Below are positions 1-64,000 of a stretch of DNA of 64,000 bases, piece by piece. The notes under the pieces are model-generated. The model worked only from the letters and a program-made list of their open reading frames with translations. It made no database searches and was not told the origin of the DNA. The first letter of the stretch is position 1. Each line of letters starts with the position of its first letter. The stretch covers positions 4,523-68,522 of the forward strand of contig CAYSOG010000001.1 of NCBI GenBank assembly GCA_964432675.1, in the 5' to 3' direction. Position numbers and translations under genes: made by a program. This DNA is from an uncultured Gammaproteobacteria bacterium. GTDB taxonomy: Bacteria > Patescibacteriota > Microgenomatia > CAYSOG01.

Positions 1-291
1 CTTTGATGGTTTGATCTTCAGAGAGGTTTGTTAAAAGGATTACGGGGATTGGTTTTGTGGTAGGGTTTTCCTTCAGCCGCTTCAAGACCTCAAGGCCTGA
101 CAGTTTTGGCAACATGATATCAAGCAGTATAATGTCTGGTTTTTGCTCTTCAACTTTTGCAACACCTTCAGTACCATCTTCTGCAGCGCTAACGCCAAAG
201 CCGCTTTTGGTAAACTGGCGTATGTATAAATCACGTACGAAGAAGTCATCTTCAATGATCAAGACATTTTTTTTGGCATCTGTTTGGTCCA
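1..291 (-). CDS. Response regulator receiver (CheY-like REC) domain protein, partial (continues beyond window edge)
   Basis: Reverse-complement translation from ATG at 289-291 gives MDQTDAKKNVLIIEDDFFVRDLYIRQFTKSGFGVSAAEDGTEGVAKVEEQKPDIILLDIMLPKLSGLEVLKRLKENPTTKPIPVILLTNLSEDQ..., the canonical REC domain with conserved D-D, phospho-acceptor D and K. Not in ORF track because it runs off the window. Confidence 0.85.
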
Positions 292-478
292 TATATTTGC
301 CGCCACTACGTATGCTTAGTATATACTTTTCGCTTCAATTGGTCGATCGTTATTTATCAGCCGATATAACTGTCTTTAAAAAGTTACTCGAGCGAAAAGT
401 GCTAATTTATAGATAAAAACTCCATCTTAGTATATTATTTTGCAATTCAGTATAAAATAGCAACTTATAAAATGCCGT

Positions 479-1246
479 TTAACTAGCATTTTGCCAAATT
501 AAAGTAATTGCTTGTGCCACTACCGCAAGTCCTAGCCCTGCAAGTAATACCAATGTTGTGGCGATAAGTGTAAGGAGTGGATTGTTATCGAGCGCGAGAA
601 AATAGAAGGCTGCTCCTAATATAACGTACACCCACCAGATTAATTCTAGGCCAATTTTTGTTAATCTAGGTTTTTTTCTTGATTGTCGTAGCCCAAAAAG
701 TAAAAATTTATAGCTTCTTCGAATTTTCCTTTGGAATATTTTTGCATTTTTTACGATACTGCTTCCTAAAAAGTTGTACTTTCTTGCGGCTTTACTTGAG
801 GTGCGTGCCCGCTTATTCGTTGTTTGTTTTCTTGTTATAGCAGGTTTCTCATTTAGTCTTAGAAATATCCTTAGTGTATCGAGCTGGGCAATTAAAAGTA
901 CTGTGGTAGCTATGCTAGCGGCTAAAATAACTAAAACAATTATGCCAAAAACATCACCAAGTGTATCAGCAAAGAATGGTGCAAAAGAAAAAATCAGAAA
1001 ACCTGTGAAAACACCGAGTATGAGGCAAAGTACTTGCTTAACCTTATCATTTCTCGCACGGTTACTTATCATATCGAACAAAAATGGCAAAAGAGCCATC
1101 CAAAATATTGAGCGTAAGAAGATAATTTGCATTGCCACAATAGCATAGAGACAGAATAGTAATCCAGATATAACAACAGTTTTAATCCTTAATATTGTAA
1201 AGTTATGCATAGTCTCTTTGCCGATATTGAAGAGCTTCAGCGACAT
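479..1246 (-). CDS. Hypothetical polytopic membrane protein with basic cytoplasmic loop
   Basis: Long ORF with several hydrophobic helices and a K/R-rich loop. Overlaps the 3' end of the downstream-coordinate comM-like gene by 44 bp, so the true start may be the internal Met near 1210. Confidence 0.45.
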   Translation of the reverse strand: MSLKLFNIGKETMHNFTILRIKTVVISGLLFCLYAIVAMQIIFLRSIFWMALLPFLFDMISNRARNDKVKQVLCLILGVFTGFLIFSFAPFFADTLGDVFGIIVLVILAASIATTVLLIAQLDTLRIFLRLNEKPAITRKQTTNKRARTSSKAARKYNFLGSSIVKNAKIFQRKIRRSYKFLLFGLRQSRKKPRLTKIGLELIWWVYVILGAAFYFLALDNNPLLTLIATTLVLLAGLGLAVVAQAITLIWQNAS

Positions 1247-2753
1247 GTTCCTTGCTGATAGAGGTTTCTGAGGCTAAATCTGCAATAGTTCGGGCTACTT
1301 TGAGAGTACGGTAGTATGATCGAGCTGTTAAGTGCATTTTTTCAATAGCAGCCCGCAGTAATATTCTAGTTTCGTCGTTAATTGCGCAATGCAATTTTAT
1401 ATCTTGAGTTCGCATTTCTGCATTACACGTGATTGGCTGTTTTGTAAAACGTTTTGTTTGCATATTGCGGGCTTTTTGCACGCGCTTTTGCACGGCTTTA
1501 GAATTTTCGGCTTCTGCTGTACCAGTTAATTTTTCTAGTGATACCTTCGGTACATCAATGTGTAAATCGATGCGGTCTAAAATAGGGCCAGAAACCCGCT
1601 TTTGGTAGCGAATAACTTGGGATGATGTACAAATGCAATGTTTTGCTTCGTCGCCTAAATAACCGCACGGGCAAGGATTTTGTGCAGTTACAAGCATAAA
1701 CTTCGATGGAAAGGTTAAGGCTTGGGTTGCCCTAACAATTGTGGTTGTACCGTCTTCAATTGGCGCGCGCAATGACTCGATACAACTTCTGTTAAACTGC
1801 GGAAATTCGTCCAAAAATAGAATACCACGATGGGCTAAGCTTATTTCACCAGGGCGTGGTTTTGAACCCCCACCCACTAATCCAATTGGCGAAATAGTGT
1901 GGTGCGGTGAACGAAATGGCCTACTTGCAACGAGACCTGTATCAGGTTTTAATAGCCCACAGACACTATATATTTTCGTGACTTCCAGCATTTCGTTTTC
2001 TGTCATAGTGGGAAGTATTGAAATTAAGGCGCGTGCTAGCATTGTCTTTCCAGCGCCGGGTGCTCCTTTCAAACTAATGTTGTGGCCACCAGCTGCACAA
2101 ATTTCTATTGCACGCTTTGCTTGTTCCTGGCCTTTGATTTCGGTCATATCAAATGCAAAGTCGGTATTAAAATGGCCATTGGTTTGGGGTGTTTTACTGA
2201 TCGGTGAAAGTAACGTGTTGCCGCAAAGGTGGTCAAATATTTCAGATAGGCTAGCGGCAGCATATACTGCAATCGGTTTCTGTTCGTTATGCTGTAAAAG
2301 CGCAGTGACGACACTAGCTTCGGGTGCATTTGCACTTGGGACAAAGATAGTGTCGATATTATGCTCTTTAGCAAGATACACCATTGGCAATACACCGTTG
2401 ACACTGCGCAGGCTTCCGTCTAGTGAAAGTTCGCCAAGGAGTAAGGTTTTTGAAACGTCAGCCGATAATTGGCCAGAAGCGATTAGAATGCCGATGGCAA
2501 TAGGTAAGTCGTAGTGAGTTCCTTCTTTGGGAATATCACTCGGGGCTAAATTAATAGTGATACGCTTTGGTGGAAAATCGGCACCCGAGTTTTTAATGGC
2601 TGCACGTACCCGCTCTTTAGCTTCTTCAACTGCTTTGTCAGGTAAACCAACGATAGTGAAAGAAGGTAAACCCATGCCAACAATATCAACCTCCACTTCA
2701 ATTGGAACAGATTCTAAACCAATAATAGCGCATGATTGTACTTTTGCGAGCAT
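1203..2753 (-). CDS. comM: YifB/ComM family Mg-chelatase-like AAA+ ATPase
   Basis: Start trimmed to MLAKVQSCAIIGLESVPIEVEVD.. (ATG 2751-2753). Carries an N-terminal Lon-like domain, a Walker A GAPGAGKT and a C-terminal ChlI-like domain. Typical 505-520 aa length. Confidence 0.88.
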   Translation of the reverse strand: MLAKVQSCAIIGLESVPIEVEVDIVGMGLPSFTIVGLPDKAVEEAKERVRAAIKNSGADFPPKRITINLAPSDIPKEGTHYDLPIAIGILIASGQLSADVSKTLLLGELSLDGSLRSVNGVLPMVYLAKEHNIDTIFVPSANAPEASVVTALLQHNEQKPIAVYAAASLSEIFDHLCGNTLLSPISKTPQTNGHFNTDFAFDMTEIKGQEQAKRAIEICAAGGHNISLKGAPGAGKTMLARALISILPTMTENEMLEVTKIYSVCGLLKPDTGLVASRPFRSPHHTISPIGLVGGGSKPRPGEISLAHRGILFLDEFPQFNRSCIESLRAPIEDGTTTIVRATQALTFPSKFMLVTAQNPCPCGYLGDEAKHCICTSSQVIRYQKRVSGPILDRIDLHIDVPKVSLEKLTGTAEAENSKAVQKRVQKARNMQTKRFTKQPITCNAEMRTQDIKLHCAINDETRILLRAAIEKMHLTARSYYRTLKVARTIADLASETSISKEHVAEALQYRQRDYA

Positions 2754-2827
2754 GTTGGGCAAAGTATACCCAAAAAAGACCCAAAGATGCAAGTTAGAAT
2801 AAGGATTAAAATGCTAATGAGGAAAAC

Positions 2828-3103
2828 TTACGATTGTTTCTTCCATTCACCACCGGGTGTATTAAGGAATTCAGGTGAAACATCGGCGCCGTTGGGCCAG
2901 TAGATTCCACCGATATCATCAACTTTAACTTGGGCAAAATAAGCCTCGTCTTTAAGTGGTTCGAATGCTTCGCCCCACAATTCTTCTGCCATATCAATAA
3001 CATTATGACTTTCGTCATCGAAGGTTACATCAATTGTATATGGCGGAATTACTTTTACATCTACGACGCGCTTATCTCTTCTTTCCATAGTGATAGTATA
3101 CAA
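2828..3103 (-). CDS. Small DUF2442-like protein
   Basis: 91-aa ORF. The IYWPNGADVSPEFL motif resembles the DUF2442 family. The internal Met (MERRDKRVV) may be the true start. Confidence 0.4.
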   Translation of the reverse strand: MYTITMERRDKRVVDVKVIPPYTIDVTFDDESHNVIDMAEELWGEAFEPLKDEAYFAQVKVDDIGGIYWPNGADVSPEFLNTPGGEWKKQS

Positions 3104-3106
3104 CTT

Positions 3107-3847
3107 TTATGCAAGCCGCTTTTCCTTGGCAATAACGCAATTTGGACAACGGAGAGAATTTGCTGCCAAGATAATTGCTGGATCTTTTGAAGCCTGGATT
3201 ATAATCCGGTCGTTTTCTTTTAATCTTGTTACATTATGATTATTGTCGATAGATAGAATGGCTGGGCCCCGGACGATGGTTACAATAATTTGATCCTTAT
3301 CGGTAAAAAATAACGGGTCTAAGGGGTGGACAGGATTATTGAAGGCTAAACCGAATCCTTGGTCGAACATTTGGCGTGTAATGCTATGGAAGTAAGCGGT
3401 TGAGCCAAATGGCGTGGCTGCAACTACACCGTCACCAATAATAATTTCATTGTCCTGAACCGTTTGTCCGTTAAGCAAGACAGAAAGCCGAACTGCATGA
3501 ATTGGTAGCTCATTTGTTATGACAATTTCATTTAAGGCATGTTGGACTTTACCTGCAAAATCAACAGCTAGTTTTTGGTAGGCCTTCTTTTCTAATTGAT
3601 TCTTAGCGAGCGCTTGTATCAAAACTTCATTGGCATGTTCGGCACATTTGACACAAGTAGCACTGTCCCTGATGGGTAATTTTGGTATACCCGGATACTC
3701 TTGTTCAGAAGCCAATAGCGTTCCATCCCCACCATAAGATATTACGATATCCGGGTTATTTTGGACGACCATTAGCCCTTCAGCTTTAACTAAGTTTTCT
3801 AATGACAGGGCATTTTTACCGTAAAGAAGAATATTCATCTTTGTCAT
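3107..3847 (-). CDS. nadK: NAD+ kinase
   Basis: GGDGTLL motif, NE/D short motif and the conserved C-terminal DGxxxxTPxGSTAYxxSAGG-like segment (ATPFGSTAYFHS). Start trimmed to MTKMNILLYG. Confidence 0.85.
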   Translation of the reverse strand: MTKMNILLYGKNALSLENLVKAEGLMVVQNNPDIVISYGGDGTLLASEQEYPGIPKLPIRDSATCVKCAEHANEVLIQALAKNQLEKKAYQKLAVDFAGKVQHALNEIVITNELPIHAVRLSVLLNGQTVQDNEIIIGDGVVAATPFGSTAYFHSITRQMFDQGFGLAFNNPVHPLDPLFFTDKDQIIVTIVRGPAILSIDNNHNVTRLKENDRIIIQASKDPAIILAANSLRCPNCVIAKEKRLA

Positions 3848-3886
3848 TGTATCAATTTCTTGCCCTTGTGTGTACAATGTGCAACT

Positions 3887-4477
3887 ATGTTACGGAGTAA
3901 GCGAAGGATAGCTATTTTTGTCGTATCGTGCGTGCTCATCATATCGAGCGGTGTCATAGCAACGCGAAGTCGAGCAAGTGAAGCTGATATTGCGTCGCAA
4001 ACGCCACTAGATTCAGCAGCAGTTGAAACGGTTGCAACAAACTCCGCGACTACTAGTCCAATTAAACTTGACAGGCAGAACATTGTTAAAGTAACAAGGG
4101 TTATTGATGGCGATACAATTGTAGTGGAAGGAAGTATAAAAGTTCGTTACATCGGAGTAGATACACCAGAAACGGTCGATCCGCGCCGGCCAGTTGGTTG
4201 TTTTGGAAAGGAAGCCTCTAATTTCAATAAGCAATTGGTGGAAGGCAAGATGGTCCGGTTGGAAAAGGATGTATCTGAAACTGACAAGTTCGGCAGGCTA
4301 CTGCGTTACGTTTATTTACAAACTGATAATGGAGAAATTTTTGTTAATGACACGCTTGCAAGACAAGGATATGCCATGGTTAAAACATACCCGCCTGATG
4401 TAAAATACCAGGACCAATTTTTGCAGGCACAGCAAGAGGCACGTCAAAATAATCGCGGTCTTTGGTCCAAATGTTAA
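3887..4477 (+). CDS. Thermonuclease (staphylococcal nuclease, SNase-like) with N-terminal membrane anchor/signal
   Basis: VTRVIDGDTIVVEG..VRYIGVDTPET....FGKEASNFNKQLVEGKMVRLEKD...DKFGRLLRYVY...VNDTLARQGYA is the SNase fold signature. N-terminal hydrophobic segment. Confidence 0.8.
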   Translation: MLRSKRRIAIFVVSCVLIISSGVIATRSRASEADIASQTPLDSAAVETVATNSATTSPIKLDRQNIVKVTRVIDGDTIVVEGSIKVRYIGVDTPETVDPRRPVGCFGKEASNFNKQLVEGKMVRLEKDVSETDKFGRLLRYVYLQTDNGEIFVNDTLARQGYAMVKTYPPDVKYQDQFLQAQQEARQNNRGLWSKC

Positions 4478-4620
4478 TAAAACTTAAGTAGCAAGCTTGC
4501 ACATTTCCTTAGATATAAACAATCATTTTACTATTCCCCAACATCAAACTCGCCGGTAAGTCTAGATGTAAAAAATAGACGAACTGGCGAGCTGATATAA
4601 AAAACCTTTTAACAAATTTA

Positions 4621-4773
4621 TTATGCCGCTTTTGGCGCACCAATCTTGAACATGGTTGTGCCACAAACTGGGCACTTACCTGTAGCAGCTGGCTTACCAT
4701 TTTTCATAGTAACCTGCTTTTCATCTTGGGCTTCGCGTTTTGCTCTGCATTTAACACAGTACATTTCTGACAT
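4621..4773 (-). CDS. Small zinc-ribbon protein (DUF5679-like), 50 aa
   Basis: Minus-strand translation MSEMYCVKCRAKREAQDEKQVTMKNGKPAATGKCPVCGTTMFKIGAPKAA with two C-x-x-C pairs. Too short for the ORF track. Followed by a hairpin on the minus strand. Confidence 0.6.
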   Translation of the reverse strand: MSEMYCVKCRAKREAQDEKQVTMKNGKPAATGKCPVCGTTMFKIGAPKAA

Positions 4774-5026
4774 TCAAAAACACCTCCCTTTTATGAGCAG
4801 ACGTTTCATTGCTAATTATTAATTAAAATGGCGTTATGAGCATCTGCAAGTATTGCAAGCACATTTCATGCCTGAACAGTATCAACAGTAGTATATCTTA
4901 TACAGGCTTGTCAAGATGTAAAGTATGGAAAATAGGCACGGAATATGACAATAAATCTATCTATATATTGGAATTTGCTATTACAATAGGCTAATCTAAT
5001 TTTGATGGAACCGTGATGTTTTTACC

Positions 5027-5374
5027 TTAAAACCCGAGGATATGCTCGAAATGAACGAGCCAGAAGACCGAGAATTCAATCACAAGGATAGCGGCGGTTA
5101 AGAAGATAATTCTGGTTAAGTCTTTGCGAACATAGCTAATATCCTGCTGCACTACGGATGTATTCTGAGTTACTATCTTGGGACTAACTGACTTTTCTGC
5201 CTGTAAAGCAGGTAAGCGATAAGAAGGTGCTGCGGTAATTGTTTGACTTTCTTGTTGGCTCGGTGGTGTATCCGCTATAGCAGGCGAAGCAGAAAAGAGC
5301 GTTTCGTCAAGGTGCTTAAGCCTTTTTTGTTGTGCCCGTAGCTTTTGTTCACGTGTTTTCTTTGGCATGGCCAT
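5027..5374 (-). CDS. Hypothetical protein with C-terminal transmembrane helix
   Basis: 115-aa ORF with a basic N-terminus (KKTREQKLRAQQKRLKHL), a low-complexity middle and a C-terminal hydrophobic helix. Confidence 0.4.
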   Translation of the reverse strand: MAMPKKTREQKLRAQQKRLKHLDETLFSASPAIADTPPSQQESQTITAAPSYRLPALQAEKSVSPKIVTQNTSVVQQDISYVRKDLTRIIFLTAAILVIEFSVFWLVHFEHILGF

Positions 5375-5489
5375 TATTGTATATCAGACTATCCCAGTTA
5401 TGCAACGCTTACCGACTACCCTTGGCCATAGATTGACGCATGAATAACAAGTATGCTACAAATGGGGTAAGATTTTACCCATTTATCCG

Positions 5490-5921
5490 ATGGACTATAT
5501 TATTGTTGGGCTTTTAATTATTTCACTTTGGCTGCTTGTATTAACAGGCTACTTCTTTTATTCCCTTGGGAAAATAAAACAGCTCTATAGCCATTCCGAC
5601 ACTGGTAAGCTGGATGAGCATCAGAAGCTATTGGGAACCATGGCAGAACAAATAAGCAAGATGCGTAAAGCCGGAGCGTCGTATGTTCAGCGGGTTGGTT
5701 TAGTGCGGTTTAACCCATTCCAAGATGTTGGTGGCGATCAGAGTTTTTCACTTGCGTTATTAGATGGCGATGGTAATGGTGTTGTTATTTCGAGCTTACA
5801 CTCCCGGGCTGTAACCCGAACGTATGCTAAGCCAATTATCGGGGGCAAAAGCTTACGGCATGACCTATCACAAGAAGAAGAGCGGGCAATAGCCCAAGCC
5901 ATTGAAGAAAAGATTAAATGA
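5490..5921 (+). CDS. DUF4446 family protein
   Basis: N-terminal TM helix, then VGLVRFNPFQDVGGDQSFSLALLDGDGNGVVISSLHSR..RTYAKP, which matches the DUF4446 pattern. Confidence 0.6.
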   Translation: MDYIIVGLLIISLWLLVLTGYFFYSLGKIKQLYSHSDTGKLDEHQKLLGTMAEQISKMRKAGASYVQRVGLVRFNPFQDVGGDQSFSLALLDGDGNGVVISSLHSRAVTRTYAKPIIGGKSLRHDLSQEEERAIAQAIEEKIK

Positions 5922-6021
5922 TACTGGCCTTTGTCTTAAAGAATGAATAACAAACTCCGGTCAAAAAGCCAGAGGGACGGCCATATTAGAAATATAATTT
6001 GTTGTCTGGTATACTAAAAAT

Positions 6022-7179
6022 ATGGAACCTACTAGTCAAGGCATAACTAAGCAGAAGTTTTTTATTCCAGCGCTGTTACTCTTTTTGTTTGTGGGTAGCT
6101 TTTTAGCCTCATTTTTTTACTTCAGAACTAATTCTTCGGCGAAGATGGTAGGTATGACCAGTGATGGGACAGTAAAGAGTAAGGCCGGTGACATGGTATG
6201 CCCATTAAACGGCGTTAAATATGACAAGGCAAGCCAAGATGTTTGGGAAAAGCGTCGGCCACTAGGTATTATGGTAGAAAACGAAATCGAGGCTCGGCCG
6301 CAATATGGTCTGTCAAAAGCTGATGTCATTTACGAAGCTGTGGCTGAAGGTGGTATTACTCGGTTTATGGCTGTTTACCTTTGCCAAGGTGCCGATAAAG
6401 TCGAACCAATCCGCAGTGCCAGAACATACTTTTTAGATTGGATTTCAGAATATGATGGCCTCTATGCTCATGTTGGCGGTGCCGGCACGTCGGGTCCGGC
6501 TGACGCCCTTGGCCAGATTGACCGCTATGGCATTAAAGATTTAAATCAATTTAGTATCGGTTTTCCAACATTTGAGCGTGACCAAGACCGTATAAGCCGT
6601 GGCTTGCCAATCGAGCATACCATGTTTACATCTACCCAGAAATTATGGGATTACGCACTTTCAAAATTCGGTTGGGGAGCAAAAGATAAAAACGGTGTCC
6701 CCTGGGATGCAAACTTTGTACCCTGGAAATTTATTGATGACGCAGCACTTAACCAGCGTGGTTCAATGACAACTGCCACCATACCATTCTGGGACAAAGG
6801 CCCTGGTGACTATCGAGTTGAGTGGACATATGATAAAACCCAGAACATCTATAAGCGTGCCAATGGCGGCATTGACAGCATCGATGAACTTACCAAGCAA
6901 CAGCTTACAGCAAAAGATGTTGTTGTCCAATTTATGGACGAAGAGCATGCGAATGACGGCTACCCAGGCAACCAACACTTAGTGTACGGTACGATTGGTA
7001 GTGGGACTGCGATCATTCTTGAAAATGGCAATGTAATCAACGGTACTTGGCAGAAGAAAGACCGTCTGGCAAAAACAAAGTACTTTGACGCTTCGGGTAA
7101 TGAGGTCAGTTTTGTACGAGGACAAATTTGGATTGAGACTGTACCAACGTACAATAAAAGTTTAGTAACGACAAAATAA
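6022..7179 (+). CDS. DUF3048 domain-containing secreted/membrane-anchored protein
   Basis: N-terminal TM anchor. RPLGIMVENEIEARPQYGLSKADVIYEAVAEGGITRFMAVY is the characteristic DUF3048 core. Confidence 0.7.
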   Translation: MEPTSQGITKQKFFIPALLLFLFVGSFLASFFYFRTNSSAKMVGMTSDGTVKSKAGDMVCPLNGVKYDKASQDVWEKRRPLGIMVENEIEARPQYGLSKADVIYEAVAEGGITRFMAVYLCQGADKVEPIRSARTYFLDWISEYDGLYAHVGGAGTSGPADALGQIDRYGIKDLNQFSIGFPTFERDQDRISRGLPIEHTMFTSTQKLWDYALSKFGWGAKDKNGVPWDANFVPWKFIDDAALNQRGSMTTATIPFWDKGPGDYRVEWTYDKTQNIYKRANGGIDSIDELTKQQLTAKDVVVQFMDEEHANDGYPGNQHLVYGTIGSGTAIILENGNVINGTWQKKDRLAKTKYFDASGNEVSFVRGQIWIETVPTYNKSLVTTK

Positions 7180-7190
7180 AAAACATTGTT

Positions 7191-7235
7191 GGCCAGGAAA
7201 GGTTGCTAGATTGGCCTGGTTTGTTATAAAATTTG
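7191..7235 (+). terminator. Weak intrinsic terminator downstream of DUF3048 gene
   Basis: ccagg...cctgg stem extended by G-U pairs, followed by ttgttataaaattt. Confidence 0.35.
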
Positions 7236-7351
7236 CGTAGAATTAATACTACGTATCAAAGCAACCGAATGTATATCTGCCTAGTAAAGGAAAGTTTATA
7301 TCGCAAGGGTATAAGAAATTACCTCCTGTCTCCTTGAGGTAGATATATAAA

Positions 7352-7933
7352 ATGCTTGAAGACATTATCATCTCAAAAGTCCGTATCAAATTGCTTACCC
7401 TCTTTTTGCGTAATCCAGGGAAACTCTTCCATGTTCGGGAAATTACCAGACGTACCGAAGAAGAAATTAATGCCGTTCGGAGAGAATTGGCTAGAATGGA
7501 AAAATCGGGTATGGTAGCTTCCGAGTGGCGGCAGAATAGACGGTTTTACCACTTTCGTAAAGATTATCCTCTTTATCCAGAACTAGCGGCATTGATTGCC
7601 AAAACTGTTGGCCTTGGTGCTGAAATTATTAAAAACAGAGCCAAATTAGGCAAATTACGCTACGTTTTTATGACTTCTGCGTTCGCGAAAGGGACAACGC
7701 GCCAGCAGGGTAATATCGATGTATTGCTTGTGGGGAATGTCGTATTACCCGAACTCACGGCACTTGTGAAAGAGGAAGAACTGCGTTTAGACGAGGAAAT
7801 TAATTATACCGTCATGGCAGATGATGAGTTCACCTTTCGCAAACAGCGACGAGACCCGTTTGTCATGAGTATATTAAGTCTGCCCCGTGTCATGTTAATT
7901 GGTGATGAGGATGAAATGTTAAAACCAGTTTAA
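7352..7933 (+). CDS. Winged-helix transcriptional regulator fused to minimal nucleotidyltransferase-like domain
   Basis: N-terminal wHTH-like segment (KVRIKLLTLFLRNPGKLFHVREITRRTEEEINAVRRELARMEKSGMV). The C-terminal part has a G[ST]..x(8-10)..DxD-like pattern (AKGTTRQQGNIDVLLVG). Confidence 0.5.
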   Translation: MLEDIIISKVRIKLLTLFLRNPGKLFHVREITRRTEEEINAVRRELARMEKSGMVASEWRQNRRFYHFRKDYPLYPELAALIAKTVGLGAEIIKNRAKLGKLRYVFMTSAFAKGTTRQQGNIDVLLVGNVVLPELTALVKEEELRLDEEINYTVMADDEFTFRKQRRDPFVMSILSLPRVMLIGDEDEMLKPV

Positions 7934-7999
7934 AAATCTTCCCTTTTTGTCTATTCCTTTGCCCATCTGTTACAATATAACTAGATCAAAGAATATCAT

Positions 8000-9343
8000 A
8001 TGCGATTACCTTTTTTGAAACGCACACTGCCACAACTAAAAATCAGATTTGGCCTGCTGGTTATTATTTGTTTGGCGGCCCTTGCCTTCTATCTTGATTT
8101 ACCAAAAATACCGCTCAAATTTTCCTTTGGTTCTATCTCTATTAATAGGACTATCGAACATCCAAGCCTTAAGCTTGGTAGTTTTAATCGGGATTTAAAC
8201 CCCAAATTGGGTCTTGATTTAAAAGGTGGTACGCATATTGTCTTGGAGGCTGATATGAGCAGCGTACCAAAAGACCAACGTGACCAAGCGCTTGCTTTTA
8301 CACGCAACGTTATCGAGCGTCGCGTCAATTTGTTTGGTGTGTCTGAGCCGGTTGTGCAAACTTCCAAAAGTGGCAATACTTACCGGATAGTCGTTGAGCT
8401 TGCTGGTATTAAAGATATTAACGAAGCAGTTGCCGTTATTGGTAAGACCGCAAAACTCGAATTTCGGCAATTTACCAACACAAACCAGACGATGGTGGCA
8501 CCTGATTCAACAGTCGATAATACTGAACCGACTGGACTAGACGGTTCTGACCTCGCGAGTGCTGAGGTAATTTTCGATCCGCAAACCTCAGCGCCAGAAG
8601 TCGGTTTTAAAGTTGCCAGCGGCAGTCAAGATAAATTTTATAAGGTAACACAATCATTACTTGGTAAGCCTATGATTATTGTGTTAGATGGCCAGCCAGT
8701 ATCCGCACCAACAGTGCAGGCGGCTATTCGTGATAGTGGCCAGATTACAGGAAATTTTACCTTGCAGCAAGCCAAGGACTTAGCGCTTGAGCTGAATGCT
8801 GGATCACTCAAAGCACCAGTTAAAATTGTCAGCCAAAGCAATGTTGGTGCAACACTCGGAAGCGATTCGATTAAGAAAAGTATTATAGCAGGCGCAGTTG
8901 GTGGAGCAATTATCGCGTTCTTTATGATCGCTAACTACGGCCTTTTAGGTGTTATTGCCGATTTGGCATTGATTGTTTATACTTTGGTAACATTTGCAGT
9001 CTTTAAATTTATTCCGATTACATTAACGCTTGCTGGTATTGCAGGTTTTATTCTTTCAATCGGCATGGCGGTTGATGCTAATATCTTGATTTTCGAGCGG
9101 ATGAAAGAGGAAGTCCGCTGGGGAAAATCTCAAACGGCTGCCTTGACCTTAGGTTTCGACCGGGCGATGAGTTCCATTAAGGCATCAAATATTTCAACAC
9201 TTATTACAACAGCCATTTTGTATACCTTTGGGACAGGACTAGTGAGAGGGTTTGCACTAACCCTAGCAATCGGCGTATTATTGTCAATGTTTTCAGCAAT
9301 TACTGTTACAAAGACCTTTTTAAAAGCTCTGTATAGGATATAA
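8000..9343 (+). CDS. secD: Protein translocase subunit SecD
   Basis: LGLDLKGGTHIVLEAD...NVIERRVNLFGVSEPVVQ....LEFRQ, plus a six-TM C-terminal domain. Typical SecD. Confidence 0.9.
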   Translation: MRLPFLKRTLPQLKIRFGLLVIICLAALAFYLDLPKIPLKFSFGSISINRTIEHPSLKLGSFNRDLNPKLGLDLKGGTHIVLEADMSSVPKDQRDQALAFTRNVIERRVNLFGVSEPVVQTSKSGNTYRIVVELAGIKDINEAVAVIGKTAKLEFRQFTNTNQTMVAPDSTVDNTEPTGLDGSDLASAEVIFDPQTSAPEVGFKVASGSQDKFYKVTQSLLGKPMIIVLDGQPVSAPTVQAAIRDSGQITGNFTLQQAKDLALELNAGSLKAPVKIVSQSNVGATLGSDSIKKSIIAGAVGGAIIAFFMIANYGLLGVIADLALIVYTLVTFAVFKFIPITLTLAGIAGFILSIGMAVDANILIFERMKEEVRWGKSQTAALTLGFDRAMSSIKASNISTLITTAILYTFGTGLVRGFALTLAIGVLLSMFSAITVTKTFLKALYRI

Positions 9344-9432
9344 TAAAAACAAGTGCTAAAAATTAAAGTTTGAAAATCAAATATAAAGATTTGTTTAGTT
9401 TTAAATAGTATTACCTGTCCTAACTGTCATTC

Positions 9433-10434
9433 GTGTTACTTTATATGGATCAACCAGGGGAATTAATACAACCAAAGCCACCTGAGAAACAAGAACAGAA
9501 AGATCTGTTTGATATTCTTAGCCAAATGCTGCAACAAAAACAGCAGCAGGTAGTCCATGATTTTAAGGCCAAACATAAACAGTTTAACCAATGGTTGACT
9601 GCCAATAACCATCAATTAGTGAAAGTTCAAGGGCACTTGGTGCGATTTGTCTTAGCGAGTGGTTTTTCTGCATCGATCATTATTGCGACAGCGTTACCAG
9701 GAGGGGGGGTGCAAGCGTCACCGCCGGCACCGACACCGATTATCCAACAGACACCGTTTCCTGAAGCGTCTAGCTTACCAGAATTTTCTGGCAAATCATT
9801 ACATGATGTTATTGCCTCATATAAGAGTTGGCCTAGTACGCAGCTCGAAACTGAGCTAGGCATAAGGATTTCTAATGCCACACATATTCAATCTACCGCC
9901 GTCCTTGATGGGCACAAAATGAATAAAAGCGTGGGATTAATGGGCGCTGAACAGCACCTCTACCGTTACCCTGGCGATACGTTAGAAGACCATGTTAAAA
10001 CACCTGACGAACGTGCGATGTATTACGGTTCAGGGATTGCACCAGGATTAGGTGCATGGGGTTACTTTGCCCCGTCAAAGGCAAAGTTCACTGCCGACGA
10101 TGAAGCACGCGAAAAATGGTATGTTGTTGCCCAAACATTCCTTTTCCCTGGCTATTATTCTGACCGCAGTTATCGTGACTGGTTAAAGTATCGAAAAGTC
10201 TTAGTCTATAATCCGCAAAATGGCCAAGCTGTTGTCGGCGATATTGGTGACTCTGGCCCGGCAACCTGGACTGGTAAAACCTACGGTGGTTCTCCCGAAG
10301 TTATGCAGGCTTTAGGTCTTGGTGGCGGACCAAGAAAGGGCGAAGTCATTGTCCTTTTCATTGACGACCCAAATAATACGGTGCCATTGGGTCCGGTAAC
10401 GATGCCAACGCCGCCGCCAACGACAGGGAATTAA
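9433..10434 (+). CDS. Hypothetical membrane-anchored protein with Pro-rich linker and conserved C-terminal domain
   Basis: Gln-rich N-terminus, one TM helix and a PPAPTP linker. The C-terminal domain (YGGSPEVMQALGLGGGPRKGEVIVLFIDDPNN) has unknown function. Confidence 0.45.
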   Translation: MLLYMDQPGELIQPKPPEKQEQKDLFDILSQMLQQKQQQVVHDFKAKHKQFNQWLTANNHQLVKVQGHLVRFVLASGFSASIIIATALPGGGVQASPPAPTPIIQQTPFPEASSLPEFSGKSLHDVIASYKSWPSTQLETELGIRISNATHIQSTAVLDGHKMNKSVGLMGAEQHLYRYPGDTLEDHVKTPDERAMYYGSGIAPGLGAWGYFAPSKAKFTADDEAREKWYVVAQTFLFPGYYSDRSYRDWLKYRKVLVYNPQNGQAVVGDIGDSGPATWTGKTYGGSPEVMQALGLGGGPRKGEVIVLFIDDPNNTVPLGPVTMPTPPPTTGN

Positions 10435-10435
10435 T

Positions 10436-10777
10436 ATGAAAATATCAAAAAGTTTACTCTCAGAAGAATCATTAATGAAGGAATTGGGATTAACCGATTT
10501 CGACCCAAATCACCAGGAAGAACTATTTACCCTGATGATGGACATTCTTGAAATTAAAGTGCTTGATTGTGTTCTTTCAGAATTATCGGAAGAAGACAAA
10601 CGGCAGTTTACTGTTATCTTACTTGGAGAAAATACCGATGCTGCTAAAGAATTCTTGGATCGACGGATAAAAGGTTTAGATAAAAAGCTTGAACAAGTGG
10701 TGCAAGCTTTTAAAGAAGAATTAGTTGCAGACGTTTTGGAAGCCAAAAAAGAATTATTAAAGAAGCAGAAGAGTTGA
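10436..10777 (+). CDS. Small hypothetical helical protein
   Basis: 113-aa charged, coiled-coil-like ORF abutting the upstream gene's stop (start 1 nt after it), which suggests translational coupling. Confidence 0.45.
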   Translation: MKISKSLLSEESLMKELGLTDFDPNHQEELFTLMMDILEIKVLDCVLSELSEEDKRQFTVILLGENTDAAKEFLDRRIKGLDKKLEQVVQAFKEELVADVLEAKKELLKKQKS

Positions 10778-10819
10778 GCTGTTTAACCGACGTGTTTAGG
10801 AAGAATTTACCGCTGTCAT

Positions 10820-12439
10820 ATGGATAGAGAAAGCCATGATTTGGCCCGCCGCATAGAAACTAATAGTATTACCTTCGAAAGCCCTGACCATTTAGCAGTC
10901 AAAACTATTCCCACCTTAGAGCGATATTTATTGGAACTCAAGCTAAAAGGCAATGAACAATACCAAGCTGGTTACCAGCTAATGGTTGATGTCGCAAGAG
11001 ATATAAGTGAAAAGCATGGCATGGCATTGTTAGTCGGGGGTGCTGTGCGTGACATGATTCAAGGGAACCTAGTGAAAGATTTTGATTTGGAAGTTTATGA
11101 CCTTAGTGTTGACGAGCTAGCGGCAGTTGCCAAAAGGTATGGCAAAGTTTCTGAAGTTGGTAAGTCATTTGGCATTCTAAAAGTCGCGACAAGTTCGGGT
11201 ATTGATTTGGATTTATCACAGCCTCGCGAGGACTCTAAAATTGGTGAGGGTCACAAAGGATTTGCTGTAAGAACTGACCAGTCAATGTTAATACGCGAAG
11301 CTTGCCAAAGACGTGACTTTACGATTAATGCTATGGCAGCCGACCCCATAAGTGGCAAAATATATGACCCATATGGCGGCTTTGAGGATTTAGAAGAAGG
11401 TGTACTGCGCGTTGTTGACCCTGTAACGTTTGTTGAAGACCCACTAAGAGTAATGCGGGGCGTGCAGTTTGCCGGCCGGTTTAATTTAACGCCTGATGCC
11501 AAAACGCTCGAGGTCATGCGCGCATTATCACCAAAACTTACCGAATTACCAAGCGAGCGATTATTTGAAGAATGGAAAAAACTGTTATTAAAATCTGAAA
11601 AGCCTTCTGTAGGCTTGCAGCTTGCCAAAGACGCTGGTGTTTTGGCTGCCGTACACCCTGAATTTCTACCGCTTGAAGAAACTGAGCAAGATCCAAGATG
11701 GCACCCGGAAGGTGATGTATTTGTCCATACAAAATTAGGTTTAGACCAGGCAGCAAAAATTATTCGGCGTGACAATTTTGCTGATAACGAAGCACTAACC
11801 TTAATGCTCGCTATCCTTTGCCATGACTTGGGAAAACCCCAAACCACAAAGCGCGACGAACATGGCCATATTACTGCCCATGGCCATGATGAGGCGGGTG
11901 TTTTACCATCAAAGCAATTTTTACGAACCATTCATGCCGACACTCTGACTAAAGACAAAGTTACCAAATTAGTCGAATATCACATGTGGCCGCATAATAC
12001 ATTCCAAATGTATGGTCGTGGCCAAGACACAACAGATGGTGCGGTACGGAAACTTGCCCATCGCTTATTTCCAGCGACAATTGATGAATTGGCATACTTA
12101 GCAGAAGCTGACCACTCCGGCACCGGGTATTATGTGGGTGAAGACAGTCGACTAGTATTGCCAGTGCATTTTCAGGAAGGAATTTGGTTGCGCCAAAAAG
12201 CATCTGCGCTCAGTGTTGAAAAGGGTAGGCCCCAGCCGGTTATTCGGGGTCAAGATTTGCTATCACTGGGGTTAGAGCCAGGGGCAAAGTTTGGTGAGAT
12301 CATTCGACTTGCCGAGCAATTACATAACGACGACGGTGTATCGAAGGAGGCAATCTTAGCGAGCATAAAAGATGTTTCAAGCACTGAGGAAGCAATTGAT
12401 CGCTTACATAGTCAGGTAGTATCAGTTAGTGCGCTCTAA
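10820..12439 (+). CDS. Class-II tRNA nucleotidyltransferase / poly(A) polymerase family protein with HD domain (paralogue 1, 539 aa)
   Basis: Head domain LLVGGAVRDMIQGNLVKDFDLEV....RRDFTINAMA, then an HD domain (LAILCHDLGKPQT). Long C-terminal extension. Confidence 0.85.
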   Translation: MDRESHDLARRIETNSITFESPDHLAVKTIPTLERYLLELKLKGNEQYQAGYQLMVDVARDISEKHGMALLVGGAVRDMIQGNLVKDFDLEVYDLSVDELAAVAKRYGKVSEVGKSFGILKVATSSGIDLDLSQPREDSKIGEGHKGFAVRTDQSMLIREACQRRDFTINAMAADPISGKIYDPYGGFEDLEEGVLRVVDPVTFVEDPLRVMRGVQFAGRFNLTPDAKTLEVMRALSPKLTELPSERLFEEWKKLLLKSEKPSVGLQLAKDAGVLAAVHPEFLPLEETEQDPRWHPEGDVFVHTKLGLDQAAKIIRRDNFADNEALTLMLAILCHDLGKPQTTKRDEHGHITAHGHDEAGVLPSKQFLRTIHADTLTKDKVTKLVEYHMWPHNTFQMYGRGQDTTDGAVRKLAHRLFPATIDELAYLAEADHSGTGYYVGEDSRLVLPVHFQEGIWLRQKASALSVEKGRPQPVIRGQDLLSLGLEPGAKFGEIIRLAEQLHNDDGVSKEAILASIKDVSSTEEAIDRLHSQVVSVSAL

Positions 12440-12479
12440 GCCTGGCAATAACATACAGGAATATGCTACAATTTGGTCC

Positions 12480-13457
12480 ATGAATATAATCGGTAAAAAA
12501 TGGTGGTACTTTGTGCTTTCTGGGCTTATTATTGTGCCAGGACTTATTTCACTACTCCTTTTTGGTTTAAAACTTGGTATTGATTACACTGGTGGCACCC
12601 TGCTTGAGTTAAAGTTCCACGATACTTCTAAGCTCCCACAATCTAATACCGAACTCGCTCAAGTTCTGACGCAAGACGGTGTTCAAGTTGCCTCAATTTC
12701 AAATTCAGGACCGGATACTTATTTGTTTCGGCTAAAGGCGATCGACAACGTTAAAAACGAACAGATCAAGTCGGATTTGTCTCAAAAATTTGGTAATGTC
12801 GAAGAATTACAGTACGATACTGTCGGCCCAACAATCTCTGGTACGCTCAGTTGGAAAACATTCTTGTATCCTATACTTTATCCACTCAAAGTGTTTGGTA
12901 TTTTTATTCCTGATGATAATATAACATTGGCGTTTTCAGCTGTATTTTGGGCCTCGTTAGGTATTTTAGCGTACATTGCCTGGTCATTCCGTAAAATGCC
13001 GAAACCAGCTTCTTCTTGGCGCTTTGGCGTGGCAGCGATTGCAGCATTGTTACATGATGTTCTTGTTGTTATAGGCATATTCTCTATATTAGGGAAGGTG
13101 TTTAATGTTGAAATTGATGCACTATTTATAACGGCACTTTTAACTGTGATGGGCTTCTCGGTCCACGATACCATTGTAGTATTCGACAGAATTCGAGAAA
13201 ATTTGTATAAGTATTCTAGTCAATCGTTTGCGACTGTCGTTAATACTTCTATGATCCAAACCCTTGGCCGGTCATTAACAACATCGTTGACCGTGATCTT
13301 TGTCCTTTTGGCCTTACTGCTTTTTGGTGGCACTTCAATTCGCTGGTTTATTGTCGCTTTGCTAGTTGGTATTATTTCGGGAACGTATTCCTCAATCTTT
13401 AATGCTTCACCAATCTTGGTTGTCTGGCAAGATTATCTCCAAAACAAAAGAAAATAA
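12480..13457 (+). CDS. secF: Protein translocase subunit SecF
   Basis: Start trimmed to MNIIGKKWWYFVLSGLIIVPGLISLLLFGLKLGIDYTGG, which aligns with the SecF N-terminus. Six TM helices. An upstream GTG at 12429 is an alternative start. Confidence 0.88.
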   Translation: MNIIGKKWWYFVLSGLIIVPGLISLLLFGLKLGIDYTGGTLLELKFHDTSKLPQSNTELAQVLTQDGVQVASISNSGPDTYLFRLKAIDNVKNEQIKSDLSQKFGNVEELQYDTVGPTISGTLSWKTFLYPILYPLKVFGIFIPDDNITLAFSAVFWASLGILAYIAWSFRKMPKPASSWRFGVAAIAALLHDVLVVIGIFSILGKVFNVEIDALFITALLTVMGFSVHDTIVVFDRIRENLYKYSSQSFATVVNTSMIQTLGRSLTTSLTVIFVLLALLLFGGTSIRWFIVALLVGIISGTYSSIFNASPILVVWQDYLQNKRK

Positions 13458-13465
13458 CCCTATAG

Positions 13466-13494
13466 TTGATACATCGCTAATTTTTTGTTATACT
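13466..13494 (+). promoter_or_regulatory. Sigma70-like promoter (TTGATA-17 bp-TATACT) for the ORFan cassette
   Basis: TTGATA at 13466-13471, a 17-nt spacer and TATACT at 13489-13494, leaving a roughly 100-nt leader before GTG 13602 (RBS AAAGGA). Confidence 0.55.
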
Positions 13495-13601
13495 TATACC
13501 GTCCTGCTGTGTGTCTGCGTCATAAACGCTGTAACTCGTCGCCGTACCTTCACACAAAAGCTGCGATTATTCGGTAACCGAAGAGCCGAAAGGAATTAAC
13601 C

Positions 13602-13940
13602 GTGAAAGTACTTCATTTGTTTGAGCCTGGTGCAAGCGAGCTTACGCTTGAGGCGTCACAGGTATTAAGCCAACATCTTTTAGATACTGTTGAATTGCAT
13701 GAGCACCAACTGGGTACTGACGAAATGCCACTGACGAGTACTATTATGCGAAGCATATGTCAAAGCCATAGGCCGCATTTTATCGTTCTTGATGCCGAGT
13801 ACCAAGTTGACAATAAGTTTATGCATGATTGTTTGCATCGGCAAAGCGATTTTGGCGTAATAAAAGTACTTTGGTACCTGGCAGAAACTGCCGACGGTAC
13901 CGGCCATCGTTTTTTGCATTTTCCACCAGGTAGGGGCTAA
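13602..13940 (+). CDS. Hypothetical protein (ORFan cassette gene 1), GTG start
   Basis: 112-aa ORF with RBS AAAGGAAT 8 nt upstream. His/Cys-containing, no recognisable family. Confidence 0.45.
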   Translation: MKVLHLFEPGASELTLEASQVLSQHLLDTVELHEHQLGTDEMPLTSTIMRSICQSHRPHFIVLDAEYQVDNKFMHDCLHRQSDFGVIKVLWYLAETADGTGHRFLHFPPGRG

Positions 13941-13996
13941 CTGATCTCAGAATATCACTCTACAAAAATATTCTAGGGGAGAAAGGATCGAGTGCC

Positions 13997-14491
13997 ATGC
14001 CGCAAGAAGCAGTCTGCGACATTACCTTAAGCGACAAGTATATTTCCCATGAAGTTTGGTACGCTCTCTTTATTGAGTATCATTTCTATCATGTCGATCT
14101 TGGGCATCGGATGGAAATGAAAGGCGATGTACCGGAACGCTTTACAATCGATATAAAGAAATTACTTCATACGGTTAGCTGGAGTGCTATAAATCCTGGA
14201 CAGATGAGTATTGATACCTATTCTGATGTCCATGTCTTTGACCATGGTACGGTTTATACCGTCGTAACATCGCGCGGCGAGTGGCTACCGCTCACAGAGA
14301 AGCTCTATCACCGATATCGTCGTGCGGGATACGGGGAGAGTAACAATACGACATACCGGCTGCTCCGAAATATCGATGAGCGTGGTAAACTCCTTGACTA
14401 TGAATTGCAGCCTTTTGAGGTTGAAGAGGAGCAAAAAGTAAGCCTAGCGGCCTTTGAGTTGGAACGGGAGCCCACCCTTTCACACGACTGA
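13997..14491 (+). CDS. Hypothetical protein (ORFan cassette gene 2)
   Basis: 164 aa. RBS GGGGAGAAAGGA 9 nt upstream. Acidic C-terminus. No recognisable family. Confidence 0.45.
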   Translation: MPQEAVCDITLSDKYISHEVWYALFIEYHFYHVDLGHRMEMKGDVPERFTIDIKKLLHTVSWSAINPGQMSIDTYSDVHVFDHGTVYTVVTSRGEWLPLTEKLYHRYRRAGYGESNNTTYRLLRNIDERGKLLDYELQPFEVEEEQKVSLAAFELEREPTLSHD

Positions 14492-14529
14492 CAACACCGT
14501 AGCATACTTTTAATTCCTCGTTTGAACAC

Positions 14530-14566
14530 GGCGGCCGCTGGATTTCCAGTGAGCCGCCTATTTTTT
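14530..14566 (+). terminator. Intrinsic terminator after cassette gene 2
   Basis: GGCGGC...GCCGCC stem followed by TATTTTTTGG. Confidence 0.55.
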
Positions 14567-14591
14567 GGCATCTTCTACATTAATCCCATAG

Positions 14592-14620
14592 TTGCGACCA
14601 TGCCCATTGTTTGCTATAAT
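14592..14620 (+). promoter_or_regulatory. Sigma70-like promoter (TTGCGA-17 bp-TATAAT) for cassette gene 3
   Basis: Consensus-quality -35/-10 with a 17-bp spacer. The roughly 120-nt leader contains a strong-SD 5-codon mini-ORF (ATG 14691, MQLFH*). Confidence 0.6.
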
Positions 14621-14742
14621 ATCACTTGCCCAAATAGTAGTGGCTCTTTAAAACCATCTGATTGCCGAAAATAGTTTGAGGAGGTTGCGATATGCAATTA
14701 TTCCATTAGGTAGCTTAGTTGCTATCAAAGGAGAGTTGCCCG

Positions 14743-15582
14743 TTGGCTGTTAAACTTACCAAAGGCGGTCTTGTCGACGAGAACGATAAAGAAACGAAAC
14801 TCGTTGACCCTACATTGGGGAATGTGCTGCGATATTGGCGTTACGTTATCGATATTGACCCGGGATATACGATCGGCGATTTAGTCAATTTACTCAGTCA
14901 TGTTGTAGATGAACATCATGTCCTTTCAGCTTTGCTCCATTGTGACCTTGCAGCTTACCTCGAAGCCGCACGGCAATCGGTCCAAGCCAAAGCTGCAATA
15001 GCAGTAGCCGACGAAATTATTCCAGCCGAACCTGATAGTAGTGATGACATAGACTATATCGAAGTTTACAACCACGCTGATATCGACCATTTCGTTCCCG
15101 GTAAAAAAGTCGGCAATCGTCGAACCATGGGTGAATTTACGCCGCCATATACAATTAACCGGAATTGTCATGGCGTTGGCCCTTGGGCTGAACCATATGA
15201 AGGATATAATCAAGAGTTTCCTAATCACCCTGCAACGACTGGCTATGCAATAGAATATACCCCAATTGGGGAACTGCTCGATTACGAAATTCGGTACGAT
15301 CCGAAAATCGAATTTGAAAAAAACTACCTAAAAGGCGATATTGCATTCGCCACCGAAATCAATATTACCTTTGGTGAACTCATCGAAGCAGTGTTTTGGG
15401 AAATCGGTTGGTTTGGAACACCAGAAGGTACGCTTGAAGCAACTGATAATCTTTATGTACTCCAAGATGATGTAAAAAAGATCCAAGATGGTACACTCGA
15501 AACGCACAGTTTCGATGAACTTCTTAAAGAGACATTTGTACTCGATGATGAACTTGATGATGACGCGGCTGACAAGAGCTAA
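14743..15582 (+). CDS. Hypothetical acidic protein (ORFan cassette gene 3)
   Basis: Open frame from 14719. Likely TTG start at 14743, 6 nt after RBS AAAGGAGAG. The 280-aa product has a very acidic C-terminus (DDELDDDAADKS) and no recognisable family. Confidence 0.45.
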   Translation: MAVKLTKGGLVDENDKETKLVDPTLGNVLRYWRYVIDIDPGYTIGDLVNLLSHVVDEHHVLSALLHCDLAAYLEAARQSVQAKAAIAVADEIIPAEPDSSDDIDYIEVYNHADIDHFVPGKKVGNRRTMGEFTPPYTINRNCHGVGPWAEPYEGYNQEFPNHPATTGYAIEYTPIGELLDYEIRYDPKIEFEKNYLKGDIAFATEINITFGELIEAVFWEIGWFGTPEGTLEATDNLYVLQDDVKKIQDGTLETHSFDELLKETFVLDDELDDDAADKS

Positions 15583-15602
15583 CAGTTCTTCAGTATAGCC
15601 AT

Positions 15603-15630
15603 GGCCCCGAATTATTCGGGGCCTTTTTTT
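15603..15630 (+). terminator. Strong intrinsic terminator (GGCCCCGAA-tta-TTCGGGGCC + T7)
   Basis: Perfect 9-bp GC-rich stem with a 3-nt loop and TTTTTTT. The T-run overlaps the stop codon of the convergent CCA-type gene. Confidence 0.8.
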
Positions 15631-16999
15631 ATGCTGAACTATTAATTTCGTGTATTCTCTTTATTAAATAGTCACGATTGTTCTTGGACATATCCTCATC
15701 GACTTCTTCAAATAATTTTTGCAGGGTTTGGCCGATCTTTGGTCCTGGTTTTATATTTAGTTCTTTCATAATGTCATTTCCATTAACTGCAAGATCCTTA
15801 ACCGCAAACGCTGGATGTAGTTCCTTATCAATCCGCTCGCGGAATTTTTTAAGCCGCCAACTTTCTTCGCGCTCTTTGGGGATGCCGCTACCTAACCTGT
15901 CACCAATACGTAAATCAATCATATCCTGGATATTGTCCAATCCGACGTTGCGGATGAAACGGCGGACAGCACTATCAGTCTGAAACTCATCCACACTAAA
16001 TTGGTGCCAGCGAACGAGGGATACCAGTTTGTCCCGGTCTTTTTTTGACAGATGTAATCGGTTTGCAATATTACGGGCAATATTAGCACCGACGACTTCA
16101 TGGTTGTAGAACGTTGGGTTACCACGGGCGTCACGGCCTAATACTTGCGGCTTGCCAACGTCGTGCAGTAAGGCTGCAAAGCGGACGAGTGGGTCTTTGC
16201 TTGGCGTTGTCTTAAGTGATAAAAAGCAATGTGTGCCGACATCATAAATATGGTGCCGGTTAGGTCCAATTTGTTCTATCCCAAAGCATTGCTCTAACTC
16301 TGGTAAAATTTCTGCCAATAACCCGGTATTACGTAAAATCATAAAGCCGTCATACGGAAAATCGGATGCCAAAATTTTGAATAGTTCATCCCTAATTCTT
16401 TCACCCGAAATATGGGTAATCAGCACGACGTTTTTTTGGATTGCCGCAAAAGTTTTTTCCTCAATTTGAAAAGAAAGCTGTGCCGCAAACCGAACGGCGC
16501 GGAGCATCCGCAGTGCATCTTCATTAAACCGCTCATGTGCATCGCCGACGGCACGAATAAGTTTTCGTTCAAGATCTTCCTGTCCGTCAAAAGGGTCGAT
16601 AATATTTGAAACTTGAAGCTTGAAGCTTGAAACGTCCACTGCCATTGCGTTGATGGTAAAATCACGGCGGGTTAAGTCTTCGTCAATAGTTTTACCCCAA
16701 GTAACTTCGTCGGGATGACGTTTATTCGAGTATCCTTTTTCGCTGCGAAAAGTTGTAATCTCGACAATGCCAAAATTTTCTGTTGGAATACCGACAGTGC
16801 CATATATGTTATCGTAAAAAGCATTTGGAAATAATTTTTGGATTTGGTCTGGTATGGCGTTTGTCGTGAAGTCAAAATCTTTAGCTTCTTTTTTAAGCAA
16901 AAGATCACGGACACTTCCCCCAACAAGATATATTAAATAACCAGCATCGACAATTTTTTCACTGATTGTTTCAACTTCCTTTGGCAACTCTAAATTCAT
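15629..16999 (-). CDS. Class-II CCA tRNA nucleotidyltransferase family protein with HD domain (paralogue 2, 456 aa)
   Basis: LIYLVGGSVRDLLLKKEAKDFDFTT....RRDFTINAMAVD head, then an HD domain (AALLHDVGKPQ). Confidence 0.85.
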   Translation of the reverse strand: MNLELPKEVETISEKIVDAGYLIYLVGGSVRDLLLKKEAKDFDFTTNAIPDQIQKLFPNAFYDNIYGTVGIPTENFGIVEITTFRSEKGYSNKRHPDEVTWGKTIDEDLTRRDFTINAMAVDVSSFKLQVSNIIDPFDGQEDLERKLIRAVGDAHERFNEDALRMLRAVRFAAQLSFQIEEKTFAAIQKNVVLITHISGERIRDELFKILASDFPYDGFMILRNTGLLAEILPELEQCFGIEQIGPNRHHIYDVGTHCFLSLKTTPSKDPLVRFAALLHDVGKPQVLGRDARGNPTFYNHEVVGANIARNIANRLHLSKKDRDKLVSLVRWHQFSVDEFQTDSAVRRFIRNVGLDNIQDMIDLRIGDRLGSGIPKEREESWRLKKFRERIDKELHPAFAVKDLAVNGNDIMKELNIKPGPKIGQTLQKLFEEVDEDMSKNNRDYLIKRIHEINSSA

Positions 17000-17041
17000 A
17001 CCACAATTTTAGCAGGTTCTTCGATGGTATAATAGTGAGCT

Positions 17042-18760
17042 ATGCAGCAGAAAGTTTGGGAAATTAACAATAAATGGAAAGCGGAAGGTGGGAAGCGGAA
17101 AGTTGATGAGATTGTCAACGAGTTACTCATCCAAAGAGGTGTTAGGACAAAAAAGCAGAAAGACACCTTTCTTCATCCCAAGCTTGAATCGCTGATAGAC
17201 GCTATACCATTCCCGCAGATGGACAAAGCACTCAAACGGATAGAAAAAGCCATCAAATCGAAGGAAAAGATTGCTATTTTTTCCGATTACGATGCTGATG
17301 GTATTTGTGCAACCGCCATCCTTTGGGAAACAATTCACGAATTAGGTGGCGACGTTATGCCATACGTACCCGACCGTATTGCAGAAGGCTACGGCCTCTC
17401 TGTTTATGCCGCAAAAAAGTTGGCCGAAGAAAAGATTAATCTCATCATCACGGTCGATAACGGTATTACTGCGGTCGAGGCAGTCAATACCGCTAACGCG
17501 CTTGGTGTTGACATCATTATCACCGACCATCACCAAAAACCAACTGTTCTACCAAAACCGTATGCATTTGTTTGGAGTGATAAAATTTGTGGCACTGTTG
17601 TTGCCTGGTATTTGGCAAAAGCACTTACCAAGCACAAAGATCTAAAGTCTCACCTTGAATTAGCAGCGCTTGCAACGATCGCGGACGTTATGCCTCTGGT
17701 TGATGTTAATCGGACGATTGTTAAGTTTGGCTTAGAAGAGTTGAATAAGACGAAGCGTGTCGGATTGATAGCGTTGTTTAACGAAGCGGGGCTTGAACTA
17801 GGAAAAGTCGGCTGGTGGGAAATTGGACATGTTATTGCCCCAAGGCTTAACGCCATGGGCCGATTAGAAAATGCCATGGACTCACTTCGCCTTTTGTGTA
17901 CAACTAATCCGCTTAAAGCAAAGTCGTTAGCGATGACATTGGCGAGAACCAATACTGAGCGCCAAAAGTTGACCGAAAAGATGGTTACCGATGCTCGGCT
18001 ATTATATAACCAGGATTTTACAGTTGGCGTGTTAGCTCATGAAACCTGGCATGAGGGAGTTGTTGGGCTTGTTGCAGGTAGGATGACAGAGGCCTTTTAT
18101 CGCCCAATGATAGCAATCGCTAAAGGCGAAGAGTTTTCCAAAGGCAGCGCCAGGTCAATTCCAGGATTTAATATTATTGAAGCCTTGCGAAGTCTTGATG
18201 GTGTATTTGAAAACATTGGCGGGCACCCAATGGCAGCAGGCTTTACTATTCGAACCGAAAATATTGCCAAACTTGAAAAGCAACTCTTGAAGGTTGCCGA
18301 AAAACAATTAACCAATGGCCTTTTGCAACGCAAACTGCGTGTTGATCTAGAATTATCAATAAGCGAATTAACAAGGTCACTTTATGATGCGCTTGAGCAA
18401 CTTTCTCCTTTTGGCAATGGTAATCCTGAACCAATTTTTGTAACGCGCCGACTAGAAGTTGAAGAGGTAAAGAAAGTTGGTAGCACTGGTAAGCATATTA
18501 AACTTCGTGTCTGTCAAGCTGATGATGGCGATCTACTAAATGGTGAAGAAGTAGAAGCTGATGTGACCGATTTACAAAATTATTTCAGCTTACCACCGAA
18601 ACCTTTTTTCGAAGCTATCGGTTTTGGTATGGGGGAATTATTAAAACATTTGCGGCCAGGGCAGATTATTGATATAGCTTATACTCTCTCACTAAATACC
18701 TGGCATGACGTTAGCCGCATCGAATTGAAAATTAAAGATATGCGGTTTTCAGATCAATAA
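17042..18760 (+). CDS. recJ: Single-stranded-DNA-specific exonuclease RecJ
   Basis: DHH motifs (IAIFSDYDADGICATAIL; IITDHHQ) and the DHHA1 region (GGHPMAAGFT). Confidence 0.9.
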   Translation: MQQKVWEINNKWKAEGGKRKVDEIVNELLIQRGVRTKKQKDTFLHPKLESLIDAIPFPQMDKALKRIEKAIKSKEKIAIFSDYDADGICATAILWETIHELGGDVMPYVPDRIAEGYGLSVYAAKKLAEEKINLIITVDNGITAVEAVNTANALGVDIIITDHHQKPTVLPKPYAFVWSDKICGTVVAWYLAKALTKHKDLKSHLELAALATIADVMPLVDVNRTIVKFGLEELNKTKRVGLIALFNEAGLELGKVGWWEIGHVIAPRLNAMGRLENAMDSLRLLCTTNPLKAKSLAMTLARTNTERQKLTEKMVTDARLLYNQDFTVGVLAHETWHEGVVGLVAGRMTEAFYRPMIAIAKGEEFSKGSARSIPGFNIIEALRSLDGVFENIGGHPMAAGFTIRTENIAKLEKQLLKVAEKQLTNGLLQRKLRVDLELSISELTRSLYDALEQLSPFGNGNPEPIFVTRRLEVEEVKKVGSTGKHIKLRVCQADDGDLLNGEEVEADVTDLQNYFSLPPKPFFEAIGFGMGELLKHLRPGQIIDIAYTLSLNTWHDVSRIELKIKDMRFSDQ

Positions 18761-19233
18761 TCAATATATTCTATATCGTTTTCAGAGGAAGTAGGTTCAG
18801 GTTTTGTGGCAGTCATCTGATCGTAAAGTGATACGGGTTTTGCGCCTAATTCACCAACGACAATTTCGGTTGTCGTATTTTTTGCATTTACGTCTTCTGC
18901 CTCACGTTCGAAGCGCCATTTCCAGTAGGCATCTACCATTTTTAGCTGGCGTCTTTTTGTATCCGGCTGCCTTTGTTGGACACGCATCCGCAAGGCCGAA
19001 TGATAAAGCTTTTTAGCAAGGGCAAATTGCATTTCTATCTCATCTGGTTCTTGTGAAGCATTCAATTCATCGATACGCCCTTGGATGTATGCTTCCGGCA
19101 ACATGAGCTCTGATCCGACTGACCGTAGCCAATCGGTAGACTCATGTTTTATAAATCCCACAACATCAGGATTTGTAAGCCTTTCGACTGTAGTAGTATT
19201 TTCAGGTTTTGCAGCCACCATGTTCTCCATCAA
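18754..19233 (-). CDS. Hypothetical protein
   Basis: 159-aa ORF. A terminator-like hairpin plus T6 sits immediately upstream of its start. Confidence 0.45.
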   Translation of the reverse strand: MMENMVAAKPENTTTVERLTNPDVVGFIKHESTDWLRSVGSELMLPEAYIQGRIDELNASQEPDEIEMQFALAKKLYHSALRMRVQQRQPDTKRRQLKMVDAYWKWRFEREAEDVNAKNTTTEIVVGELGAKPVSLYDQMTATKPEPTSSENDIEYIDY

Positions 19234-19533
19234 AAAACCCTACCGATGTGCGGTAGGGTGTTAGCTATTTGTTATTACTTTCCAGCTACCCCACCGTGGT
19301 TTGCCATTGTATGCTAAACATGGCAAACTTGCCAGCATTACATGCTGAAGTACATAGTGTAATGGTAGTTTGATCTTTTGCAGCCATAATTACTCATTCA
19401 AAAACCTTTCCCGTTTTTTGAGAAAGGCTTATGTTTTTAGAAATAGTAACCTATTTCAATTGAACCTAGATAAATCATAGCGCAGGTAAGCGAAGCTTGT
19501 CAAGCACCTTCGAATAGCTGTACAATCACTGGT

Positions 19534-20865
19534 ATGGAACGAACACTGGTTGCTAATACTATCAATAAAACTGACCAAAAGGTTGCTATTAAAGGTTGGG
19601 TCAAAACTCGACGGGACCACGGTAAAATTGTCTTTTTGGATGTTTCAGACCGCAGTGGCGTATTGCAGGTTGTTGTCACTGATCCAGAAGTTGCATCAAA
19701 TAGCAATGTGTTCGACGTAGTTGCAATTACCGGAGAAATCCATAAACGCCCGGAAAAGTTGATTAATCCGGCTTTAGCAACTGGTACTATTGAAATGCAA
19801 GCTGAAAAGATTGAAATTATCAACAAGTCGCGGGAATTGCCGTTTGATTTAGGCGGTACAGATTTGCAAGTTACCTTACCAACATTGTTAGACAACCGGT
19901 CATTAACATTACGGCATCCAAAAGTGAGAGCAATCTTTAAAGTCCAAGCCCAAGTTATGGAAGGCTTTCGACAAGCGGCAAAAGCGCTTGATTGTGTTGA
20001 AATATTTGTACCAACGATAGCCGCTTCTGCAACCGAAGGAGGTGCCGAGGTTTTTACCGTTGATTATTATGGCCACCACGCGTTCTTAACCCAAAGTCCG
20101 CAGTTATATAAACAAATGTTAGTGCCGGTGTTTGAGCGAGTTTTCACTGTTGCCCATGCTTACCGCGCAGAACCATCGGTTACAACACGGCATCTTGCCG
20201 AAAGCATCCAAATGGATTGTGAGTTTGGTTTTGTGACATTCGATGAACTGCTCACATTGGTAGAAACGGTAGGTATTGAGACTTTAAAATATGTTGAAAA
20301 GATGTGCCAGGAAGAATTACAACTCTTTGGTGTTGAGAAAATTGCCTTCGGTAAAGTGCCACGTTTGACCTTACTTGAGGCACAGGAAATTATTTATAAA
20401 GAATTTGGCCGTGATGAACGCAAGGAAAAAGACTTAGCGCCACAAGATGAAGTCGATATTTGCAAGTGGGCGCTTGAAAAATATCATAGTGATTTGGTAA
20501 CGATTACCCACTTTCCCACAAAAAAGCGGGCTTTTTATACAATGCCCGACCCACAAAACCCCGAACTAAGTTTAAGTTACGATTTATTATTTCGCGGCGT
20601 TGAAATTTTAAGCGGCTCACAAAGAATACATGAGTACGATAAGCTAGTTAGTGCGATTAAAGATCGTGGCATGGACCCCGAGAACTTTGCCATGTATCTG
20701 CAAGCCTTTTTGTATGGTATGCCACCAGAAGGTGGATTTTCCTTCGGTCTGGAACGGATGACCCGCAATATCCTCGGTTTAGAAAATATTAGAGAAGCTT
20801 CGCTATTTCCAAGAGATATGGAAAGGGTTGATATTCGTTTTAGCAAGCTTGAAGAAGATGACTGA
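19534..20865 (+). CDS. aspS: Class IIb aminoacyl-tRNA synthetase, archaeal/eukaryal-type aspartyl- (or asparaginyl-) tRNA synthetase
   Basis: N-terminal OB fold (VAIKGWVKTRRDHGKIVFLDVSDRSG). Class II motifs (FRAEPSVTTRHLAE; GSQRIHEYD; GGFSFGLERM). The 443-aa length fits the AspRS2/AsnRS type. Asp versus Asn cannot be resolved by eye. Confidence 0.75.
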   Translation: MERTLVANTINKTDQKVAIKGWVKTRRDHGKIVFLDVSDRSGVLQVVVTDPEVASNSNVFDVVAITGEIHKRPEKLINPALATGTIEMQAEKIEIINKSRELPFDLGGTDLQVTLPTLLDNRSLTLRHPKVRAIFKVQAQVMEGFRQAAKALDCVEIFVPTIAASATEGGAEVFTVDYYGHHAFLTQSPQLYKQMLVPVFERVFTVAHAYRAEPSVTTRHLAESIQMDCEFGFVTFDELLTLVETVGIETLKYVEKMCQEELQLFGVEKIAFGKVPRLTLLEAQEIIYKEFGRDERKEKDLAPQDEVDICKWALEKYHSDLVTITHFPTKKRAFYTMPDPQNPELSLSYDLLFRGVEILSGSQRIHEYDKLVSAIKDRGMDPENFAMYLQAFLYGMPPEGGFSFGLERMTRNILGLENIREASLFPRDMERVDIRFSKLEEDD

Positions 20866-21895
20866 CCGCTCCAAACCATTTCGAAAATTCATAAAAAAAC
20901 TTGGAAGAACTAGGCAACATCCAGGTATGGTAATTATTACGCTATACCAGGTTGCAGCATACCTTATCATTTTTGCCATTTTTTTAAACTTACCCGGGAC
21001 AAATGCGTACAGTTTTAGTATATCTAAAAAATACCCTCCTCTTATTCAACATCTACCAATTTCCCAACCCACTATAGCTCCTTATCCAGTTGAAGTTAGT
21101 CGAACCGAGCCTCCAAGTGTCAGTGCCCAATCGATTATTATTACCGATTATGCAACCGGTGCGGTATTATTTCGGAAAAATGCGGCAGAACCCAGGCCGC
21201 CAGCTTCTTTAATCAAATTGCTCACAGCAAGGGTGGCACTAGAACATTGCGATAGGCAAACAGTGGTCGAAGTCCCGCAAACACTACGGCTGAAAAGTGA
21301 TGAATCGCGGATGGGGCTTGTTCCAGGTGAAAAGATTACTGTCGAAAACTTAATTTATGGCATGCTTTTACCTTCTGGTAACGATGCCGCTGATGTGTTA
21401 GCGCTTACTTGCACAGTACCAAAAACGTCGTTTGTAAGCTTGCTCAACGCAAAGGCCAATGAACTTGGGCTCATGCAAACACATATCACAAACCCATCAG
21501 GCCAAGACGAGGAAGGCAACGTAACATCAGCGAGTGACCTACAAAAAATTACAGCTTATTTTCTTGGAGACCCGTTTTTGGCTGCCGTTGTACGCACGCC
21601 CTATAAAGAAGTAACGGATACGAGTGGCACAATGAAGCACCAGTTGTTGAACACGAACGTCTTGCTTTCGGCAAACAGTAACGTTTTTGGCGTTAAAACC
21701 GGTACAACCGACAAAGCAGGCCAAAATTTTATTACACTGCTTAGTGTTTCGGAAGGTCGGAAAATCTATTTGGTTGAGTTGGGGAGTATAAGCCGCTTTT
21801 CCGAGGCGATACTCCTGGCGCGATGGGTTCAAGATAATTTTCGGTGGAAATACCCTTTACCGCCGCTTGATTATTCGCAGTATCTAATGAACTAG
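20858..21895 (+). CDS. D-alanyl-D-alanine carboxypeptidase (S11 peptidase, PBP5-like)
   Basis: SxxK (ASLIKLLTA), SGN (LPSGNDAA) and KTG (VKTGTTDKAG) motifs. N-terminal TM. Start ambiguous (TTG 20828 or ATG 20858). Overlaps the aspS stop. Confidence 0.8.
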   Translation: MTDRSKPFRKFIKKLGRTRQHPGMVIITLYQVAAYLIIFAIFLNLPGTNAYSFSISKKYPPLIQHLPISQPTIAPYPVEVSRTEPPSVSAQSIIITDYATGAVLFRKNAAEPRPPASLIKLLTARVALEHCDRQTVVEVPQTLRLKSDESRMGLVPGEKITVENLIYGMLLPSGNDAADVLALTCTVPKTSFVSLLNAKANELGLMQTHITNPSGQDEEGNVTSASDLQKITAYFLGDPFLAAVVRTPYKEVTDTSGTMKHQLLNTNVLLSANSNVFGVKTGTTDKAGQNFITLLSVSEGRKIYLVELGSISRFSEAILLARWVQDNFRWKYPLPPLDYSQYLMN

Positions 21896-22976
21896 ATTGG
21901 TTTTGTTGCGTTGTATCTATCTGGCTTGTTTGGGATGTATTGACTGCATCACTTTTTAATGCAGAAACATAAGCTGTAAAATTTTCACCAATAAAAATAT
22001 AAACCGGATAAAGAAAACTGGTGCCATGTTCGAAATAAGCCAGCCGAACTTCATTAATCGTAACGCTACCGCTGTTGTCGGATTGTGCAATATAGGCATT
22101 ACCATTTTTTAAAGCAGTAAACGCTTCATCATGACTGATAGTGGGGTATGTTTCCGGCTTATCAGCGATCGGAAAGTAATATTGTTGAGCCTCGATGACT
22201 TGCTTTGCAGGCATATCATTGGCTGTGACGATTGCATACGTTGGACTTTCGTTTGGCATATCGTAAACAATTGGCACGTCTTCCTTAGTATCACTGACGT
22301 CTTTTGGAAAGAAGTTAACCCGTACTGCATCGGGCGTTTGGGAAGCATCGGCAAGTGGCACAAGCTGGCCGTCGCTATATGAGAAATTTTCCGGAATTGG
22401 ATCGTTTGCAGTTAAATCATCAGGCAAGCTCGCGGCACCATGAAAGAACTGCCTTGCTTTATCGATATAATCTTGGGGGGCTAGCTGTGCAGCGGCGGTA
22501 AAAACGGAAGGATCGTTGCGGAAATTGTAGCGCATAATAAAGTTTTCCCCAAGTAGCGTGACTTGCAGGGTTCGGCTTTTGAGTTGGGTGTCAGTGAACA
22601 AGAGGGTATTATTGTTGCTTTGGGTTGGTGTTTTGGGAAAGCCTAGTGCAGCGGCTTTTGCTACCGCAGTTTCTTTATCACCAAAAGCTAATTTGGGCAC
22701 CTGGATTTTCCAAACAGCTGCAACACCAGGGAAATCATTCGGTGTTTTAATTGGCTCGAGTGTTAGTTGCGGCAGTGAAAATTGGCTCTTTGGAAAAAGC
22801 GGTGGCGGCAATTTGCCGTACCCCATTGTAGGTACCGCCACTGCCTCTTTTGGGGCGAAAAATGACTTTTGGGCATACGCCCAAGCGTAGACTGCTATAG
22901 TTAAAATGATAAGCACAAGTGCTGCGACCTTCAAAAAGGTACGCATAACCTGGGCAGTTTCAGTGAGCGAAGACAT
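21741..22976 (-). CDS. Hypothetical membrane-anchored secreted protein with low-complexity C-terminus
   Basis: N-terminal TM (VAALVLIILTIAVYAWAY). 411 aa. The 3' end overlaps convergently with the D-Ala-D-Ala carboxypeptidase gene by about 155 bp. Confidence 0.45.
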   Translation of the reverse strand: MSSLTETAQVMRTFLKVAALVLIILTIAVYAWAYAQKSFFAPKEAVAVPTMGYGKLPPPLFPKSQFSLPQLTLEPIKTPNDFPGVAAVWKIQVPKLAFGDKETAVAKAAALGFPKTPTQSNNNTLLFTDTQLKSRTLQVTLLGENFIMRYNFRNDPSVFTAAAQLAPQDYIDKARQFFHGAASLPDDLTANDPIPENFSYSDGQLVPLADASQTPDAVRVNFFPKDVSDTKEDVPIVYDMPNESPTYAIVTANDMPAKQVIEAQQYYFPIADKPETYPTISHDEAFTALKNGNAYIAQSDNSGSVTINEVRLAYFEHGTSFLYPVYIFIGENFTAYVSALKSDAVNTSQTSQIDTTQQNQSSSLDTANNQAAVKGISTENYLEPIAPGVSPRKSGLYSPTQPNRFSDLPKH

Positions 22977-23190
22977 ATGTTAGGTAAGTATGAGTATACC
23001 AGGTTGAACGTAACCTGTGCTACAATGAGGCAAAATCAGTGGCAGAAACATTAAAAAATTAAGTATCAAAATGCAAAATGACAATGTAATAATCAAGCTT
23101 ATTTATAGTTCTTAATTAATTAGTACCTTTGCATCTTGCATCATAATTTTGCTTTTTACATGTTAATTTTTACTAGAAGCCAGATTTACT

Positions 23191-24618
23191 ATGAAGAAAA
23201 AATACTCTGAAATAGTTTCGCGTTTTGCTCCTTCGCCGACGGGTGATCCTCATATTGGGAACATTAGAACGGCATTATTTACGTATCTTTTTATTAAAAG
23301 CCAACATGGTAAATTTATTTTACGGATTGAAGATACTGATAAAGCCCGGGAAGTTCCTGGCAGTATCGATCGGATAAAAGACGGCTTACAATGGCTCGGT
23401 ATTTCCTATGACGAAGGCCCAATTTTGCAATCCAGTAGGCTGGCTCTTTATAAAAAAGCAGCTTTAGACCTCGTCCAGCATGGCCACGCTTATTATTGTT
23501 TTTGCACACCGCAACGGTTAGAAGAACTGCGGAGAAAGCAGGAAAAAGACCATTTACCGCCAATGTACGATCGGCATTGCCGCACCTTATCGCGCGATGA
23601 AGCATTGCAACGAACCCAAACTGAACCGTACGTCGTCCGTCTAAAGGTGCCAGATACTGGGGAAACTGCGTTTACCGATTACTTACGTGGCACTATTACC
23701 GTCCAAAATAAAACCATAGACGACCAAGTCCTTTTAAAATCCGATGGCTACCCCACTTATCATTTGGCAGTTGTGGTTGATGACCACGACATGGGCATTA
23801 CCCACGTTATGCGTGGTGAGGACTGGATTTCTTCTACTCCAAAGCATGTCCTTTTATACCAATTTTTTGGTTGGGAAATGCCTACCTTTGTCCACCTCTC
23901 ACTCATCATAGGCAAGGACAAAAAGAAACTATCAAAGCGCCTTGGTGATCTGTCATTACTCAGTTATAAAGAGCAAGGCTACCAACCATTAGCAGTGCTT
24001 AACTTTTTGTCTCGATTGGGATATTCACCAAAAGACGATCGTAAGTTATATAGTTTGGATGAGCTAGCCCAGGAATTTTCCCTTGACCGGCTACATAAAA
24101 ATCCAGCTATTTTTGATTTGGATAAGCTCAATTGGTTCAACCGCCTGGCGAAAGAAACCGGTGAAACAGAAGGAAACTTGATTGAACCAATTACTGAAAC
24201 ATTGCAAAGCCACCACGTGGTCCAAAATCCGTTGACCGACGTTGAATATCATTTTGTTAAAGAAGCTGCCAAACGTATAACGACGACAAATGAAGTAGCG
24301 GCTACTTTGTCTTATCTTTGGCAACGTCCAGAAAAGGTGCATTTGGATGAGTTAGTAAATGCACATAGTGAAACGTCTGTTAAAAATGTTTTTACAGATA
24401 TTGAAGCAGCAGCCGAGAAAATAACTGACTGGGACGAAAATACCGTGGGTACGCTACTGCGGGAACAGCAACGAATGTTAAGCGATTGGCCTAGTCGTGA
24501 CTTTTATCAACTTTTAACATTAGTTATTTCTGGGTCAACTTCCGCACCGCCACTATTTGCATCAATCGCATTACTGGGAAAAGAAGAATTTTTGAAACGC
24601 TTGGAAAATGCGTTATAA
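23191..24618 (+). CDS. gltX: Glutamyl-tRNA synthetase
   Basis: HIGH motif (PSPTGDPHIGNIRTALF) and KMSKS-like KLSKR. Typical 475-aa bacterial GluRS. Confidence 0.9.
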   Translation: MKKKYSEIVSRFAPSPTGDPHIGNIRTALFTYLFIKSQHGKFILRIEDTDKAREVPGSIDRIKDGLQWLGISYDEGPILQSSRLALYKKAALDLVQHGHAYYCFCTPQRLEELRRKQEKDHLPPMYDRHCRTLSRDEALQRTQTEPYVVRLKVPDTGETAFTDYLRGTITVQNKTIDDQVLLKSDGYPTYHLAVVVDDHDMGITHVMRGEDWISSTPKHVLLYQFFGWEMPTFVHLSLIIGKDKKKLSKRLGDLSLLSYKEQGYQPLAVLNFLSRLGYSPKDDRKLYSLDELAQEFSLDRLHKNPAIFDLDKLNWFNRLAKETGETEGNLIEPITETLQSHHVVQNPLTDVEYHFVKEAAKRITTTNEVAATLSYLWQRPEKVHLDELVNAHSETSVKNVFTDIEAAAEKITDWDENTVGTLLREQQRMLSDWPSRDFYQLLTLVISGSTSAPPLFASIALLGKEEFLKRLENAL

Positions 24619-24643
24619 AAAAGGGAGACATATATATGTCTCC
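24614..24643 (-). terminator. Intrinsic terminator for minus-strand small genes (palindrome GGGAGACATATATATGTCTCCC + T6 on minus strand)
   Basis: Perfect palindrome at 24622-24643 preceded on the plus strand by AAAAAA. Lies between the gltX stop and the minus-strand gene stop. Confidence 0.6.
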
Positions 24644-24656
24644 CCGAATAATCCTA

Positions 24657-24848
24657 CTATGGTAAACCGGCTCTGGCTATCTTGCCTGCAAGTAGACGAA
24701 GTTCATTTATAATTTCCTTTACATCTTCTCGGGTATGTTCAGGGAAACTAGTTGTATCAGTGACATGCAATGCCTCTTGCAATCGGTTTGCGTATTTTTC
24801 TAAAGAGTCATAATATGCTGCCATTTGATGTGCTTTATCACCGGCCAT
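24657..24848 (-). CDS. Small hypothetical helical protein (63 aa)
   Basis: ORF paired with the adjacent 70-aa ORF. Both are predicted helical, with no recognisable family. Confidence 0.35.
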   Translation of the reverse strand: MAGDKAHQMAAYYDSLEKYANRLQEALHVTDTTSFPEHTREDVKEIINELRLLAGKIARAGLP

Positions 24849-24863
24849 GAATGCATCCCTCCT

Positions 24864-25076
24864 TTAGAGTGCCACTCTTCGATTGACCTGTTGCCGTATA
24901 TCTTCTGTCTTTTGTGAAAGATCCTTTAATTCTTTTGCAATACCGAGGAAAAAATATTCCTGCTGATGAGAAGCTGCATTTACGGTCGCTTGTTCCATTG
25001 CTTCATCTGCAAGAAGGCCAAGCTTTCGCGAAATAGCAACTAATTCATTCGAAAACTTTGGTAAAGCCATCGCCAC
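24864..25076 (-). CDS. Small hypothetical helical protein (70 aa)
   Basis: ORF upstream of the 63-aa partner, 15-nt gap. Confidence 0.35.
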   Translation of the reverse strand: MAMALPKFSNELVAISRKLGLLADEAMEQATVNAASHQQEYFFLGIAKELKDLSQKTEDIRQQVNRRVAL

Positions 25077-25214
25077 TCCTTCTATTTGGAAGTGCTATCC
25101 TGCTTCGCTAACAGGGTTTGTATTATTATAATCCTGTGTTGCAACTAGCACTAAGCATAATTGCGCGTTTACAATTTTTCTGAAATATAGTAAGGTGGGT
25201 ATACAGGTGAAATT

Positions 25215-26378
25215 ATGACTGAAACAGGTAAAAAAGCACTTGCGTTATACAAAAAATTCAACGGAACACTTGCCACCACCATTAAAGTTCCTCTCGAAAC
25301 TGAAGAAGATTTTTCCATAGCCTACATGCCCGGTGTCGCCGAGGTGGCTATGGCATGCACGGTCGACCAGGCAAACGCATCTCTTTATACCATTAAAGGG
25401 CACTCGGTTGCTGTTGTAACTGATGGTTCTTCTGTATTGGGTCTGGGAAATATTGGGCCGCTTGGTGCTTTGCCGGTTATGGAAAGTAAGGCGATGCTCT
25501 ACAAAAAGCTTGTTGATATCGACGCTTTTCCGATTTGTTTAGCGACACAAGACGCTGATGAAATGGTCAAAACAATCAAGAATATCGCTCCGGCTTTTGG
25601 CGCCATTCATTTAGAAGACATCGCTGCACCAAGATGTTTTGAAGTTGAAAATACGCTACAGGAACAAGGTATACTGGCTGCCCATAATGACCAACATGGC
25701 ACGGCACTTGTAATTCGCGCGGCCTTAGTAAATGCCGCAAAAGTAGTTGGCAAACCGTTTAGCTCGTTGAAGGTGGTAATTTCTGGCGGTGGCGCTGCGG
25801 CGCAAGCTACGGCAAAACTTCTTCTTTGTGACGGTGTTACGAAAGACTGTGAGGGCGTAGCCGATGTTATTGTGGTTGACAGCAAAGGTATTATTGAACC
25901 AGCTCGAAGAGATCTCGACACTTACAAGCAATACATCGCAGAGCACACAAATAAGGAAAAGAAAACGGGCGATATCGATAACGCATTAACCGGCGCTGAC
26001 GTTTTTATCGGCGTTTCTCGCGGTAATATTATAGCCGATACTATACTAAAAGAAATGGCCCAAAAGGCAATTGTTTTCGCGCTTTCCAATCCTGATCCTG
26101 AAGTTCATCCAGACAAGGCAAAAGATGCCGGTGCTGCCGTTATCGCAACAGGCCGGGCCGATTTTCCAAACCAGGTTAATAATGCGCTCGGGTATCCAGG
26201 CCTATTCAAGGGTGCAATCGAAGCGAAAGCTAAAAAGATTACACAAAACATGGTTATTGCAGCAAGCGATGCACTCGCTGCAGCTGTCGAAAACCCAACT
26301 GCCGATAATATAATTCCCACAATATTCACCCCGGGCATTTTCGACAAAATCGCTCAAGCCGTCAAAGAAGCCGTCTAA
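25215..26378 (+). CDS. NAD(P)-dependent malic enzyme (short form)
   Basis: YMPGVAEV; VVTDGSSVLGLGNIGPLGALPVMESKAMLYK; Rossmann GGGAAAQA. Matches short roughly 390-aa malic enzymes. Confidence 0.85.
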   Translation: MTETGKKALALYKKFNGTLATTIKVPLETEEDFSIAYMPGVAEVAMACTVDQANASLYTIKGHSVAVVTDGSSVLGLGNIGPLGALPVMESKAMLYKKLVDIDAFPICLATQDADEMVKTIKNIAPAFGAIHLEDIAAPRCFEVENTLQEQGILAAHNDQHGTALVIRAALVNAAKVVGKPFSSLKVVISGGGAAAQATAKLLLCDGVTKDCEGVADVIVVDSKGIIEPARRDLDTYKQYIAEHTNKEKKTGDIDNALTGADVFIGVSRGNIIADTILKEMAQKAIVFALSNPDPEVHPDKAKDAGAAVIATGRADFPNQVNNALGYPGLFKGAIEAKAKKITQNMVIAASDALAAAVENPTADNIIPTIFTPGIFDKIAQAVKEAV

Positions 26379-26455
26379 AATTGCTTTCACTCCCTAAAAT
26401 CTGCTAAAATTATGCCTGTTTGAAGGCGTTTTTTCTCGTCTCACGCCCTAAACTA

Positions 26456-26526
26456 TGCGGGATCGTCTAATGGTAGGACACATGCCTCTGGAGCATGGTA
26501 TCTAGGTCCGAATCCTAGTCCCGCAG
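26456..26526 (+). tRNA. tRNA-Gln (anticodon CUG), no encoded 3' CCA
   Basis: Manual fold: acceptor TGCGGGA/TCCCGCA with U1-A72 and G73 (typical tRNA-Gln identity). D-arm GTCT/GGAC. Anticodon stem CATGC/GCATG with loop CUCUGGA (CUG at 34-36). T-arm CTAGG-TCCGAAT-CCTAG. 3' end followed by CTCG. Confidence 0.7.
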
Positions 26527-26596
26527 CTCGTGTTCTGCCAGATAGACGATGTGGGAACTTCCCTATCGTAATTTTGTAATCTGATATACTCTATTT

Positions 26597-27064
26597 ATGT
26601 ATAATCACGCTCCAAACGAGTATATGTGCCCGCTTTGTTTACTTGGAAAAGAAGCATATAAGTCACCGCTTGTTGTTGTTCCAGACGACGTTGTTTTACG
26701 GACAGAAAAGATAACGGCATTTATTTCTTCTAAATGGTGGCCAAATAATAAAGGCCATATCATTATTATCCCAAATGCTCATTTTGAGAATGTATATGAT
26801 ATTGAGACAGATTATCTTCATGAAATTGCTGACACCTCAAAGAAAATGGCCATTGCGATAAGGAAAGCATATGGTTGTGATGGAATAACTATTCGGCAAC
26901 ACAATGAGCCAGCAGGAAGTCAAGATGTTTGGCATTACCACATGCATGTTATCCCACGGTATACAAATGACGACTTTTATCGAACTGATGCGATTAAAGG
27001 TTGGATTAATCCGAAAGAAAGAAAAGTTTATGCAGATAAAATTAGAAAAGTATTATCTCGATAA
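26597..27064 (+). CDS. HIT (histidine triad) family hydrolase
   Basis: C-terminal HxHxHxx motif (VWHYHMHVIPR) and the HIT fold core (KGHIIIIPNAHFENVYD). Confidence 0.8.
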   Translation: MYNHAPNEYMCPLCLLGKEAYKSPLVVVPDDVVLRTEKITAFISSKWWPNNKGHIIIIPNAHFENVYDIETDYLHEIADTSKKMAIAIRKAYGCDGITIRQHNEPAGSQDVWHYHMHVIPRYTNDDFYRTDAIKGWINPKERKVYADKIRKVLSR

Positions 27065-27095
27065 AAAGTTCCCACATAGTCAACCAGTGCCAGCT
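27062..27095. repeat. Direct repeat copy A (34 bp, perfect) ataaaaagttcccacatagtcaaccagtgccagct
   Basis: Identical to 27413-27446. Begins within the HIT stop codon. Confidence 0.85.
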
Positions 27096-27137
27096 CAGCT
27101 TGTGCTTAGCGTATGATTTAAGAAATATCCTACTATT

Positions 27138-27398
27138 TTATTTGAACCAGTGGAAAAAGGCAAAGAGGTTACTAATTATAACTAAGGCACCTACTAACAA
27201 CAAGATTACAACTCCAGCAATAATGCTTACTGTTAGCGAGGTCATTTTGGCCTTATAAAATTGGTCGCCAACTTTGGTAAGGGTAGTAACTTTGCCATTT
27301 TGTTGATCGTGTAGTGATTTGAGTGCTATATAACCAATTACAAGAACGAAGATAAAACTCAAGATTACAGAAATAGGTATTTGAGGGTCATTACCCAT
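27138..27398 (-). CDS. Small two-TM membrane protein (86 aa) bracketed by the direct repeats
   Basis: Two hydrophobic helices. This is the only gene between the repeat copies. Confidence 0.45.
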   Translation of the reverse strand: MGNDPQIPISVILSFIFVLVIGYIALKSLHDQQNGKVTTLTKVGDQFYKAKMTSLTVSIIAGVVILLLVGALVIISNLFAFFHWFK

Positions 27399-27412
27399 AC
27401 TTACATGGTAGC

Positions 27413-27446
27413 ATAAAAAGTTCCCACATAGTCAACCAGTGCCAGC
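27413..27446. repeat. Direct repeat copy B (34 bp, perfect)
   Basis: Identical to 27062-27095. Confidence 0.85.
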
Positions 27447-27490
27447 TTTGATCCGCTTGCAATTTTGATAGGAAAGTCGGTCTCCGTTAT

Positions 27491-27874
27491 TTGAGTTTAC
27501 AAGATCATCCAGGTAAGTCGTTAGACGAATTGATAGAAATTATTACTAAAACCGGAACTGATAGGTACAATATTTCACGAAAAATGGCTGTTGCACATGA
27601 TTTTTATTCTGATAAAGGGATTGAAATTTTTGCCGTACCAGCAGAAGTGAACAAAGAACTGGACATATCCGCAGAAGCGATCCAAGATTTTTATGAGGGT
27701 GCATTAAAAGATAGAGGATATTCATTAAAGATTGATCTAGTAGTTATTTATGACCTAGAACAGCTTGAACTTATTCCTATAAAATATGACGACGGTATTG
27801 GCAAAGATGCATATAAATTTCGGTATCCCAGCAGAAAAAGTGATGCGGTGTTAGGATTTATTAAAATTACATAA
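27491..27874 (+). CDS. Hypothetical protein (TTG start)
   Basis: Frame opens at 27452. TTG 27491 lies 12 nt after AGGAAAG. 127 aa, no family recognised. Confidence 0.35.
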   Translation: MSLQDHPGKSLDELIEIITKTGTDRYNISRKMAVAHDFYSDKGIEIFAVPAEVNKELDISAEAIQDFYEGALKDRGYSLKIDLVVIYDLEQLELIPIKYDDGIGKDAYKFRYPSRKSDAVLGFIKIT

Positions 27875-27944
27875 ATAAGGTCTAACTCTGTCAATAAATC
27901 CAGCTGAAAAGACAATAGACAAATGGTGATAAAATAAAGTCATT

Positions 27945-28361
27945 ATGGATAAAAAAGCAATTACTATTGAAGCTTTGATAAATGCGCCGATTGAAAAAGT
28001 ATGGGAATATTGGAATGAGCCTGATCATATTACGAAATGGGCTTTTGCTGCTGATGACTGGGAAGCGACAAAGGCAGAAAATGATTTACGAGTTGGCGGA
28101 AAGTTTAAAACGGAGATGGCGGCAAAAGACAAAAGTGCAGGTTTTGATTTTGCAGGCACATACAGTATTGTGAAGGAACACGAGCTTATCGAATATGACC
28201 TTGATGATGGCCGGCATGTAAAGGAAGAATTTACCAAAGAACCGGATGGTGTAAAGGTAGTTATAATCTTTGAGCCGGAAAATGAAAACTCAGAAGAAAT
28301 GCAAAAAAGTGGTTGGCAGGCAATTCTCAATAACTTCAAGAAATACACCGAAAGTAATTAA
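27945..28361 (+). CDS. SRPBCC superfamily protein (AHSA1/activator-of-Hsp90-ATPase-like domain)
   Basis: ITIEALINAPIEKVWEYWNEPDHITKWAF......GGKFKTEMAAKD...FAGTYSIVKEHELIEY is the AHSA1/SRPBCC pattern. Confidence 0.7.
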   Translation: MDKKAITIEALINAPIEKVWEYWNEPDHITKWAFAADDWEATKAENDLRVGGKFKTEMAAKDKSAGFDFAGTYSIVKEHELIEYDLDDGRHVKEEFTKEPDGVKVVIIFEPENENSEEMQKSGWQAILNNFKKYTESN

Positions 28362-28433
28362 CTGCATACTATCTCCCATTACAAACTAATTTATCTATTG
28401 CATTACTCCTTTTTTCTATGGTACAAATAGCTC

Positions 28434-29780
28434 ATGCATTATCGGACACTAGTAATTGCCGCTGCAATGCCACTTTTGTTAACAGCATGTACGTTACCGT
28501 GGCAAGCAGGCCAAAATGGTAAGGCTACAATTTCAGGCATATTTGATTTGAACGGCACAATTCCGCAGGGTGCGACAATTGCTATTGGTTCGCGGGCGGC
28601 AGGCGCAACAGGTAACTTTACGACCGTTGTTTCTGGCCTGCCGACACAAGATAATGGCGCTTGGTCAATTAACGCAGTTAGTGGTAAATCATACGAACTC
28701 CAAGCAACAATGACTCAAAATGGCCAGTCGGTTGCAACTTCCGATCCAATCGACGTGACCGCACCGGCGACGAATGAAGTATTACGTCTTAATATTACAA
28801 ACGGCACACAAACCGCTAATGCGACTATTTCAGGGAAAGTCGTTGTTAATGGTTATATCCCAAGCGGCGCGACACTAACAATAGAAGGTAAAAAGACGGG
28901 AAGTGTTGATTATGCAGTAGTTTCTTCAAACCTCCCGGCCCAAAAGAGTACTACCTTAAGCTATACTACTGCAACTGCTGGACAAGAATACGATGTCCGT
29001 GCAACCTTATATACAAATAGTGGCCAAGCGATTGGAGTCTCGAGCGTACTCATTGTTAGTGCTCCGGCTGCCAACGAAATGCTGACGGTAAATTCAACAG
29101 CCGTACCACCGACGCCTTCACCGACAACTGCACCAGCTTCTGCGAAACCAACCCCCACGCCGTCATCTGCAATTTCCGGCAACATCCAATTCAATGGTGC
29201 TGCACCTGGCAATAGCTCGGTTGTTGTCCTTGCCAGAGTGAATGGGTCAGGTAATACTTACCAATCTGTGGCAAGCGGTATCAATCCGGTGAATGGGTCA
29301 ACCTGGAACTGGCCAAATGCGACAACCGGAACGCTATATGATATGGTAGCAGTGCTTAAACAAAAAAATCAGAATAATACCTATTCTGACGTTGCTTCTT
29401 CGCAGACCCTTACGGTTGCGGCACCAGCATCGAATATTAGTTTTGTTATCAATTCTGGTTACTCGCTTTCAGCGCCTACGGGCAGCATCAATATAAGTTG
29501 TTCAAACCATGACAATAATGCTAATACCTGGAATGCAAATGTAACATTCGGTTCAGTCCAGACCGCGCAATCATACTGGTTCCAACTTGGTACAACCAAC
29601 GGCGGTACTGATACCTATAATAATATGCAAAATGGACAAAATAATATGACACAATCCATTTCACTCACGATTAAAGATAGTGTTATCTACTATGCCCGTT
29701 ACGCGTATGCCAATACCCAAACCAATAACTGGGCAGCCTATTCCCCGTTCTCTTCTGTAACCCAAGTAAAATGTCCTTAA
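28434..29780 (+). CDS. Lipoprotein with three tandem roughly 95-aa beta-sandwich-like repeats and Thr/Asn-rich C-terminal domain
   Basis: Lipobox LLLTAC. Three repeats each start ISG(I/K/N)..NG.IP.GAT and end AP(A/T).NE.L. Pro/Thr linker PPTPSPTTAPASAKPTPTPS. Confidence 0.55.
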   Translation: MHYRTLVIAAAMPLLLTACTLPWQAGQNGKATISGIFDLNGTIPQGATIAIGSRAAGATGNFTTVVSGLPTQDNGAWSINAVSGKSYELQATMTQNGQSVATSDPIDVTAPATNEVLRLNITNGTQTANATISGKVVVNGYIPSGATLTIEGKKTGSVDYAVVSSNLPAQKSTTLSYTTATAGQEYDVRATLYTNSGQAIGVSSVLIVSAPAANEMLTVNSTAVPPTPSPTTAPASAKPTPTPSSAISGNIQFNGAAPGNSSVVVLARVNGSGNTYQSVASGINPVNGSTWNWPNATTGTLYDMVAVLKQKNQNNTYSDVASSQTLTVAAPASNISFVINSGYSLSAPTGSINISCSNHDNNANTWNANVTFGSVQTAQSYWFQLGTTNGGTDTYNNMQNGQNNMTQSISLTIKDSVIYYARYAYANTQTNNWAAYSPFSSVTQVKCP

Positions 29781-29790
29781 ATCGCTAAGA

Positions 29791-30213
29791 TTGTCTGTTA
29801 TAATTTTATTGATGGCTGAAGAACAAACTCCTTCCTTTTTTGGCGATGAAACTGGGCTGGAAATCGAAAAAAGTTTGGCTAAAGTTGCGGCAGAACTTGG
29901 ATTTATACAAACAGATAGTCTTAAATTATTAGAAAAGAGATTGTCAGACAATAAAGTAGATGATGAATTGTCAGATTTAATTTCTGCTTGGCAGCTTGAG
30001 GCCCGGAAGATTGTTACAGAACAAACTAATCCGACAGATCCAAAACCTCAAGTAGGTTTATTGGTTGCCTCGATACAAGTTTTTCTTCGCTGTGGCCGTT
30101 TAGATGACGCTCGGTTTGAGTTAGATGATGCTATAACGTATGCAAACGGCATAGGTGATATTGCTACTGTGAACCAATTAGCAGAGATACTTATGCAACT
30201 AGATAAGAGATAG
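29791..30213 (+). CDS. Hypothetical protein
   Basis: 140-aa ORF, probable start MAEEQ at 29812. Acidic, helical. Confidence 0.4.
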   Translation: MSVIILLMAEEQTPSFFGDETGLEIEKSLAKVAAELGFIQTDSLKLLEKRLSDNKVDDELSDLISAWQLEARKIVTEQTNPTDPKPQVGLLVASIQVFLRCGRLDDARFELDDAITYANGIGDIATVNQLAEILMQLDKR

Positions 30214-30270
30214 CTTTATAAGGTCTTGTACTTACGAATATATTAACAATCCGTTTGGTAAACTCTGGCT

Positions 30271-30534
30271 ATGGCTAAAACATGCACACATCTTGACCAA
30301 ATAAAAGACGTTAAACCAAAAACGCCGGAAGGCTGTGAGGAATGTTTGCAGATGGGCGATGAATGGTTTCACTTACGGCTTTGTTTAACATGCGGTCATG
30401 TCGGTTGCTGTGACCAATCTAAAAATAAGCACGCAACGAAGCATTTTCATAAAACAAAACACCCGATTATTCAGTCATTCCAGCCTGACGAGGATTGGCG
30501 ATATTGCTATATTGATGATTTGACATGGGAATAA
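30271..30534 (+). CDS. UBP-type zinc finger (Znf-UBP) domain protein
   Basis: CTHL..x..C.EC......WFHLRLCLTCGHVGCCDQSKNKHATKHFHKTKHP is the bacterial UBP-type zinc finger pattern with its Cys/His ligands. Confidence 0.65.
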   Translation: MAKTCTHLDQIKDVKPKTPEGCEECLQMGDEWFHLRLCLTCGHVGCCDQSKNKHATKHFHKTKHPIIQSFQPDEDWRYCYIDDLTWE

Positions 30535-30571
30535 TGGAAGCTTATGGTCTGTTGATAGTCTTTGCTAAGGA

Positions 30572-30601
30572 ATAAAAAAAGCCCCAACGATATCGTTGGG
30601 G
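30572..30601 (-). terminator. Intrinsic terminator for the CE4 deacetylase gene (GCCCCAACGAT/ATCGTTGGGGC + T7 on minus strand)
   Basis: Perfect 11-bp palindrome preceded on the plus strand by AAAAAAA. Confidence 0.7.
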
Positions 30602-30619
30602 CGTAATGTTGATCACGAT

Positions 30620-31246
30620 TTAGCCAAGGACGCCGAAGGTATAGCCTTGGGCAAGCAAACCTGGGACGACAGATTCTAAAGCTGCGACCGTATTTGGTCC
30701 TTGCGTATGCATTGTTACAACACCAGGTCGAATGCGGGCTGCAATGTAGGCGGCAGAAGAGCCAGCCCAGTCGTTGGTATCCCAGTTCGTTTGAATAGAA
30801 GTAAAGCCGACTTGGCCTGCTGCGGCACGCACCGTTGCATTATCAGCAAAAAATGGCGCATGTAGTAATGGGGCAGTGCTGACGCCGATTTTTCGAAGAG
30901 CAACTTTTTCACATTGCACGATTTCATCCTGAATGCCGTCGTATGAAAGTGTTCGCAAGTTCTTATGATCCCAGGTATGATTTGCCAAACGGTGGCCTGA
31001 ATTGACAGCGAACTGCACTTCATTGGTATGCCAATCAATCATTTGTCCGGTTATAAAAAATGTTCCCAATACGCCTAAAGCATTTAGGGCCATAGCTTTT
31101 GCTTGCGTACCAACGGCACCATCGTCGAATGTCAGGTAGATAACACTGTCTGCCGCATTGGCTTCTTTGCGGACTTGTGGCATTAATAAAGTAATGCCAA
31201 GTGCTCCTAATCCGGAAATAAATCCGCGTCGTCCGACTTTAAGCAA
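30620..31246 (-). CDS. Polysaccharide deacetylase (CE4, NodB homology domain) with twin-arginine (Tat) signal peptide
   Basis: Tat motif GRRGFISGLGALG. NodB motifs TFDDG and HTWDH. Confidence 0.8.
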   Translation of the reverse strand: MLKVGRRGFISGLGALGITLLMPQVRKEANAADSVIYLTFDDGAVGTQAKAMALNALGVLGTFFITGQMIDWHTNEVQFAVNSGHRLANHTWDHKNLRTLSYDGIQDEIVQCEKVALRKIGVSTAPLLHAPFFADNATVRAAAGQVGFTSIQTNWDTNDWAGSSAAYIAARIRPGVVTMHTQGPNTVAALESVVPGLLAQGYTFGVLG

Positions 31247-31440
31247 TTCCCTTGCATGTCCTTTCCAAGGTGTTAATGTGCAACATAGGTTGCCTCGATT
31301 GCGTAATTATAGCTTAAATAAAGCATAAATCATATCTTTTCCGGTTAACAGGCCAAGAAAAAAGGCGCCGCAGGTTTCCCCTTGGCGCCGAACTTACATT
31401 GCGTTCGGAAGTGATACATAAGAACATATCCTTCCGAAGT

Positions 31441-32904
31441 TTATCCTTCAGTGGGTATCGAATACACACTTCCCAACAGCTTATGCGCTGCCATACCTTC
31501 AGCCTCGGAAAGCTTATGAGAAGTTTTATCCCAATAATAGGGGTCGCCCCATAATATTTCCCGTGCCGCCTTAACACTTGCCCGAAAGCCAACTGTCCAT
31601 AGGTGGAACGGGTAAGTAAATGACCACAGAAAAAGCGAATATTGCTGCGTCCGTCGAATACCATACCAGGTATGATATATATTAAGCAGGTTGCTGATCA
31701 TTGCCAACATGCCCATGTATTCGATCGGCTGCGGAATAATCTGCTGGATAAGACCCAGCCTCGTGCAAACCCAAATACAGGTCAAAGACCAGTAAAATGG
31801 TGCAAAGATGCTAAAGGGCAATGCACCGCCGACAACCGCCGCAAGTGCAATACTGCCAAGCGGGCCGACTTCGCGCAAGAGACGAAACGGGTTTCGGGTA
31901 TGGACGATAAACGTCATCGCGAAGCCTTTTCGCCACCTAGATGTTTGGTTGACTTGCGATTTAAACGTTGACGTCGCCTGCTCTAATGTCGTTGAGTCGA
32001 CCATAACGGTTTTGTAGCCCAAACGGGCAATCCGTATGCCTAAATCGGCGTCTTCGGTAACGTTAAACTGGTCCCAACCACCCGCTTCTGTGAGTGCATC
32101 CATCCGAAGATAGTTAGTTGTACCACCAAGCGGAACGGGCAATTTAGCTCCGGCTAAACCACGGAGGCGCACGGTAAATGCCGTGGCGTAGTGGATCGCG
32201 AACATCCGGGTAAACCAATTGAGCTTGCTATTATATTGGGCCAGTGTTCCTTGAAAACAGCCGGTAGTGGCATACTTCGGGTCTTGCCACAATGTTGCGA
32301 CCGCCCGCAGGCCTTGTGGATCAGGGATGCCCTCTGCATCGAAGATGACAAGCATCTGGCAATGTGCCAAAAGTGCCTGCCGATGCTCACGCATAAACTC
32401 CAATGCCCGCGGTTTTCCCTTCGGCCCATATGCATGAGAGGGAACAGTAATTACCTCAAACCCTTGCGGCAGCTCTTGCTGCCCAAGTGCTTGCTGTGTT
32501 ACGTCATCTCCCTCATCAATAACCAGCAGTACATGCCGTTTGTCTTTTGGATAATCGATCCGATCAAGCCCCTTTAATAGGGGAACAATAACATCACTGC
32601 CTTCCTTATGCAGTGCCGAAACGATTGCCGCATGTGGGCAATTTTCATCGGAAAGTAATACCGCGGGTTTTTGAGCCATCGCTTCTTCCCGAAAACTCAT
32701 AACCCAGAGGTACGAATTAAATAGCTCTGCCAAAAACGACAAAGCAATTGGCGTACTGACAATAACGGTAATGGTAAACAGGAGATTAACCTTGGCACAA
32801 CCAATAATCAGTGCAATCAAGACAACGGGCACGATTTTTTGCCAAGTCGCTGCCCCTTGCTCAGCACTGATTTGCTGAATACTTTCCGGGCTTGCACGCG
32901 TCAC
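31441..32904 (-). CDS. Processive family-2 glycosyltransferase (cellulose/chitin-synthase-like, membrane-embedded)
   Basis: N-terminal TMs. DxD-type region (VIFDAEG), TED motif (NVTEDADLG) and QxxRW motif (QTSRWRKGF), followed by C-terminal TM helices. Confidence 0.8.
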   Translation of the reverse strand: MTRASPESIQQISAEQGAATWQKIVPVVLIALIIGCAKVNLLFTITVIVSTPIALSFLAELFNSYLWVMSFREEAMAQKPAVLLSDENCPHAAIVSALHKEGSDVIVPLLKGLDRIDYPKDKRHVLLVIDEGDDVTQQALGQQELPQGFEVITVPSHAYGPKGKPRALEFMREHRQALLAHCQMLVIFDAEGIPDPQGLRAVATLWQDPKYATTGCFQGTLAQYNSKLNWFTRMFAIHYATAFTVRLRGLAGAKLPVPLGGTTNYLRMDALTEAGGWDQFNVTEDADLGIRIARLGYKTVMVDSTTLEQATSTFKSQVNQTSRWRKGFAMTFIVHTRNPFRLLREVGPLGSIALAAVVGGALPFSIFAPFYWSLTCIWVCTRLGLIQQIIPQPIEYMGMLAMISNLLNIYHTWYGIRRTQQYSLFLWSFTYPFHLWTVGFRASVKAAREILWGDPYYWDKTSHKLSEAEGMAAHKLLGSVYSIPTEG

Positions 32905-34846
32905 TTTTCACCTCTTGCTTAGGTACTTTATCAACCACCTCATAGATACGGCCGAATTTATTCTCAAAAACAATTGTAAAATTCGTATACCGCTCGGGAT
33001 GGTTTTGCATTTCCAAAGCGATATTGTCGTTTTGATGCGTCAGAATCCACTCAACATACGTATCAGGACTATTGAGCACTTTTCCAACCCAGGGCAAAAG
33101 CTCTGAGCGATATTGCCCAAGTGGAATTTGGGCAGCATACTGAACACCCTTAGTGGTACCGAAGGCTTCAAGCAAGATTGCGCCGCCGTCGTAGTGGTCA
33201 TGTAGCCAACTCGCGATTTCTGTACTGCCGGGATCTTCTTGAGCTGATGCATCCATAAGAACCGCGGTGTTGTGGTAAAGATCGCGCCAATCCTTGGCTT
33301 GTAGACTAACAGCTCCAACCATAATCACTAGGCCGACAAGCGTACCTAGCGCTTGCAAACGTATGCGACTTGCATAATGGATGAGTAAGCCTATGCCAAT
33401 GGCCACAAGCGGCAATGCAATAGTGCCATACCGAATATTGACTGATAAAAGCGTTCCCCGCACGATCTTGATTGCGTTGTTGCCCGTATAAAGTGAAACG
33501 ATGAAGTATACGGGAATAAGCATAAGGTACACGGGTGCCAAGTAACGTACTTTGCCTATAACAAGTAGAAGGCAGTATATCGCAAGTCCGGCAATGGCGA
33601 ATGCCAAAAGCGGATCTTGAAAATTCCACCGCACTGCAGCAACGTAATTAGTGATCGTAAAGTGGAGATTATGCACAGCGTCTTGATGGGTTACTTGAAC
33701 TGCGCTTCGGCCAATGACATCAATTGCCCTGGCAGAATAAGGTCCAGTTGCAAAAAACAATGCCGAACCAATAATAACTTGCTCCCAAACGAACCAACCG
33801 CCAATGGCTGAGAACGGAAAGAACGCTAGTATAGCGATATCAGTCAACCACTGTCCACGCAGCCAATCTCTGACAATGCCAGATGTGTTGCGGAAGACTA
33901 AAGGGTTATTGATGCGGTGGATACGACAACTTTTGACAAAGTTAGTAATCACTGCTCGAACAACGAAGATGCCGAAAAATCCAACGAACAAAAACCACGT
34001 TTCATAACGCATAACACAGGCAAGCGCCAGTGCTATTGAGGCCTTGGCCATATTCCCTTCTGTGGGATGCTTTTCGTAGATGATGATGCACAAGCAAGCC
34101 AGCGCTATTGAGCCGATAATACACGACTCCGTCATGGCAGAAACTGAGAAGTACCCCATATTGGGGTTTAGGAACAGCAGTGCAGCACTGCCAAAACTGG
34201 CTATCCTGTTACCGGTTAATTCTTCAACGATGCGGTATGTTGACCGCACGGCAATGATATAGAACAATGCCGACCAAAAGATTGCCGACCAACCCGAGGT
34301 ATAGAGTGGCGTTATCCAGACGGTCAATGCCGTTAAAAACGTATGACCTGGCAGCCACACCGAACCCCAGTCGGCAAGGTTAAATTTGCCTTCAGGATTG
34401 TCCCACATCGAACGTGCATTAATGATCTTTGCGATGGCATCGCCGTATATAGGTGCATTATGGTGCACAACGTGGAAGATAATGTACGACACGACCATAA
34501 ACGCAAAGGCTGCGATAGTGACCGTGTGGCAAGAGAATGTTACCCGGCCGAGGAATTTTATTCCACTAACAGCTGCAGTAATAGACTGTTGCAACCACTT
34601 TGTCAGCGAGCCAATAATAGTCTTGCCATCAGAAGAGATTGTGTTTGTTGCGTAACCGTATTGCGCGTTTGCGCCTTGTTGTCTTATCACGAGCTCCTGT
34701 ACCTTGTTATCATTTCCAGGCTGTGGCGCCACCGTTATTGGCCCAGATAGGGCATAGGTTGGTGGGACAGACCTTGAAAATATCAATTTGATATATTCCA
34801 CCAAGGCGTATGTTAAAACGGCCCACACAAGGGTGCGTCTCATCAC
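32861..34846 (-). CDS. Large polytopic membrane protein, putative GT-C-fold glycosyltransferase/polymerase with C-terminal extracytoplasmic domain
   Basis: 661 aa with more than 12 predicted TM helices, then a roughly 150-aa soluble C-terminal domain. Overlaps (translational coupling) with the GT2 gene. Confidence 0.45.
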   Translation of the reverse strand: MMRRTLVWAVLTYALVEYIKLIFSRSVPPTYALSGPITVAPQPGNDNKVQELVIRQQGANAQYGYATNTISSDGKTIIGSLTKWLQQSITAAVSGIKFLGRVTFSCHTVTIAAFAFMVVSYIIFHVVHHNAPIYGDAIAKIINARSMWDNPEGKFNLADWGSVWLPGHTFLTALTVWITPLYTSGWSAIFWSALFYIIAVRSTYRIVEELTGNRIASFGSAALLFLNPNMGYFSVSAMTESCIIGSIALACLCIIIYEKHPTEGNMAKASIALALACVMRYETWFLFVGFFGIFVVRAVITNFVKSCRIHRINNPLVFRNTSGIVRDWLRGQWLTDIAILAFFPFSAIGGWFVWEQVIIGSALFFATGPYSARAIDVIGRSAVQVTHQDAVHNLHFTITNYVAAVRWNFQDPLLAFAIAGLAIYCLLLVIGKVRYLAPVYLMLIPVYFIVSLYTGNNAIKIVRGTLLSVNIRYGTIALPLVAIGIGLLIHYASRIRLQALGTLVGLVIMVGAVSLQAKDWRDLYHNTAVLMDASAQEDPGSTEIASWLHDHYDGGAILLEAFGTTKGVQYAAQIPLGQYRSELLPWVGKVLNSPDTYVEWILTHQNDNIALEMQNHPERYTNFTIVFENKFGRIYEVVDKVPKQEVKSDACKPGKYSANQC

Positions 34847-34853
34847 TTTCCCT

Positions 34854-35708
34854 TCATGCGAATTTCAAAAGCACGGTAGTTGATACAACGAAGCATAAGA
34901 CAAGAATGCCTTGTATCGGGTCGGTTAGGATGTGTATACCAGGATGGATATCCTCAACAGCGGCGGCCATTTTTGCGCGCAACCGCTTAATAGCAACAAA
35001 GCTTAGGACCAAAAGAATAAGGTAAAGCGGTGACAAGTAAATTGCCGTTGCAATATAGACGACGCAAATACCTGCAACAACTGCATCAGTCAAAAGACGG
35101 GTAGTCTTTGGTGTGTAGAACGCCATTGTTTTTCGGGTATTGATTGATCCACCGTGCCGTTGTTCGGCTCGGCGCTTTTCAAGCTCAATGCCTGTACAAA
35201 GCAAGAAAGCCAGAGCGGTCCAACTCCACCAAACGGCAGGGTGAACCTGGGCTGCGGTAAAACTAGCCAAAACGCGAATGCCAAACATTGCACCAACGAT
35301 AACGACGTCACCAATCGGCACATGCTTAACATACAATGTATAGGTAATGTTTGCGCCAAGATAGACCAGAAGCCATCCTAGCGTTGGTAATCCTAACCTG
35401 CTTGCTAGGGCAAGACTGCCACTAACAAGCAACACACTTGCTGCAACAGCAAGCTGGATTGGGATTTTACCCGAAGCAATGGGCCGAAATTGTTTTGTCG
35501 GATGTTGTCGGTCGCGATCGCGGTCAAGAATGTCGTTAAAAACATAAACCGCGCTTGCAGCGAGGCAGTAGGCCAAAAAAAGAGTGATCAGTTTTGGACC
35601 TTTTTCTGCGATGCCGCCTTGTGTCACGAGAAATGGGAGTGCGGTAAGGCAAAAGACGTTTTTTGTCCACTGCCACACGCGAAGTTGCTTAATCCATACA
35701 CGAACCAT
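34854..35708 (-). CDS. UbiA-family prenyltransferase, decaprenyl-phosphate phosphoribosyltransferase (DPPR synthase)-like
   Basis: NDILDRDRDRQHPTK matches the NDxxDxxxDxxHPxK signature of DPPR-synthase-type UbiA enzymes. Eight or nine TM helices. Confidence 0.7.
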   Translation of the reverse strand: MVRVWIKQLRVWQWTKNVFCLTALPFLVTQGGIAEKGPKLITLFLAYCLAASAVYVFNDILDRDRDRQHPTKQFRPIASGKIPIQLAVAASVLLVSGSLALASRLGLPTLGWLLVYLGANITYTLYVKHVPIGDVVIVGAMFGIRVLASFTAAQVHPAVWWSWTALAFLLCTGIELEKRRAEQRHGGSINTRKTMAFYTPKTTRLLTDAVVAGICVVYIATAIYLSPLYLILLVLSFVAIKRLRAKMAAAVEDIHPGIHILTDPIQGILVLCFVVSTTVLLKFA

Positions 35709-35783
35709 TTTCAGCAGCTTCTTCCTTTTGGGATATCTTGTGTTGTACTTTTTAGGCCTTAGGAACTACGAACTACTGCGTTT

Positions 35784-36353
35784 TTAAAGAGATGGTTGTT
35801 CCATTATGAGTTTAGGATGGGACAATATTTTGGCCGTAAAACCAAAGGACAGTTTGTCTGCGCCAATGTAATTGAGAACAGTACAAATAGCTTCCATTAA
35901 AAACCATGCCAACAGAATTGGCATATGTAGTGCATGTTCCAGTCCACCAACACCCATAATCTTAAGTGGCACCGATGGTGTCGTCAGATTAAAGGCGATG
36001 AATAATGGCAGAAATGCCATAAGCTTTTGCCGGCTGGTATGGTGGGCAAACCTATCTTGCCAAGTAAAGCGCCAATTAAGGCAAAAATTACATAGCAGTG
36101 ATAGTTCAACCGCAATAGCAATTGCGGTAAACGTTTCAACCCCCCGACTTTTCAAGAATGTAAGTAGGGTAAACTGAATAACCGTACTGGCACCACCGAT
36201 AGGTAAAAAACTTGATAGACGCAAAACAAGCCCAGGCTTTTTTTGATAAAGCCAGTATTGGCCTGCAAGGACGGCTGATGCAAGGAACGCTAAGGGGGTA
36301 TTAGTCAGCGGTAAAATTATTCTTGTCGTGAGATTGGATGGGATGTTGTACAC
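35784..36353 (-). CDS. GtrA family membrane protein
   Basis: GtrA-like four-TM pattern with LLCNFCLNWRFTWQDR (NFxxNRxWTF-like). Confidence 0.6.
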   Translation of the reverse strand: MYNIPSNLTTRIILPLTNTPLAFLASAVLAGQYWLYQKKPGLVLRLSSFLPIGGASTVIQFTLLTFLKSRGVETFTAIAIAVELSLLCNFCLNWRFTWQDRFAHHTSRQKLMAFLPLFIAFNLTTPSVPLKIMGVGGLEHALHMPILLAWFLMEAICTVLNYIGADKLSFGFTAKILSHPKLIMEQPSL

Positions 36354-36753
36354 TTTTTTCTCCTGTAGTTTTCAATTGTGTATTCGATTGTTAAGGTACT
36401 GTTTCCCACTAGAAACTGCTCTATGCCGTATTTATGCTTCTTACGTCCAGAATTTGGACTATAGGGGCAAGTTCAGGCAATAGAGCAGCCAATAGTAATT
36501 GGACGGAACAAAAATGCTTTCGTCCGATATCAATAGGATACTATGAGATTATATCAATGGGGTGGTAATATTTCAACCTTTTTAATTTTTTTGCTTGATA
36601 TAGTTATAAAAAATATGACTATTATGGTGACCGATATGAAGCGTAGAATATTACTATATCACAATATATCATAATATAACTATTAACACACGAAGGCCGG
36701 TTATGGCATCTATATCTACCTGTAAAACCGTGAAGCTTATATCAAAGTAAGTA

Positions 36754-36784
36754 ATAAAAAAGGGACTACTTGTTAAGTAGTCCC
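36754..36784 (-). terminator. Intrinsic terminator for putative glycosidase gene (GGGACTACTT/AAGTAGTCCC + T6 on minus strand)
   Basis: 10-bp perfect stem with a 3-nt loop, flanked by AAAAAA on the plus strand. Confidence 0.7.
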
Positions 36785-36913
36785 TAAGAATTGCTAGAAT
36801 TGGGATAGTCTAGCATGAGTATGCTATAGCGTCAGTTACCTTGCGAGTGCCTGTTGATTTTGGATAAATTCCAGTATATTAAGGTACCTCACCTATTACG
36901 ATCAAGGTTAACA

Positions 36914-38236
36914 TCATCCGGTAGCAGGAACGCATGCTGCGAGCATTGCTTCACCAGGTTTGCCCATCACGTCAAAACTGCCGTCGGAAATTGGGTTGTA
37001 TGACCTGTCATGGTAGTTAAAAATCCAGTAGAATTCTCCATTAGGGGTTACATTTTGCCTGACGACCACATTGCACATGGCTTCGATGTAATTTGCCTGA
37101 TCGTTAAGGTTAATACCGGTACCTGGATTCCACTCCCATGGAACAAGATAGGCATGGTTCTGAGAGCCAATACCCCATTCTTGCAATACAAAGTAAACAC
37201 CACGGTCGGTAACGTTCATAGCCTTGACTTTTTCAGCTATCTTTGCAAGACCGAATTCTAGTTGCTGTTCCGTAGCATTTGATGGCACGAGATTTTTGAG
37301 CTCGAAGTACCAGTCAATACCGATAAGTTGGACGTACGGTTGCTGCATATAATCTTTGAGGGTGTCGTCCCAGTTGATTGAGAGAGCAGTAAGGCCTTTA
37401 AACCCGTTTGCCCTCATTTGGTTGATAATCCCTATCCATTGGTCTCCGAAGTATTCAAGATAGGCGTTTTCTGAGCTAATGGAAACTGATTCGGCACCAT
37501 TTTGGACTGCCAGCATTGTGATGGGTCTCATAACGTTTAGCCAGTAATTCGCAAACCACCTTTGAATATTTGCAGGAGGTTCGTCCATCATGGCGTTACC
37601 CTTCCAGTGTTTACTGGCATTAGGCCCATAATACTGGATTGTGCCATTTGGTGCAGTAATCTGCCACTCTTCAGCCATTAGCGGTCGCAGCATGACCGTA
37701 AGCCTTCTTTCGTGAGCCATGCTGATGAATTGAGCTATGTGCTGTGGTGACAATCCCCGGTCTTTGAACGACATGCTTCCAGTTTCGTAGTAGGGAAACT
37801 GCGGGTTTACGTCGTTGTAATCAAGCGTGTAGTACGCCAAGTTTAAGGCAACAGCGTTGGCATGGACTGCAGTGGCGCGATCCAGAATTTGGGTTGCTTG
37901 CGCTGTAAAGTCTTGGTCGGACGGATTAGAATACCAGGCGGTATTAATGCCGACAAAGCGGTAGGGTGCACGTGGTGCTTGATCTACGGGTTGTGCTGGT
38001 GTCTGATCGGTACTCGCTATAGTGTTAATGTGCGATTGGTTGCCAATGGCAAGATCTGGTATATCGCGGCTGGCTGCGGCTTTCGCAGGGCTGCTCATAT
38101 TTGGATCATCGTATCCTACTGCCTTGTTAACCTTAAAGAGTGAACTTATGAATGAACTACTAACTAGAATGACGATAGTAATAAGTTCTTTCTTTCTCAT
38201 AATAGGAATTATACAATATCGGCGGTTATTATTCAA
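36914..38236 (-). CDS. Putative secreted TIM-barrel glycoside hydrolase (GH5/GH26/GH113-like), membrane-anchored
   Basis: N-terminal TM. Glycosidase-like motifs (NAVALNLAYY; WIFNYHDR; VLQEWGIG with a candidate nucleophile Glu). Family assignment is tentative. Confidence 0.4.
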   Translation of the reverse strand: MNNNRRYCIIPIMRKKELITIVILVSSSFISSLFKVNKAVGYDDPNMSSPAKAAASRDIPDLAIGNQSHINTIASTDQTPAQPVDQAPRAPYRFVGINTAWYSNPSDQDFTAQATQILDRATAVHANAVALNLAYYTLDYNDVNPQFPYYETGSMSFKDRGLSPQHIAQFISMAHERRLTVMLRPLMAEEWQITAPNGTIQYYGPNASKHWKGNAMMDEPPANIQRWFANYWLNVMRPITMLAVQNGAESVSISSENAYLEYFGDQWIGIINQMRANGFKGLTALSINWDDTLKDYMQQPYVQLIGIDWYFELKNLVPSNATEQQLEFGLAKIAEKVKAMNVTDRGVYFVLQEWGIGSQNHAYLVPWEWNPGTGINLNDQANYIEAMCNVVVRQNVTPNGEFYWIFNYHDRSYNPISDGSFDVMGKPGEAMLAACVPATG

Positions 38237-38316
38237 GCCTATAGAAATACTAATATCTTTGAGGAACTGTTATCCTTACGAGAATTCCCAAGTGGTGTAA
38301 TTGAAGATATAGAAAG

Positions 38317-38817
38317 TTATAATTTGCGGTTGTCGCCTAGTTCTAGAAGGTAATCATTAATGCCGCCGTCGTCTTTCATTTCGCGCAAGGCGCTGCCTTC
38401 ACGGTCTAATTCCAATGCAGCTTCTATTTTGTAAGTCTTGCCGTCTGCGGATGTTTTAAATATATAGCACTGTTTTGGTGCAAGTGGATCTTGGGGCAAC
38501 CTGGGAAAATATTTTTGAATGTTGAGATAGTGGGGGTCGAACTTAAGCCAGCCAGTGCCGTCAACAGCTTGCGATTGGTCACATGAACTGCTAGAAACTG
38601 ATTTTGGAAACAGTGCGACATCGGTTGGCAACGATTTTAACTCTAAATTGATCATATAATCTAAGGAGTACAATTGTGCAAGGCGCTGGTTATTGTGCCT
38701 GATTATTGCTTCATTGGTTGGCATTAAGGCGTAAAAGACTATCGCGCCAAGTACGATAAGAATGATACATGCGATGAGGTAATCGATTTTCCGGCCGTAT
38801 TTTGTGAAGGACTGCAT
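38317..38817 (-). CDS. Hypothetical membrane-anchored protein
   Basis: 166 aa with an N-terminal TM (YLIACIILIVLGAIVFYAL). No family recognised. Confidence 0.4.
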   Translation of the reverse strand: MQSFTKYGRKIDYLIACIILIVLGAIVFYALMPTNEAIIRHNNQRLAQLYSLDYMINLELKSLPTDVALFPKSVSSSSCDQSQAVDGTGWLKFDPHYLNIQKYFPRLPQDPLAPKQCYIFKTSADGKTYKIEAALELDREGSALREMKDDGGINDYLLELGDNRKL

Positions 38818-38948
38818 CCTACATATATTATATAGTGTTATGGCAGAATATGCAGTTTATACTCTCTCTTTTCAGATTAACCTCAGGTAGTACTTGTGTT
38901 TGTAGGGTATACTAAGACACAGCATTCTACGAAAGGTGGTGAACATTT

Positions 38949-39434
38949 TTGCCGAGAAAAACGCTTTTAAGTGCAATTATTTTAATCATATTAGTGGTCG
39001 GTGCAGTGCTTGTAGCAAAAACTGTTTTGAAACCAAACCAGGCTGGCGAAAATAATACAACAGCCATGGGACAAGCAACAGAAAGTGCAATGGCTACGCC
39101 ACAGGAAATGGCAAGTACTTCTGCCATCAGTCCACAACCAACAACAGCTAGTACATCAAACATTAAGTCATTCACCGTAACCGGAAGCAATTTTGCGTTT
39201 AGTCCAAGCACACTGACTGTTTCCAAAGGTGATACGGTGAAAATAACATTTGTCAATTCTGGTGGCATCCATGATTTTGTGATTGACGAATTTAATGCCA
39301 AGACCTCTAAGATACAATCAGGCCAAAGCGAAACTATCCAATTTGTGGCCGATAAGGCTGGGAAATTTAGCTATTACTGCTCTGTTGCTAACCACCGTGC
39401 TATGGGGATGGAAGGGACACTCACCGTACAATAG
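38949..39434 (+). CDS. Cupredoxin (type-1 blue copper) domain protein, membrane-anchored
   Basis: TTG start 8 nt after RBS AAAGGTGGTGA. N-terminal TM. C-terminal cupredoxin with ligand pattern H (GGIHDF)...C-x4-H-x2-M (YYCSVANHRAMGM). Confidence 0.7.
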   Translation: MPRKTLLSAIILIILVVGAVLVAKTVLKPNQAGENNTTAMGQATESAMATPQEMASTSAISPQPTTASTSNIKSFTVTGSNFAFSPSTLTVSKGDTVKITFVNSGGIHDFVIDEFNAKTSKIQSGQSETIQFVADKAGKFSYYCSVANHRAMGMEGTLTVQ

Positions 39435-39516
39435 TGCGTTATAGCTTGTCACTAGAAATTAGCAAAGTCTTCAAAGTAGGCGGAATGGGAAAGGGTTTGT
39501 ATAGGGCGTATTAAAT

Positions 39517-40317
39517 TTAGCTTAGTAAGACGCCGCCATCGACGACGATTTGTGCGCCAGTCATGTACGATGACATATCAGAAGCTAAAAAGAGTGCAAC
39601 TTTGCCGATATCATCTGGTTCACCCATACGGTGCATTGGAATTTTTGCTAAAAACGCTTCAATAAACTTTGCCATGTCAATTGTTGATGCTGATTGGTCC
39701 TTTGGATGAGTTCCAGGTGTATCAATACCGCCTGGGGCAATAGCGTTCACCCAGATTTTATGGGGCGCCAATTCCAGTGCACTATTTTTCGTAAATCCCC
39801 ACATACCATGCTTTGATGAGTCATAGTGGGCTAGTCCGACCATAGAAGGATGTAACGCATCTATTGAGGTAATATTAATGATTTTGCCACCCTTGCCTTG
39901 TTTTATCATTTGGGCTGCGGCATATTTAGTGCAAAGAAAAGTTCCTTCTAAGTTTACCTTGATAACCCTTTCAAAATCGGAAGCTTGCATATTCATGACC
40001 GGTATGTTTGGGTAAATGCCAGCGTTGTTAACCAGAATATCAAGTGAACCAAAAGTTTTGACCGTTTCCTCAACCATGCCTTGGATGTCTAACTCGCGCC
40101 CAATATCAACACTTACGGCATGAGCAGTAAAGCCCTTGTCAGACAGCTGTTTTTGTGCCTCCTTGGCCTTATCTTCCTGCATGTCGGCAATGACAACCTT
40201 GGCTCCAGCTTCGGCTAACCGATAGGCAATACCAAATCCAATACCAAGGGCTCCACCAGTAACAACTGCAGTTTTTCCAGAGAGACTAAGTAGATGTGCA
40301 TTCGGTACCATATCCAT
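39517..40317 (-). CDS. SDR family NAD(P)-dependent oxidoreductase
   Basis: TGGALGIG Rossmann motif, NNAG, and the catalytic YxxxK region (HYDSSKHG). Confidence 0.85.
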   Translation of the reverse strand: MDMVPNAHLLSLSGKTAVVTGGALGIGFGIAYRLAEAGAKVVIADMQEDKAKEAQKQLSDKGFTAHAVSVDIGRELDIQGMVEETVKTFGSLDILVNNAGIYPNIPVMNMQASDFERVIKVNLEGTFLCTKYAAAQMIKQGKGGKIINITSIDALHPSMVGLAHYDSSKHGMWGFTKNSALELAPHKIWVNAIAPGGIDTPGTHPKDQSASTIDMAKFIEAFLAKIPMHRMGEPDDIGKVALFLASDMSSYMTGAQIVVDGGVLLS

Positions 40318-40357
40318 ACATTTTTAGACTACATAGTTTTAAGAAGAAATGCAAGAT

Positions 40358-41101
40358 TTACCTAAGGTGTTGGGCCAAAAAGGTAAGCGTTTTGTGCCAA
40401 GAGTCTACTGCGGCTTCTTTATTGTAGGTGGCAGGATTGGTATCGTTGAAAAAAGCATGGCCAGTATTGGGGTAAACGATGTCTACAAATTGTTTGCCAT
40501 ATTTTGCCATGGCGTCTTTTAGTTGGGGCAATGATGCCATAAGCTTTGTGTCTTGTTCTCCATAAAAGGCAAGCACAGGACACTTCATTGCCTTGATTTT
40601 CTCGAGTGGTTCAGGTGGTCGTCCGTAAAATGGTACGGCTGCTTTAAGGCCAACACCAGTGCAGGCTAAAGCGAAGCTATAAGTACCACCGAAGCAAAAG
40701 CCAACAATCGCAATTTGTCCGTTTGACCTTGGATGATTATAAAGGTAAGAAAACACGGCTTGTAATTTACCAACCGTTTCTGCCCCAAATTCCGGTGAAT
40801 GGACAGGCGCTGTTGCCTCGCGCATTTGTTTCTGTGCATCGTCGCGTGTCGCAGGGTTTTGCATCTTTGCAAGCAAATCTTGGCTAATTTTTTCCGTTAC
40901 ACCACTTTTAGACAAAAGGTCTGGCGCCAAAACAATATAGCCCTGTTGCATGAACCGATTGGCGATGTCTTTTATATGGTCGTTCAAGCCCCAGATTTCA
41001 TGGATTAAGATTATAGCGGCATGCTTTGCCTTATCATCAGGTGCAGCCAAATAAGCGTTTATTTTGCCATTATCGAATTCCACTGAAAAGTTAGATCCCA
41101 T
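40358..41101 (-). CDS. Dienelactone hydrolase family protein
   Basis: IILIHEIWGLNDHIKDIANRFMQQGYIVLAPDL and the nucleophile elbow GFCFGG. C-terminal His. Confidence 0.8.
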   Translation of the reverse strand: MGSNFSVEFDNGKINAYLAAPDDKAKHAAIILIHEIWGLNDHIKDIANRFMQQGYIVLAPDLLSKSGVTEKISQDLLAKMQNPATRDDAQKQMREATAPVHSPEFGAETVGKLQAVFSYLYNHPRSNGQIAIVGFCFGGTYSFALACTGVGLKAAVPFYGRPPEPLEKIKAMKCPVLAFYGEQDTKLMASLPQLKDAMAKYGKQFVDIVYPNTGHAFFNDTNPATYNKEAAVDSWHKTLTFLAQHLR

Positions 41102-41505
41102 ATCCTCAAAATTATATCACCCAGGAGAAGTAATTATAGATAGGCACCGAAGTTCTGTGCAGCCATAATTTTACTAGTGTACAATAAATTGCATGCAATC
41201 GATTGTGCCAATATTTAGTAATTTTAATGGGAGCATACAACCTATTTTGTATGCCATAAGTCACCCGCTGCCATTCGTTTTTTACTTTGTCGGTGGAATA
41301 TTCAATAGCATTCGGCAAGTACAAGACAATGCCGCATCGGCAGTTTTTGGCTTCCGGGCATATATTTGGTCTGTATCAGGGCAACTACAAGATACGATTG
41401 TAGCTACCCTTTCCCAAATCCCCCTATTAAAACCGCTTATTATGGCTGTAATGCAAAAGTAATATTTCCTAAAAATCCTTCTGAATTAGCTGATGTGTAT
41501 CGTGG

Positions 41506-43335
41506 CTATTTATATTCAATAACATAAAAATCAGGATCACCGTTTGGGTAGCGGATAACGGATTTTAACAAGGGGGATTGGTTATACGCCTGCGAGATTA
41601 ATGGTTCATTCGTACTTAGTGCATCAGCTGCAATGATCGCCAGTGTCCCCTTGGGTACTATGCTTGCGAGAAAATAATCACGCCAACTTCGTTCACCTGG
41701 GGCCAAGATGTAGATATTGCCGAATCGATTGCCACTGACATTTGGGATAAACTGCTGTGTTTTGAGAGGAAGGCTTTTTTGAAACACTGACGGTTGGACT
41801 TTGCTGTAAAAAAGATACGCCATGAGTGCCGAATCATGATGGGCATCTATTATAATTGTATCGTAGTTTGGGCTTTGTGTGATGGCCAGTTTGACTGCCT
41901 GATCAAATCCGTAATTGAAATATGGTGCACTTTCTTGTCGGTAGACACTAAAGTAGTAGTTGTAAAAATTTAATACTTCAATCGACCAGATTGCGGCGAA
42001 CAAAATAATCGCAAGAACTTTTATTTTTCCACGGAGAATGGTAAATAAGTACAAGATACCGCAGCTTGCCACAAATCCGAGCGCCGGTACCATAAAAAAT
42101 AAACGAGACGCATGCGAACCGCCGTCACGGGTTAAGGCTGAAGGAATTGGTGCTAACAATAGCCAAATAAGTAAAATCCACACTGGTTTGCCTAATTTTT
42201 GCCTCTCTACGACAAGGTAAGTAAAGCCAAATAATAATACTAATGACATAATGCGGTACATTTCCCCAAGACCATCTTTGGCGGGGGATTGGCGTAAATT
42301 CGGGTCACCATTAATAAACAGGAAATGTATAGAAAATGCTTCAAGATAATTAGTCGTAAACTTGTCGATAATATAGAAAGGCTTGTTAATTAACACCTTG
42401 TCAATCAAGCGGGGCTTGAGTCCAATTTCCTTTTTCGCACCCGAACTTAGTTCTGAGAGTTCACGCTGATAATTAATTTGTGTAGCGATTGTTGGGTCGG
42501 TAAAGATAGAGGTTTCCAAAAATCGCTGGTTGCCCTTGCCTTCGAGATTTTGTGTTACTGCCGGAAAGACAATGAAAAAAAGTACTAATGTTGCACCTAT
42601 AAGATACTTTTTTTTGAATTGCATAAGCTGACGCCAATAGAATGCTAGCAATGTTAGTAATACCATAGGGGCAAATAATTTTGCGGTGCTGTAAGTATAT
42701 GGGAGTAAACCAAAGCAAATTGCAGAAACAAAAATCCATTTTCGATTTTTATCAAGCGCGTTAAAAAAACTATACAATCCAAATACAGCAATCGGAAGTT
42801 GGCTTACTACTTCAAACGCCATGCGGCTATATTGGAAGTACCAAGGTGAAACACCAAGTACCAACGCTGGAATCCAAGCCCATTTCTCACTTTTAAATAT
42901 TTTTGAGGCTAAAAGATAGGTTGTAATAATGCCGATAAGACTAAAGATAACCGCGGGTAACCGAACAGCCGTTGCAGTGAGGCCAAATAGTGCCACGAAT
43001 GGTACGGTCGCATAGATATAAAGTGGTGTTCGATACTCGGCAAAGGAATGTAGCTGAAGCGGCAAGAAATTACCAAAATAGTCTTTGCCGGTTTTTAGTA
43101 AGGAAAATGCTTGGTAACCGACGTCCATTTCATCCCAATAAAGCCCCGAAGGGAGTTTCGAAAGTTGCCACAAACGTAAAATTGCTGCAACAATTAGTAT
43201 GATAATAAGTATTATTCTCGGCCGTTTATTTTCAAAGATGATTTTGGAAAAACGGTTACTGAGTTTTTTTTGTCGTTGACCTTGGGCCATGATGTACAAA
43301 GCATACGGTGAAGTGATGAAGAGGTCAAGCGGCAA
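41506..43335 (-). CDS. GT-C glycosyltransferase family 39/83-like (PMT/ArnT-type polyprenyl-phosphate-sugar transferase)
   Basis: RLWQLSKLPSGLYWDEMDVGYQAFSLL (the DE motif in the first periplasmic loop) and more than 10 TM helices. Confidence 0.75.
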   Translation of the reverse strand: MPLDLFITSPYALYIMAQGQRQKKLSNRFSKIIFENKRPRIILIIILIVAAILRLWQLSKLPSGLYWDEMDVGYQAFSLLKTGKDYFGNFLPLQLHSFAEYRTPLYIYATVPFVALFGLTATAVRLPAVIFSLIGIITTYLLASKIFKSEKWAWIPALVLGVSPWYFQYSRMAFEVVSQLPIAVFGLYSFFNALDKNRKWIFVSAICFGLLPYTYSTAKLFAPMVLLTLLAFYWRQLMQFKKKYLIGATLVLFFIVFPAVTQNLEGKGNQRFLETSIFTDPTIATQINYQRELSELSSGAKKEIGLKPRLIDKVLINKPFYIIDKFTTNYLEAFSIHFLFINGDPNLRQSPAKDGLGEMYRIMSLVLLFGFTYLVVERQKLGKPVWILLIWLLLAPIPSALTRDGGSHASRLFFMVPALGFVASCGILYLFTILRGKIKVLAIILFAAIWSIEVLNFYNYYFSVYRQESAPYFNYGFDQAVKLAITQSPNYDTIIIDAHHDSALMAYLFYSKVQPSVFQKSLPLKTQQFIPNVSGNRFGNIYILAPGERSWRDYFLASIVPKGTLAIIAADALSTNEPLISQAYNQSPLLKSVIRYPNGDPDFYVIEYK

Positions 43336-43395
43336 TTATAGTATAGTGTTCATCCCCATTTAAGCCGGTGTGAGAGCAAAAAAGGCATTATACTG

Positions 43396-44226
43396 TTGAA
43401 CAACAGTAAAAAAGCAGTCGGCCGAGAATTGCAAAAATATCATTGTGATCATACAATACAATCACTTATGAAATCACATAGCACCAAAATGATTAATGAT
43501 ACGCCGGTTGAAATCGAAACGTTTGACCCAAAAGGCAAGCGTATTTTAATGATAAGCGCCCATCCTGACGATGCCGATTTCGGCGCCAGCGGCACGCTTG
43601 TAAAATGGCTGAAAGAAGGGGCAAAGGCCGCTATTGTCATTTGTACGAACGGTGATAAAGGGTCGAGTGATCCAAAACTGACAAGCAAAGAGTTAGCAAA
43701 AGTCAGGCACGACGAGCAACTTGCAGCCAGTAAGTTTTTAGGGTTAGACAATACGTGGTTTTTAGATTATCCCGATGCCCATTTGGAAGTAACCCAAGAG
43801 TTAAAAGAAAAACTAGTCCGTATTATTCGTGAGTATAAACCCGATGCTATTATGACTTTTGATCCAACAATGGTGTATTCTGTTGTCCGCGGCACGATCA
43901 ACCATCCCGACCACCGGGCCGTTGGACAAGCGGCGCTTGATGCCATTTTTCCTATGGCACGTGACTTTTTAACATTTCCAGGTCATGGAAAAGAAGGCTT
44001 ACAACCGCATAAAGTAATCGACATTTTTCTTTACAACTTTGATAAAGCCAATTTCTTCGTTGATATTAGCCAAACAATTGACACAAAACTAGCCGTATTA
44101 GCCACCCACAAAAGCCAAGTCAATTTTCCTGATACCGAAACATGGTTACGTGAATGGAATCACAGAAACGGCAAAAAAATCGGTGTTGAATACGCTGAAG
44201 GCTTTGTTCATATCCACCTACACTAA
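43396..44226 (+). CDS. PIG-L/LmbE family N-acetylglucosaminyl deacetylase
   Basis: ILMISAHPDDADFGASGTL (HPDD motif) and HPDH. Confidence 0.8.
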   Translation: MNNSKKAVGRELQKYHCDHTIQSLMKSHSTKMINDTPVEIETFDPKGKRILMISAHPDDADFGASGTLVKWLKEGAKAAIVICTNGDKGSSDPKLTSKELAKVRHDEQLAASKFLGLDNTWFLDYPDAHLEVTQELKEKLVRIIREYKPDAIMTFDPTMVYSVVRGTINHPDHRAVGQAALDAIFPMARDFLTFPGHGKEGLQPHKVIDIFLYNFDKANFFVDISQTIDTKLAVLATHKSQVNFPDTETWLREWNHRNGKKIGVEYAEGFVHIHLH

Positions 44227-44243
44227 ATTGGTAGAGAGGCATG

Positions 44244-44271
44244 AAAAAAGCCCCGGCTTATGAGCCGGGGC
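44244..44271 (-). terminator. Intrinsic terminator (GCCCCGGCT-tatg-AGCCGGGGC; T-run on minus strand)
   Basis: 9-bp GC stem. AAAAAA on the plus strand precedes it, so it points at the minus-strand genes 44296-44927. It may also act weakly for the plus-strand PIG-L gene. Confidence 0.6.
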
Positions 44272-44295
44272 TTGCTATATAGCAAATTAGACTGG

Positions 44296-44478
44296 TCACA
44301 GAACCGGGTCGCGTTTATCGTGTTCGTCCCGGTCAATTGCTTCTTGGCTTTTCCACACTAAAGCAAAAAAATTGTATCTAACACTGAATCCTTTTACTTC
44401 CCAACCGTCCAATTCTAATTCATTAAGTCTGCGCGATAACTTAAATTCATCTGAATTTGATACCACCATAAACGGCAT
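44296..44478 (-). CDS. Small DUF4177-like protein (60 aa)
   Basis: LNELELDGWEV...FALVWK resembles the DUF4177 pattern (LNELGEEGWEL). Confidence 0.4.
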   Translation of the reverse strand: MPFMVVSNSDEFKLSRRLNELELDGWEVKGFSVRYNFFALVWKSQEAIDRDEHDKRDPVL

Positions 44479-44516
44479 AGTTTAACCACTCCTTAATGTG
44501 CAGGGCTTGAGGCAGA

Positions 44517-44927
44517 CTACTTTTGTAGTGTCCAGTATTTGAGCTGCAACAATTCATCTTCAGACCCTGCGATATCAGGCCCTTCGCTAACATGGTACCT
44601 GAGATGGCAATGCTCCAGGCCCTGAAGTGATGAAATCGGCACGAGGATAATGGATGGAGCGTGGTCGCGGGTTGAGGAGCTAAACTCTTGCAGCATTGCA
44701 TTAATTGCTGCTGAGCTTTCAGAATCCTCTGAAGAAAGCTCTAATATCCATCTGCCATCTTCATCTTTGGCAAGAATTGCTTCAAGTTTGACCTTTTGTT
44801 TAGTCGTCACTACTTTTTCCTTGCATGATTGTATGATCGGCTTATCTATCTTCCAAGATTTTGAGTGCGCCGTCGGCGCCTGGGACATGCCGGACGTAGA
44901 ACATAAGTGCCGATATAATTCCAGCAC
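44517..44927 (-). CDS. Hypothetical protein
   Basis: 136-aa ORF upstream of the DUF4177-like gene. Acidic. No family recognised. Confidence 0.35.
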   Translation of the reverse strand: MLELYRHLCSTSGMSQAPTAHSKSWKIDKPIIQSCKEKVVTTKQKVKLEAILAKDEDGRWILELSSEDSESSAAINAMLQEFSSSTRDHAPSIILVPISSLQGLEHCHLRYHVSEGPDIAGSEDELLQLKYWTLQK

Positions 44928-45121
44928 CAGACTTGTCCTTCATGGACAATTACCTACCCTCCTAATCTATCAACATGATGCTGAAGGTATGTGGGATACT
45001 CGATGTTAACGTACCAATTGCAAGCGCAATTGAATAGGCAAATTATAGAAGTACTAGCCGTAATTAGCAACGATGTTTTCAAGTCAAGTTCCTTCGATAT
45101 GATATATTAGAATAACGAACA

Positions 45122-46339
45122 ATGGATACTATGAAACTGCCTAAGATTTCCTCTACTGGTAACAACAATGCAGGGTTTGCCCAATTGGTTATTGTATTAG
45201 TTCTGTTAGCTGCGGTTAGTAGTTTTGTGGTTGTGCGGCACATTGTCCAAACACAATCAAAAACAACTAACACCCATTCTCTTGATACCTCATATCTTTC
45301 AGTACTCGGTAGCTTCAAGGCACTTAAGCAAAAAGCCCAAGATGATGGACAAAAAGGTGCATCAACGTCTGCAGTTGTGGCGCAATTTCCACAGATATTG
45401 CTATTTGTTAAGGAAAACCAAAACGATAATGCTTTGAAGCTGATTGCAAGCTTGTCGGCGCAACTTGATGCAAACCTGGCTGCAAAATTGGAAGCAGATC
45501 GTATTGCTTCCGAAGCTGCTAAGAAGAAAGCCCAACAAGATGCTGCGCGACAAGCTGCCGTTGCAGTCCAGCAAACTCCTGTGGCAACGCCAGCTCCAGC
45601 CCCAGCGCCTAGTAATCCACCGCCAACCCAAACAGCGGGGAATGGCTATTCACACATTACCGTCTCGAATGATCATGGTAGTTTTGCCGTTGACGTTATT
45701 AAAGTTGATTTAGGTTCTGGTGACAGAATTATTACGGATAGTGGCAACACTACAGACTGTGCTGATGGTTGTATCGCCTTACCATTTACCGAATATCTTA
45801 ACCGCAATAACGCTTATGCCGGCATGAACGGGACCTATTTTTGTCCGCCAGATTACTCATTTTGTGATGGCAAAACTAATTCATTTAATTGGTTTGTCTT
45901 TAATTATCCGGCCAAGACATTTTTGAATGCCGATAAAAGGGATTACTCAAATGCTGGCAGTTTATTCGTTTTTCGGCCGGGGTCGGTTACGTTTTACCGA
46001 AATCCGCAATCGTTTGGGCTAGATACTTCTATCACTGGTGCAATTGCTTCATTCCCGACAATGCTGGCTGACGGCGCTTGGGTATTAGATGACAGTTTAA
46101 TGGATGATAAACAGCGTACCACCAAGGGTAACCGAGGTGGTTTAGGTAATAGCGGCAACACTGTCTATTTAGTTATTGCCCATAATGCGACAGTGCCAGA
46201 CTTGGCCTCGGTGATGCAAACCATGGGTATTACAAACGCGGTTAATTTGGATGGCGGTGGTTCCTCAACAATGTACGATGGTGGTTTTAAGGATGGCCCC
46301 GGCCGCCAACTACCTAATGTAATCCTCGTAGCCCACTAG
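45122..46339 (+). CDS. Phosphodiester glycosidase family protein (NAGPA-like, DUF2233)
   Basis: N-terminal TM, coiled-coil/Ala-Pro linker, then the C-terminal NLDGGGSSTM motif typical of the phosphodiester glycosidase domain. Confidence 0.7.
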   Translation: MDTMKLPKISSTGNNNAGFAQLVIVLVLLAAVSSFVVVRHIVQTQSKTTNTHSLDTSYLSVLGSFKALKQKAQDDGQKGASTSAVVAQFPQILLFVKENQNDNALKLIASLSAQLDANLAAKLEADRIASEAAKKKAQQDAARQAAVAVQQTPVATPAPAPAPSNPPPTQTAGNGYSHITVSNDHGSFAVDVIKVDLGSGDRIITDSGNTTDCADGCIALPFTEYLNRNNAYAGMNGTYFCPPDYSFCDGKTNSFNWFVFNYPAKTFLNADKRDYSNAGSLFVFRPGSVTFYRNPQSFGLDTSITGAIASFPTMLADGAWVLDDSLMDDKQRTTKGNRGGLGNSGNTVYLVIAHNATVPDLASVMQTMGITNAVNLDGGGSSTMYDGGFKDGPGRQLPNVILVAH

Positions 46340-46417
46340 AAAAATCTTACTGTGTATGTTACTATTCATCGCGCAACCTTAAAATCTAGCCTTAAATTGC
46401 TTATGGAGGATAGGTAG

Positions 46418-46621
46418 TTGCTCGTCACTAATGCCTCAGTGAAGGATGACCTAAAATTTGAGCATGAATTACTGACACAATTTTTATCCGTCACCGATGA
46501 CCTATACAGCAAAGTTAATGCACAACTCCGAATGCTTAATAGTCCACTAAAACTACGGCATCGAAATTTTGCTGTGATTAGTAGGCGATTAAATGAACTA
46601 GATCACGATTTAGCCGATTAA
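46418..46621 (+). CDS. Small hypothetical protein (67 aa, TTG start)
   Basis: ORF followed immediately by a strong intrinsic terminator. Confidence 0.3.
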   Translation: MLVTNASVKDDLKFEHELLTQFLSVTDDLYSKVNAQLRMLNSPLKLRHRNFAVISRRLNELDHDLAD

Positions 46622-46628
46622 TTGCTAG

Positions 46629-46657
46629 CCCCAGGAAAACAACCTGGGGCTTTTTCT
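46629..46657 (+). terminator. Intrinsic terminator (CCCCAGG-aaaacaa-CCTGGGG + CTTTTTCTT)
   Basis: 7-bp GC stem followed by a T-run. Confidence 0.7.
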
Positions 46658-46687
46658 TAAGCAAAACCTCTTACTCGCAGTAAGCCA

Positions 46688-47863
46688 TTGACTAGAGATA
46701 TAATAGGAGAAATGGCTGGTACTTCCAAAATAAATCGAATTATTGAACTTGATATGTTACGCGGTATTGCGATTATTGCGGTCATTGGCACACATATCAC
46801 AACGCTGGTCTTACAAGTTTATACTGAACAGCGGCATATAATTGACTTCGGTACACAACTAAGCCACTTCTTTAACCAGTTCTTCAGATTTTCGGTTCCG
46901 CTTTTTCTATTATTATCCGGCCTTACGCTAACCTTGTCTCAAGAACGTCGTGGCTTAAACCTCTTTCGGTTTTACGAAAAGCGTTTTGTTAAAATTTTAG
47001 CGCCTTACGTTCTGTGGACAGTATTTTTTACCTACTACTTGAGTACTTCTGTCGCGACAATTTCATTGCAGACCATTTACCACAACATCCTCTACGGTGA
47101 TGCAGATTATCATCTCTATTTTATGGTTGTTATTCTACAGTGCTATTTGGTATTTCCGTTGTTTTATTCGCTGCTTAAAAAATGTTCGACAACTTGGCGC
47201 CAAGCTATTGTAATTTTACTCATTTTATTACAAGGGTTACTCTACTTCTTTTTTGAACTATACAAAGTTCGTAATTACCAAATTGATGAATACCATGCTT
47301 TCCGCTTTGCGGGATTTTGGTTTATCTATTTCCTATTAGGTATTGCTTGTGGATTGTCGTACGAAACAATCTCTGCGTTTATAAAAAGGATGTGGTTGCC
47401 ACTTATCCTCTGCTTTGGCTTGGTAACCTTTGGAATAGTATATTGGGAGGCCAATGATTACTTTAAGATTTCCCATTATGCTATTTTGAACTACTTCCGT
47501 CCTTCGGTTTTAGTTTATGCATTGGCGAGTTTTTTGGTACTATATCGATTAACAGGTATACTCGTCCAAACGGCAGGTTTTGGATTAGTGAAAAGTTTCC
47601 TCCTAAAAATAGGCGGTTATTCTTTTGGTATTTACTTTATTCATACTTTAGTGATACGGAAAGTAATGGCGACCGGGTTGATACAACCATTACCAAGCAG
47701 TGCTGCGTTTGTGGCATTGTTTATTGGGACGACCGGTATTAGCTTTGCACTCCTCTTCTTTTACCACAAGCTTCTTCGCAGTGTTTCGGATAGTTATGTA
47801 TTGATAAGAAGAAGAATAAGGCAGCCGAAGGTATTTTCACCTGGAAAACCGCCGGTTATATAA
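46688..47863 (+). CDS. Acyltransferase family 3 (OatA/OafA-like) membrane protein
   Basis: ELDMLRGIAIIAVIGTHI is the acyltransferase_3 signature. Ten TM helices. Confidence 0.8.
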   Translation: MTRDIIGEMAGTSKINRIIELDMLRGIAIIAVIGTHITTLVLQVYTEQRHIIDFGTQLSHFFNQFFRFSVPLFLLLSGLTLTLSQERRGLNLFRFYEKRFVKILAPYVLWTVFFTYYLSTSVATISLQTIYHNILYGDADYHLYFMVVILQCYLVFPLFYSLLKKCSTTWRQAIVILLILLQGLLYFFFELYKVRNYQIDEYHAFRFAGFWFIYFLLGIACGLSYETISAFIKRMWLPLILCFGLVTFGIVYWEANDYFKISHYAILNYFRPSVLVYALASFLVLYRLTGILVQTAGFGLVKSFLLKIGGYSFGIYFIHTLVIRKVMATGLIQPLPSSAAFVALFIGTTGISFALLFFYHKLLRSVSDSYVLIRRRIRQPKVFSPGKPPVI

Positions 47864-47873
47864 GGAAATTGCT

Positions 47874-49253
47874 ATGGTACGAAACCTTGTGCAAAAATAT
47901 CCAATCGCTATTCCGACACTATTTTTTATTACTTCTGTAGTGCTGCAGAATTATAATTTGGGCCGGTTTTTAGATGTCATTTCAGATGAAGGTGTTTATT
48001 TGTATGCCGCTAAATTACTTTCAGCAGGCTTTATTCCATATAAAGACTTCTTTTTGGCCCACCCACCTTTTTTGATTGCGATTATTGCCGGATTTTTTAA
48101 GGTCACCAACACGAATATTAATATGTTCCACTTTGTTTATTCCATTTGGATATTTACGACGTTGTTCCCACTTTATTTCTTGGCCGAGAAAATAAGTAGA
48201 AGCAGACTTATTGCTTCAGTGTCGATGCTTCTGTTGATTACCTACCAAGGGCTCGTTTTACTTAACGCTAGAGAATTTTCGCTACGGGCTGCAGCATTAC
48301 CCTTTTTAGCATTCGCATTCTATTTTATTTTTGTATACACAAAGTATTGGCTCGCTGGTATTATGCTTGCCCTGTTTGCTGCCACAACAGTTTCAAATCT
48401 TATTTTAGCTATCGTGTTTATTTTGGCTCTTATCGGTATTGATTTTATTAATGGTGAGCGGAACATTATAAATCTAGTTCGAAAGTACCTTTGGCTTACA
48501 ATCTCATTTACTGCCATAACTGGTAGTTATTATCTTGTGGTATTAGTGTTGCCACAGGCATATGCCAACGTTGTAACATTCCAAACTCACCGAGGATACA
48601 CACCTTTTTCAGATAGGTTGCATGTTTTAGCAAAGGACATCGGTTTAAACATTCCCTATTATCTTTTCGGTATTGCTGGTAGTTTTCTATTGCCAAAGCA
48701 GTATAAAAGCATTGGTGTTTGGACGATAGCAGCCCTTCTTATCACCGTCTTTGTGTTCGGTAGTTTCTATGACCATTACTTAGTCATATTGGCTTGCGGC
48801 GTTGCAGTCAGTGCAGTTGGATCAGTGGCCTACCTACAGCGCAGCCGTTACAAATATATTTATCTTGCCCTTTTAACTGCTGCGATCATTATCGTTGCGT
48901 TGCCAAACATGTACTACCAGTTAATTGTTCGGACAACACCCGAAGTCTACTCGACAGTTTCAATAATAGCGAAACAACCTGAACCGCTTTTTAGTGTAGA
49001 ACCAATGTATGGTTTGTTGGCCAATAAGCGTTTGGTATTTTCTTATTATGTTGCCGACATGCGGGCATTCGGTACTTTAAACAAGAAAATGGGGGACCCC
49101 ACTTATCGTTCGCTTTTTGATAAAAGCCACACTATTTTAATCGGACCCTTTCCAACACAAGCAATTGACCAGGCAGCAAAGCAATACGTTTCATCACATT
49201 TCCAGCTTATTTATCAAGACGATTATCACACCGTCTATCAAAATAATAAGTGA
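47874..49253 (+). CDS. Polytopic membrane protein, putative GT-C-fold glycosyltransferase (DUF2029/PMT-like)
   Basis: DEGVY motif in the first loop and more than 10 TM helices. Location within the envelope cluster. Confidence 0.5.
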   Translation: MVRNLVQKYPIAIPTLFFITSVVLQNYNLGRFLDVISDEGVYLYAAKLLSAGFIPYKDFFLAHPPFLIAIIAGFFKVTNTNINMFHFVYSIWIFTTLFPLYFLAEKISRSRLIASVSMLLLITYQGLVLLNAREFSLRAAALPFLAFAFYFIFVYTKYWLAGIMLALFAATTVSNLILAIVFILALIGIDFINGERNIINLVRKYLWLTISFTAITGSYYLVVLVLPQAYANVVTFQTHRGYTPFSDRLHVLAKDIGLNIPYYLFGIAGSFLLPKQYKSIGVWTIAALLITVFVFGSFYDHYLVILACGVAVSAVGSVAYLQRSRYKYIYLALLTAAIIIVALPNMYYQLIVRTTPEVYSTVSIIAKQPEPLFSVEPMYGLLANKRLVFSYYVADMRAFGTLNKKMGDPTYRSLFDKSHTILIGPFPTQAIDQAAKQYVSSHFQLIYQDDYHTVYQNNK

Positions 49254-49329
49254 TTTTCTATTTGTTATTTTTCCTTCTTGCATAATGAATTAGGTTTGTA
49301 TAAGATGCCGTAAAGAAGGGATTTTCGTT

Positions 49330-50217
49330 GTGCGAATAAAAAATGCCATATTTATCCAATTTGCTTTTGTGCCTTTAACGCTGGTTTCAAGCATTTTCCC
49401 TCCTTCCCATAATCAATTACCTACTGTTCCTCAAAAACCTCAAGCTTCTTTGCCTGCTGATATTTTGTTACCCGGTATTGAAGCAGAACTTTCTTCACCC
49501 TCAGCTTCACCGCGTATCACCCAGCAAACTGTGTTGCCACATTTCCGAATCCCGGTTTTGATGTATCACTATATTCGGTATATGAAAGACCAAAATGACA
49601 AAGTAGGCTTTTCACTTTCAGTGAGGCCCGACAATTTTGAAAAGCAAGCCCAATATCTCACCTCGCATGGGTTTTCAACTGTAACACCGAAGCAGGTCTA
49701 TGATAATTTAGTCTTTGGCAAGCCACTGCCACCCAAGCCCATTATGCTCACATTTGATGACGGGTATGCTGATTTTTATTTTGAAGCCCTACGGATTGTC
49801 GATAAATACAATTTAAAAGCGACATTATTCATCCCTTCAGAAAAAATAGGTTCTCCGAATTATTTAACCTGGGACGAATTACGAAAGTTAACGACTGACC
49901 CAAACATCGATATTGCAGGCCACACCATGACACATATCAATTTGGCTCAAATTCCGTTGAACCAAGCTGCTGCGGAAATTGTTGGCAGCAAGCTGGCACT
50001 ACAACAAAAACTTGGTATTTCGATACAATTTTTTGCATATCCTTATGGTGCGTTTAATAGCCAGGTGATTGATGTTGTGAGAAAGGCAGGGTTTAAATTA
50101 GCGTTTTCGACAATTTCGGGCGACACACAAACGCTGGCTGACCAGTATACTTTACACCGGCTATCGGTTACTGGAGAAGAAGATATGGACGCATTTGCAA
50201 AATTGGTTGGCCAGTAA
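49330..50217 (+). CDS. Polysaccharide deacetylase (CE4, NodB domain), secreted
   Basis: IMLTFDDGYADFY and HTMTHINL motifs. N-terminal hydrophobic signal. Confidence 0.8.
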   Translation: MRIKNAIFIQFAFVPLTLVSSIFPPSHNQLPTVPQKPQASLPADILLPGIEAELSSPSASPRITQQTVLPHFRIPVLMYHYIRYMKDQNDKVGFSLSVRPDNFEKQAQYLTSHGFSTVTPKQVYDNLVFGKPLPPKPIMLTFDDGYADFYFEALRIVDKYNLKATLFIPSEKIGSPNYLTWDELRKLTTDPNIDIAGHTMTHINLAQIPLNQAAAEIVGSKLALQQKLGISIQFFAYPYGAFNSQVIDVVRKAGFKLAFSTISGDTQTLADQYTLHRLSVTGEEDMDAFAKLVGQ

Positions 50218-50275
50218 TTGGTACCATGTGGGTTTGGAACAAAGCGCATTTCATATGGCATAATTGTTTTAGAGT

Positions 50276-51013
50276 ATGAGAGTTATTTCCCTTGCACCGT
50301 CAAATACTGAAATTTTGTGCGCGTTGGGTTTAGCACATGATATTATCGCAACCACGATCTACTGCGATTATCCAAAGTCAATGGTGAAGAAACCGAAAGT
50401 TGGCAGTTGGATTGCTATTAAGCAAGATTATGTTGCCAGTCTTAAGCCGGACTTGATTGTTACTGCAACCGTCGTTCAAGAAAAAATCGCTGAAAGGTTA
50501 CAGCAGTCCAAACTTCCTGTGTTGCACCTTGATCCAAGGACAATAGATGGGATATATCGAAGTATTTTAGCAATTGGCCAGGCAACGGGTACTGAGGCAA
50601 AAGCTACACAGCTTATTGCCAGTATGAAGGATGAGCTTGAGAATCACAAAAATAAACTTCCAAAAAGACAACGGGTATACATTGAAGAATGGCATAGACC
50701 GCCATTTGCTTCTGGAAACTGGGTTCCCGAGTTAGTCTTTTATGCTGGTGGACAATATGGTTTAGTTTCACCAGGCATCCTTAGCAGAACAGTGACAACG
50801 AAAGAAGTACAGCAGTATGATCCGCAAGTCATTTTTCTCTCAATTTGTGGTTTTCATGATAAATTACCTACCGATATTGTCAGGCGGCGGAAAGGTTGGG
50901 AAAACCTATCTGCAGTTAAGCATAATCAGGTATACGTACTTGATGATACGGTTTTAAATCGTCCAGGCCCAAGAATTGTGAACGCCGTTTCCACCCTTCG
51001 GCAATACTTGTAG
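50276..51013 (+). CDS. BtuF/TroA-like (helical-backbone) periplasmic-binding-protein-fold protein, possibly cobalamin/metal binding
   Basis: RVISLAPSNTEILCALG...DLIVT and a C-terminal lobe. No obvious signal peptide. Confidence 0.55.
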   Translation: MRVISLAPSNTEILCALGLAHDIIATTIYCDYPKSMVKKPKVGSWIAIKQDYVASLKPDLIVTATVVQEKIAERLQQSKLPVLHLDPRTIDGIYRSILAIGQATGTEAKATQLIASMKDELENHKNKLPKRQRVYIEEWHRPPFASGNWVPELVFYAGGQYGLVSPGILSRTVTTKEVQQYDPQVIFLSICGFHDKLPTDIVRRRKGWENLSAVKHNQVYVLDDTVLNRPGPRIVNAVSTLRQYL

Positions 51014-51046
51014 TAACCGTTTCGGTAATGCAGTAGACTATATATA

Positions 51047-51532
51047 ATGCAAAAACCGCTGATTGGCTTAATGTTCCTTGTCGTTATTGGTCTAAGTGTT
51101 ATTATTGCGTTTGTCTATTTTGGAAAATCGCGGTTTTTCACCCCAAAGCTGCAAGCGACCAAACAGAACATCCTTATTATCGATAACACTGTTATACCCT
51201 TAGAGGTTGAACGCACACCCCAGCAAGAAGCTTTAGGGCTGTCGAACCGAGCAAGTTTGGCTCGTGATAGTGGAATGTTATTCGTTCTGCCGAACCGACA
51301 AATACCGACATTTTGGATGAAAGATATGCATTTCCCCCTTGATTTTATTTGGATAGACCATGATAAAGTAATTGATATAACTGAAAACGTACCACCACCA
51401 AATGGTCCAAGTGATCCGCTCCCTTTTTATTCACCAAAACTTCCCGTCACATATGTACTTGAAGTCAATGCGGGATTTGCTAAAGCACATAACATTAGTA
51501 TTGGAAATAAAGTCGACATGAGAATAGAGTAA
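51047..51532 (+). CDS. DUF192 domain protein
   Basis: N-terminal TM. GLSNRASLARDSGMLFV...MKDMHFPLDFIWID matches DUF192. Confidence 0.7.
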   Translation: MQKPLIGLMFLVVIGLSVIIAFVYFGKSRFFTPKLQATKQNILIIDNTVIPLEVERTPQQEALGLSNRASLARDSGMLFVLPNRQIPTFWMKDMHFPLDFIWIDHDKVIDITENVPPPNGPSDPLPFYSPKLPVTYVLEVNAGFAKAHNISIGNKVDMRIE

Positions 51533-51579
51533 AACGCAAAAAGTAAAAGATACAAAACAAAGAGAAAATCTTTTATCTT

Positions 51580-52131
51580 ATGGGTATTCCTTATCGGATC
51601 ATCACTATTTCTGGGCTTGGCTGTAGCGGCACAACAACATTAACCCGCTTACTGTCAAAAGCAATTGGGTGGCCGCATAGTCATCCCGCTAGTGAGCAAA
51701 TGCGGACATTTTTACACGCGCACCAGTTACCGCTTTCGGCTATGGACCAATTACCTGATGAGCAAGAAGTCAGTATTGATAATTACCTAAAATCAATAAT
51801 CCAAAATAGTAACCATCAAATTGTTAATGGCAGGTTAAGCGGTTGGCATGCTCAAGGCATTGGGGATGTCTTTAAGGTTTTTGTTACGGCAAGTGACGAA
51901 AAAAGGGTAGAACGATTTGCGGCTAGGGAAAATTACTCTATTGCCCAAGCCGGCCAAGAATTGAAAGCCAGGGATGCTAATGAATTCGAGAAGTACAAGC
52001 GGCTATATGGTGCTGATGCCACAGATCCGAAGTTATACGACCTTATTATCGATACCACAAATACAACGCCGCAAGAATGCCTTGATCTGCTATTGAATAA
52101 AATAGGCGCCATACAAGAAAATAAAGGCTAG
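51580..52131 (+). CDS. Cytidylate-kinase-like P-loop NTPase
   Basis: P-loop ITISGLGCSGTTT, plus a lid region and a C-terminal DLIIDT. Confidence 0.5.
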   Translation: MGIPYRIITISGLGCSGTTTLTRLLSKAIGWPHSHPASEQMRTFLHAHQLPLSAMDQLPDEQEVSIDNYLKSIIQNSNHQIVNGRLSGWHAQGIGDVFKVFVTASDEKRVERFAARENYSIAQAGQELKARDANEFEKYKRLYGADATDPKLYDLIIDTTNTTPQECLDLLLNKIGAIQENKG

Positions 52132-52184
52132 CGTTTACGTCTTTTTTTGCTCCCGTTTGTTTGATAGACTAAAGTCTAAGCTCT

Positions 52185-52922
52185 ATGCATAAAGTAATTT
52201 TCCTTTTGTTATTATTTACTGCTATAAGCGGCATTGGCTTCGCCACTGCTAAGTTACTTGATCCAACACCGGCACCGTTGACAATGCGGAACATTTGGGC
52301 GAAAGTGGCCTATAAAGTGCTACAAAGGCAAAGTGAAAATAGCCAACAATGGTATGTAAACGATATTTTACGTCAGGTTAGCACTGGCAAGGTTACTACC
52401 CAGCTATCACAAGCAATTTATAACGACGAGCCAATTACGGTTCCAAAAATTTCCCGCGTATTGTCAGATTCAGCTGCAGTGCTACCAGCCGATGTTGGGA
52501 ATGGTACAAAATGGATTGAAGTTAATCTTGGCAACCAAACACTATATGCCCATGAAGGTGACAATGTGATCTATACTATGCGAATTTCTTCAGGTTTACC
52601 TTGGACGCCAACGCCAACTGGAACATTTAATATTTGGATTAAACTAAGGTCGACCCGAATGAAAGGCGGTTCTAAAGAAACGGGTGACTATTACGATTTA
52701 CCCAACGTGCCGTATACAATGTACTTTGACGGTGGTTATGGCATTCACGGTGCCTATTGGCATAATAATTTCGGCCATCCAATGAGCCACGGTTGCGTTA
52801 ACCTTTCACCCAAAGACGCCGAAGTTTTGTTCAATTGGGCAGACCCGACTTTGCCAGATGGGCAAAGCGCTATCCGGTCAACTGATGATAATCCTGGCAC
52901 CCAAGTTGTTGTCCACAGCTAA
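52185..52922 (+). CDS. L,D-transpeptidase (YkuD domain)
   Basis: Catalytic HGAYWHNNFGHPMSHGCVNL (His/Cys dyad). N-terminal signal. Confidence 0.8.
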   Translation: MHKVIFLLLLFTAISGIGFATAKLLDPTPAPLTMRNIWAKVAYKVLQRQSENSQQWYVNDILRQVSTGKVTTQLSQAIYNDEPITVPKISRVLSDSAAVLPADVGNGTKWIEVNLGNQTLYAHEGDNVIYTMRISSGLPWTPTPTGTFNIWIKLRSTRMKGGSKETGDYYDLPNVPYTMYFDGGYGIHGAYWHNNFGHPMSHGCVNLSPKDAEVLFNWADPTLPDGQSAIRSTDDNPGTQVVVHS

Positions 52923-52949
52923 ATTTTCTTATCATCTGCTATAATTTTC

Positions 52950-52997
52950 CTCGTTACTTGCAGTATACTCGTGAGCACACTCGTTACTTGCAGTATA
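52950..52997. repeat. Two direct copies of CTCGTTACTTGCAGTATA (18 bp) spaced 30 bp apart in the promoter region of gene 53024
   Basis: Copy 1 at 52950-52967, copy 2 at 52980-52997. Copy 2 reads TATAAT at its 3' end. Confidence 0.7.
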
Positions 52998-53023
52998 ATA
53001 AATTAACACGAGAATTCTGATTT

Positions 53024-53923
53024 TTGATGAAAAAATTACTTTCCCTCTTTATTGCTAGCATGCTTTTTTTGTTTGCCGCAAGGTTTTTTTCTGGGCCGGT
53101 TAGCGCACATACTGGTTCAGGTCCACCATTCTTACTCGTGAATGGTCAGTACGCCCAAACAAACCCATTCTATATGGGAGTGCCAGATTTTAAACTACTA
53201 ATTTCACAAGATGTCTCACCAGCAAAGTATTTAGTGAACCAACCCATACAGTTTTCGATAGATGGGCCAAAGCTACAAGTGCCGCAGGATGTTTTAAGCC
53301 ATTCTACTTTTCGGTGGAGCTTCGAAAATGGCAGTACTGATTACAAGTTTGGTCTAACGCAGCCATATACTTATAGCAAGGTTGGTTCCCACCTACTATC
53401 AGTATGGGTGAAAGGGCCGCAAGAAACGGAATATACCTTAATCGATACGGTCAAGGTTGATGTGGTGCCTAACATGCACTATCAATTGCCGCAAACAAAA
53501 ATTACGGTTTCGGGTAATAAATTACAATTGCACCAACCATTGTCGTTTTACAATAACACTACCACCGATAAATCGGCCAAGGTCCAATCATATTTATGGT
53601 ATTTAGACAATAATAGCTACACTACGCAGGCTAACCCTGTCTATACCTATAACCAGGGCGATTTTTTAAACTACGTCTTTTTACAGGTGACCGACAGTAA
53701 TGGTTTTTTGGTTGACGCGGCAATTACCGTCGATGGGACTGGACAAGATTTGGCATTCGCTAATTTAGATCCAAACGACCAAACCGCGGTTGTTGTATCG
53801 AAAGATACTAAAGCTAAATCGGCCTTTGCATTTAGTCCAATCTACCTCGAAATCGGTGCTATCATTATAATAATGGCCGCAATGACAATCGGATTATTCC
53901 GCAAAGCAAAGTCGAAGAAGTGA
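53024..53923 (+). CDS. Secreted protein with C-terminal membrane anchor, predicted mature N-terminal His (signal ...PVSA|HTG)
   Basis: Signal peptide, beta-rich PKD/Ig-like segments, C-terminal TM plus KAKSKK. Confidence 0.45.
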   Translation: MMKKLLSLFIASMLFLFAARFFSGPVSAHTGSGPPFLLVNGQYAQTNPFYMGVPDFKLLISQDVSPAKYLVNQPIQFSIDGPKLQVPQDVLSHSTFRWSFENGSTDYKFGLTQPYTYSKVGSHLLSVWVKGPQETEYTLIDTVKVDVVPNMHYQLPQTKITVSGNKLQLHQPLSFYNNTTTDKSAKVQSYLWYLDNNSYTTQANPVYTYNQGDFLNYVFLQVTDSNGFLVDAAITVDGTGQDLAFANLDPNDQTAVVVSKDTKAKSAFAFSPIYLEIGAIIIIMAAMTIGLFRKAKSKK

Positions 53924-53948
53924 TAGGGGAATTACAAGACATTAAGGT

Positions 53949-55511
53949 ATGAACCTTTTCTTAATCAAATATATTCGGCATATGGTATTGACCGCTAGTT
54001 TCATTACGGCGGTTGTCGTTTATATCATCTTATCGTTGACTTTTGCTGACACAAGCTTGCGTATAATTAGGTTAGTTGAAATATATGCCTTTTGTGCCGT
54101 CATTATGCTGTATTTAGCAATGTTGGCAAGTCCTCTCTATGCCGTTTTCCCAAATTTTCCATTTCGTCCGTATTACATTAAAGCGAGGCGCGCGATCGGT
54201 AATTCGGCATTCTTCTTTGGACTTACTCACGGTACGTTGGCGTTTTTTATGCTGTTGGGCGGATTTTCGGGTTTAGGGTTCCTGGCGCCGCAGTATCTGC
54301 TCGCTATTATTTTGAGTTTTACTGCCCTACTTATTTTGACATTAATGGCCGCCACATCGTTTGACTATATGGTGCAAAAACTTGGCACAAAGTGGAAAAA
54401 ATTACATCGTTTTGTTTATATTGCCGGCTTATTAGTCATCATCCACACATTCCTTATTGGTACGCATTTTCAGGATTTGTCAGGTTGGATACCGCAGCTC
54501 TTTATTGGAGCACTTGTGTTCTTGTTGTTACTTGAGTCCATTAGGTTTGACCGTTTCATTAGTAATAAATTTCTAGGCCTACCCCGATATGGCATCGTAT
54601 TTGTGCTTTGCGTAGTTGCCATGGCCGCTGCTATTTCCTATTTGTACTTTCCACAAGGGTCAGGGACACCAACTTTGGGTATTCATGCTGCCCATATCCA
54701 GCTAGCCAAGCAAGCCCAAAACACAACAGCCAACCAGCCATCGACCAATATCCCCGGACTAAATTGCGATAGGACAAAACGGTACACGGTAAGCTTTAAC
54801 AATCCTCCAAACGTTCAGCCGAACCAAGATGTAACCCTTACTTTTACGGTGTACGATGCTTCAAGCGGTAATCCGGTCACCTTCTTCACCCCAATTTATG
54901 AGAAAGTTATGCACCTTGTTATCGTTAACAATGATCTTACTTACTTTACCCATATTCACCCCACCCAAAATGGCGCAACGTTTAGTATCACTACAAAATT
55001 TCCAACCGATGGTGTTTACCATCTATACATAGATTTTCAACCCCTGGGGGCCATAGAACAGCAGATTGGTTTTACACTTCCAGTTGGTAATACGGCAAAT
55101 GTCCAACCTCCATCAATGCCAGCGGATACTAGTCTCACGAAGAATTTTGGCAATTATCAAGTGACCTTATCAAAACCAAATCCATTGAAAGCTGCCAATA
55201 TTTCGATCGGAGAGCAAACTTTAACCTTTACCATAAAAGATGCCAAAACCGGTCAGCCAATTACAACATTAAAGCCCTATTTGGCAGCATATGGTCACTT
55301 ATCGATGATTAACCAACAAACGTTCGATTTTATTCATGTCCACCCATCTAATTTAACCCCACCGGCACCAAATGCTAATGGTGGCCCAAATGTTACATTT
55401 TTACCACTTGGACTGTACGGACCAATTAAACCTGGCGTTTATACAATCTTTGCTGAATTTAATCCCGACGGAAACTTATTCACAGCAACTTTTACGGTAG
55501 AAGTACAATAG
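53949..55511 (+). CDS. Ferric-reductase-like transmembrane domain (di-heme, MsrQ/YedZ-type) fused to two tandem periplasmic His-containing beta-domains
   Basis: FRD-like 6-TM region with conserved His (GLTHGTLAF; LHRFVYIAGLLVIIHTF). Two roughly 110-aa repeats each carrying F(T/I)H(I/V)HP. Confidence 0.55.
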   Translation: MNLFLIKYIRHMVLTASFITAVVVYIILSLTFADTSLRIIRLVEIYAFCAVIMLYLAMLASPLYAVFPNFPFRPYYIKARRAIGNSAFFFGLTHGTLAFFMLLGGFSGLGFLAPQYLLAIILSFTALLILTLMAATSFDYMVQKLGTKWKKLHRFVYIAGLLVIIHTFLIGTHFQDLSGWIPQLFIGALVFLLLLESIRFDRFISNKFLGLPRYGIVFVLCVVAMAAAISYLYFPQGSGTPTLGIHAAHIQLAKQAQNTTANQPSTNIPGLNCDRTKRYTVSFNNPPNVQPNQDVTLTFTVYDASSGNPVTFFTPIYEKVMHLVIVNNDLTYFTHIHPTQNGATFSITTKFPTDGVYHLYIDFQPLGAIEQQIGFTLPVGNTANVQPPSMPADTSLTKNFGNYQVTLSKPNPLKAANISIGEQTLTFTIKDAKTGQPITTLKPYLAAYGHLSMINQQTFDFIHVHPSNLTPPAPNANGGPNVTFLPLGLYGPIKPGVYTIFAEFNPDGNLFTATFTVEVQ

Positions 55512-55667
55512 GAAAATCAAATATTAAGAATTGAAATGCAAAATCGTATAGTAGAATGTAACATTTTTCATTTTTTGAGCTATCCACCATCCGACAGCTG
55601 GCTGGAGGAGGGTTGCTTCATGAGTACATGACACTCGTACAATATTGATTTTTGATTTAACTACTAT

Positions 55668-56252
55668 ATGCTGAAAAAGATATCTGCTAGTATTCTTCTA
55701 TTTATAGTTTCTGGAATTATATTTGTCCCGATTGTTTCAGCTCATATCTTAAGGTCCGATGGTTCTATCGGTGCAGTATTACATATCGATCCAGAAGACG
55801 ATCCGATTGCTGGCCAACAATCTGGATTTTTCTTTGAGTTTAAGGATAAGCAAAATAAATTTACTCCCACCAATTGCGATTGTACATTTTCCATTAATGA
55901 ACAGAGCAAGGAAATTTATAGCCAGCCGTTGTTTGCGGGCAATGCTAATCCAAATTTAGAAAATGCATCGATATTTTATACGTTCCCCAAAAAAGACGTC
56001 TATGAAGTGGCGGTAGTTGGTAAGCCAATCCAAGCCAACGCTTTCCAGCCATTTACTCTACGATACGACCTGCGGGTAGATCGGGAAGTACAAAATGGCT
56101 ATACGTCCAATAACATCTTTTTCAGTGATCTAGAGCAGCTTAATAATAACTTAGGTGGTCATCTACCACATTATGTTGGTCTTGCGATTATTGTTATTGC
56201 GTTCCTTATATTTTTATATATTGATAGACGTAATCGTCCAAAAAATATATAA
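55668..56252 (+). CDS. Secreted His1 protein with C-terminal TM anchor (CopC/YtkA-like candidate copper-binding protein)
   Basis: Signal peptide ending VSA|HIL. CxC (NCDC). C-terminal TM (VGLAIIVIAFLIFLYI). Confidence 0.4.
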   Translation: MLKKISASILLFIVSGIIFVPIVSAHILRSDGSIGAVLHIDPEDDPIAGQQSGFFFEFKDKQNKFTPTNCDCTFSINEQSKEIYSQPLFAGNANPNLENASIFYTFPKKDVYEVAVVGKPIQANAFQPFTLRYDLRVDREVQNGYTSNNIFFSDLEQLNNNLGGHLPHYVGLAIIVIAFLIFLYIDRRNRPKNI

Positions 56253-56297
56253 CTATTAAAAACAAATATAAGTTAGGCAATTTTAAAAGGAGTAATT

Positions 56298-56951
56298 ATG
56301 CATCGGAAAATTATTACTGTTTCTGTCGTTACAATGGCGTTTCTGCTGTTGAGCGTTTCGGTTGCATCGGCACATATGGTTGTTAAACCTTCTACTGTTG
56401 GTATTGGCAGCGTCCAAAACTTTAGTTTGGGTGTACCAACTGAAAAGGGAGGCTCGACGGTTGCTGTTCGTTTGCTAGTTCCGGATGGCCTAGATGACGT
56501 AACACCAAATGTCAAACCCGGCTGGAGGATTGAAGTCAAGAAAAATGGTACAGGCGATAACTTACCAGTTACCGAAATTGATTGGAGTGGTGGCAGCATC
56601 CCATCAGGTCAGCGAGATGAGTTTTTATTTTCGGCCCAAGTCCCGGCGAACACGACAATATTGCAGTGGAAAGCCTACCAAATATACAACGATGGTAGTA
56701 CGGTTGCTTGGGACCAACCTCCAGTAAACAATGCTGCGTCACCCGCTGATGATAGCACGATGAAAAACGGATCTTATTCTACTACGCAGGTTGTTAATGA
56801 CCTGACTAGCAATGCAACCGGATCGGTTATGGCAAATGCTTCATCGGATAAAACAGTTAGTTATGTTGCTTGGGCAGCTCTTGCTATTGCCCTAGTATCA
56901 TTGGTGTTGGCGGTAAAGCCAATGATGAAGCCAAAAGACACCAACATCTAA
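56298..56951 (+). CDS. YcnI-like (DUF1775) copper-binding protein, C-terminal TM anchor
   Basis: Signal ending ASA|HMVV, then GIGSVQNFSLGVPTEKGGSTVAVRLLVPDGL..VKPGW....IDWSGG.I..GQRDEFLF, which matches the YcnI/DUF1775 architecture. Thr/Ser linker and TM. Confidence 0.7.
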   Translation: MHRKIITVSVVTMAFLLLSVSVASAHMVVKPSTVGIGSVQNFSLGVPTEKGGSTVAVRLLVPDGLDDVTPNVKPGWRIEVKKNGTGDNLPVTEIDWSGGSIPSGQRDEFLFSAQVPANTTILQWKAYQIYNDGSTVAWDQPPVNNAASPADDSTMKNGSYSTTQVVNDLTSNATGSVMANASSDKTVSYVAWAALAIALVSLVLAVKPMMKPKDTNI

Positions 56952-56981
56952 AGAGTTTGAAATTGCTATAGAAATGAAAAA

Positions 56982-57014
56982 TGGCTTGTACCTTTTGGGG
57001 TGCAAGCCATTTTC
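56982..57014 (+). terminator. Intrinsic terminator after YcnI-like gene
   Basis: TGGCTTGTACC-ttttgg-GGTGCAAGCCA followed by TTTTCAATAT. Confidence 0.6.
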
Positions 57015-57605
57015 AATATAAGACCTGGTAGTAAAACCACCAGGTCTCAAAAAAGGAGGTGAGAGTGTCCCTTGCGGGACAAAAGTATACTACCATATTA
57101 GTCGACAAATGTCAAACCTATAAGTAATAAATAATGATGTTCACTTTGCTCTGTTTTAGATACGTTTTGAGATTAGCCGAAGCCAGCATATATGCAATAA
57201 GTTAGAATTACTTATAAACCTATAGCAGAATATTAATGTCACCACTAATATACCAAAAGTTATCACTTTAAATTTACTATTGCCAATCTGCAAAGTAATT
57301 ATTCAAGTTGATATAGTTTAAAACTAGAGTGTATTTAATTGATAGAATTGACAGGGCATTTATGGTCCATGGTATTGTACACCCAGTACGGTTGCTCGGC
57401 TTAAGTAAGGTATCAATACTGAGCAAAATGCAATGATTTCCTTCCGATAATCCATTAGCAGGCTTACGGCCGTACAAATGTTTCGGAAAGCGCTTTTTCA
57501 CTGAAAAATGCGCTCCTGCCCTTTTTCGAAACATGTCATTATTTACTGTTCCAACTAATGCAAAACAACACTTGCCCATTTATTAATCAATCTATTATTT
57601 TTACT

Positions 57606-57654
57606 ACCGGTAACGAATACTCTCATGCAGAGGGATGTGTTACCGGTTTTTATT
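57606..57654 (+). promoter_or_regulatory. Terminator-like long hairpin (ACCGGTAAC...GTTACCGGT + T5) in leader about 45 nt upstream of TasA-like gene; candidate attenuator/riboregulator
   Basis: 9-bp perfect stem, 24-nt loop, then TTTTTATT. It sits between a roughly 650-bp non-coding region and the RBS GGGAGGTGAGGG. Confidence 0.5.
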
Positions 57655-57701
57655 GATCAAAAGTAAAGTCAAAAATTTCAATTGAAGGGAGGTGAGGGAA
57701 T

Positions 57702-58316
57702 ATAAATACAAAAATTGCATTAAGCGGCCTCTCCGTCGTTGCCTCACTAGCCCTCATGGGTGGTGCAACGTTTGCATTTTTTACTAGCACTGCAACCAGC
57801 ACTGCAAATGCTTTTTCATCAGGAACCCTAATATTACAGGTTAATGATAATAATGAAACAGCAGCAGCATCTGTTACTGCCTCATTTAATACGGGTAATA
57901 CTGGATTAAAACCGGGGGATACTACGTCTGGCTTCATCTCACTTGATAATACTGGATCAATTAATATAGATCATATTACTTTGGCAGTATCTCAGACGGC
58001 TAATAGCACCCCGAGTTTAGCAGACGTATTAAATGTTACGGCAGCAGGATTATCAACAAGTTCATCGTGTACTAGCCCAACAGATTTACTCGCAGGTTGG
58101 CAGGCACAATCAGGTTTAAGTGGACCCACAACGTTAACTAAATTAATAACCAAGGGTGAGTTTAACGCTGTACCAGGAGGTTTAACAGCAGGAGCAACGA
58201 AGTATCTTTGTATGACTTTCACGATGGATAGTAATGCAACAAATACTTACCAAGGTGCTACAACGACGGATACATTTAGCTTTATTGGGAAGCAAGATGC
58301 GTCGCAATTACCTTAG
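57702..58316 (+). CDS. TasA/camelysin-like secreted protein with SipW-cognate-type signal peptide (fibre subunit candidate 1)
   Basis: In-frame upstream of the first ATG (57756) the frame encodes NINTKIALSGLSVVASLAL-MGGATFAFFTSTATSTANAFSSGTL. This is a complete n/h-region plus the TasA-class motif, so initiation probably occurs at ATA/ATT (57702/57714) 5-17 nt after the RBS. Thr/Ser-rich. Confidence 0.6.
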   Translation: MNTKIALSGLSVVASLALMGGATFAFFTSTATSTANAFSSGTLILQVNDNNETAAASVTASFNTGNTGLKPGDTTSGFISLDNTGSINIDHITLAVSQTANSTPSLADVLNVTAAGLSTSSSCTSPTDLLAGWQAQSGLSGPTTLTKLITKGEFNAVPGGLTAGATKYLCMTFTMDSNATNTYQGATTTDTFSFIGKQDASQLP

Positions 58317-58396
58317 AAACGAAGAAGCTGGTAGTGGGGTAAAAATTGCTCCACTACCAGCCGAGAGTACATAAATAATTATAGTACACGAAAGCT

Positions 58397-58966
58397 ATGA
58401 GGAAAATAAAAACTTTAGCAAGAGTTGGGTTTAAGACAATACTTTTTGTGTTGATGCCGGTGGTGGTGTTCACATTAGTTACATCTAAAACAGCATTTAT
58501 CGGCGGTATTAAGTCATTTATTGTTATGACGGGATCAATGCAACCAACGGTGCCGGTTGGTAGTATTGCTTTTGTCCAAAAGCAGCGAGTATATGATATT
58601 GGCGATGTTGTAACCTATCAACACGGTGATGTTTCTATAACGCACCGAGTGGTTCAGAAATTCTATAAAGATGACGGTGTTTATTACCAAACAAAAGGGG
58701 ATGCAAACAATGTCGCTGACAGCGAGTTAGTGAAGCAGTCCGACATTATCGGCAAGGGCATATTCCAAATCCAATATGCCGGTAAAATTATTGTCTTTAT
58801 GAAAACGCTACAAGGATTTTTAAGCTTAGTTATTTTCCCCACCCTTTTATTTGTTGGATTCGAGCTATGGGGTATAAAAAATGAGATCGTCAAGGAAACT
58901 GAAAAAAGAGTATTGAAAAAAATGGAGGGCAATGGACAAACGATACTTGGCCTTAGCAATACTTAG
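58397..58966 (+). CDS. sipW: Signal peptidase I, archaeal/SipW type (S26B), copy 1
   Basis: N-terminal TM, catalytic box MTGSMQPTVPVGS (SGSMxPT) and the conserved His region. C-terminal TM. Confidence 0.8.
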   Translation: MRKIKTLARVGFKTILFVLMPVVVFTLVTSKTAFIGGIKSFIVMTGSMQPTVPVGSIAFVQKQRVYDIGDVVTYQHGDVSITHRVVQKFYKDDGVYYQTKGDANNVADSELVKQSDIIGKGIFQIQYAGKIIVFMKTLQGFLSLVIFPTLLFVGFELWGIKNEIVKETEKRVLKKMEGNGQTILGLSNT

Positions 58967-59603
58967 TATTCCAGCCGCTTCGATTATTGGCTTTGTGGCA
59001 ACACATTCTTTTTACAGCGGTGCTGCCAATTCAACGAGCAATGTCTTCGCTGCTGCCTCTCTTTTCCCAACACCGACACCACCTCCACTAGCCTCGACGT
59101 TAGTAATAAATGAAATACTACCTGCTTCTAGCTGTGTTGATGGAAATAAAACAGTTAATTGGATCGAACTTTGGAACGGGACAAGTGGCACAGTTAACTT
59201 GCAAGGTTTCAAGATTAGTGATGGCACAAATATAACGGATTTAGTAAATTCAAGTACAACTATAGCTTCTCACCAGTTTGCACTCATCGCAAAAGATGGA
59301 AGTATATTCAATCATGGTACAAGTAAAGGCAACAAATGTTATGCAGATAATAACGCGGTCACTGCTAATCTTGGTAATAGCTCGCCAGTGGTTTTTACAA
59401 CTGGCGTGTTAAGGCTACTCCAATCTGATGGAACTACAGTAATCGATAGGGTTCAATTTAACGGAACATTCGACGGTCAAAACCTTAGCGCACCAACTGA
59501 TCAATCTATCGAAAGAAAAATTACGGGTCAAGATTCAGCTATCGGCGACACATTTAATGGTCAAGACTTTGTTATACGGACGACACCAACACCGGGTCTA
59601 TAA
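58932..59603 (+). CDS. Lamin-tail-domain (LTD) protein with SipW-cognate-like signal
   Basis: N-terminus GFVATHSFYSGAANSTSNVFAAASL (TasA-class signal motif). LTD signature LVINEILPA....NWIELWNGTSGTVNLQGFKISDG. Confidence 0.6.
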   Translation: MDKRYLALAILSIPAASIIGFVATHSFYSGAANSTSNVFAAASLFPTPTPPPLASTLVINEILPASSCVDGNKTVNWIELWNGTSGTVNLQGFKISDGTNITDLVNSSTTIASHQFALIAKDGSIFNHGTSKGNKCYADNNAVTANLGNSSPVVFTTGVLRLLQSDGTTVIDRVQFNGTFDGQNLSAPTDQSIERKITGQDSAIGDTFNGQDFVIRTTPTPGL

Positions 59604-59608
59604 AAATT

Positions 59609-60919
59609 ATGAAAAAACGAATTATTCGATTAACTGCGCTTGTTATGATCATTGCAATAGTTTTTGCGACACATCAGAGTGAGTTTTTGGCGCTGTTTAA
59701 TCCGAAAACGGTTCGGGCATTTGGTGATTTGACGGTTGACTTTCATGTGCCAACAAATGCCCCGATTTTTACTATTACAAATATGGCACCGGGGCAAATG
59801 GAAACGAGAAATGTTGATGTCAATAATACTGGCAGTGTTGACCGCATGGTTTCGGTCAAAGGGGTTAAAACTTCTGAAACTGGCAATTTATCAAATGTTC
59901 TTTCAATCGTTATTAGCGAAGGCAGTACTGATTTATATGGTGGGACAGCGCTTGGGGGCCCAAAGCACTTATCAGACTTTTTTGCCGATAGCAGTAGTGC
60001 CAATGGCATAATGTTAAGTACTTTGCAAGCAGGACACCATACTACTTATATCTTTAAAGTAACGTTTGATTCGTCGGCGGGTAATGCCTATCAAAATAAA
60101 CAAGTAATTTTTGACTTAACGTTCGGTGAGGTAACTGGTAATAATGTTGTCATTAATGAAGTCTTTTATAATGTTGACGCAGTGCATGGCTTAGATTCTC
60201 CTGGCGATCGTGGGGTAACTGTCGGCGGTATCAGCACAAGCATTATCGGTAATGGTGCGGGATCGGTTAATAAGATATTTATTGATATTGACAACAATTG
60301 CTCGATCAACCAAGTGAACAATTCATCAACTACAACAACGATTAACCAGAATGCTAATACCGGTAATAATTCAGCCAATGGCAATACTGGAGGAACTACA
60401 ATTATTCAAACGGGATCGATTACGCAATCGGTTAGCGTTACTAACAAAGGGAATGTTAACAGCGCCCAGTGTTCACAAGGCAAAAAGTTAGGCCAAAACG
60501 ACGAATGGGTAGAGTTATTCAACCCCACGGACCATGATATTAGCCTGAAGAATTATAGCTTTGTTGATAATTCAGGCATTGTGACCAAAATAAATGGTAA
60601 CTTCACTATTAAGTCGCTGAAATTTGCCTTAGTTTCTAAAGACAATAGTACCTGGACTCATTGGTCAGTTCCTGCAGGCACGCTGAAGATTCCTTTGGGT
60701 CATCAAATCGGTGATGGATTAAATAATAGTGGTGACCATTTAACCCTTAATGATGCCGCCAATCACAATATTGATGCACTTTCATGGGGCAATGATACTA
60801 CTATATTTACCTTAAGCGGCGTTTTAGCCGGCCATTCGCTTTCGCGCAACGTGCCCGGCTTAGATACCGATTCGGCTACCGACTGGCACGATCAAAATCC
60901 ACCAACTCCAGGCAGTTAA
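59609..60919 (+). CDS. Membrane-anchored camelysin/TasA-like domain protein with C-terminal lamin-tail domain
   Basis: N-terminal TM, TasA-like beta-rich domain, Asn/Thr-rich linker, LTD (VVINEVFYNV...DEWVELFNPTDHDISLKNYSFVDNSG). Confidence 0.55.
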   Translation: MKKRIIRLTALVMIIAIVFATHQSEFLALFNPKTVRAFGDLTVDFHVPTNAPIFTITNMAPGQMETRNVDVNNTGSVDRMVSVKGVKTSETGNLSNVLSIVISEGSTDLYGGTALGGPKHLSDFFADSSSANGIMLSTLQAGHHTTYIFKVTFDSSAGNAYQNKQVIFDLTFGEVTGNNVVINEVFYNVDAVHGLDSPGDRGVTVGGISTSIIGNGAGSVNKIFIDIDNNCSINQVNNSSTTTTINQNANTGNNSANGNTGGTTIIQTGSITQSVSVTNKGNVNSAQCSQGKKLGQNDEWVELFNPTDHDISLKNYSFVDNSGIVTKINGNFTIKSLKFALVSKDNSTWTHWSVPAGTLKIPLGHQIGDGLNNSGDHLTLNDAANHNIDALSWGNDTTIFTLSGVLAGHSLSRNVPGLDTDSATDWHDQNPPTPGS

Positions 60920-60934
60920 TCTGCTATCATTATA

Positions 60935-61438
60935 GTGATGGATCACACGCACCGACGACTTATTTTTCTATTTGCATTTCTCCTGTTTGGTATTTTATTA
61001 GCAGTCGTGTTGTCATGGACTTTTGTTTCATCAGTTAATTTGTCTGCTAAGAAAACTCCCATTTTACAAGCCTCAGTATTACCAAAGCCAACGCAGCAAA
61101 CATCATTACCAGCACAACCCCGTGGTACTTTAACTGGTAACGTTACCATTGGCCCGAATTGCCCAGTAGAGCGTATCGGGCATCCTTGTACACCTTCGCC
61201 ACAAGCATACACTCGTTACGTTCTTCTCCTTTACACACAGGATAAAAGTACCGTCGTAAAGACCATAGTGCCAGACCAAAGAGGAGAGTTTACTGTTGGG
61301 ATTGACCCTGGAACATATATTTTAGATAGTGCAAACCAGGGAATTGGTTTTCATAGCAAAAATTTACCTCAAACGATTGTTATTATGCCAAACCAAATTG
61401 AAAGTGTAAGCATTGCCTTTGATACAGGTATCCGATAG
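60935..61438 (+). CDS. Hypothetical membrane-anchored protein
   Basis: N-terminal TM. 167 aa. No family recognised. Confidence 0.4.
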   Translation: MMDHTHRRLIFLFAFLLFGILLAVVLSWTFVSSVNLSAKKTPILQASVLPKPTQQTSLPAQPRGTLTGNVTIGPNCPVERIGHPCTPSPQAYTRYVLLLYTQDKSTVVKTIVPDQRGEFTVGIDPGTYILDSANQGIGFHSKNLPQTIVIMPNQIESVSIAFDTGIR

Positions 61439-61535
61439 CTGTGTGACAGAATTACTTGACTTGTTTTTCATCCAATTTCCCTAAGTACTCAGATATTGAT
61501 ATAGAAACTTGATAGAATGATATTAATTGTTCCAG

Positions 61536-61563
61536 TTGACAGTTTTGCTTGCTGTGCTATTAT
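61536..61563 (+). promoter_or_regulatory. Sigma70-like promoter (TTGACA-16 bp-TATTAT) for second TasA-like gene
   Basis: Consensus -35 with a good -10. The roughly 140-nt leader carries three CTGCCC-containing direct repeats before the RBS AAGGAGGTGG. Confidence 0.55.
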
Positions 61564-61706
61564 GGGTTTTGTTAGGGTTTTTGCATAAATATCTGCCAAC
61601 TGCCTCTACTTTCTTTACAAAATCCTTAAGCTTTATAATTTTCTGCCCCATATTGATATTCTGCCCGGTCTTACTGCCCACAATGCATTCGAAAGGAGGT
61701 GGAAGT

Positions 61707-62360
61707 ATGAGTAAACGGTTAGTGTTAAGTTATGGACTAATCGGCGCTGTGTTGCTCTTATTTAGCACTGCTACCTATGCGTATTTTAACGAAACCAGTA
61801 CTAGTAGCGGTAATATACTTGGTGCTAATACGCTAACAATGTCACTTTCAAACGATAATATTGCCTACGCAGACAATGTTACCGGAACGATTGGCAGTAA
61901 TGGACTAAATCCTGGTGATTTATTCAATGGAGATTTGTTCATTAAAAATAATGGTAATTCAAGTGCTAACCATCTCGATTTGAGCTTTAAGAATGCTGTT
62001 GTTAACGCATCGTCGGGTCCAGGAACTGGTACATCGCCAACCTTTTCTTCTGTATTAGAAGTTCAACAATTAATGTGGGATGCAGATGGCGATGGTGTAG
62101 CCGAAACGAATATGTTGCCAGCTACCTGCGATACAGCATCAACCTCAAACCATAATGGCATCTGCGACTTGCAAGATTTAGAAAATCTTGGTGTTTCCGG
62201 GGCTGCCGATGTACCGAATTTACTGTTTGAGGGTACGCAAAATGCTGGTCATAAACTCCATGTTGCAGGCAGGTTAAGTTCACTTGCGACAAATGTTCAT
62301 CAAGGTGATAGCGATACGTTGTCATTGACTATATTCATGGACCAAGGGCCGCATTCATAA
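61707..62360 (+). CDS. TasA/camelysin-like secreted protein with SipW-cognate-type signal peptide (fibre subunit candidate 2)
   Basis: ATG 7 nt after RBS AAGGAGGTGG. MSKRLVLSYGLIGAVLLLFSTATYAYFNETSTSSGNILGANTLTMSLS. The long ORF-track start at 61527 lacks an RBS and is rejected. Confidence 0.65.
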   Translation: MSKRLVLSYGLIGAVLLLFSTATYAYFNETSTSSGNILGANTLTMSLSNDNIAYADNVTGTIGSNGLNPGDLFNGDLFIKNNGNSSANHLDLSFKNAVVNASSGPGTGTSPTFSSVLEVQQLMWDADGDGVAETNMLPATCDTASTSNHNGICDLQDLENLGVSGAADVPNLLFEGTQNAGHKLHVAGRLSSLATNVHQGDSDTLSLTIFMDQGPHS

Positions 62361-62530
62361 GGAGTGTTATTCTGCGCCTAGCGAAGAATCTAGGCAAAGC
62401 TGTAGACCAATATCGGAAAACGCTTGCACTAGATCCTTCGCTAATCCTCCTTCTCCCGCTTACTGCAGGATACGGAAGGACAGACTACTCAGGATGACAA
62501 AAGTTACTTAGAATTACTAAGAAAAAATAT

Positions 62531-63100
62531 ATGAAAAAGATATTAGGTATTACCTTTGCATTACTAAAAACTGGACTGATGATTATTGTACTGGTTATGC
62601 TACCATTAATTGTCTTTACTTTCGTGACAGCAAAAACTTCGTTGTTTGCTACTGTTAGATCGTATGTTGTTGTTTCAGGCAGTATGGAACCCACAATACC
62701 GGTTGGCAGTATTGCTTTTATGATGCCATTTACCGACTATGACATAGGTGATGTCATTTCCTTTAAGCGTGGTAATGAAGTCATAACTCATCGTATTGTC
62801 CAAAAAATGGTCAAGCCAACAGGTACAGAGTACCAAACAAAAGGTGATGCAAATAAGCAGCCCGACGAACAGCTGGTAAATGAAGAACAGATTATCGGCA
62901 AGGGTGTGTTCCAGGTATTATATGCCGGTAGAATATTTTTCTTTCTTAAGTCACCATTAGGGTTTATTACTTGCATTTTTCTTCCGACCTTTAGTTATAT
63001 AGCGTTGGAAGTACATACAATTCAGCAGCTAACTTCAAGGCAAACCGAACAACGCCTTTTGCAAAAACTTGCCAAACAACCATGGCCCGCTACAGCTTAA
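62531..63100 (+). CDS. sipW: Signal peptidase I, archaeal/SipW type (S26B), copy 2
   Basis: VVSGSMEPTIPVGS catalytic box. Same architecture as copy 1. Confidence 0.8.
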   Translation: MKKILGITFALLKTGLMIIVLVMLPLIVFTFVTAKTSLFATVRSYVVVSGSMEPTIPVGSIAFMMPFTDYDIGDVISFKRGNEVITHRIVQKMVKPTGTEYQTKGDANKQPDEQLVNEEQIIGKGVFQVLYAGRIFFFLKSPLGFITCIFLPTFSYIALEVHTIQQLTSRQTEQRLLQKLAKQPWPATA

Positions 63101-63256
63101 TCGCGCTTGTTTTATTATCAGTTCTTGTCGCTACTTTTACGTTGTCGCATGCATACTTTAACTCCCAGAAAACATCTTCACAAAACTACTTCTCTGCATC
63201 AATGAATTTTCCCACACCAAAACCCTAGATTTGCCAAATGCTATACTATAAATGAC

Positions 63257-63685
63257 ATGAGTACCGGAATTATATTTGCCATTATTGCAGCAGCAGCATT
63301 TGGCTCAATTACAGTTTTTCAAAAATTAGCGGCAAATTATGTGTATTACTTTTTTGGTGCATTGCTTATATCTATAACTGCAATTGTCATAGAAATATGT
63401 TTTCTAATCCCAAGATTTAGGAACATAACACTTGTTTCCAATCCAAAAGGTATAATATTTGCAATCGCTGCAGGAGCTTGTGCAACAGTAATAGATGTAG
63501 CTTCAATTAAGGCATATTCTAGTGGTCTTCCGGTTTCTATTGGTGGTCCAATAATACTAGGAGGTAGTGTTGCTGTTGCTGCGGTTATCGGTTTATTTTT
63601 AGGCGAGTCACTGTCGCTTCTTAAATTTTTAGGATTGATACTTATTATTGCCGGCTCAGTAATTCTTGGAGGTATAAGTAAGTAG
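63257..63685 (+). CDS. Small DMT/EamA-like four-TM membrane protein
   Basis: 142 aa with four hydrophobic helices and Gly-rich packing motifs. Confidence 0.45.
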   Translation: MSTGIIFAIIAAAAFGSITVFQKLAANYVYYFFGALLISITAIVIEICFLIPRFRNITLVSNPKGIIFAIAAGACATVIDVASIKAYSSGLPVSIGGPIILGGSVAVAAVIGLFLGESLSLLKFLGLILIIAGSVILGGISK

Positions 63686-63736
63686 ATTGTAAATTGAATT
63701 GCAATATTGTAGAGTAGCAAGCACGAGGTGAGGAGA

Positions 63737-64000
63737 GTGCAGACTACAAAAGCAATGCCGTTTCAGGCAAGCCACTATAAAATCAATACCTATAATACCT
63801 GTCCACAGAAATACTTTTTTGAATATTTAGATGAAGATTTAGCGCCGATTAAGCGACAGATTAAGAAGCCTCGTCCAGAACTAGAAGTTGGCAATGTTGT
63901 TCATGTCACACTCTTTAATTATTTTAAGGAGCCAAAAGCAAATCGAACTTTTTTAACCCTCAAAAATATTCTTGCATCTACCTGGAAACCACCGCGCGGC
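63737..64000 (+). CDS. PD-(D/E)XK nuclease superfamily protein (RecB/Cas4-like N-terminus), partial at window end
   Basis: N-terminal ..FQASHYKINTYNTCPQKYFFEYL is the S-x-S...Y..CP.KY(Y/F)F.Y motif of PD-(D/E)XK/AddB-like nucleases. RBS GAGGTGAGGAG upstream. Confidence 0.45.
   Translation, partial: MQTTKAMPFQASHYKINTYNTCPQKYFFEYLDEDLAPIKRQIKKPRPELEVGNVVHVTLFNYFKEPKANRTFLTLKNILASTWKPPRG

Follow-up and report, generated by a model that had tools for sequence, protein, structure and literature searches.

Slots of variable content between conserved core genes, which act as hot spots for accessory genes, are a general concept. Acidic proteins such as Ocr and ArdA act against restriction as mimics of DNA. 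Leader peptides or upstream open reading frames (uORFs) can control a downstream gene by sequestration of its SD sequence, as in attenuation of the ermC/cat type and in translational coupling. To our knowledge, almost nothing has been established experimentally about gene regulation in CPR bacteria. Accessory genes can also be carried as independent transcription units, as with the morons of phages (PMC3594210).

The locus described here, positions 13458 to 15630 of a window of 64,000 nucleotides (the whole stretch of DNA that was analyzed), contains three genes, termed orfA, orfB and orfC, between secF and cca. Our verdict is that these are lineage-specific accessory genes within a plastic slot of a conserved housekeeping block.

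Results

Two predicted transcription units

The following features were detected in the interval.

13466..13494, + strand: promoter-like site P1, TTGATA-17-TATACT with a TG extended -10, 9 nt past the secF stop codon
13602..13940, + strand: orfA, 112 aa, GTG start, SD AAAGGA, pI 5.7
13997..14491, + strand: orfB, 164 aa, ATG start, SD GGGGAGAAAGGA, pI 5.2
14530..14566, + strand: predicted intrinsic terminator T1, 12-pair stem at 14530-14558 with one bulged base, then UAUUUUUU
14592..14620, + strand: promoter-like site P2, TTGCGA-17-TATAAT with a TG extended -10, a consensus match
14743..15582, + strand: orfC, 279 aa, TTG start 10 nt past AAGGAG, pI 4.3, acidic tail
15603..15630, + strand: predicted intrinsic terminator T2, GGCCCCGAA-TTA-TTCGGGGCC then T7, between orfC and the convergent cca gene

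An earlier, sequence-only reading of this DNA had proposed two near-consensus promoters (at 13466 and 14592), two intrinsic terminators and genes of 112, 164 and about 280 aa, and all of these were present. Promoters were scored as matches to the sigma70-type consensus, which in a CPR bacterium are no evidence of promoter function; P1 and P2 each matched 10 of the 12 consensus positions, were tied as best with one site inside cca and fell exactly within the two intergenic spacers. The region as a whole held 16 promoter-like sites, compared to 8.4 ± 2.6 in shuffles. T1 had a fold energy of -24 kcal/mol (z, -2.8) and was missed by a simple terminator scan because of its bulged base. The stem of T2 (15603-15623) had 9 bp, including 7 GC pairs, preceded the T7 run and was more stable (-27.5 kcal/mol; z, -6.3). 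An alternative start for orfC at 14719 would give a protein of 287 aa. A Logan contig (SRR9179560), which was assembled independently, was 100% identical over 13691-15900.

Since T1 and P2 both lie between orfB and orfC, the interval is predicted, from consensus matches and fold predictions, to comprise two transcription units, P1-orfA-orfB-T1 and P2-orfC-T2. The first, starting at P1 and ending at T1, would encode two proteins (from orfA and orfB) that are restricted to this lineage, have host-like codon usage and would be functionally independent of orfC, while the second would run from P2 through a leader of ∼115 nt and orfC to T2. The proposal of a single three-gene cassette did not hold, as T1 and P2 part orfA and orfB from orfC and as the homologues of orfC in 30 other loci had neither orfA- or orfB-like neighbours nor any other conserved neighbour. 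No paralogues of the three genes were found in the window.

A plastic slot between secF and cca

The host is an uncultivated CPR bacterium of Microgenomates type. Top identities were to Gottesman- and Levy-bacteria MAGs (≤56% for SecF and ≤62% for CCA), and no relatives above ∼60% housekeeping identity were found in the collections searched. The interval is flanked by genes for SecF and for a CCA-type enzyme with PolyA_pol/HD, within a kept gene order of DUF3048, g7352, secD, secF, the gap, cca (minus strand), recJ, a class II aminoacyl-tRNA synthetase and Peptidase_S11. Further ORFans, at 10436-10777 and 18754-19233, break the same syntenic block.

The flanking synteny, from secD-secF to cca(-)-recJ, was kept in ∼60 loci of relatives, with a slot of 0 to 6.8 kb and variable content between. 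Across 37 genome loci the secF-cca gap ranged from 5 to 6808 bp and was ≤41 bp in 4; yqeY occupied the slot in 26. Other contents in relatives included cysS, metK, Ham1, NUDIX, an ABC transporter, a methyltransferase and APH. A Phd/YefM+ParE toxin-antitoxin (TA) pair was located in the slot of the closest relatives (L001 and L002) and an IS200 transposase in that of two others (L019 and L033), so that selfish or accessory modules do land there. Because many relatives carry housekeeping genes at this site, the slot is a product of general rearrangement and not of mobile-DNA insertion alone. These results indicated that the secF-cca gap is an ordinary, plastic accessory-gene slot. A comparison of presence and absence across relatives, as the sequence-only reading had suggested, found no homologue of orfA, orfB or orfC in the slot of the 37 genome loci or of the relatives' metagenome loci. 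Neither syntenic conservation of the trio nor a match to a well-known family was found. No remnants of yqeY or of the other genes that usually fill the slot were found in the window.

The composition of the interval was examined relative to that of its flanks, and GC, GC3 and codon usage were all host-like. GC across the interval was 0.42 to 0.48, similar to the flanks, and GC3 was 0.36 to 0.47 versus 0.396 ± 0.038 for host genes. The only repeats flanking the interval were two short direct repeats at chance level, with no inverted repeats. There was no integrase at the borders and no recombinase-sized ORF within them, and the sole tRNA was at 26456 rather than at either border. Hence the recombinase, flanking repeats and tRNA target that mark an integrative mobile element or genomic island were not found. 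An Rfam scan of the interval gave two sub-threshold chance matches only. The trio is thus accessory and lineage specific, as the proposed insertion into a housekeeping block would have it, but host-like composition and the lack of repeats, integrase and tRNA do not support a recent insertion.

The same observations bear on a possible, if rather unlikely, alternative, that these are ordinary, vertically inherited and fast-evolving CPR genes in a slot that has diverged without insertion, with an ORFan appearance caused by sparse sampling. Host-like composition and borders free of repeats and integrase fit old vertical inheritance equally well, and for this lineage no relative above the ∼60% level has been sampled. 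The lack of a Pfam match is also locally common, being seen in 5 of 15 other genes scanned (5.5-24.6 kb), and other ORFans interrupt this block. Furthermore, a word-indexed search returned only the query itself for all three proteins and missed every homologue of orfC, and these emerged only with a full HMMER scan; the null results for orfA and orfB are consequently weaker than they appear, and "no homologue" in a word-indexed search can give a false ORFan call, as it did for orfC. Against vertical inheritance stand the demonstrated turnover of the slot among relatives and the distribution of the orfC homologues, of which the nearest are in unrelated high-GC bacteria, remoter ones are in large viruses and none are in the ∼105 Microgenomates loci examined, a pattern typical of horizontal transfer. 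An old horizontal acquisition of orfC, with a composition that has since become host-like, is most likely.

An un-named acidic protein family

The description of the trio as ORFans was upheld for orfA and orfB but failed for orfC. Searches with orfC detected 114 other cluster representatives at E ≤ 1e-3, and phmmer detected 24 others at E ≤ 1e-10, the best of which covered residues 2-258. By these comparisons, orfC is a full-length member of an un-named acidic family, which we defined by two alignments, A1 and A4 (the viral set). This family lacks a model in Pfam, PHROG, NCBIfam and PADLOC, and none of the three proteins matched a well-known family in these collections, in agreement with the lack of an assignable motif noted from the sequence.

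Family members are ∼250 aa in length and strongly acidic (median pI, 4.62). The acidic C terminus noted for orfC was evident, with 11 D/E among the final 30 residues and a pI of 4.3. The most conserved residues were G144, G146, P174, E220, G225 and P227, each found in 80 to 94% of 137 sequences; orfC has all six, within the motifs xHGxG and FWEIxFxGxP. Conserved positions were chiefly Gly, Pro and hydrophobic residues, with E220 the one conserved acidic residue. This pattern argues for a binding, non-enzymatic protein, and, with the charge, makes a cytoplasmic binding protein the most likely product of orfC. It could act, for example, by inhibiting or mimicking a partner that handles nucleic acids or nucleotides.

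An AlphaFold2 model of orfC built with the alignment had a pLDDT of 90.2 and a pTM of 0.84, while that from the single sequence was useless (pLDDT, 32). The fold of the family is predicted from this model to be alpha/beta. Structural comparison had been proposed as a check, and for orfC it produced no fold neighbour in the PDB: a Foldseek search with the model gave no match at E ≤ 0.001 (best E, 1.2). A sequence search of the PDB with the A1 profile also gave no match.

The nearest homologues of orfC had 33 to 44% identity and were located on contigs of 64 to 72% GC from unrelated bacteria. Family members are scattered across distant bacteria, Longimicrobium and high-GC soil MAGs among them, and no homologue was detected in ∼105 Microgenomates loci examined.

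Family members in viruses

The family was found at 25 IMG/VR loci, nine of them on contigs of >200 kb, and 24 of the 25 were confirmed by HMM. Comparison of A1 with A4 by hhalign gave a probability of 100% (E, 2.6e-42; 228 columns), and two uncharacterised viral proteins in BFVD matched orfC (E, 6e-11 and 7e-8). These viral members, from large uncultivated viruses, make up a deeper branch of the family and adjoin genes for ribonucleotide reductase (RNR), dUTPase, helicase and HNH proteins. In a neighbour-joining tree, orfC fell within a subclade of 21 to 35 members that contained no IMG/VR sequences. The viral members had only 20 to 25% identity to orfC, and a scan of IMG/VR with the pattern of the orfC subclade detected nothing. 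For these three reasons, a viral origin of the copy present here is unproven from the sequence comparisons. Searches of GenBank phages and PLSDB plasmids with orfC (tblastn), and of GenBank phages with four other family members (tblastn), gave no match, and the 504-aa protein of contig L115, used to assess phage status of that contig, also had no matches. Of the suggestion of a phage-derived module, a connection to viruses is supported for the family, but a viral origin is unproven for this copy.

A more far-reaching reading combines these observations: the orfC family would have an undescribed fold and serve large viruses as a binding protein for host takeover or anti-defence, of which the CPR bacterium captured a copy, now gated by a uORF, while a second, novel module would consist of orfA and orfB. 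If so, the viral protein could imitate or inhibit an enzyme that acts on nucleic acids or in nucleotide metabolism, and orfA and orfB would be a two-gene module specific to the host lineage. We regard this combination as speculative and decidedly unlikely.

orfA and orfB

No homologue of orfA or orfB was detected in any library searched. For both, Pfam and NCBIfam searches at E ≤ 1 were empty except for a chance-level match to Peptidase_C1 (E, 0.29), and sequence searches of the PDB and scans of IMG/VR gave no match. By tblastn against GenBank phages and PLSDB plasmids, orfA had no match and orfB had matches only to Clp-like genes at chance level (E, 0.2 to 0.6). Comparisons by hhalign or BLASTP gave no sign that orfA and orfB are related to the orfC family, to each other or to the genes in the slot of L001 and L002; the probability for orfA versus the Phd protein of these two relatives was 0.1% (hhalign). 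The description of orfA as rich in His and Cys was correct for His (10 of 112 residues, versus 2.1% in the window proteome) but not for Cys (only 2 residues).

The interval could instead be a TA, toxin-immunity or anti-phage module, with orfA and orfB as the pair and orfC as a third component or immunity protein. The TA pair and the IS200 transposase in the same slot of relatives favor such a module, as does the presence of two small, co-directional genes, orfA and orfB, that share one promoter and one terminator, P1 and T1. PF09720 (Unstab_antitox) weakly matched the C-terminal region in 3 of 70 orfC-family members (E, 1e-4 to 2e-3), and orfC itself had a sub-threshold RelB-like match (E, 0.13); however, these antitoxin-like matches were under curated cut-offs and limited to one short stretch. 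Moreover, none of the three proteins had a match in PADLOC, Pfam, NCBIfam or PHROG, with PADLOC-DB 2.0 giving no family even at E ≤ 1, and none of the type II TA families (RelE/ParE, MazF, VapC, HipA and Doc; Phd/YefM, RHH, HTH and AbrB) was found in orfA or orfB. These two genes are separated by 56 nt, with no overlap, and orfC has no conserved partner gene among its homologues and is predicted to be transcribed separately. A defence or toxin-immunity module, which the sequence-only reading had suggested, is therefore improbable.

The evidence that orfA is coding was marginal. Its codon score of 0.118 fell just above the minimum of the training genes (0.230 ± 0.053; minimum, 0.111) and near that of an antisense ORF (0.09), whereas orfB had a score of 0.225, typical for host genes. 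It would follow from a non-coding orfA that 13458-13996 is a long 5' leader or regulatory spacer of orfB, and the lack of any homologue and a rough estimate that chance could produce a 112-codon ORF within 2.2 kb of such GC content are in keeping with this. Yet the orfA frame outscored the other five, has an SD at the correct spacing, lies after P1 and is listed as a gene in the NCBI annotation. In addition, a 540-bp non-coding gap would be unusual for a compact genome, and the stretch had no Rfam match and no significant leader structure (z, +0.8). We consider it very improbable that orfA is not a real gene.

The orfC leader

Two features were detected in the leader of orfC.

14678..14709, + strand: uORF with SD, GAGGAGG at 14678-14684, a 7-nt spacer and ATG CAA TTA TTC CAT TAG at 14692-14709, encoding MQLFH
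14694..14739, + strand: predicted leader hairpin, in which UUCC of the uORF (14701-14704) pairs with GGAG of the orfC SD (14730-14733)

The five-codon mini-ORF with a perfect SD that had been noted in this leader was present and, additionally, shares the frame of orfC, from which two TAG codons separate it. The collections searched contained no orthologous leader. The hairpin had a predicted energy of -17.4 kcal/mol (z, -3.4), and 2 of 200 shuffles were equally stable; whole leaders had no significant structure, and only this local hairpin was significant. Because the body of the uORF pairs with the orfC SD, translation of the uORF would open the hairpin, and the weak TTG start of orfC is probably gated in this way, as judged from the fold prediction. 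The leader is a compact candidate for a CPR system in which translation of a uORF unmasks an SD.

Recoding of orfC, with TAG read as Gln and a start at ATG 14692 (296 aa, the Logan gene call), was rejected as negligibly probable: this ATG has the best SD of the interval and is in frame across the two TAG codons, and Logan product P0118 reads MQLFHQVAQLLSK... with the TAGs taken as Gln, but TAG is the terminal stop in 13 of 63 window ORFs, the N termini of homologues align to the TTG-14743 start (MAVKLTKGGL) with no upstream extension, and residues 2-6 of orfC are in the first beta-strand of the AlphaFold2 model.

Discussion

Overall, we assign a probability of roughly 0.55 to the explanation as a whole, namely, that the interval holds two autonomous units in a plastic slot and that orfC encodes a binding protein which was acquired horizontally long ago and is gated by a uORF. 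The locus represents routine accessory-gene turnover between CPR core genes, with no indication of a new system. Its interest is modest and lies in the uncharacterised orfC family and the predicted uORF-gated leader. With >110 cluster representatives and a presence on 25 viral contigs, many of them from very large viruses, this un-named acidic family offers a concrete subject for structural and functional studies of the "dark matter" that such viruses carry.

As in type II TA pairs, orfA and orfB are two small genes that are predicted to be co-transcribed, and in relatives the same slot contains a true TA pair. They differ from such pairs in having no family signature, in their atypical sizes of 112 and 164 aa and in their spacing, since the genes of TA pairs usually overlap or are only a few nucleotides apart.

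The orfC unit resembles a phage moron in being a single gene with its own putative promoter, P2, and predicted terminator, T2, amid unrelated genes, and in belonging to a patchy family that is common to viruses. In contrast to a moron, orfC lies between chromosomal housekeeping genes (secF and cca-recJ) with no phage genes adjacent, has the same composition as its flanks and belongs to a subclade absent from the viral contigs scanned. The family is acidic, like Ocr and ArdA, and in viruses occurs among early or nucleotide-metabolism genes; orfC resembles no PDB entry, Ocr and ArdA included, in sequence or fold, and the likeness to these anti-restriction proteins is one of charge and genomic context. 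For leader control of the ermC/cat type, the similarity lies in a short leader ORF that has a strong SD and whose coding sequence, by prediction, pairs with the orfC SD. The uORF of orfC differs in having just 5 codons.

With respect to accessory-gene hot spots, the slot differs in that those of many relatives also hold the housekeeping genes yqeY, cysS and metK. It otherwise conforms to this concept, with core flanks (secD-secF and cca-recJ) that are kept and a content that turns over between 0 and 6.8 kb among relatives, TA and IS elements included.

The secF-cca interval comprises two transcription units

The interval between secF and cca was found to contain the following elements (SD, Shine-Dalgarno sequence).

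13466-13494, promoter P1, TTGATA-17-TATACT; 10 of 12 positions matched in the promoter scan, TG extended -10
13602-13940, orfA, 112 aa
13997-14491, orfB, 164 aa
14530-14558, terminator T1; 12-pair stem with one bulged base, then UAUUUUUU; -24 kcal/mol, z -2.8
14592-14620, promoter P2, TTGCGA-17-TATAAT; 10 of 12 positions matched in the promoter scan, TG extended -10
14692-14709, uORF in the orfC leader, ATG CAA TTA TTC CAT TAG; 7 nt after GAGGAGG (14678-14684)
14743-15582, orfC, 279 aa (287 aa if started at 14719)
15603-15623, terminator T2; 9-bp stem with 7 GC pairs, T7 run; -27.5 kcal/mol, z -6.3

The two near-consensus promoters, two terminators and three ORFs described in the sequence-only reading were thus all present, an SD preceded each gene, and the flanks, named there as secF and a CCA-type gene, encode SecF and a PolyA_pol/HD CCA-type nucleotidyltransferase. 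P1 and P2, each located precisely in one of the two intergenic spacers, shared the top promoter score in a three-way tie with one site within cca, and the region held 16 promoter-like sites versus 8.4 ± 2.6 in shuffles. Because T1 and P2 fall between orfB and orfC, the interval is two independent transcription units, P1-orfA-orfB-T1 and P2-leader-orfC-T2, and not the single three-gene cassette that had been proposed. A Logan contig from SRR9179560, an independent assembly, was 100% identical across 13691-15900, indicating that the interval is not an assembly artefact.

Comparison of GC and codon bias with the flanks indicated a host-like interval with no compositional mark of recent insertion. 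GC was flat throughout, and GC3 values were 0.39, 0.47 and 0.36 for orfA, orfB and orfC, respectively, versus 0.396 ± 0.038 for host genes. The corresponding in-frame codon scores were 0.118, 0.225 and 0.385 versus 0.230 ± 0.053, each frame scoring best of six. A search for flanking repeats around the interval found none, no tRNA was located nearby and the interval showed no sign of recent arrival.

The secF-cca slot is plastic among relatives

Among homologues from 185,579 species-representative genomes, none exceeded 56% identity to SecF, and the best hits came from Gottesmanbacteria and Levybacteria MAGs; for CCA, the JGI metagenome contigs offered no match above 60-62% identity. The source of the window is thus a poorly sampled Microgenomates-type CPR lineage. 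Relatives sharing the block keep the order DUF3048 protein, g7352, secD, secF, gap, cca (minus strand), recJ, class II aminoacyl-tRNA synthetase and Peptidase_S11.

The gap was compared in 37 genome loci with both secF and a full cca, and the occupants were grouped by clustering. The secF-to-cca distance ranged from 5 to 6808 bp (41 bp or less in four loci) and was 2171 bp in the window. The commonest occupant was yqeY (26/37 loci), which was not found anywhere in the 64-kb window; others were cysS, metK, Ham1, NUDIX, an ABC transporter pair, DUF2079, a methyltransferase, an APH kinase and several unannotated genes. Mobile or toxin-antitoxin genes occupied the slot at the following loci.

L001 10673-11739 and L002 8783-9849 (closest relatives), Phd/YefM+ParE toxin-antitoxin pair after an unannotated 168-aa protein
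L019 10954-11625 and L033 10936-11607, IS200-type Y1 transposase

No slot occupant in the relatives was related to orfA, orfB or orfC, and none was found elsewhere in the window. The slot is plastic, and the description of the genes as inserted in a housekeeping block was therefore borne out at order or family depth.

Elsewhere in the block, secD (8000-9343) and secF (12429-13457) are parted in the window by three genes, while the two are adjacent in nearly all of 80 relatives. Between secD and secF, the 333-aa gene has a homologue only at loci L037 and L042.

9433-10434, Pro-rich 333-aa protein, between secD and secF
10436-10777, 113-aa protein, weakly DUF5663-like, between secD and secF
10820-12439, second, longer PolyA_pol/HD paralogue of the CCA enzyme, 539 aa, between secD and secF
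18754-19233, minus strand, 159-aa ORFan, between recJ and the class II aminoacyl-tRNA synthetase gene

The 159-aa ORFan had no Pfam match and no homologue in any relative's locus. With 10436-10777 and 18754-19233 as two more ORFans breaking the syntenic block, ORFan insertions there are recurrent. Pfam matches were missing for 5 of 15 other genes scanned (5.5 to 24.6 kb), and missing annotation is the local norm around the interval.

orfC belongs to an un-named acidic protein family

A word-indexed search of 5.8 billion proteins with orfC returned only orfC itself. When 1.84 billion cluster representatives were scanned in full with HMMER, 114 proteins besides orfC passed E ≤ 1e-3 and 24 of these passed E ≤ 1e-10, with identities of up to 44%, and the earlier view of orfC as an ORFan was abandoned. 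For short, divergent proteins, a word-indexed "no homologue" result should not be taken as ORFan status. The homologue N termini (M..V.LT..GL) line up with the orfC TTG start at 14743, which lies 10 nt past AAGGAG and agrees with the 279-aa NCBI product. No family member scored above threshold with Pfam, PHROG, NCBIfam or PADLOC models.

A confident AlphaFold2 model built with the family alignment (pLDDT 90.2, pTM 0.84) shows a beta-hairpin and helical bundle at the N terminus, an acidic linker, a beta-sheet domain that has two long hairpins, and three helices at the C terminus. Foldseek detected no neighbour in the PDB (best E 1.2) and two uncharacterised viral proteins in BFVD (E 6e-11 and 7e-8). 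The family is acidic (median pI 4.62; pI below 5 in 78% of members), and its best-conserved positions, G144, G146, P174, E220, G225 and P227, form a pattern more in keeping with a scaffold or binding protein than with an enzyme.

Cellular contexts of the family include contigs of 64-72% GC. Two contigs that carry a family gene (L115/L116 and L118) had a phage-like gene architecture, and one contig carried a tandem pair that stands among TPR/PatA_N, Roadblock/LC7 and chemotaxis genes.

L117 7001-8820, tandem, overlapping orfC-family paralogues of 306 and 300 aa, Longimicrobium sp. MAG, GCA_036377595.1

When the more divergent half of the family was used to scan IMG/VR, it identified 25 viral loci, nine of them on contigs over 200 kb; the family HMM matched an ORF in 24 of the 25 (E 1e-22 to 3e-43), and profile-profile comparison of the two halves gave a probability of 100% (E 2.6e-42). 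Recurrent neighbours were the ribonucleotide reductase large subunit, dUTPase, DNA helicase and HNH endonucleases, with no single neighbour conserved across the viral loci. The viral members were 20-25% identical to orfC. Neighbour joining placed orfC in a subclade (21-35 members) that contained no IMG/VR sequences, and an IMG/VR scan with the pattern of this subclade was empty. The family is thus shared with viruses, a viral origin being only putative for this copy. A phage derivation, as suggested by the sequence-only reading, holds only loosely, in that the family also occurs in large viruses.

Antitoxin-like matches were limited to orfC residues 230-263, which weakly matched a RelB-like antitoxin model (E 0.13), and sub-threshold PF09720 (Unstab_antitox) matches in a short C-terminal stretch of 3 of 70 members (family protein P0057, 383-413, and two IMG/VR members; E 1e-4 to 2e-3); these probably represent a common short motif and not homology, and no support was found for the proposed defence or toxin-immunity system.

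The orfC leader and its uORF

The mini-ORF noted in the orfC leader was confirmed as to its SD and five codons, with its ATG placed at 14692, in frame with orfC. A predicted hairpin (14694-14739; -17.4 kcal/mol, z -3.4), equalled by 2 of 200 shuffles, pairs UUCC of the uORF with GGAG of the orfC SD. As predicted from this one sequence, a ribosome on the uORF would unmask the orfC SD ahead of the weak TTG start. The uORF peptide, MQLFH, may bear a loose resemblance to the macrolide-resistance pentapeptide consensus (e.g., MRLFV).

A Logan gene call of code-15 type, P0118 (296 aa; window 14692-15582, positions 1002-1892 of the short SRR9179560 contig L089), starts at the uORF ATG and joins the uORF to orfC, two in-frame TAGs being translated as Gln. 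This fusion was rejected as an artefact because the genome uses TAG as a stop, as in 13 of 63 window ORFs, and the homologues are not extended upstream.

orfA and orfB

Searches for orfA and orfB homologues covered 5.8 billion proteins by word index, four HMM libraries, PDB sequences, phage and plasmid collections (by tblastn) and IMG/VR, and found none. Homologues were likewise absent from 30 loci carrying orfC homologues and from the rest of the window, and comparisons of the two proteins with one another, with the orfC family and with the L001/L002 slot genes showed no relationship. Since none of the orfC homologues came up in the word-indexed search, the negative results do not establish that orfA and orfB are true ORFans. 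Codon usage of orfB was typical of the host; the coding signal of orfA was marginal, yet best of six frames, with an SD and promoter present. The description of orfA as His/Cys-rich was correct for His (10/112 residues versus 2.1% in the window proteome) and not for Cys, of which there are only two. The orfA leader as a whole had no unusual structure. At 13570-13582, about 20 nt upstream of the SD, it includes the perfectly palindromic 13-mer TTCGGTAACCGAA, which could be an operator, a small hairpin or a chance occurrence.

Overall, the interval represents a genuine accessory insert, specific to its lineage and made up of two independent units, within a plastic slot of a CPR genome. Its interest is modest and lies in an undescribed orfC family without a PDB fold neighbour and in a testable uORF-SD hairpin. 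In function, the orfC unit compares most closely with a moron-like autonomous accessory gene (PMC3594210); of the three features that define a moron it lacks two, a location in a prophage and a deviant composition.

Follow-up and report, generated by a model that had tools for sequence, protein, structure and literature searches.

Dispersed, oriented 34-nt repeats as candidate cassette boundaries beside tRNA-Gln in uncultured, probably CPR/Patescibacteria genomes

The tRNA-Gln locus and its repeat pair

The window, that is, the whole 64-kb stretch of DNA that was analysed, contains a low-GC islet which begins at the 3' end of a tRNA-Gln gene and spans a HIT-family hydrolase gene, an 86-aa ORFan, a truncated gene and an AHSA1/SRPBCC gene (Table 1). 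Within this islet, repeat and sequence searches of the window recovered two copies of the sequence ATAAAAAGTTCCCACATAGTCAACCAGTGCCAGCT, which form a perfect direct repeat of 35 nt with a start-to-start distance of 352. None of 100 shuffles gave any repeat match like this pair. The identity of the two copies ends abruptly at 35 nt, and the rest of the 352-bp unit shows no duplication. The preliminary description of this DNA had reported perfect repeats of 34 bp, which are real, and had quoted the 35-letter string correctly; the length is 35, and each of its coordinate pairs was one base short at one end.

Table 1. Features of the repeat-bearing region (positions in the window).
Feature	Position	Strand	Basis and remarks
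tRNA-Gln(CTG), proposed anchor heading the cassette region	26456..26527	+	ARAGORN; Rfam tRNA, 58 bits
Degenerate inverted repeat copy, just 3' of tRNA-Gln and 5' of HIT	~26531..26565	-	Inverted match and nhmmer
HIT-family hydrolase gene	26597..27064	+	Pfam HIT, E=2e-16
Low-GC islet, GC 0.33-0.39	26600..28400		Composition profile; flanks 0.44-0.48
Repeat copy 1, type A	27061..27095	+	Sequence search; HIT stop codon inside
Candidate cassette body between the copies, 317 bp	27096..27412		GC 0.356, against 0.42 for the window
86-aa ORFan, two TM (two hydrophobic stretches)	27138..27398	-	Opposite in direction to the repeats
Repeat copy 2, type A	27413..27447	+	Sequence search
5'-truncated gene, ~170-aa family of unknown function	27452..27874	+	Homologue comparison, tblastn
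Possible fourth copy, strongly degenerate, ATAAATAAGGTCTAACTCTGTCAATAAATCCAGCT	27869..27903	+	Weak call; overlaps the stop of the truncated gene

The stop codon of the HIT gene (TAA, 27062-27064) lies within copy 1, and the minus-strand, two-TM ORF of 86 aa is the sole sizeable ORF between the copies, both as first described. The codon usage of this ORFan is coding-like, with a log-odds of +0.23 per codon, the best of the six frames. No homologue other than itself was found among 5.8e9 proteins, and a full phmmer search of 1.84e9 cluster representatives returned only the self match; a match to DUF1634 was sub-threshold (E=0.0023). Exact-protein look-ups of the ORFan and the HIT protein found no contig on record, and a scan of genome contigs for HIT yielded no relative closer than 53%. 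For annotation, the ORFan occupies a cassette-like slot, and not a locally duplicated segment.

The ORF annotated after copy 2 (27491-27874, TTG start, 127 aa) should likewise be read as a truncated gene. All 15 of its homologues are 170-183 aa long and have a conserved N-terminal region of approximately 45 residues, which is missing from the 127-aa ORF. The tblastn homology starts at 27461-27473, where 27461 corresponds to homologue residue ~34, so that the gene lacks its first ~33 residues, for which no match was found anywhere in the 64-kb window. The loss of these codons falls within 13 nt of the edge of copy 2, and an in-frame TGA is present at 27449-27451, 5' of the truncated gene. The homologue loci of this family (L042-L046; other loci are cited by number in the same way) contain no repeats, and therefore provide no ancestral arrangement.

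A degenerate copy of the repeat, and a possible further one, lie close by. The inverted copy between the tRNA-Gln and HIT genes, which is absent from the preliminary description, is a 16-nt inverted match with one mismatch; no shuffle reached three matches, and the broad nhmmer profile placed it at 26536-26560 (E=9.5e-4). The candidate at the end of the truncated gene has a global alignment score in the top 0.8% of random 36-mers from the window, is not reported by nhmmer, and is statistically insecure.

A dispersed family of oriented repeats

The repeat is not particular to this locus. An exact 29-nt core recurs in metagenome contigs, 20 in all, whose flanks are unrelated and in which conservation ends sharply, and the family consensus, aTAAaAAGTTCCCACATAGTCAACCAGTGCCAGC, is a one-directional and unstructured sequence of approximately 34 nt. 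Profile searches (nhmmer) recover arrays in which the copies point the same way, 344-4000 nt apart, and in which each gene-bearing interval contains roughly a single gene or a toxin-antitoxin pair. L016, for example, carries eight type-A copies, or 11 counting type B, all on the plus strand in 6.9 kb, while L029 has five, one of them after a Phd/ParE pair, and L036 has six. The copies within L036 have genome-specific substitutions in common.

The polarity of the family is marked. The repeat is co-oriented in approximately 23 non-redundant gaps between co-directional genes, with at most two weak matches in the anti-orientation, and no locus contains two confident copies in opposite orientation. 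It is also present in nine divergent and approximately 12 convergent gaps. Reversed single genes lie between co-oriented copies in five cases, namely the window ORFan, L018 (5457-6356), L019 (116-775), L020 (92-769) and the OmdA gene of L036, and the polarity is therefore a property of the array, and not of each gene. The cargo includes glyoxalase/PhnB, methyltransferases, an acetyltransferase, RibD_C, HIT, AHSA1, Fic, SIR2-like proteins, toxin-antitoxin pairs and many unknowns, and is typical of accessory cassettes. The genomes that host these arrays are uncultured, and probably belong to CPR/Patescibacteria.

The HIT gene and copy 1 form a module that is also present in other genomes, among different neighbour genes. 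The nucleotide homology of the window module (84% to L036 and 76% to L038, both of which also have the HIT stop codon inside the repeat) extends from approximately 10-15 nt 5' of the ATG through the 3' end of the repeat, and then stops; in the comparisons of the window with L036, the window with L038, and L036 with L038, the break lies 0 to +4 nt from this end (..CAGC). Similarly, no difference separates L027 from L016 along a 75-aa gene and its repeat, but the two part immediately past CCAGC, while L016 and L017 share 5.7 kb without a mismatch to the right of CAGC, on whose left L016 has a type-A and L017 a type-B repeat. These mosaic comparisons are between short-read metagenome contigs, where false joins might in principle start from a 34-nt repeat. 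Homologous recombination between identical copies would leave sharp breaks at the repeat edge as well; the only arguments for a defined junction are the A/B junction and the truncated gene, one case of each.

The association with tRNA-Gln

Six of the eight tRNAs found in repeat-bearing loci are tRNA-Gln, and all six, that of the window and those of five further loci, lie upstream of the repeat and run in its direction. The gene that follows the tRNA-Gln encodes HIT in the window and L038, a small GIY-YIG protein in L023 and L031, and other non-recombinase proteins elsewhere. The 3' end of the window tRNA-Gln (..TAGTCCCGCAGC) resembles the 3' part of the repeat. For the repeat variants of L036, alignment to tRNA-Gln 3' ends is significant (shuffle p<0.0005) and gives better scores than alignment to the Lys, Leu, Gly, Phe or Val tRNAs. 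The type-A sequence of the window, taken alone, shows no significant similarity to tRNA-Gln (p=0.63), with approximately 17/29 positions matching the tRNA end, and the link passes through the intermediate variants. Every member of the family is 6 nt longer than the tRNA segment. In L026, the tRNA-Gln 3' end is followed by a 17-nt flank, AAATAGTCTTATAGTTT, and the identical flank follows a repeat in L027.

Judged from these alignments, the repeat family appears to be descended from a tRNA-Gln 3' end (T-loop to ..CAGC) that has gained 6 nt. Loci with tRNA-Gln genes of only 59-85% identity have an identical 34-mer in common, and this, together with the homogeneity of the copies in L036, is the pattern that would be expected of an actively spread or homogenised element.

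Comparison with known sequence classes

A number of known classes were considered for the repeat and rejected. An attC hairpin does not fit, given the lack of an imperfect palindrome and folding that is no better than that of shuffles. DNA folds of four copies on both strands gave z values of -1.7 to +0.1, mostly close to zero, with no stem that includes the repeat, and no internal inverted repeat or dyad symmetry was found within it. This is unusual in the core sites of tyrosine or serine recombinases. A REP or MITE element was rejected on the absence of a palindromic hairpin, terminal inverted repeats and target-site duplication, and an intrinsic terminator on that of a GC-rich hairpin with a T-tract at either copy in a terminator scan, with folds no better than shuffles. 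The gene-bearing intervals between copies are also far from the 25-50-nt spacers of a CRISPR array. A sigma-54 promoter (TGGCAC-N5-TTGC, reverse strand), inspected by eye, was dismissed on the misfit of the spacing and the -12 box and on a strand that is wrong relative to the genes, and a coded peptide (KKFPHSQPVPA) on copy variation without synonymous bias and the position of most copies outside ORFs. A degenerate family pattern gave two matches, one of which (in L047) is inside an ORF, and both were judged to be due to chance.

Pfam detected no recombinase or transposase among 26 proteins of the window or 30 proteins of related loci, the precomputed Pfam matches of ten further loci included no recombinase, and no integrase gene inside an element next to tRNA-Gln was found at the loci examined. 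The L016 array encodes an HTH_17 protein, which, like the small GIY-YIG proteins beside tRNA-Gln, is an initial candidate for an associated enzyme. Rfam 15 recovered nothing but tRNA in the window and L036, at gathering thresholds and at E<=10. The plasmid and phage collections held no match to the repeat, and IMG/VR no match to an exact 24-mer. The repeat sequence, on both strands, had no match in the literature searched, and nothing relevant was found there on cassettes, integrons or such repeats in CPR.

A cassette model and its alternatives

Good support exists for the family and for its anatomy: the polarity, the position at module boundaries, the truncated neighbour and the link to tRNA-Gln are seen in the sequences, while the mechanism of recombination is one that we infer from them. 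With modest confidence, we lean towards the reading that the two repeats of the window are members of a dispersed, oriented family that forms the att-like boundaries of cassettes in an islet anchored at tRNA-Gln. The repeats separate single-gene or toxin-antitoxin modules in accessory arrays that start just 3' of tRNA-Gln, and the array of the window is a short one, running from tRNA-Gln to HIT with its repeat, the reversed ORFan with its repeat and the 5'-truncated gene; in this reading, the 352-bp unit is a single ORFan cassette. The repeat would act as an att-like site that is joined at its 3' terminus (CAGC|) or immediately beside it, and tRNA-Gln may offer an equivalent partner at its own 3' end; through such events, modules would enter an array, be swapped and drop out as cassettes. 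A crossover between copies 1 and 2 would excise a 352-bp circle and leave HIT, one repeat and the truncated gene, and RecA-dependent exchange between identical copies could add to the same outcomes. Neither a circular form nor an empty site was seen for this unit in the collections, which contain no close relative of the locus.

The preliminary description had proposed a mini-cassette. The part of this proposal in which the gene is bounded by recombination sites is backed by the arrays, the reversed genes, the breaks at the 3' edge and the truncated gene; the single local event that would have produced it is not. Of the two observations that it had named as speaking against a cassette, the absence of empty-site variants from related strains and the presence of the repeat in many unrelated intergenic regions, the latter has been made. 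Its suggestion of on/off switching finds no support, given that the copies are direct, and recombination would therefore delete the small gene, and not invert it.

Read literally, the preliminary description has one recent local event create both copies, and this we consider very improbable and largely refuted. The copies are indeed identical, 352 bp apart, and bracket a single gene, but the sequence is present without a mismatch in at least 20 other contigs, with unrelated flanks, and this speaks against the duplication of an att site by a single insertion here, and, together with an identity that does not extend beyond 35 nt, against the remnant of a local tandem duplication. Copy 1 is orthologous to the repeat that follows HIT in L036 and L038, and is therefore older than the arrangement in the window. 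Nor does the perfect identity, which had been taken to imply a recent origin, date a local event, because the repeat is just as identical in unrelated contigs, some of them with the diverged tRNA-Gln genes described above. An artefact of assembly, in which the 352-bp unit or the mosaic junctions would be chimeric joins at a short repeat, is the least probable explanation of all. The assemblies are short-read throughout, and repeats are the classic places of mis-joining, but 34 nt is less than typical reads and final k-mers, and the architectures recur across independent samples and assemblers (the 5.7 kb of L016 and L017 at 100%, L029=L035, L023=L032, and L038=L039=L040); the codon usage of the ORFan, moreover, is in the window's own dialect.

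The repeat may instead be a signal in gene expression (a protein-bound punctuation, terminator, insulator, or promoter/operator), with the mosaics arising secondarily through RecA, although we regard this as unlikely. It is always intergenic, the stop codon of the upstream gene is often inside it (as in copy 1 of the window, L031, L024, and L016 at 3144 and 4222), and in the two cases of L016 the overlapping TAA is changed to TGA with the stop function kept. The repeat is commonly located 20-120 nt 5' of a co-oriented start, and many copies are followed, as judged by eye, by hexamers resembling the -35 and -10 boxes, which means that it may have a transcriptional role; an identity of 35 bp would also be enough for occasional homologous exchange, with breaks at the repeat edge. 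However, the five reversed genes keep array-oriented repeats on both sides, and the presence of the repeat in both divergent and convergent gaps fits neither a 3'-only nor a 5'-only signal. The terminator hairpin and T-tract are absent, and an identity of 34/34 across lineages with diverged tRNAs far exceeds that of the usual binding sites. Homologous exchange, for its part, fails to explain a repeat edge joined to the interior of a gene, or the A/B junction.

Quite improbable, in our view, is that the 34-nt sequence itself is a tiny, non-autonomous element of the REP/MITE type, copied in trans by a single-stranded-DNA transposase and inserted one way after stop codons, in a direction set by replication. 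Such an element would account for numerous identical copies in unrelated contexts and lineages, for their homogeneity in each genome and uniform polarity in each locus, for the conserved TAA at the left end, which is often the stop codon, and for the HIT orthologues of L041 and L049, which have no repeat after the gene. On the other hand, the terminal inverted repeats, HUH/RAYT-type hairpin and target-site duplication are lacking, no pair of orthologous sites differs by exactly 34 nt, and the repeat is kept with HIT in three diverged lineages, that is, it travels with the gene. The association with tRNA-Gln and the tRNA-like sequence are a better fit with an origin as an att site.

Relationship to known mobile systems

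The arrays resemble the attC arrays of integrons and CALINs in a number of respects. In both, a co-oriented site lies at the 3' end of each module, a module contains a single gene or a toxin-antitoxin pair, cassettes that are occasionally reversed leave the site polarity of the array unchanged, the stop codon is often in the site, and the sites are homogeneous in each genome. The cargo is likewise composed of small accessory, detoxification, toxin-antitoxin and unknown genes, and the same gene, here HIT, occurs as a module in different arrays. The differences are that the present site is 34 nt long, asymmetric and unstructured, without the R''-L''/L'-R' palindrome, that no intI was present among the proteins scanned, that the array is headed by tRNA-Gln and not attI, that the modules appear to have their own promoters, and that the site is identical across diverged lineages.

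Genomic islands anchored at tRNA genes provide a second comparison. In the tycheposon-seeded islands of Prochlorococcus, tandem elements are parted only by a partial tRNA copy, and additional partial tRNAs are left by older events (bioRxiv 10.1101/2020.12.28.424599). The present locus is similar in that a variable, low-GC region extends from the 3' end of the tRNA, with apparently tRNA-related, co-oriented direct repeats scattered through it. Here, however, the repeats are diverged, with a 6-nt insertion, and do not represent the host's own tRNA end; they bracket single genes, and not multi-kb elements, at intervals of 0.35-1 kb. The loci examined yielded neither an integrase nor a remnant of one, and one and the same repeat is found beside different tRNA-Gln sequences.

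REP/BIME sequences and MITEs are also short, multi-copy, strictly intergenic, often located just past stop codons and homogeneous in each genome. The present repeat differs from them in having no palindrome, terminal inverted repeats or target duplication, in its single orientation within arrays, and in its coincidence with the boundaries of exchangeable modules. In the case of the sfx sites of shufflons, the recombinase (Rci) can use one conserved arm without dyad symmetry. These sites work in inverted pairs and invert the segments between them, unlike the direct copies of the window, which would delete or insert.

Implications for gene flow in CPR/Patescibacteria

The CPR/Patescibacteria have tiny genomes with few recognised mobile elements, and the acquisition and exchange of accessory genes in these bacteria are poorly understood. 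To our knowledge, no integrons are known from this group. Only tentatively, and as a possibility that we regard with some doubt, the arrays may represent a previously undescribed, integron-like cassette system of the CPR/Patescibacteria, in which single-gene modules with their own promoters would be captured, shuffled and passed between distant lineages at an unstructured 34-nt site derived from the 3' end of tRNA-Gln, with tRNA-Gln as the entry site and a putative, perhaps non-canonical, recombinase. If the cassette reading is true, a conserved, oriented boundary repeat that divides single accessory genes into interchangeable modules beside tRNA-Gln would give gene flow in the CPR/Patescibacteria a concrete route, and the 34-mer would provide a simple handle with which to catalogue their flexible gene pool in metagenomes and to find the enzyme responsible.

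Repeat Pair and Repeat Family

The HIT-family gene of the window is followed by a perfect direct repeat of 35 nt (ATAAAAAGTTCCCACATAGTCAACCAGTGCCAGCT; 352 nt from start to start), for which none of 100 dinucleotide-preserving shuffles gave even one match. The HIT TAA stop codon lies inside copy 1, and the sole sizeable ORF between the copies is an ORFan, which looks coding because its codon-usage log-odds is positive against the window's own genes and the best of the six frames. This ORFan found only itself among 5.8 billion proteins, and a full phmmer search of 1.84 billion representatives likewise returned no other homologue. The preliminary description of perfect direct repeats bracketing one small gene after HIT holds, although it drew each copy one base short at one end. 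A profile search of the window recovered the two perfect copies and a degenerate inverted copy only. A doubtful fourth copy, strongly degenerate, overlaps the stop of the truncated gene downstream and ends in CCAGCT; only 0.8% of random 36-mers reach its score, and it was not detected by nhmmer.

The pair belongs to a family, and is not a local duplication. A search for further copies of the 34-mer found its exact 29-nt core in 20 metagenome contigs, with unrelated flanks on both sides when aligned, and conservation rises sharply at aTAAa and drops sharply after ..CCAGC. Among the related loci compared with the window (L016 and other L numbers, mostly metagenome contigs), the profile search counted eight copies of the window's repeat type (type A) in L016, on one strand within 6.9 kb (11 including a second type, B), five in L029, six in L036, and two or three each in L018, L019, L020, L024, L027, and L030, a density of approximately one per intergenic gap, or per toxin-antitoxin pair (Phd/ParE in L029). 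Type B (AAAACGGTTCTAATGTCGTCTAATACCCACAGC) is identical to type A at 16 of 29 positions, is interleaved with it in the same arrays, and is more similar to tRNA-Gln at both ends. The repeat had no match in Rfam or in plasmid and phage collections, and no convincing match in IMG/VR, while its literal string is absent from the searched literature.

Given this dispersal, two of the causes proposed in the preliminary description, att-site duplication by a single insertion and tandem duplication, are unsupported. The on/off switching of the small gene is not supported either, and the idea of a cassette is upheld in spirit.

Two motifs recur on the right flank of the repeat, directly adjoining it: TACGATTTAGCCTCAA..TTGAC and AAATAGTCTTATAGTTTGAC. 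The latter also follows the tRNA-Gln gene itself in L026, and the two may represent a right arm of the site or promoter parts in common. In L016, a 181-aa gene is duplicated within one array (96% identity), the copies being preceded by repeats of different types, A and B. The longest array has regulatory genes for IrrE/M78 peptidase-like, LuxR-type HTH, HTH_17 (excisionase-like), and sigma-70 region-4 proteins, which are typical of integrated mobile elements, and contains no integrase.

Coordinates of the repeats, genes, and associated features
Feature	Locus	Position	Details
tRNA-Gln(CTG)	Window	26456-26527	ARAGORN
Partial inverted repeat copy	Window	26545-26560	16 nt, 1 mismatch; just after tRNA-Gln
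HIT-family gene	Window	26597-27064	Pfam HIT, E=2e-16; stop 27062-27064
Low-GC islet	Window	26600-28400	0.33-0.39; flanks 0.44-0.48
Repeat copy 1	Window	27061-27095	
Repeat copy 2	Window	27413-27447	
ORFan	Window	27138-27398	Minus strand; 86 aa, two hydrophobic stretches
In-frame TGA	Window	27449-27451	Just after copy 2
5'-truncated gene	Window	27452-27874	Annotated as 127-aa ORF, TTG start, 27491-27874; downstream of copy 2
Doubtful fourth copy	Window	27869-27903	
Reversed genes, co-oriented flanking copies	L018; L019; L020; L036	5457-6356; 116-775; 92-769; 	L036: OmdA
Type B copies	L016; L017	1991-2023, 3777-3808; 9979-10011, 11612-11644	
Right-side motifs	L016; L029; L030; L027; L026	1168-1195; 565-590; ~1290-1311; 128-150; ~1140-1167	
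Duplicated 181-aa gene	L016	127-738, 2027-2639	
Regulatory genes of the longest array	L016; L017	2698-4224; 10600-11547	
HIT orthologues without repeat after HIT	L041; L049; L050	5430-5690; 2890-3010; 640-725	
GIY-YIG genes	L023; L031; L034; L041	2200-2472, 2655-2924; 2639-2908; ~2650-2999; 771-1031	~90 aa

Polarity and Module Boundaries

Where neighbouring genes share a direction (approximately 23 non-redundant gaps), the repeat runs the same way as the genes; only two matches, both weak, are anti-oriented in such gaps, and no locus combines confident copies of both orientations. Divergent and convergent gaps also contain the repeat, and these gaps pair up around reversed genes, and five such genes, including the window ORFan, lie between co-oriented copies. 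The polarity therefore belongs to the DNA of the array, and not to the transcript of each gene. Internal dyad symmetry is absent from the repeat, shuffles fold at least as well as the surrounding DNA on both strands, and neither window copy has a terminator-like site, which excludes attC-like, REP-like, and intrinsic-terminator readings. The integron cassette array is the system closest in its working to these repeat-bounded modules, but the hairpin that defines attC is lacking here, and no intI was found among the proteins searched, so the array is not an integron.

As read from the alignments, the repeat marks the boundaries of modules. The HIT orthologues of L036 and L038 are 84% and 76% identical to the window gene in nucleotides, respectively, and have entirely different neighbours. 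In all three pairwise comparisons among the window, L036, and L038, homology begins shortly before the ATG and runs through the repeat, stopping 0 to +4 nt from the ..CAGC at its 3' end. In all three loci, the repeat includes the HIT stop codon, and L036 has a copy on each side of HIT. A 75-aa PnuC-like gene and its repeat are 100% identical between L027 and L016/L017, with divergence directly after CCAGC. To the right of the junction of CAGC with TACGATT, L016 and L017 themselves match without a difference over 5.7 kb (100% identity); to its left, L016 has a type A repeat, L017 has type B, and the genes are different. Other HIT orthologues (73-77% amino acid identity) have no repeat after HIT; in L041, only TAAAAAG remains of it at the stop, and L050 has a degenerate copy upstream of the gene.

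The gene that follows copy 2 is truncated. The other 15 members of its family, of unknown function, have 170-183 aa and share a conserved N-terminus of ~45 residues that is absent here. In tblastn, homology begins at residue ~34 (position 27461), no more than 13 nt past the end of copy 2, leaving ~33 N-terminal codons missing, and the lost N-terminus was found nowhere within the 64-kb window. The edge of copy 2 is thus joined to the interior of a gene, a junction that exchange between two repeats cannot create.

Relationship with tRNA-Gln

The repeat is preceded by a tRNA-Gln gene in the same orientation in the window, L023, L026, L031, L034, and L038 (ARAGORN), and of the eight tRNAs in loci with the repeat, six are Gln. 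Those repeat variants of L036 that have diverged less align with the 3' end of tRNA-Gln over the stretch between the T-loop and ..GCAGC, allowing for a single 6-nt insertion (ATAACTAGTTCGAACATAGTCCAAAATGGTCAGC / ATAAAAAGTTCGAACGTAGTCCAGGATGGCCAGC; shuffle p<0.0005), and score well above their matches to the Lys, Leu, Gly, Phe, and Val tRNAs. The type A repeat of the window is not significantly similar to tRNA-Gln by itself (p=0.63), and is tied to these variants through A-like copies (79-94% identity) in the same L036 array. CAGC is the terminal sequence of all the repeat types and of tRNA-Gln. An identical stretch of 17 nt (AAATAGTCTTATAGTTT) follows the tRNA-Gln 3' end in L026 and a repeat in L027, and HIT follows tRNA-Gln in the window and L038, and a repeat in L036, which suggests that the tRNA end and the repeat can stand in for each other as the left partner. 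In the window, GC content is low from the 3' end of tRNA-Gln onwards, in an islet that holds HIT, the ORFan, the truncated gene, and an AHSA1 gene.

Small genes for stand-alone GIY-YIG nuclease domains adjoin tRNA-Gln in several related loci, and in L041 lie among tRNA genes. Palindromic TTCGAC ... GTCGAA stretches in the first ~90 nt downstream of tRNA-Gln (L023, L031, L034) may be another repeat or hairpin family.

Proposed Mechanism and Alternatives

The family, its polarity, the module boundaries, the truncation, and the tRNA link are shown by the data; from these, we infer that site-specific recombination operates at the repeat. The repeat would serve as an att-like site, with its origin in the 3' end of tRNA-Gln, where single-gene modules may be inserted, exchanged, and lost. 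The junction would lie at or beside the end of CAGC, and the tRNA-Gln end would be its equivalent where the array begins. The 352-bp unit (one repeat plus the ORFan body) would be a cassette that carries the ORFan in reverse, placed after the HIT cassette and before the truncated gene, and would be lost as a circle upon recombination between the direct copies. No recombinase was found among 26 window proteins, 30 related-locus proteins, or the precomputed domain lists of 10 further loci.

The chief alternative treats the repeat as an element that punctuates transcription, with RecA-dependent recombination between its identical copies. This would account for the overlap of the stop codon with the repeat and for the promoter-like hexamers, judged by eye, after many copies, but leaves unexplained why the array keeps its polarity where genes are reversed, and also the type A/type B junction, the truncated gene, and the identity across lineages. 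A self-mobile mini-element or an assembly artefact is less likely still. Tycheposon-seeded islands, which are anchored at tRNAs and pile up partial-tRNA att repeats (bioRxiv 10.1101/2020.12.28.424599), are a further similar system, but the present repeats form their own diverged family and recur around single genes, and no integrase was seen among the proteins searched.

The hosts are probably CPR/Patescibacteria; the nearest named relatives of HIT (~50% identity) are from Levybacteria and the 'Patescibacteria group', and one repeat-bearing contig is from a 0.1-um groundwater fraction. The tRNA-Gln genes of loci with the identical 34-mer are only 59-85% identical to each other, which places the same 34-mer in clearly different lineages, and the L036 copies share genome-specific substitutions. 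This pattern points to an element that is actively spread or homogenised, and not to a passively conserved motif.

Follow-up and report, generated by a model that had tools for sequence, protein, structure and literature searches.

Extracytoplasmic pentofuranose glycosylation and a synthase-type glycan pathway may be joined in one five-gene operon of an uncultured low-GC bacterium

In the 64-kb stretch of DNA that was analyzed (the window), five adjacent genes probably unite a three-component system for extracytoplasmic pentofuranose glycosylation, with ribofuranose as the sugar, and a glycan pathway of the synthase type; confidence in this reading is moderate. Most likely, the operon provides a lipid-linked ribose donor, with which a secreted and partly deacetylated polysaccharide is decorated outside the cell. 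Systems of this kind were already described in 2024, and the operon is read as one of them and not as an actinobacterial-type arabinan pathway.

Profile searches of the ORF translations confirmed all five ORFs on the minus strand, each with the domain assigned to it. The operon runs from 36353 to 30620 in the order GtrA, UbiA, GT-C, GT2 and CE4. The GtrA gene ends 75 nt ahead of the UbiA gene, the GT-C start lies 7 nt past the UbiA stop, the GT-C and GT2 genes overlap by 44 nt, and 194 nt separate GT2 from CE4. Each of the five starts is preceded by a Shine-Dalgarno-like sequence. A promoter-like site (TTGAAA, 17 nt, TG-TATAAT; 36548..36576, minus strand) is located ~200 nt upstream of the GtrA start; it is a consensus match only, the top sigma-70-like match in 30000-39500 (11/12, extended -10), of a class that is not enriched over shuffles. 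An intrinsic-terminator-like hairpin (9 bp, 7 GC, then a T-run; 30581..30602, minus strand) follows 18 nt past the CE4 stop, and the two elements enclose exactly the five genes. GT2 and CE4 therefore belong to one operon with UbiA, GtrA and GT-C, as had been predicted; they were thought to lie upstream in transcription and are in fact downstream, GtrA being the first gene. Four operon genes have an atypical GC content in common, which suggests that they were acquired together. Since the operon is GC-rich relative to its low-GC host and located in a variable region, it was probably gained by horizontal transfer.

The UbiA-superfamily protein (284 aa; 34854..35708, minus strand; PF01040, 102 bits) is identified, on the basis of its sequence, as a putative polyprenyl-phosphate 5-phosphoribosyltransferase (PPPRS/DPPRS-like). 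It contains the motif N58-D59-x2-D62-x3-D66-x2-H69-P70-x-K72. NCBIfam DPPRS-type models scored 104-147 bits versus at most 39 bits for heme-O and UbiA models, all DPPRS-type models remaining below their equivalog cut-offs (132 vs 207 bits and 126 vs 234 bits). In a PDB search the closest solved relative was Mycobacterium tuberculosis Rv3806c (8j8j, E 3.7e-24), and the next UbiA-type match, chlorophyll synthase, followed at E 2.7e-3. Of the 13 Rv3806c residues that belong to the PRPP/Mg site, as mapped in its structure (PMC10994848), or to the Asp motif, 11 are identical in the UbiA protein (R10, K16, Y55, N58, D59, D62, D66, K72, R75, Y123 and K128) and two are conservatively substituted (Q135->N120, Y157->F142). 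The PRPP/Mg-site residues are conserved across 123 homologues as well. The original prediction that the protein groups with the DPPR-synthase (PPPRS) clade, and not with MenA, UbiA or heme-O synthases, is borne out by the NCBIfam scores, the PDB ranking and the PRPP site. The nearest homologues (39% identity) are found in unrelated contexts, either exosortase EpsH/EpsI with DUF362 and Fe-S proteins or TRAP transporters; therefore, clade membership alone does not fix the pathway. The host is indeed not an actinobacterium, which had been put forward as notable, but this is no longer very notable, as NCBI labels on homologues already cover Anaerolineae, Planctomycetota, Bacteroidia, Lactococcus, Legionella, Rhizobium and haloarchaea.

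Both predicted membrane neighbors of UbiA were confirmed. The GtrA-family small membrane protein (189 aa; 35784..36353, minus strand; PF04138, 47.7 bits, residues 49-170) is a candidate flippase for polyprenyl-P-pentose. The GT-C protein (661 aa, called as 660 aa by NCBI; 32861..34846, minus strand) matches PMT_2 weakly (28.9 bits), and a sequence search against solved GT-C structures gave no match. Its AF2 model (pLDDT 75.7, pTM 0.76) established the expected GT-C fold: the best 34 Foldseek PDB matches were all GT-C enzymes, with STT3, ALG12 and ArnT closest (E about 1e-5). Emb enzymes reached only E 0.07-0.25, and the protein is not Emb/Aft-like. An extra N-terminal stretch of ~95 aa is poorly modeled and has one hydrophobic segment. 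Among the residues invariant in the family are G135-D136 (first loop), R145, D149, E240, R280-Y281 and R472-Y473. A GT2 domain is fused to the GT-C part in 16 of the 17 long multi-domain relatives scanned, eight of which combine GtrA, a PF00535-type GT2 and GT-C as single-chain Gtr-like systems. By the Rosetta-stone argument, these fusions to GtrA and a GtrB-type GT2 point to lipid-P-sugars as the donors of the family, and the modeled protein is considered a candidate extracytoplasmic pentofuranosyltransferase.

The membrane-embedded GT2 (487 aa; 31441..32904, minus strand; PF13641/PF13632, 72-73 bits) carries DAE, TED and QTSRW motifs, and DAE, TED and QxxRW are invariant in its family. The family profile matched cellulose synthase BcsA best (E about 1e-19, about 330 residues, glycosyltransferase and membrane regions), and hydropathy peaks were observed at the N- and C-termini, on either side of the catalytic domain. 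The protein is thus a candidate processive synthase of the acceptor glycan. The last gene encodes a predicted secreted CE4 (NodB-type) polysaccharide deacetylase (208 aa; 30620..31246, minus strand; PF01522, 84 bits), whose translation reads G-R6-R7-G-F-I-S, a hydrophobic stretch and A-N-A at the N-terminus, a Tat-like arrangement, and contains the metal/catalytic motifs D41/D42, H90 and H94. In the PDB it is closest to chitin/xylan and peptidoglycan GlcNAc deacetylases (E 1e-19 to 1e-14). Just upstream of the operon, in its own transcription unit and with a terminator-like hairpin (36785-36761) in between, a GH113-like glycoside hydrolase with an N-terminal membrane anchor is encoded (440 aa; 36914..38236, minus strand; PF22612, 46.8 bits), which is probably an accessory hydrolase of the glycan system.

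The UbiA/GT-C adjacency was also identified in two other deeply diverged lineages, L001 (GC 0.66) and L020 (GC 0.67). In L001 the order is UbiA, GT-C, GT2, and in L020 UbiA and GT-C are adjacent in the opposite order; the proteins of the three lineages are only 30-37% identical. In at least four other lineages a GT2 homologue adjoins a member of the GT-C family or is fused with it. The two genes are adjacent in L001 and in four of the five Propionibacteriales loci, the fifth contig ending just past GT-C, and GT2-GT-C fusions were found in L021-L026, P0371, P0399, P0392, P0388 and P0328. In P0327 a GH113 domain is fused to GT2 and GT-C as well, and L021 has a GH113 gene ahead of its GT2-GT-C fusion. 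Because a BcsA-like GT2 and a GH113-like hydrolase recur as neighbors or fusion partners of the GT-C family, its acceptor is likely a synthase-made polymer. The distant GT-C members that pair with GT2 have no UbiA within 10 kb; therefore, the GT-C may use a donor other than the UbiA product.

Concerning the sugar, no gene for a FAD-binding protein like DprE1 or for a DprE2-like protein was found in the 64-kb window, where the sole SDR (39517-40317) is of a generic FabG/glucose-1-dehydrogenase type and lies in another transcription unit. The L001 and L020 modules, on short contigs, showed no epimerase either, and known systems carry their epimerase genes inside the cluster (PMC11127046). Because no epimerase is encoded nearby, ribofuranose is predicted, and is more likely than arabinofuranose, as the transferred sugar. 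Together with a GT-C that is not Emb/Aft-like, this speaks against the originally proposed arabinan-type pathway. A true DPA pathway as in Corynebacteriales, in which epimerases encoded elsewhere in the genome would lead to arabinofuranose addition by the GT-C, is thus considered improbable, even though the UbiA protein is homologous to Rv3806c, GtrA is the family of Rv3789 from the mycobacterial DPA locus, and the visible 64 kb leave room for epimerase genes elsewhere.

The GT2 could instead be a non-processive lipid glycosyltransferase whose product, either a further lipid-linked (HexNAc) donor or a glycolipid, would be deacetylated by CE4, with the GT-C moving one or both sugars to an envelope acceptor, comparable to ArnC/ArnD/ArnT or the mycobacterial PpgS/Rv3779 GalN pathway. 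QxxRW is found in ceramide glucosyltransferases too, and the GT2 has a weak GT21 (ceramide glucosyltransferase) match of 31 bits; its GT-A half is also similar to 6yv7, a minimal cellulose-synthase-like GT2 from archaea (E 1e-15). Moreover, GtrB-type donor synthases are fused to other GT-C family members, and GT2-GT-C fusions suit a donor synthase and transferase as well as a synthase and decorator. This alternative is nevertheless unlikely, though the strongest of those considered. The BcsA match spans both glycosyltransferase and membrane regions, all three motifs are invariant, and the catalytic domain lies between hydrophobic segments, an arrangement shared with HAS and PgaC-type synthases. 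Also present are partners that typically accompany exopolysaccharide synthases, namely the adjacent or fused GH113 and, in Nocardioides, a GT2 homologue with an MshEN (c-di-GMP-type) domain and a weakly BcsB-like neighbor. The CE4 is exported, unlike ArnD, which acts at the cytoplasmic face. It is very improbable that the five genes are mere neighbors, the UbiA product feeding an unrelated (for example, lipid or cofactor) process and the GT-C taking a hexose donor made elsewhere. The contexts of the nearest UbiA homologues and the lack of a nearby UbiA in most members of the GT-C family would fit this; the 7-nt gap within one promoter-to-terminator unit, the adjacency in three diverged lineages in two gene orders, the intact PRPP site and the shared atypical GC of four genes argue against it.

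In the preferred mechanism, UbiA would transfer ribose-5-phosphate from PRPP to polyprenyl phosphate at the cytoplasmic face, a phosphatase encoded outside the operon would remove the 5-phosphate, and GtrA would flip polyprenyl-P-ribofuranose across the membrane. The GT-C, with invariant Asp136 in its first external loop, would then transfer the pentofuranose to an acceptor on the outer side of the membrane. This acceptor is most likely the polymer that the co-transcribed BcsA-like GT2 would synthesize and export; the secreted CE4 would partly deacetylate it, and the neighboring GH113-like hydrolase would trim it.

Given a phosphoribosyltransferase and a GT-C family that uses lipid-P-sugar donors, UbiA, GtrA and GT-C match the three-component systems exemplified by Citrobacter youngae O1/O2, with ORF15 (PPPRS-PRP), the flippase ORF14 and ORF12, the GT-C on which family GT136 was founded (Kelly et al., PNAS 2024, PMC11127046). 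Such systems were reported to be widespread, also in glycans of unknown structure (PMC11127046). In both, a UbiA-type PRPP-dependent phosphoribosyltransferase, whose catalytic residues are shared, is combined with a small flippase and a GT-C acting outside the membrane, and ribofuranose is expected where an epimerase is lacking. In Citrobacter, however, the flippase is a small ORF14-type transporter and not a GtrA-family protein, a HAD phosphatase (PRP) is fused, and the acceptor comes from an O-antigen pathway, whereas the operon here, from an uncultured low-GC bacterium, has a GT-C of a different, rare sequence family and likely a BcsA-like synthase as acceptor source. Unlike in characterized systems, no HAD-type PRP or PAP2 phosphatase, fused or separate, was found in the operon or window. 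The mycobacterial DPA/arabinan pathway (Rv3806c, Rv3807c, DprE1/DprE2, Rv3789, Emb/Aft GT-Cs) shares the conserved PRPP site, a GtrA-family neighbor and a GT-C as final transferase, but differs by its epimerases, its PAP2 phosphatase and a polymerizing GT-C set in place of a single GT-C. Gtr-type periplasmic glycosylation (GtrA/GtrB/GtrV in Shigella and Salmonella; CsbB/GtcA/YfhO in Firmicutes) likewise pairs a GtrA flippase with a GT-C, as do the single-chain GtrA-GtrB-GT-C fusions among distant members of the GT-C family of the operon, but its donor synthase is a GtrB-type GT2 using UDP-hexose. In the Lactococcus cremoris pF27D eps plasmid a hypothetical protein, DPPRS, a HAD-IB phosphatase and a GtrA family protein are annotated in a row. 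PPPRS and GtrA are again paired here in a non-actinobacterium, within a polysaccharide locus, and a large membrane protein is encoded immediately upstream; the cluster is, however, of the Wzx/Wzy type with its own HAD phosphatase, and the membrane protein has no detectable relationship to the GT-C family of the window.

Synthase-dependent exopolysaccharide systems (PgaC/PgaB, IcaA/IcaB, Listeria PssC/PssB/PssZ, and BcsA/BcsB/BcsZ with BcsG modification) resemble the second half of the operon in their membrane GT2 with D, DxD, TED and QxxRW, secreted CE4, associated glycoside hydrolase, and the MshEN domain and BcsB-like neighbor of homologues. None of them is known to employ a GT-C as partner or lipid-linked pentose as donor. 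What is new here is the context, in which members of the GT-C family are found next to, or joined in one chain with, a BcsA-like GT2 and a GH113-like hydrolase.

Five consecutive minus-strand genes were identified between 36353 and 30620, which in transcription order encode a GtrA-family protein (35784-36353, 189 aa; PF04138, 47.7 bits), a UbiA-superfamily protein (34854-35708, 284 aa; PF01040, 102.4 bits compared with a cut-off of 34.2), a GT-C protein (32861-34846, 661 aa; PMT_2, 28.9 bits), a GT2 glycosyltransferase (31441-32904, 487 aa; PF13641/PF13632, 72-73 bits) and a CE4 deacetylase (30620-31246, 208 aa; PF01522, 84 bits). The intergenic gaps are 75, 7, -44 and 194 nt, and a Shine-Dalgarno-like sequence is present at all five starts. 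A terminator-like hairpin (36785-36761) closes the GH113-like gene upstream of the operon, and past this hairpin lies the best promoter-like site of the region (36576-36548); a strong terminator-like hairpin (30602-30581) is located downstream of the CE4 gene. Therefore, the five genes look like one transcription unit, in which a putative polyprenyl-phosphate phosphoribosyltransferase (PPPRS), a flippase candidate and a GT-C are encoded together. The cluster and its motifs, NDxxDxxxDxxHPxK in UbiA, QTSRW in GT2, and an RR signal peptide with Asp/His/His in CE4, were all found as described in the original prediction; the GT2 and CE4 genes, which it had placed upstream in transcription, are actually downstream of the UbiA block.

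When the UbiA protein was compared with NCBIfam models, it scored 104-147 bits with the decaprenyl-phosphate phosphoribosyltransferase (DPPRS) type and 39 bits or less with heme-O synthase, 4-hydroxybenzoate prenyltransferase, chlorophyll synthase and other UbiA-class models. Its best solved match in the PDB was Rv3806c of M. tuberculosis (8j8j, E 3.7e-24), and the second UbiA-type match was chlorophyll synthase (E 2.7e-3). The PRPP/Mg-binding residues of Rv3806c are R22, K28, Y70, N73, D77, K87, R90, Q135, Y138, K143 and Y157, and its phosphoribose-binding residues are not conserved across other UbiA enzymes (PMC10994848). In a HMMER alignment to Rv3806c, R10, K16, Y55, N58, D62, K72, R75, Y123 and K128 of the window protein are identical, as are D59 and D66, the remaining two aspartates of the motif. 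Q135 is replaced by N120 and Y157 by F142, and a phenylalanine at the latter position also occurs in some mycobacteria. The PRPP-site pattern is invariant in 123 UbiA homologues, including the two encoded in related modules (see below). Based on the model scores, the PDB match and the PRPP-site residues, the protein sides with the DPPR synthases and not with the menaquinone/heme-O enzymes, and the proposed polyprenyl-phosphoribose chemistry is upheld as a prediction from sequence. The protein stays under the curated NCBIfam DPPRS equivalog cut-offs (132.4 vs. 207, 126.3 vs. 234 and 103.7 vs. 474 bits), and judged by these scores it is a divergent member of the DPPRS clade and no equivalog by the NCBI criterion.

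Plasmid-encoded homologues of the UbiA protein are annotated as DPPRS in Lactococcus, Legionella, Rhodococcus and haloarchaea; those on Rhizobium plasmids are labelled UbiA-family prenyltransferases. The closest homologues (39% identity, PRPP site intact) were found on three contigs (L016, L017 and L018), where they are flanked by exosortase EpsH/EpsI genes and a block encoding DUF362, 4Fe-4S and DUF6599 proteins. DprE1/E2 or GT-C neighbours had been expected for these closest homologues; exosortase/DUF362/Fe-S or TRAP contexts were observed instead, and no GT-C or epimerase gene was present nearby on L016-L018, a setting for a PPPRS-like enzyme that differs from the one in the window.

Sequence and family-profile searches of the PDB did not identify a solved relative of the GT-C family. 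With 17 homologues, an AF2 model was built (pLDDT 75.7, pTM 0.76) and compared with the PDB using Foldseek, and the best 34 matches were all GT-C enzymes, among them STT3/OST, ALG12 (TM 0.59), DPY19, ArnT (TM 0.55), ALG9, PglB and Pmt4. EmbA/B/C ranked lower (E 0.07-0.25, TM 0.2-0.35), and AftA and AftD were absent among the 50 matches listed. By this model the window protein is a GT-C, but not one of the Emb/Aft kind, and in the suggested comparison with EmbC/AftA, STT3, ALG12, ArnT, DPY19, PglB and Pmt all matched better than Emb. Invariant in the family are G135-D136 in the first loop, R145, D149, E240, R280-Y281 and R472-Y473. The first ∼95 codons of the window gene (34562-34846) encode an N-terminal extension that is missing in most relatives, contains a hydrophobic segment (residues 5-23) and was modelled with low confidence; with one additional membrane pass, the catalytic loop would have the opposite of its expected topology, and the start site or topology of the protein is therefore uncertain. 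A word-indexed search returned 17 relatives and an exhaustive search 754 representatives at E <= 1e-3, with 21 at E <= 1e-30. In a scan of GTDB genomes with the GT-C alignment, relatives were detected only in Propionibacteriales, at 23-26% identity.

The original prediction had proposed an arabinan-type pathway. Around 40 of the 67 ORFs in the window, including all of suitable size, were scanned with Pfam/NCBIfam and the others were surveyed by reading their translations. With this coverage of the 64-kb window, neither a DprE1-like FAD oxidase nor a DprE2-like reductase or other epimerase could be identified, and a HAD or PAP2 phosphatase was found neither in the operon proteins nor in the other ORFs. 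The only SDR of the window (39517-40317) was considered as a DprE2 candidate and rejected, as it is of the generic FabG/glucose-1-dehydrogenase type and belongs to a different transcription unit. With no DprE1/DprE2 in the window and a GT-C that is not Emb/Aft-like, the arabinan-type reading is wrong or at least unsupported.

Using a profile of five GT2 homologues, the best match was cellulose synthase BcsA (E about 1e-19 over about 330 residues), and the motifs D133, D189-A-E191, T283-E-D285 and Q320-x-x-R323-W324 are invariant in the 5 homologues. In the hydropathy profile the GT2 is hydrophobic at its N-terminal end and again downstream of QxxRW; a single-sequence AF2 model was unusable (pLDDT 40.5). 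The translated CE4 protein contains TFD41D42G, H90-T-W-D-H94, D-T-N-D-W and M-H-T, corresponding to the NodB metal triad and the catalytic Asp/His. In motif 3 (RxPY/F) the usually conserved Arg is apparently His (L-H-A-P-F-F), while the remaining catalytic and metal motifs are preserved. The protein is similar to deacetylases of chitin/xylan and of peptidoglycan GlcNAc, and an extracellular location follows from its signal peptide. Together, the predicted GT2 and CE4 activities fit a synthase-dependent, partly deacetylated exopolysaccharide. Alternatively, though less probably, the GT2 may be a non-processive, lipid-directed glycosyltransferase.

The closest GT-C relative, P0122 (36-39% identity), is encoded on a contig of 4.1 kb and GC 0.66 (L001) with the same gene order as in the window, UbiA (34%), GT-C and GT2 (35%). 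On a second contig (L020, GC 0.67), a GT-C with 30% identity to that of the window is directly followed by a UbiA homologue, and a CE4 gene lies 3 kb upstream. The three UbiA-linked modules share only 30-37% identity with each other and occur in two gene orders, which argues that the adjacency of UbiA and GT-C is old and selected. In five Propionibacteriales loci (GT-C 23-26%), no UbiA gene was found within 10 kb; in four of them a weakly BcsB-like gene and the GT-C gene are followed by a GT2 with 32% identity, and the fifth contig ends just past the GT-C gene. One of these GT2 proteins (L011) has an N-terminal MshEN domain. Six further loci (L021-L026, GT-C 25%) contain a GH113 gene followed by one 1159-aa GT2 and GT-C fusion protein. 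Distant GT-C members (23-25% identity) on acidobacterial-looking contigs (L002-L007) directly follow a PfkB-family sugar kinase gene, a context that could possibly link the GT-C to pentose or nucleoside salvage. On the same contigs a PNP_UDP_1 nucleoside phosphorylase is mostly encoded upstream and a DAP epimerase downstream. From this survey, two linkages recur independently, that of the GT-C with a PPPRS-like UbiA and that with a BcsA-like GT2, the latter often together with GH113. Both are combined in the window, where the GH113-like gene (36914-38236) lies just upstream.

A GT2 domain is fused to the GT-C part in 16 of the 17 long multi-domain relatives scanned. Eight of these (P0284, P0289, P0296, P0299, P0310, P0314, P0319 and P0345; 930-1125 aa) combine GtrA, a PF00535-type GT2 and the GT-C in a single chain, and judged by their domains each constitutes a full Gtr-like three-component system within one polypeptide. 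These fusions are strong indirect evidence that the GT-C family uses lipid-phosphate sugar donors. BcsA-like GT2 domains are fused to the GT-C in five proteins (P0371, P0399, P0392, P0388 and P0328) and in that encoded at L021:8093-11572, and further fusions of a BcsA-like GT2 with the GT-C additionally contain GH113 (P0327), a second GT2 (P0301) or GH5 (P0382). No description of the BcsA-like GT2 and GT-C fusion proteins, or of the GT2/GT-C/GH113 combination, was found in the literature searched.

In the system characterised by Kelly et al. (PNAS 2024, PMC11127046), O-antigens receive alpha-ribofuranose side chains outside the cytoplasm through a PPPRS, a flippase and a GT-C, and the sugar is switched to Araf or Xylf by DprE1/E2 or ORF13-type epimerases (PMC11127046). 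In the eps cluster of Lactococcus cremoris pF27D, the genes for a hypothetical membrane protein, DPPRS, a HAD phosphatase and GtrA follow each other. Given that system and the annotated DPPRS homologues, including the one in the Lactococcus cluster, this kind of system is already known. The window differs from the system of Kelly et al. in its GtrA-type flippase, in the lack of a phosphatase for the ribose 5-phosphate, either as a fused HAD PRP domain or as a separate protein, and in the coupling to a synthase-type GT2, a CE4 and GH113. Its GT-C is probably also of another family; the proposed catalytic context, G-D136-A-I-A-K, differs from D31, E34 and Y35 reported for ORF12, the founding member of GT136 (PMC11127046). 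Using hhalign, no relationship was found between the window GT-C and the PPPRS-adjacent membrane proteins of Lactococcus and Legionella. Unlike the mycobacterial DPA/arabinan pathway, the 64-kb window has no DprE1/DprE2 pair and no Emb/Aft-family arabinofuranosyltransferase.

The GluRS encoded in the window (GC 0.42) has no relative above 62% identity; the closest share 59-62%, and the named matches (43-47%) are from Bacteroidota, Ignavibacteriae, Ca. Beckwithbacteria and Chloroflexi. These matches indicate that the host is not an actinobacterium, the case in which the original prediction had considered the cluster of interest. Synteny of RecJ, AspRS, GluRS and malic enzyme genes is common to the window and two relatives (L014 and L015). 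When positions 26456-30534 were compared with these relatives, synteny broke directly after the malic enzyme gene, where a tRNA-Gln is present in the window. A TIR-domain protein and a type I restriction system occupy the equivalent site in L015, and the site is variable and island-prone. None of the other 67 ORFs is as GC-rich as the CE4, GT2, GT-C and UbiA genes (0.47-0.495 compared with 0.416 ± 0.031) and the nearest modules come from organisms of GC 0.66-0.67, so that, judged by composition, the operon was likely acquired horizontally. Island borders and a repeat of the tRNA 3' end were not found, and an Rfam search of the window returned the tRNA-Gln alone. Immediately adjoining the operon terminator, an 87-aa zf-UBP zinc finger protein (30271-30534; PF02148, 47 bits) is encoded on the opposite strand; ubiquitin hydrolases of eukaryotes are the best-known carriers of this domain.

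A second envelope-glycan neighbourhood was observed at 41506-50217. It encodes a PMT_2-type GT-C (41506-43335), a PIG-L/BshB-like deacetylase (43396-44226), a phosphodiester glycosidase NAGPA-family protein (45122-46339), an Acyl_transf_3 protein (46688-47863), a multi-pass membrane protein of 459 aa without a family match (47874-49253) and a PgaB/IcaB-like CE4 (49330-50217). In the eps cluster of Lactococcus (L027), the gene after GtrA is likewise of the NAGPA family. Two sets of camelysin/TasA-like (Peptidase_M73) proteins (57756-58316 and 61527-62360) are each followed by a SipW-like signal peptidase (58397-58966, and 62531-63100, the second read from its translation) and enclose a Lamin-tail-domain protein (59609-60919), and the region 57756-63100 resembles a TasA/SipW-type fibre secretion module in duplicate. 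A secreted cupredoxin (38949-39434) may form a copper or iron handling set with the genes at 53949-56951, which encode a ferric-reductase-like membrane protein with a YtkA-like domain (53949-55511) and two small secreted proteins.

Taken together, the data are best explained, and somewhat more probably than otherwise, by a system that adds pentofuranose (probably ribofuranose) side chains to a deacetylated exopolysaccharide made by a synthase. More speculatively, BcsA-like GT2, the GT-C family and a GH113-like hydrolase might constitute widespread, uncharacterised synthase-dependent exopolysaccharide machines, of which the window would be the first version with a pentofuranose donor. In such a machine, with components encoded by separate genes in the window and as two- or three-domain fusions elsewhere, the GT-C would use a lipid-phosphate sugar to glycosylate the nascent chain emerging from the synthase. 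The PPPRS and GtrA would then have been recruited into the operon, on an island acquired horizontally by a bacterium that branches deeply and, going by its gene content, is possibly CPR-like. The recurrent pairing and fusion of GT2, GT-C and GH113 is the most original lead.

The analysis gives no actinobacterial-type arabinan outside Actinobacteria. The GT2/GT-C/GH113 pairing would represent a new route to branched secreted polymers, and the compact PPPRS and the new GT-C family would supply parts for glycoengineering. If the model holds, lipid-linked pentofuranose donors derived from PRPP also decorate synthase-made exopolysaccharides, which would join O-antigens, capsules, pilins and mycobacterial arabinan as pentofuranose targets, and such decoration would extend to poorly known uncultured lineages.
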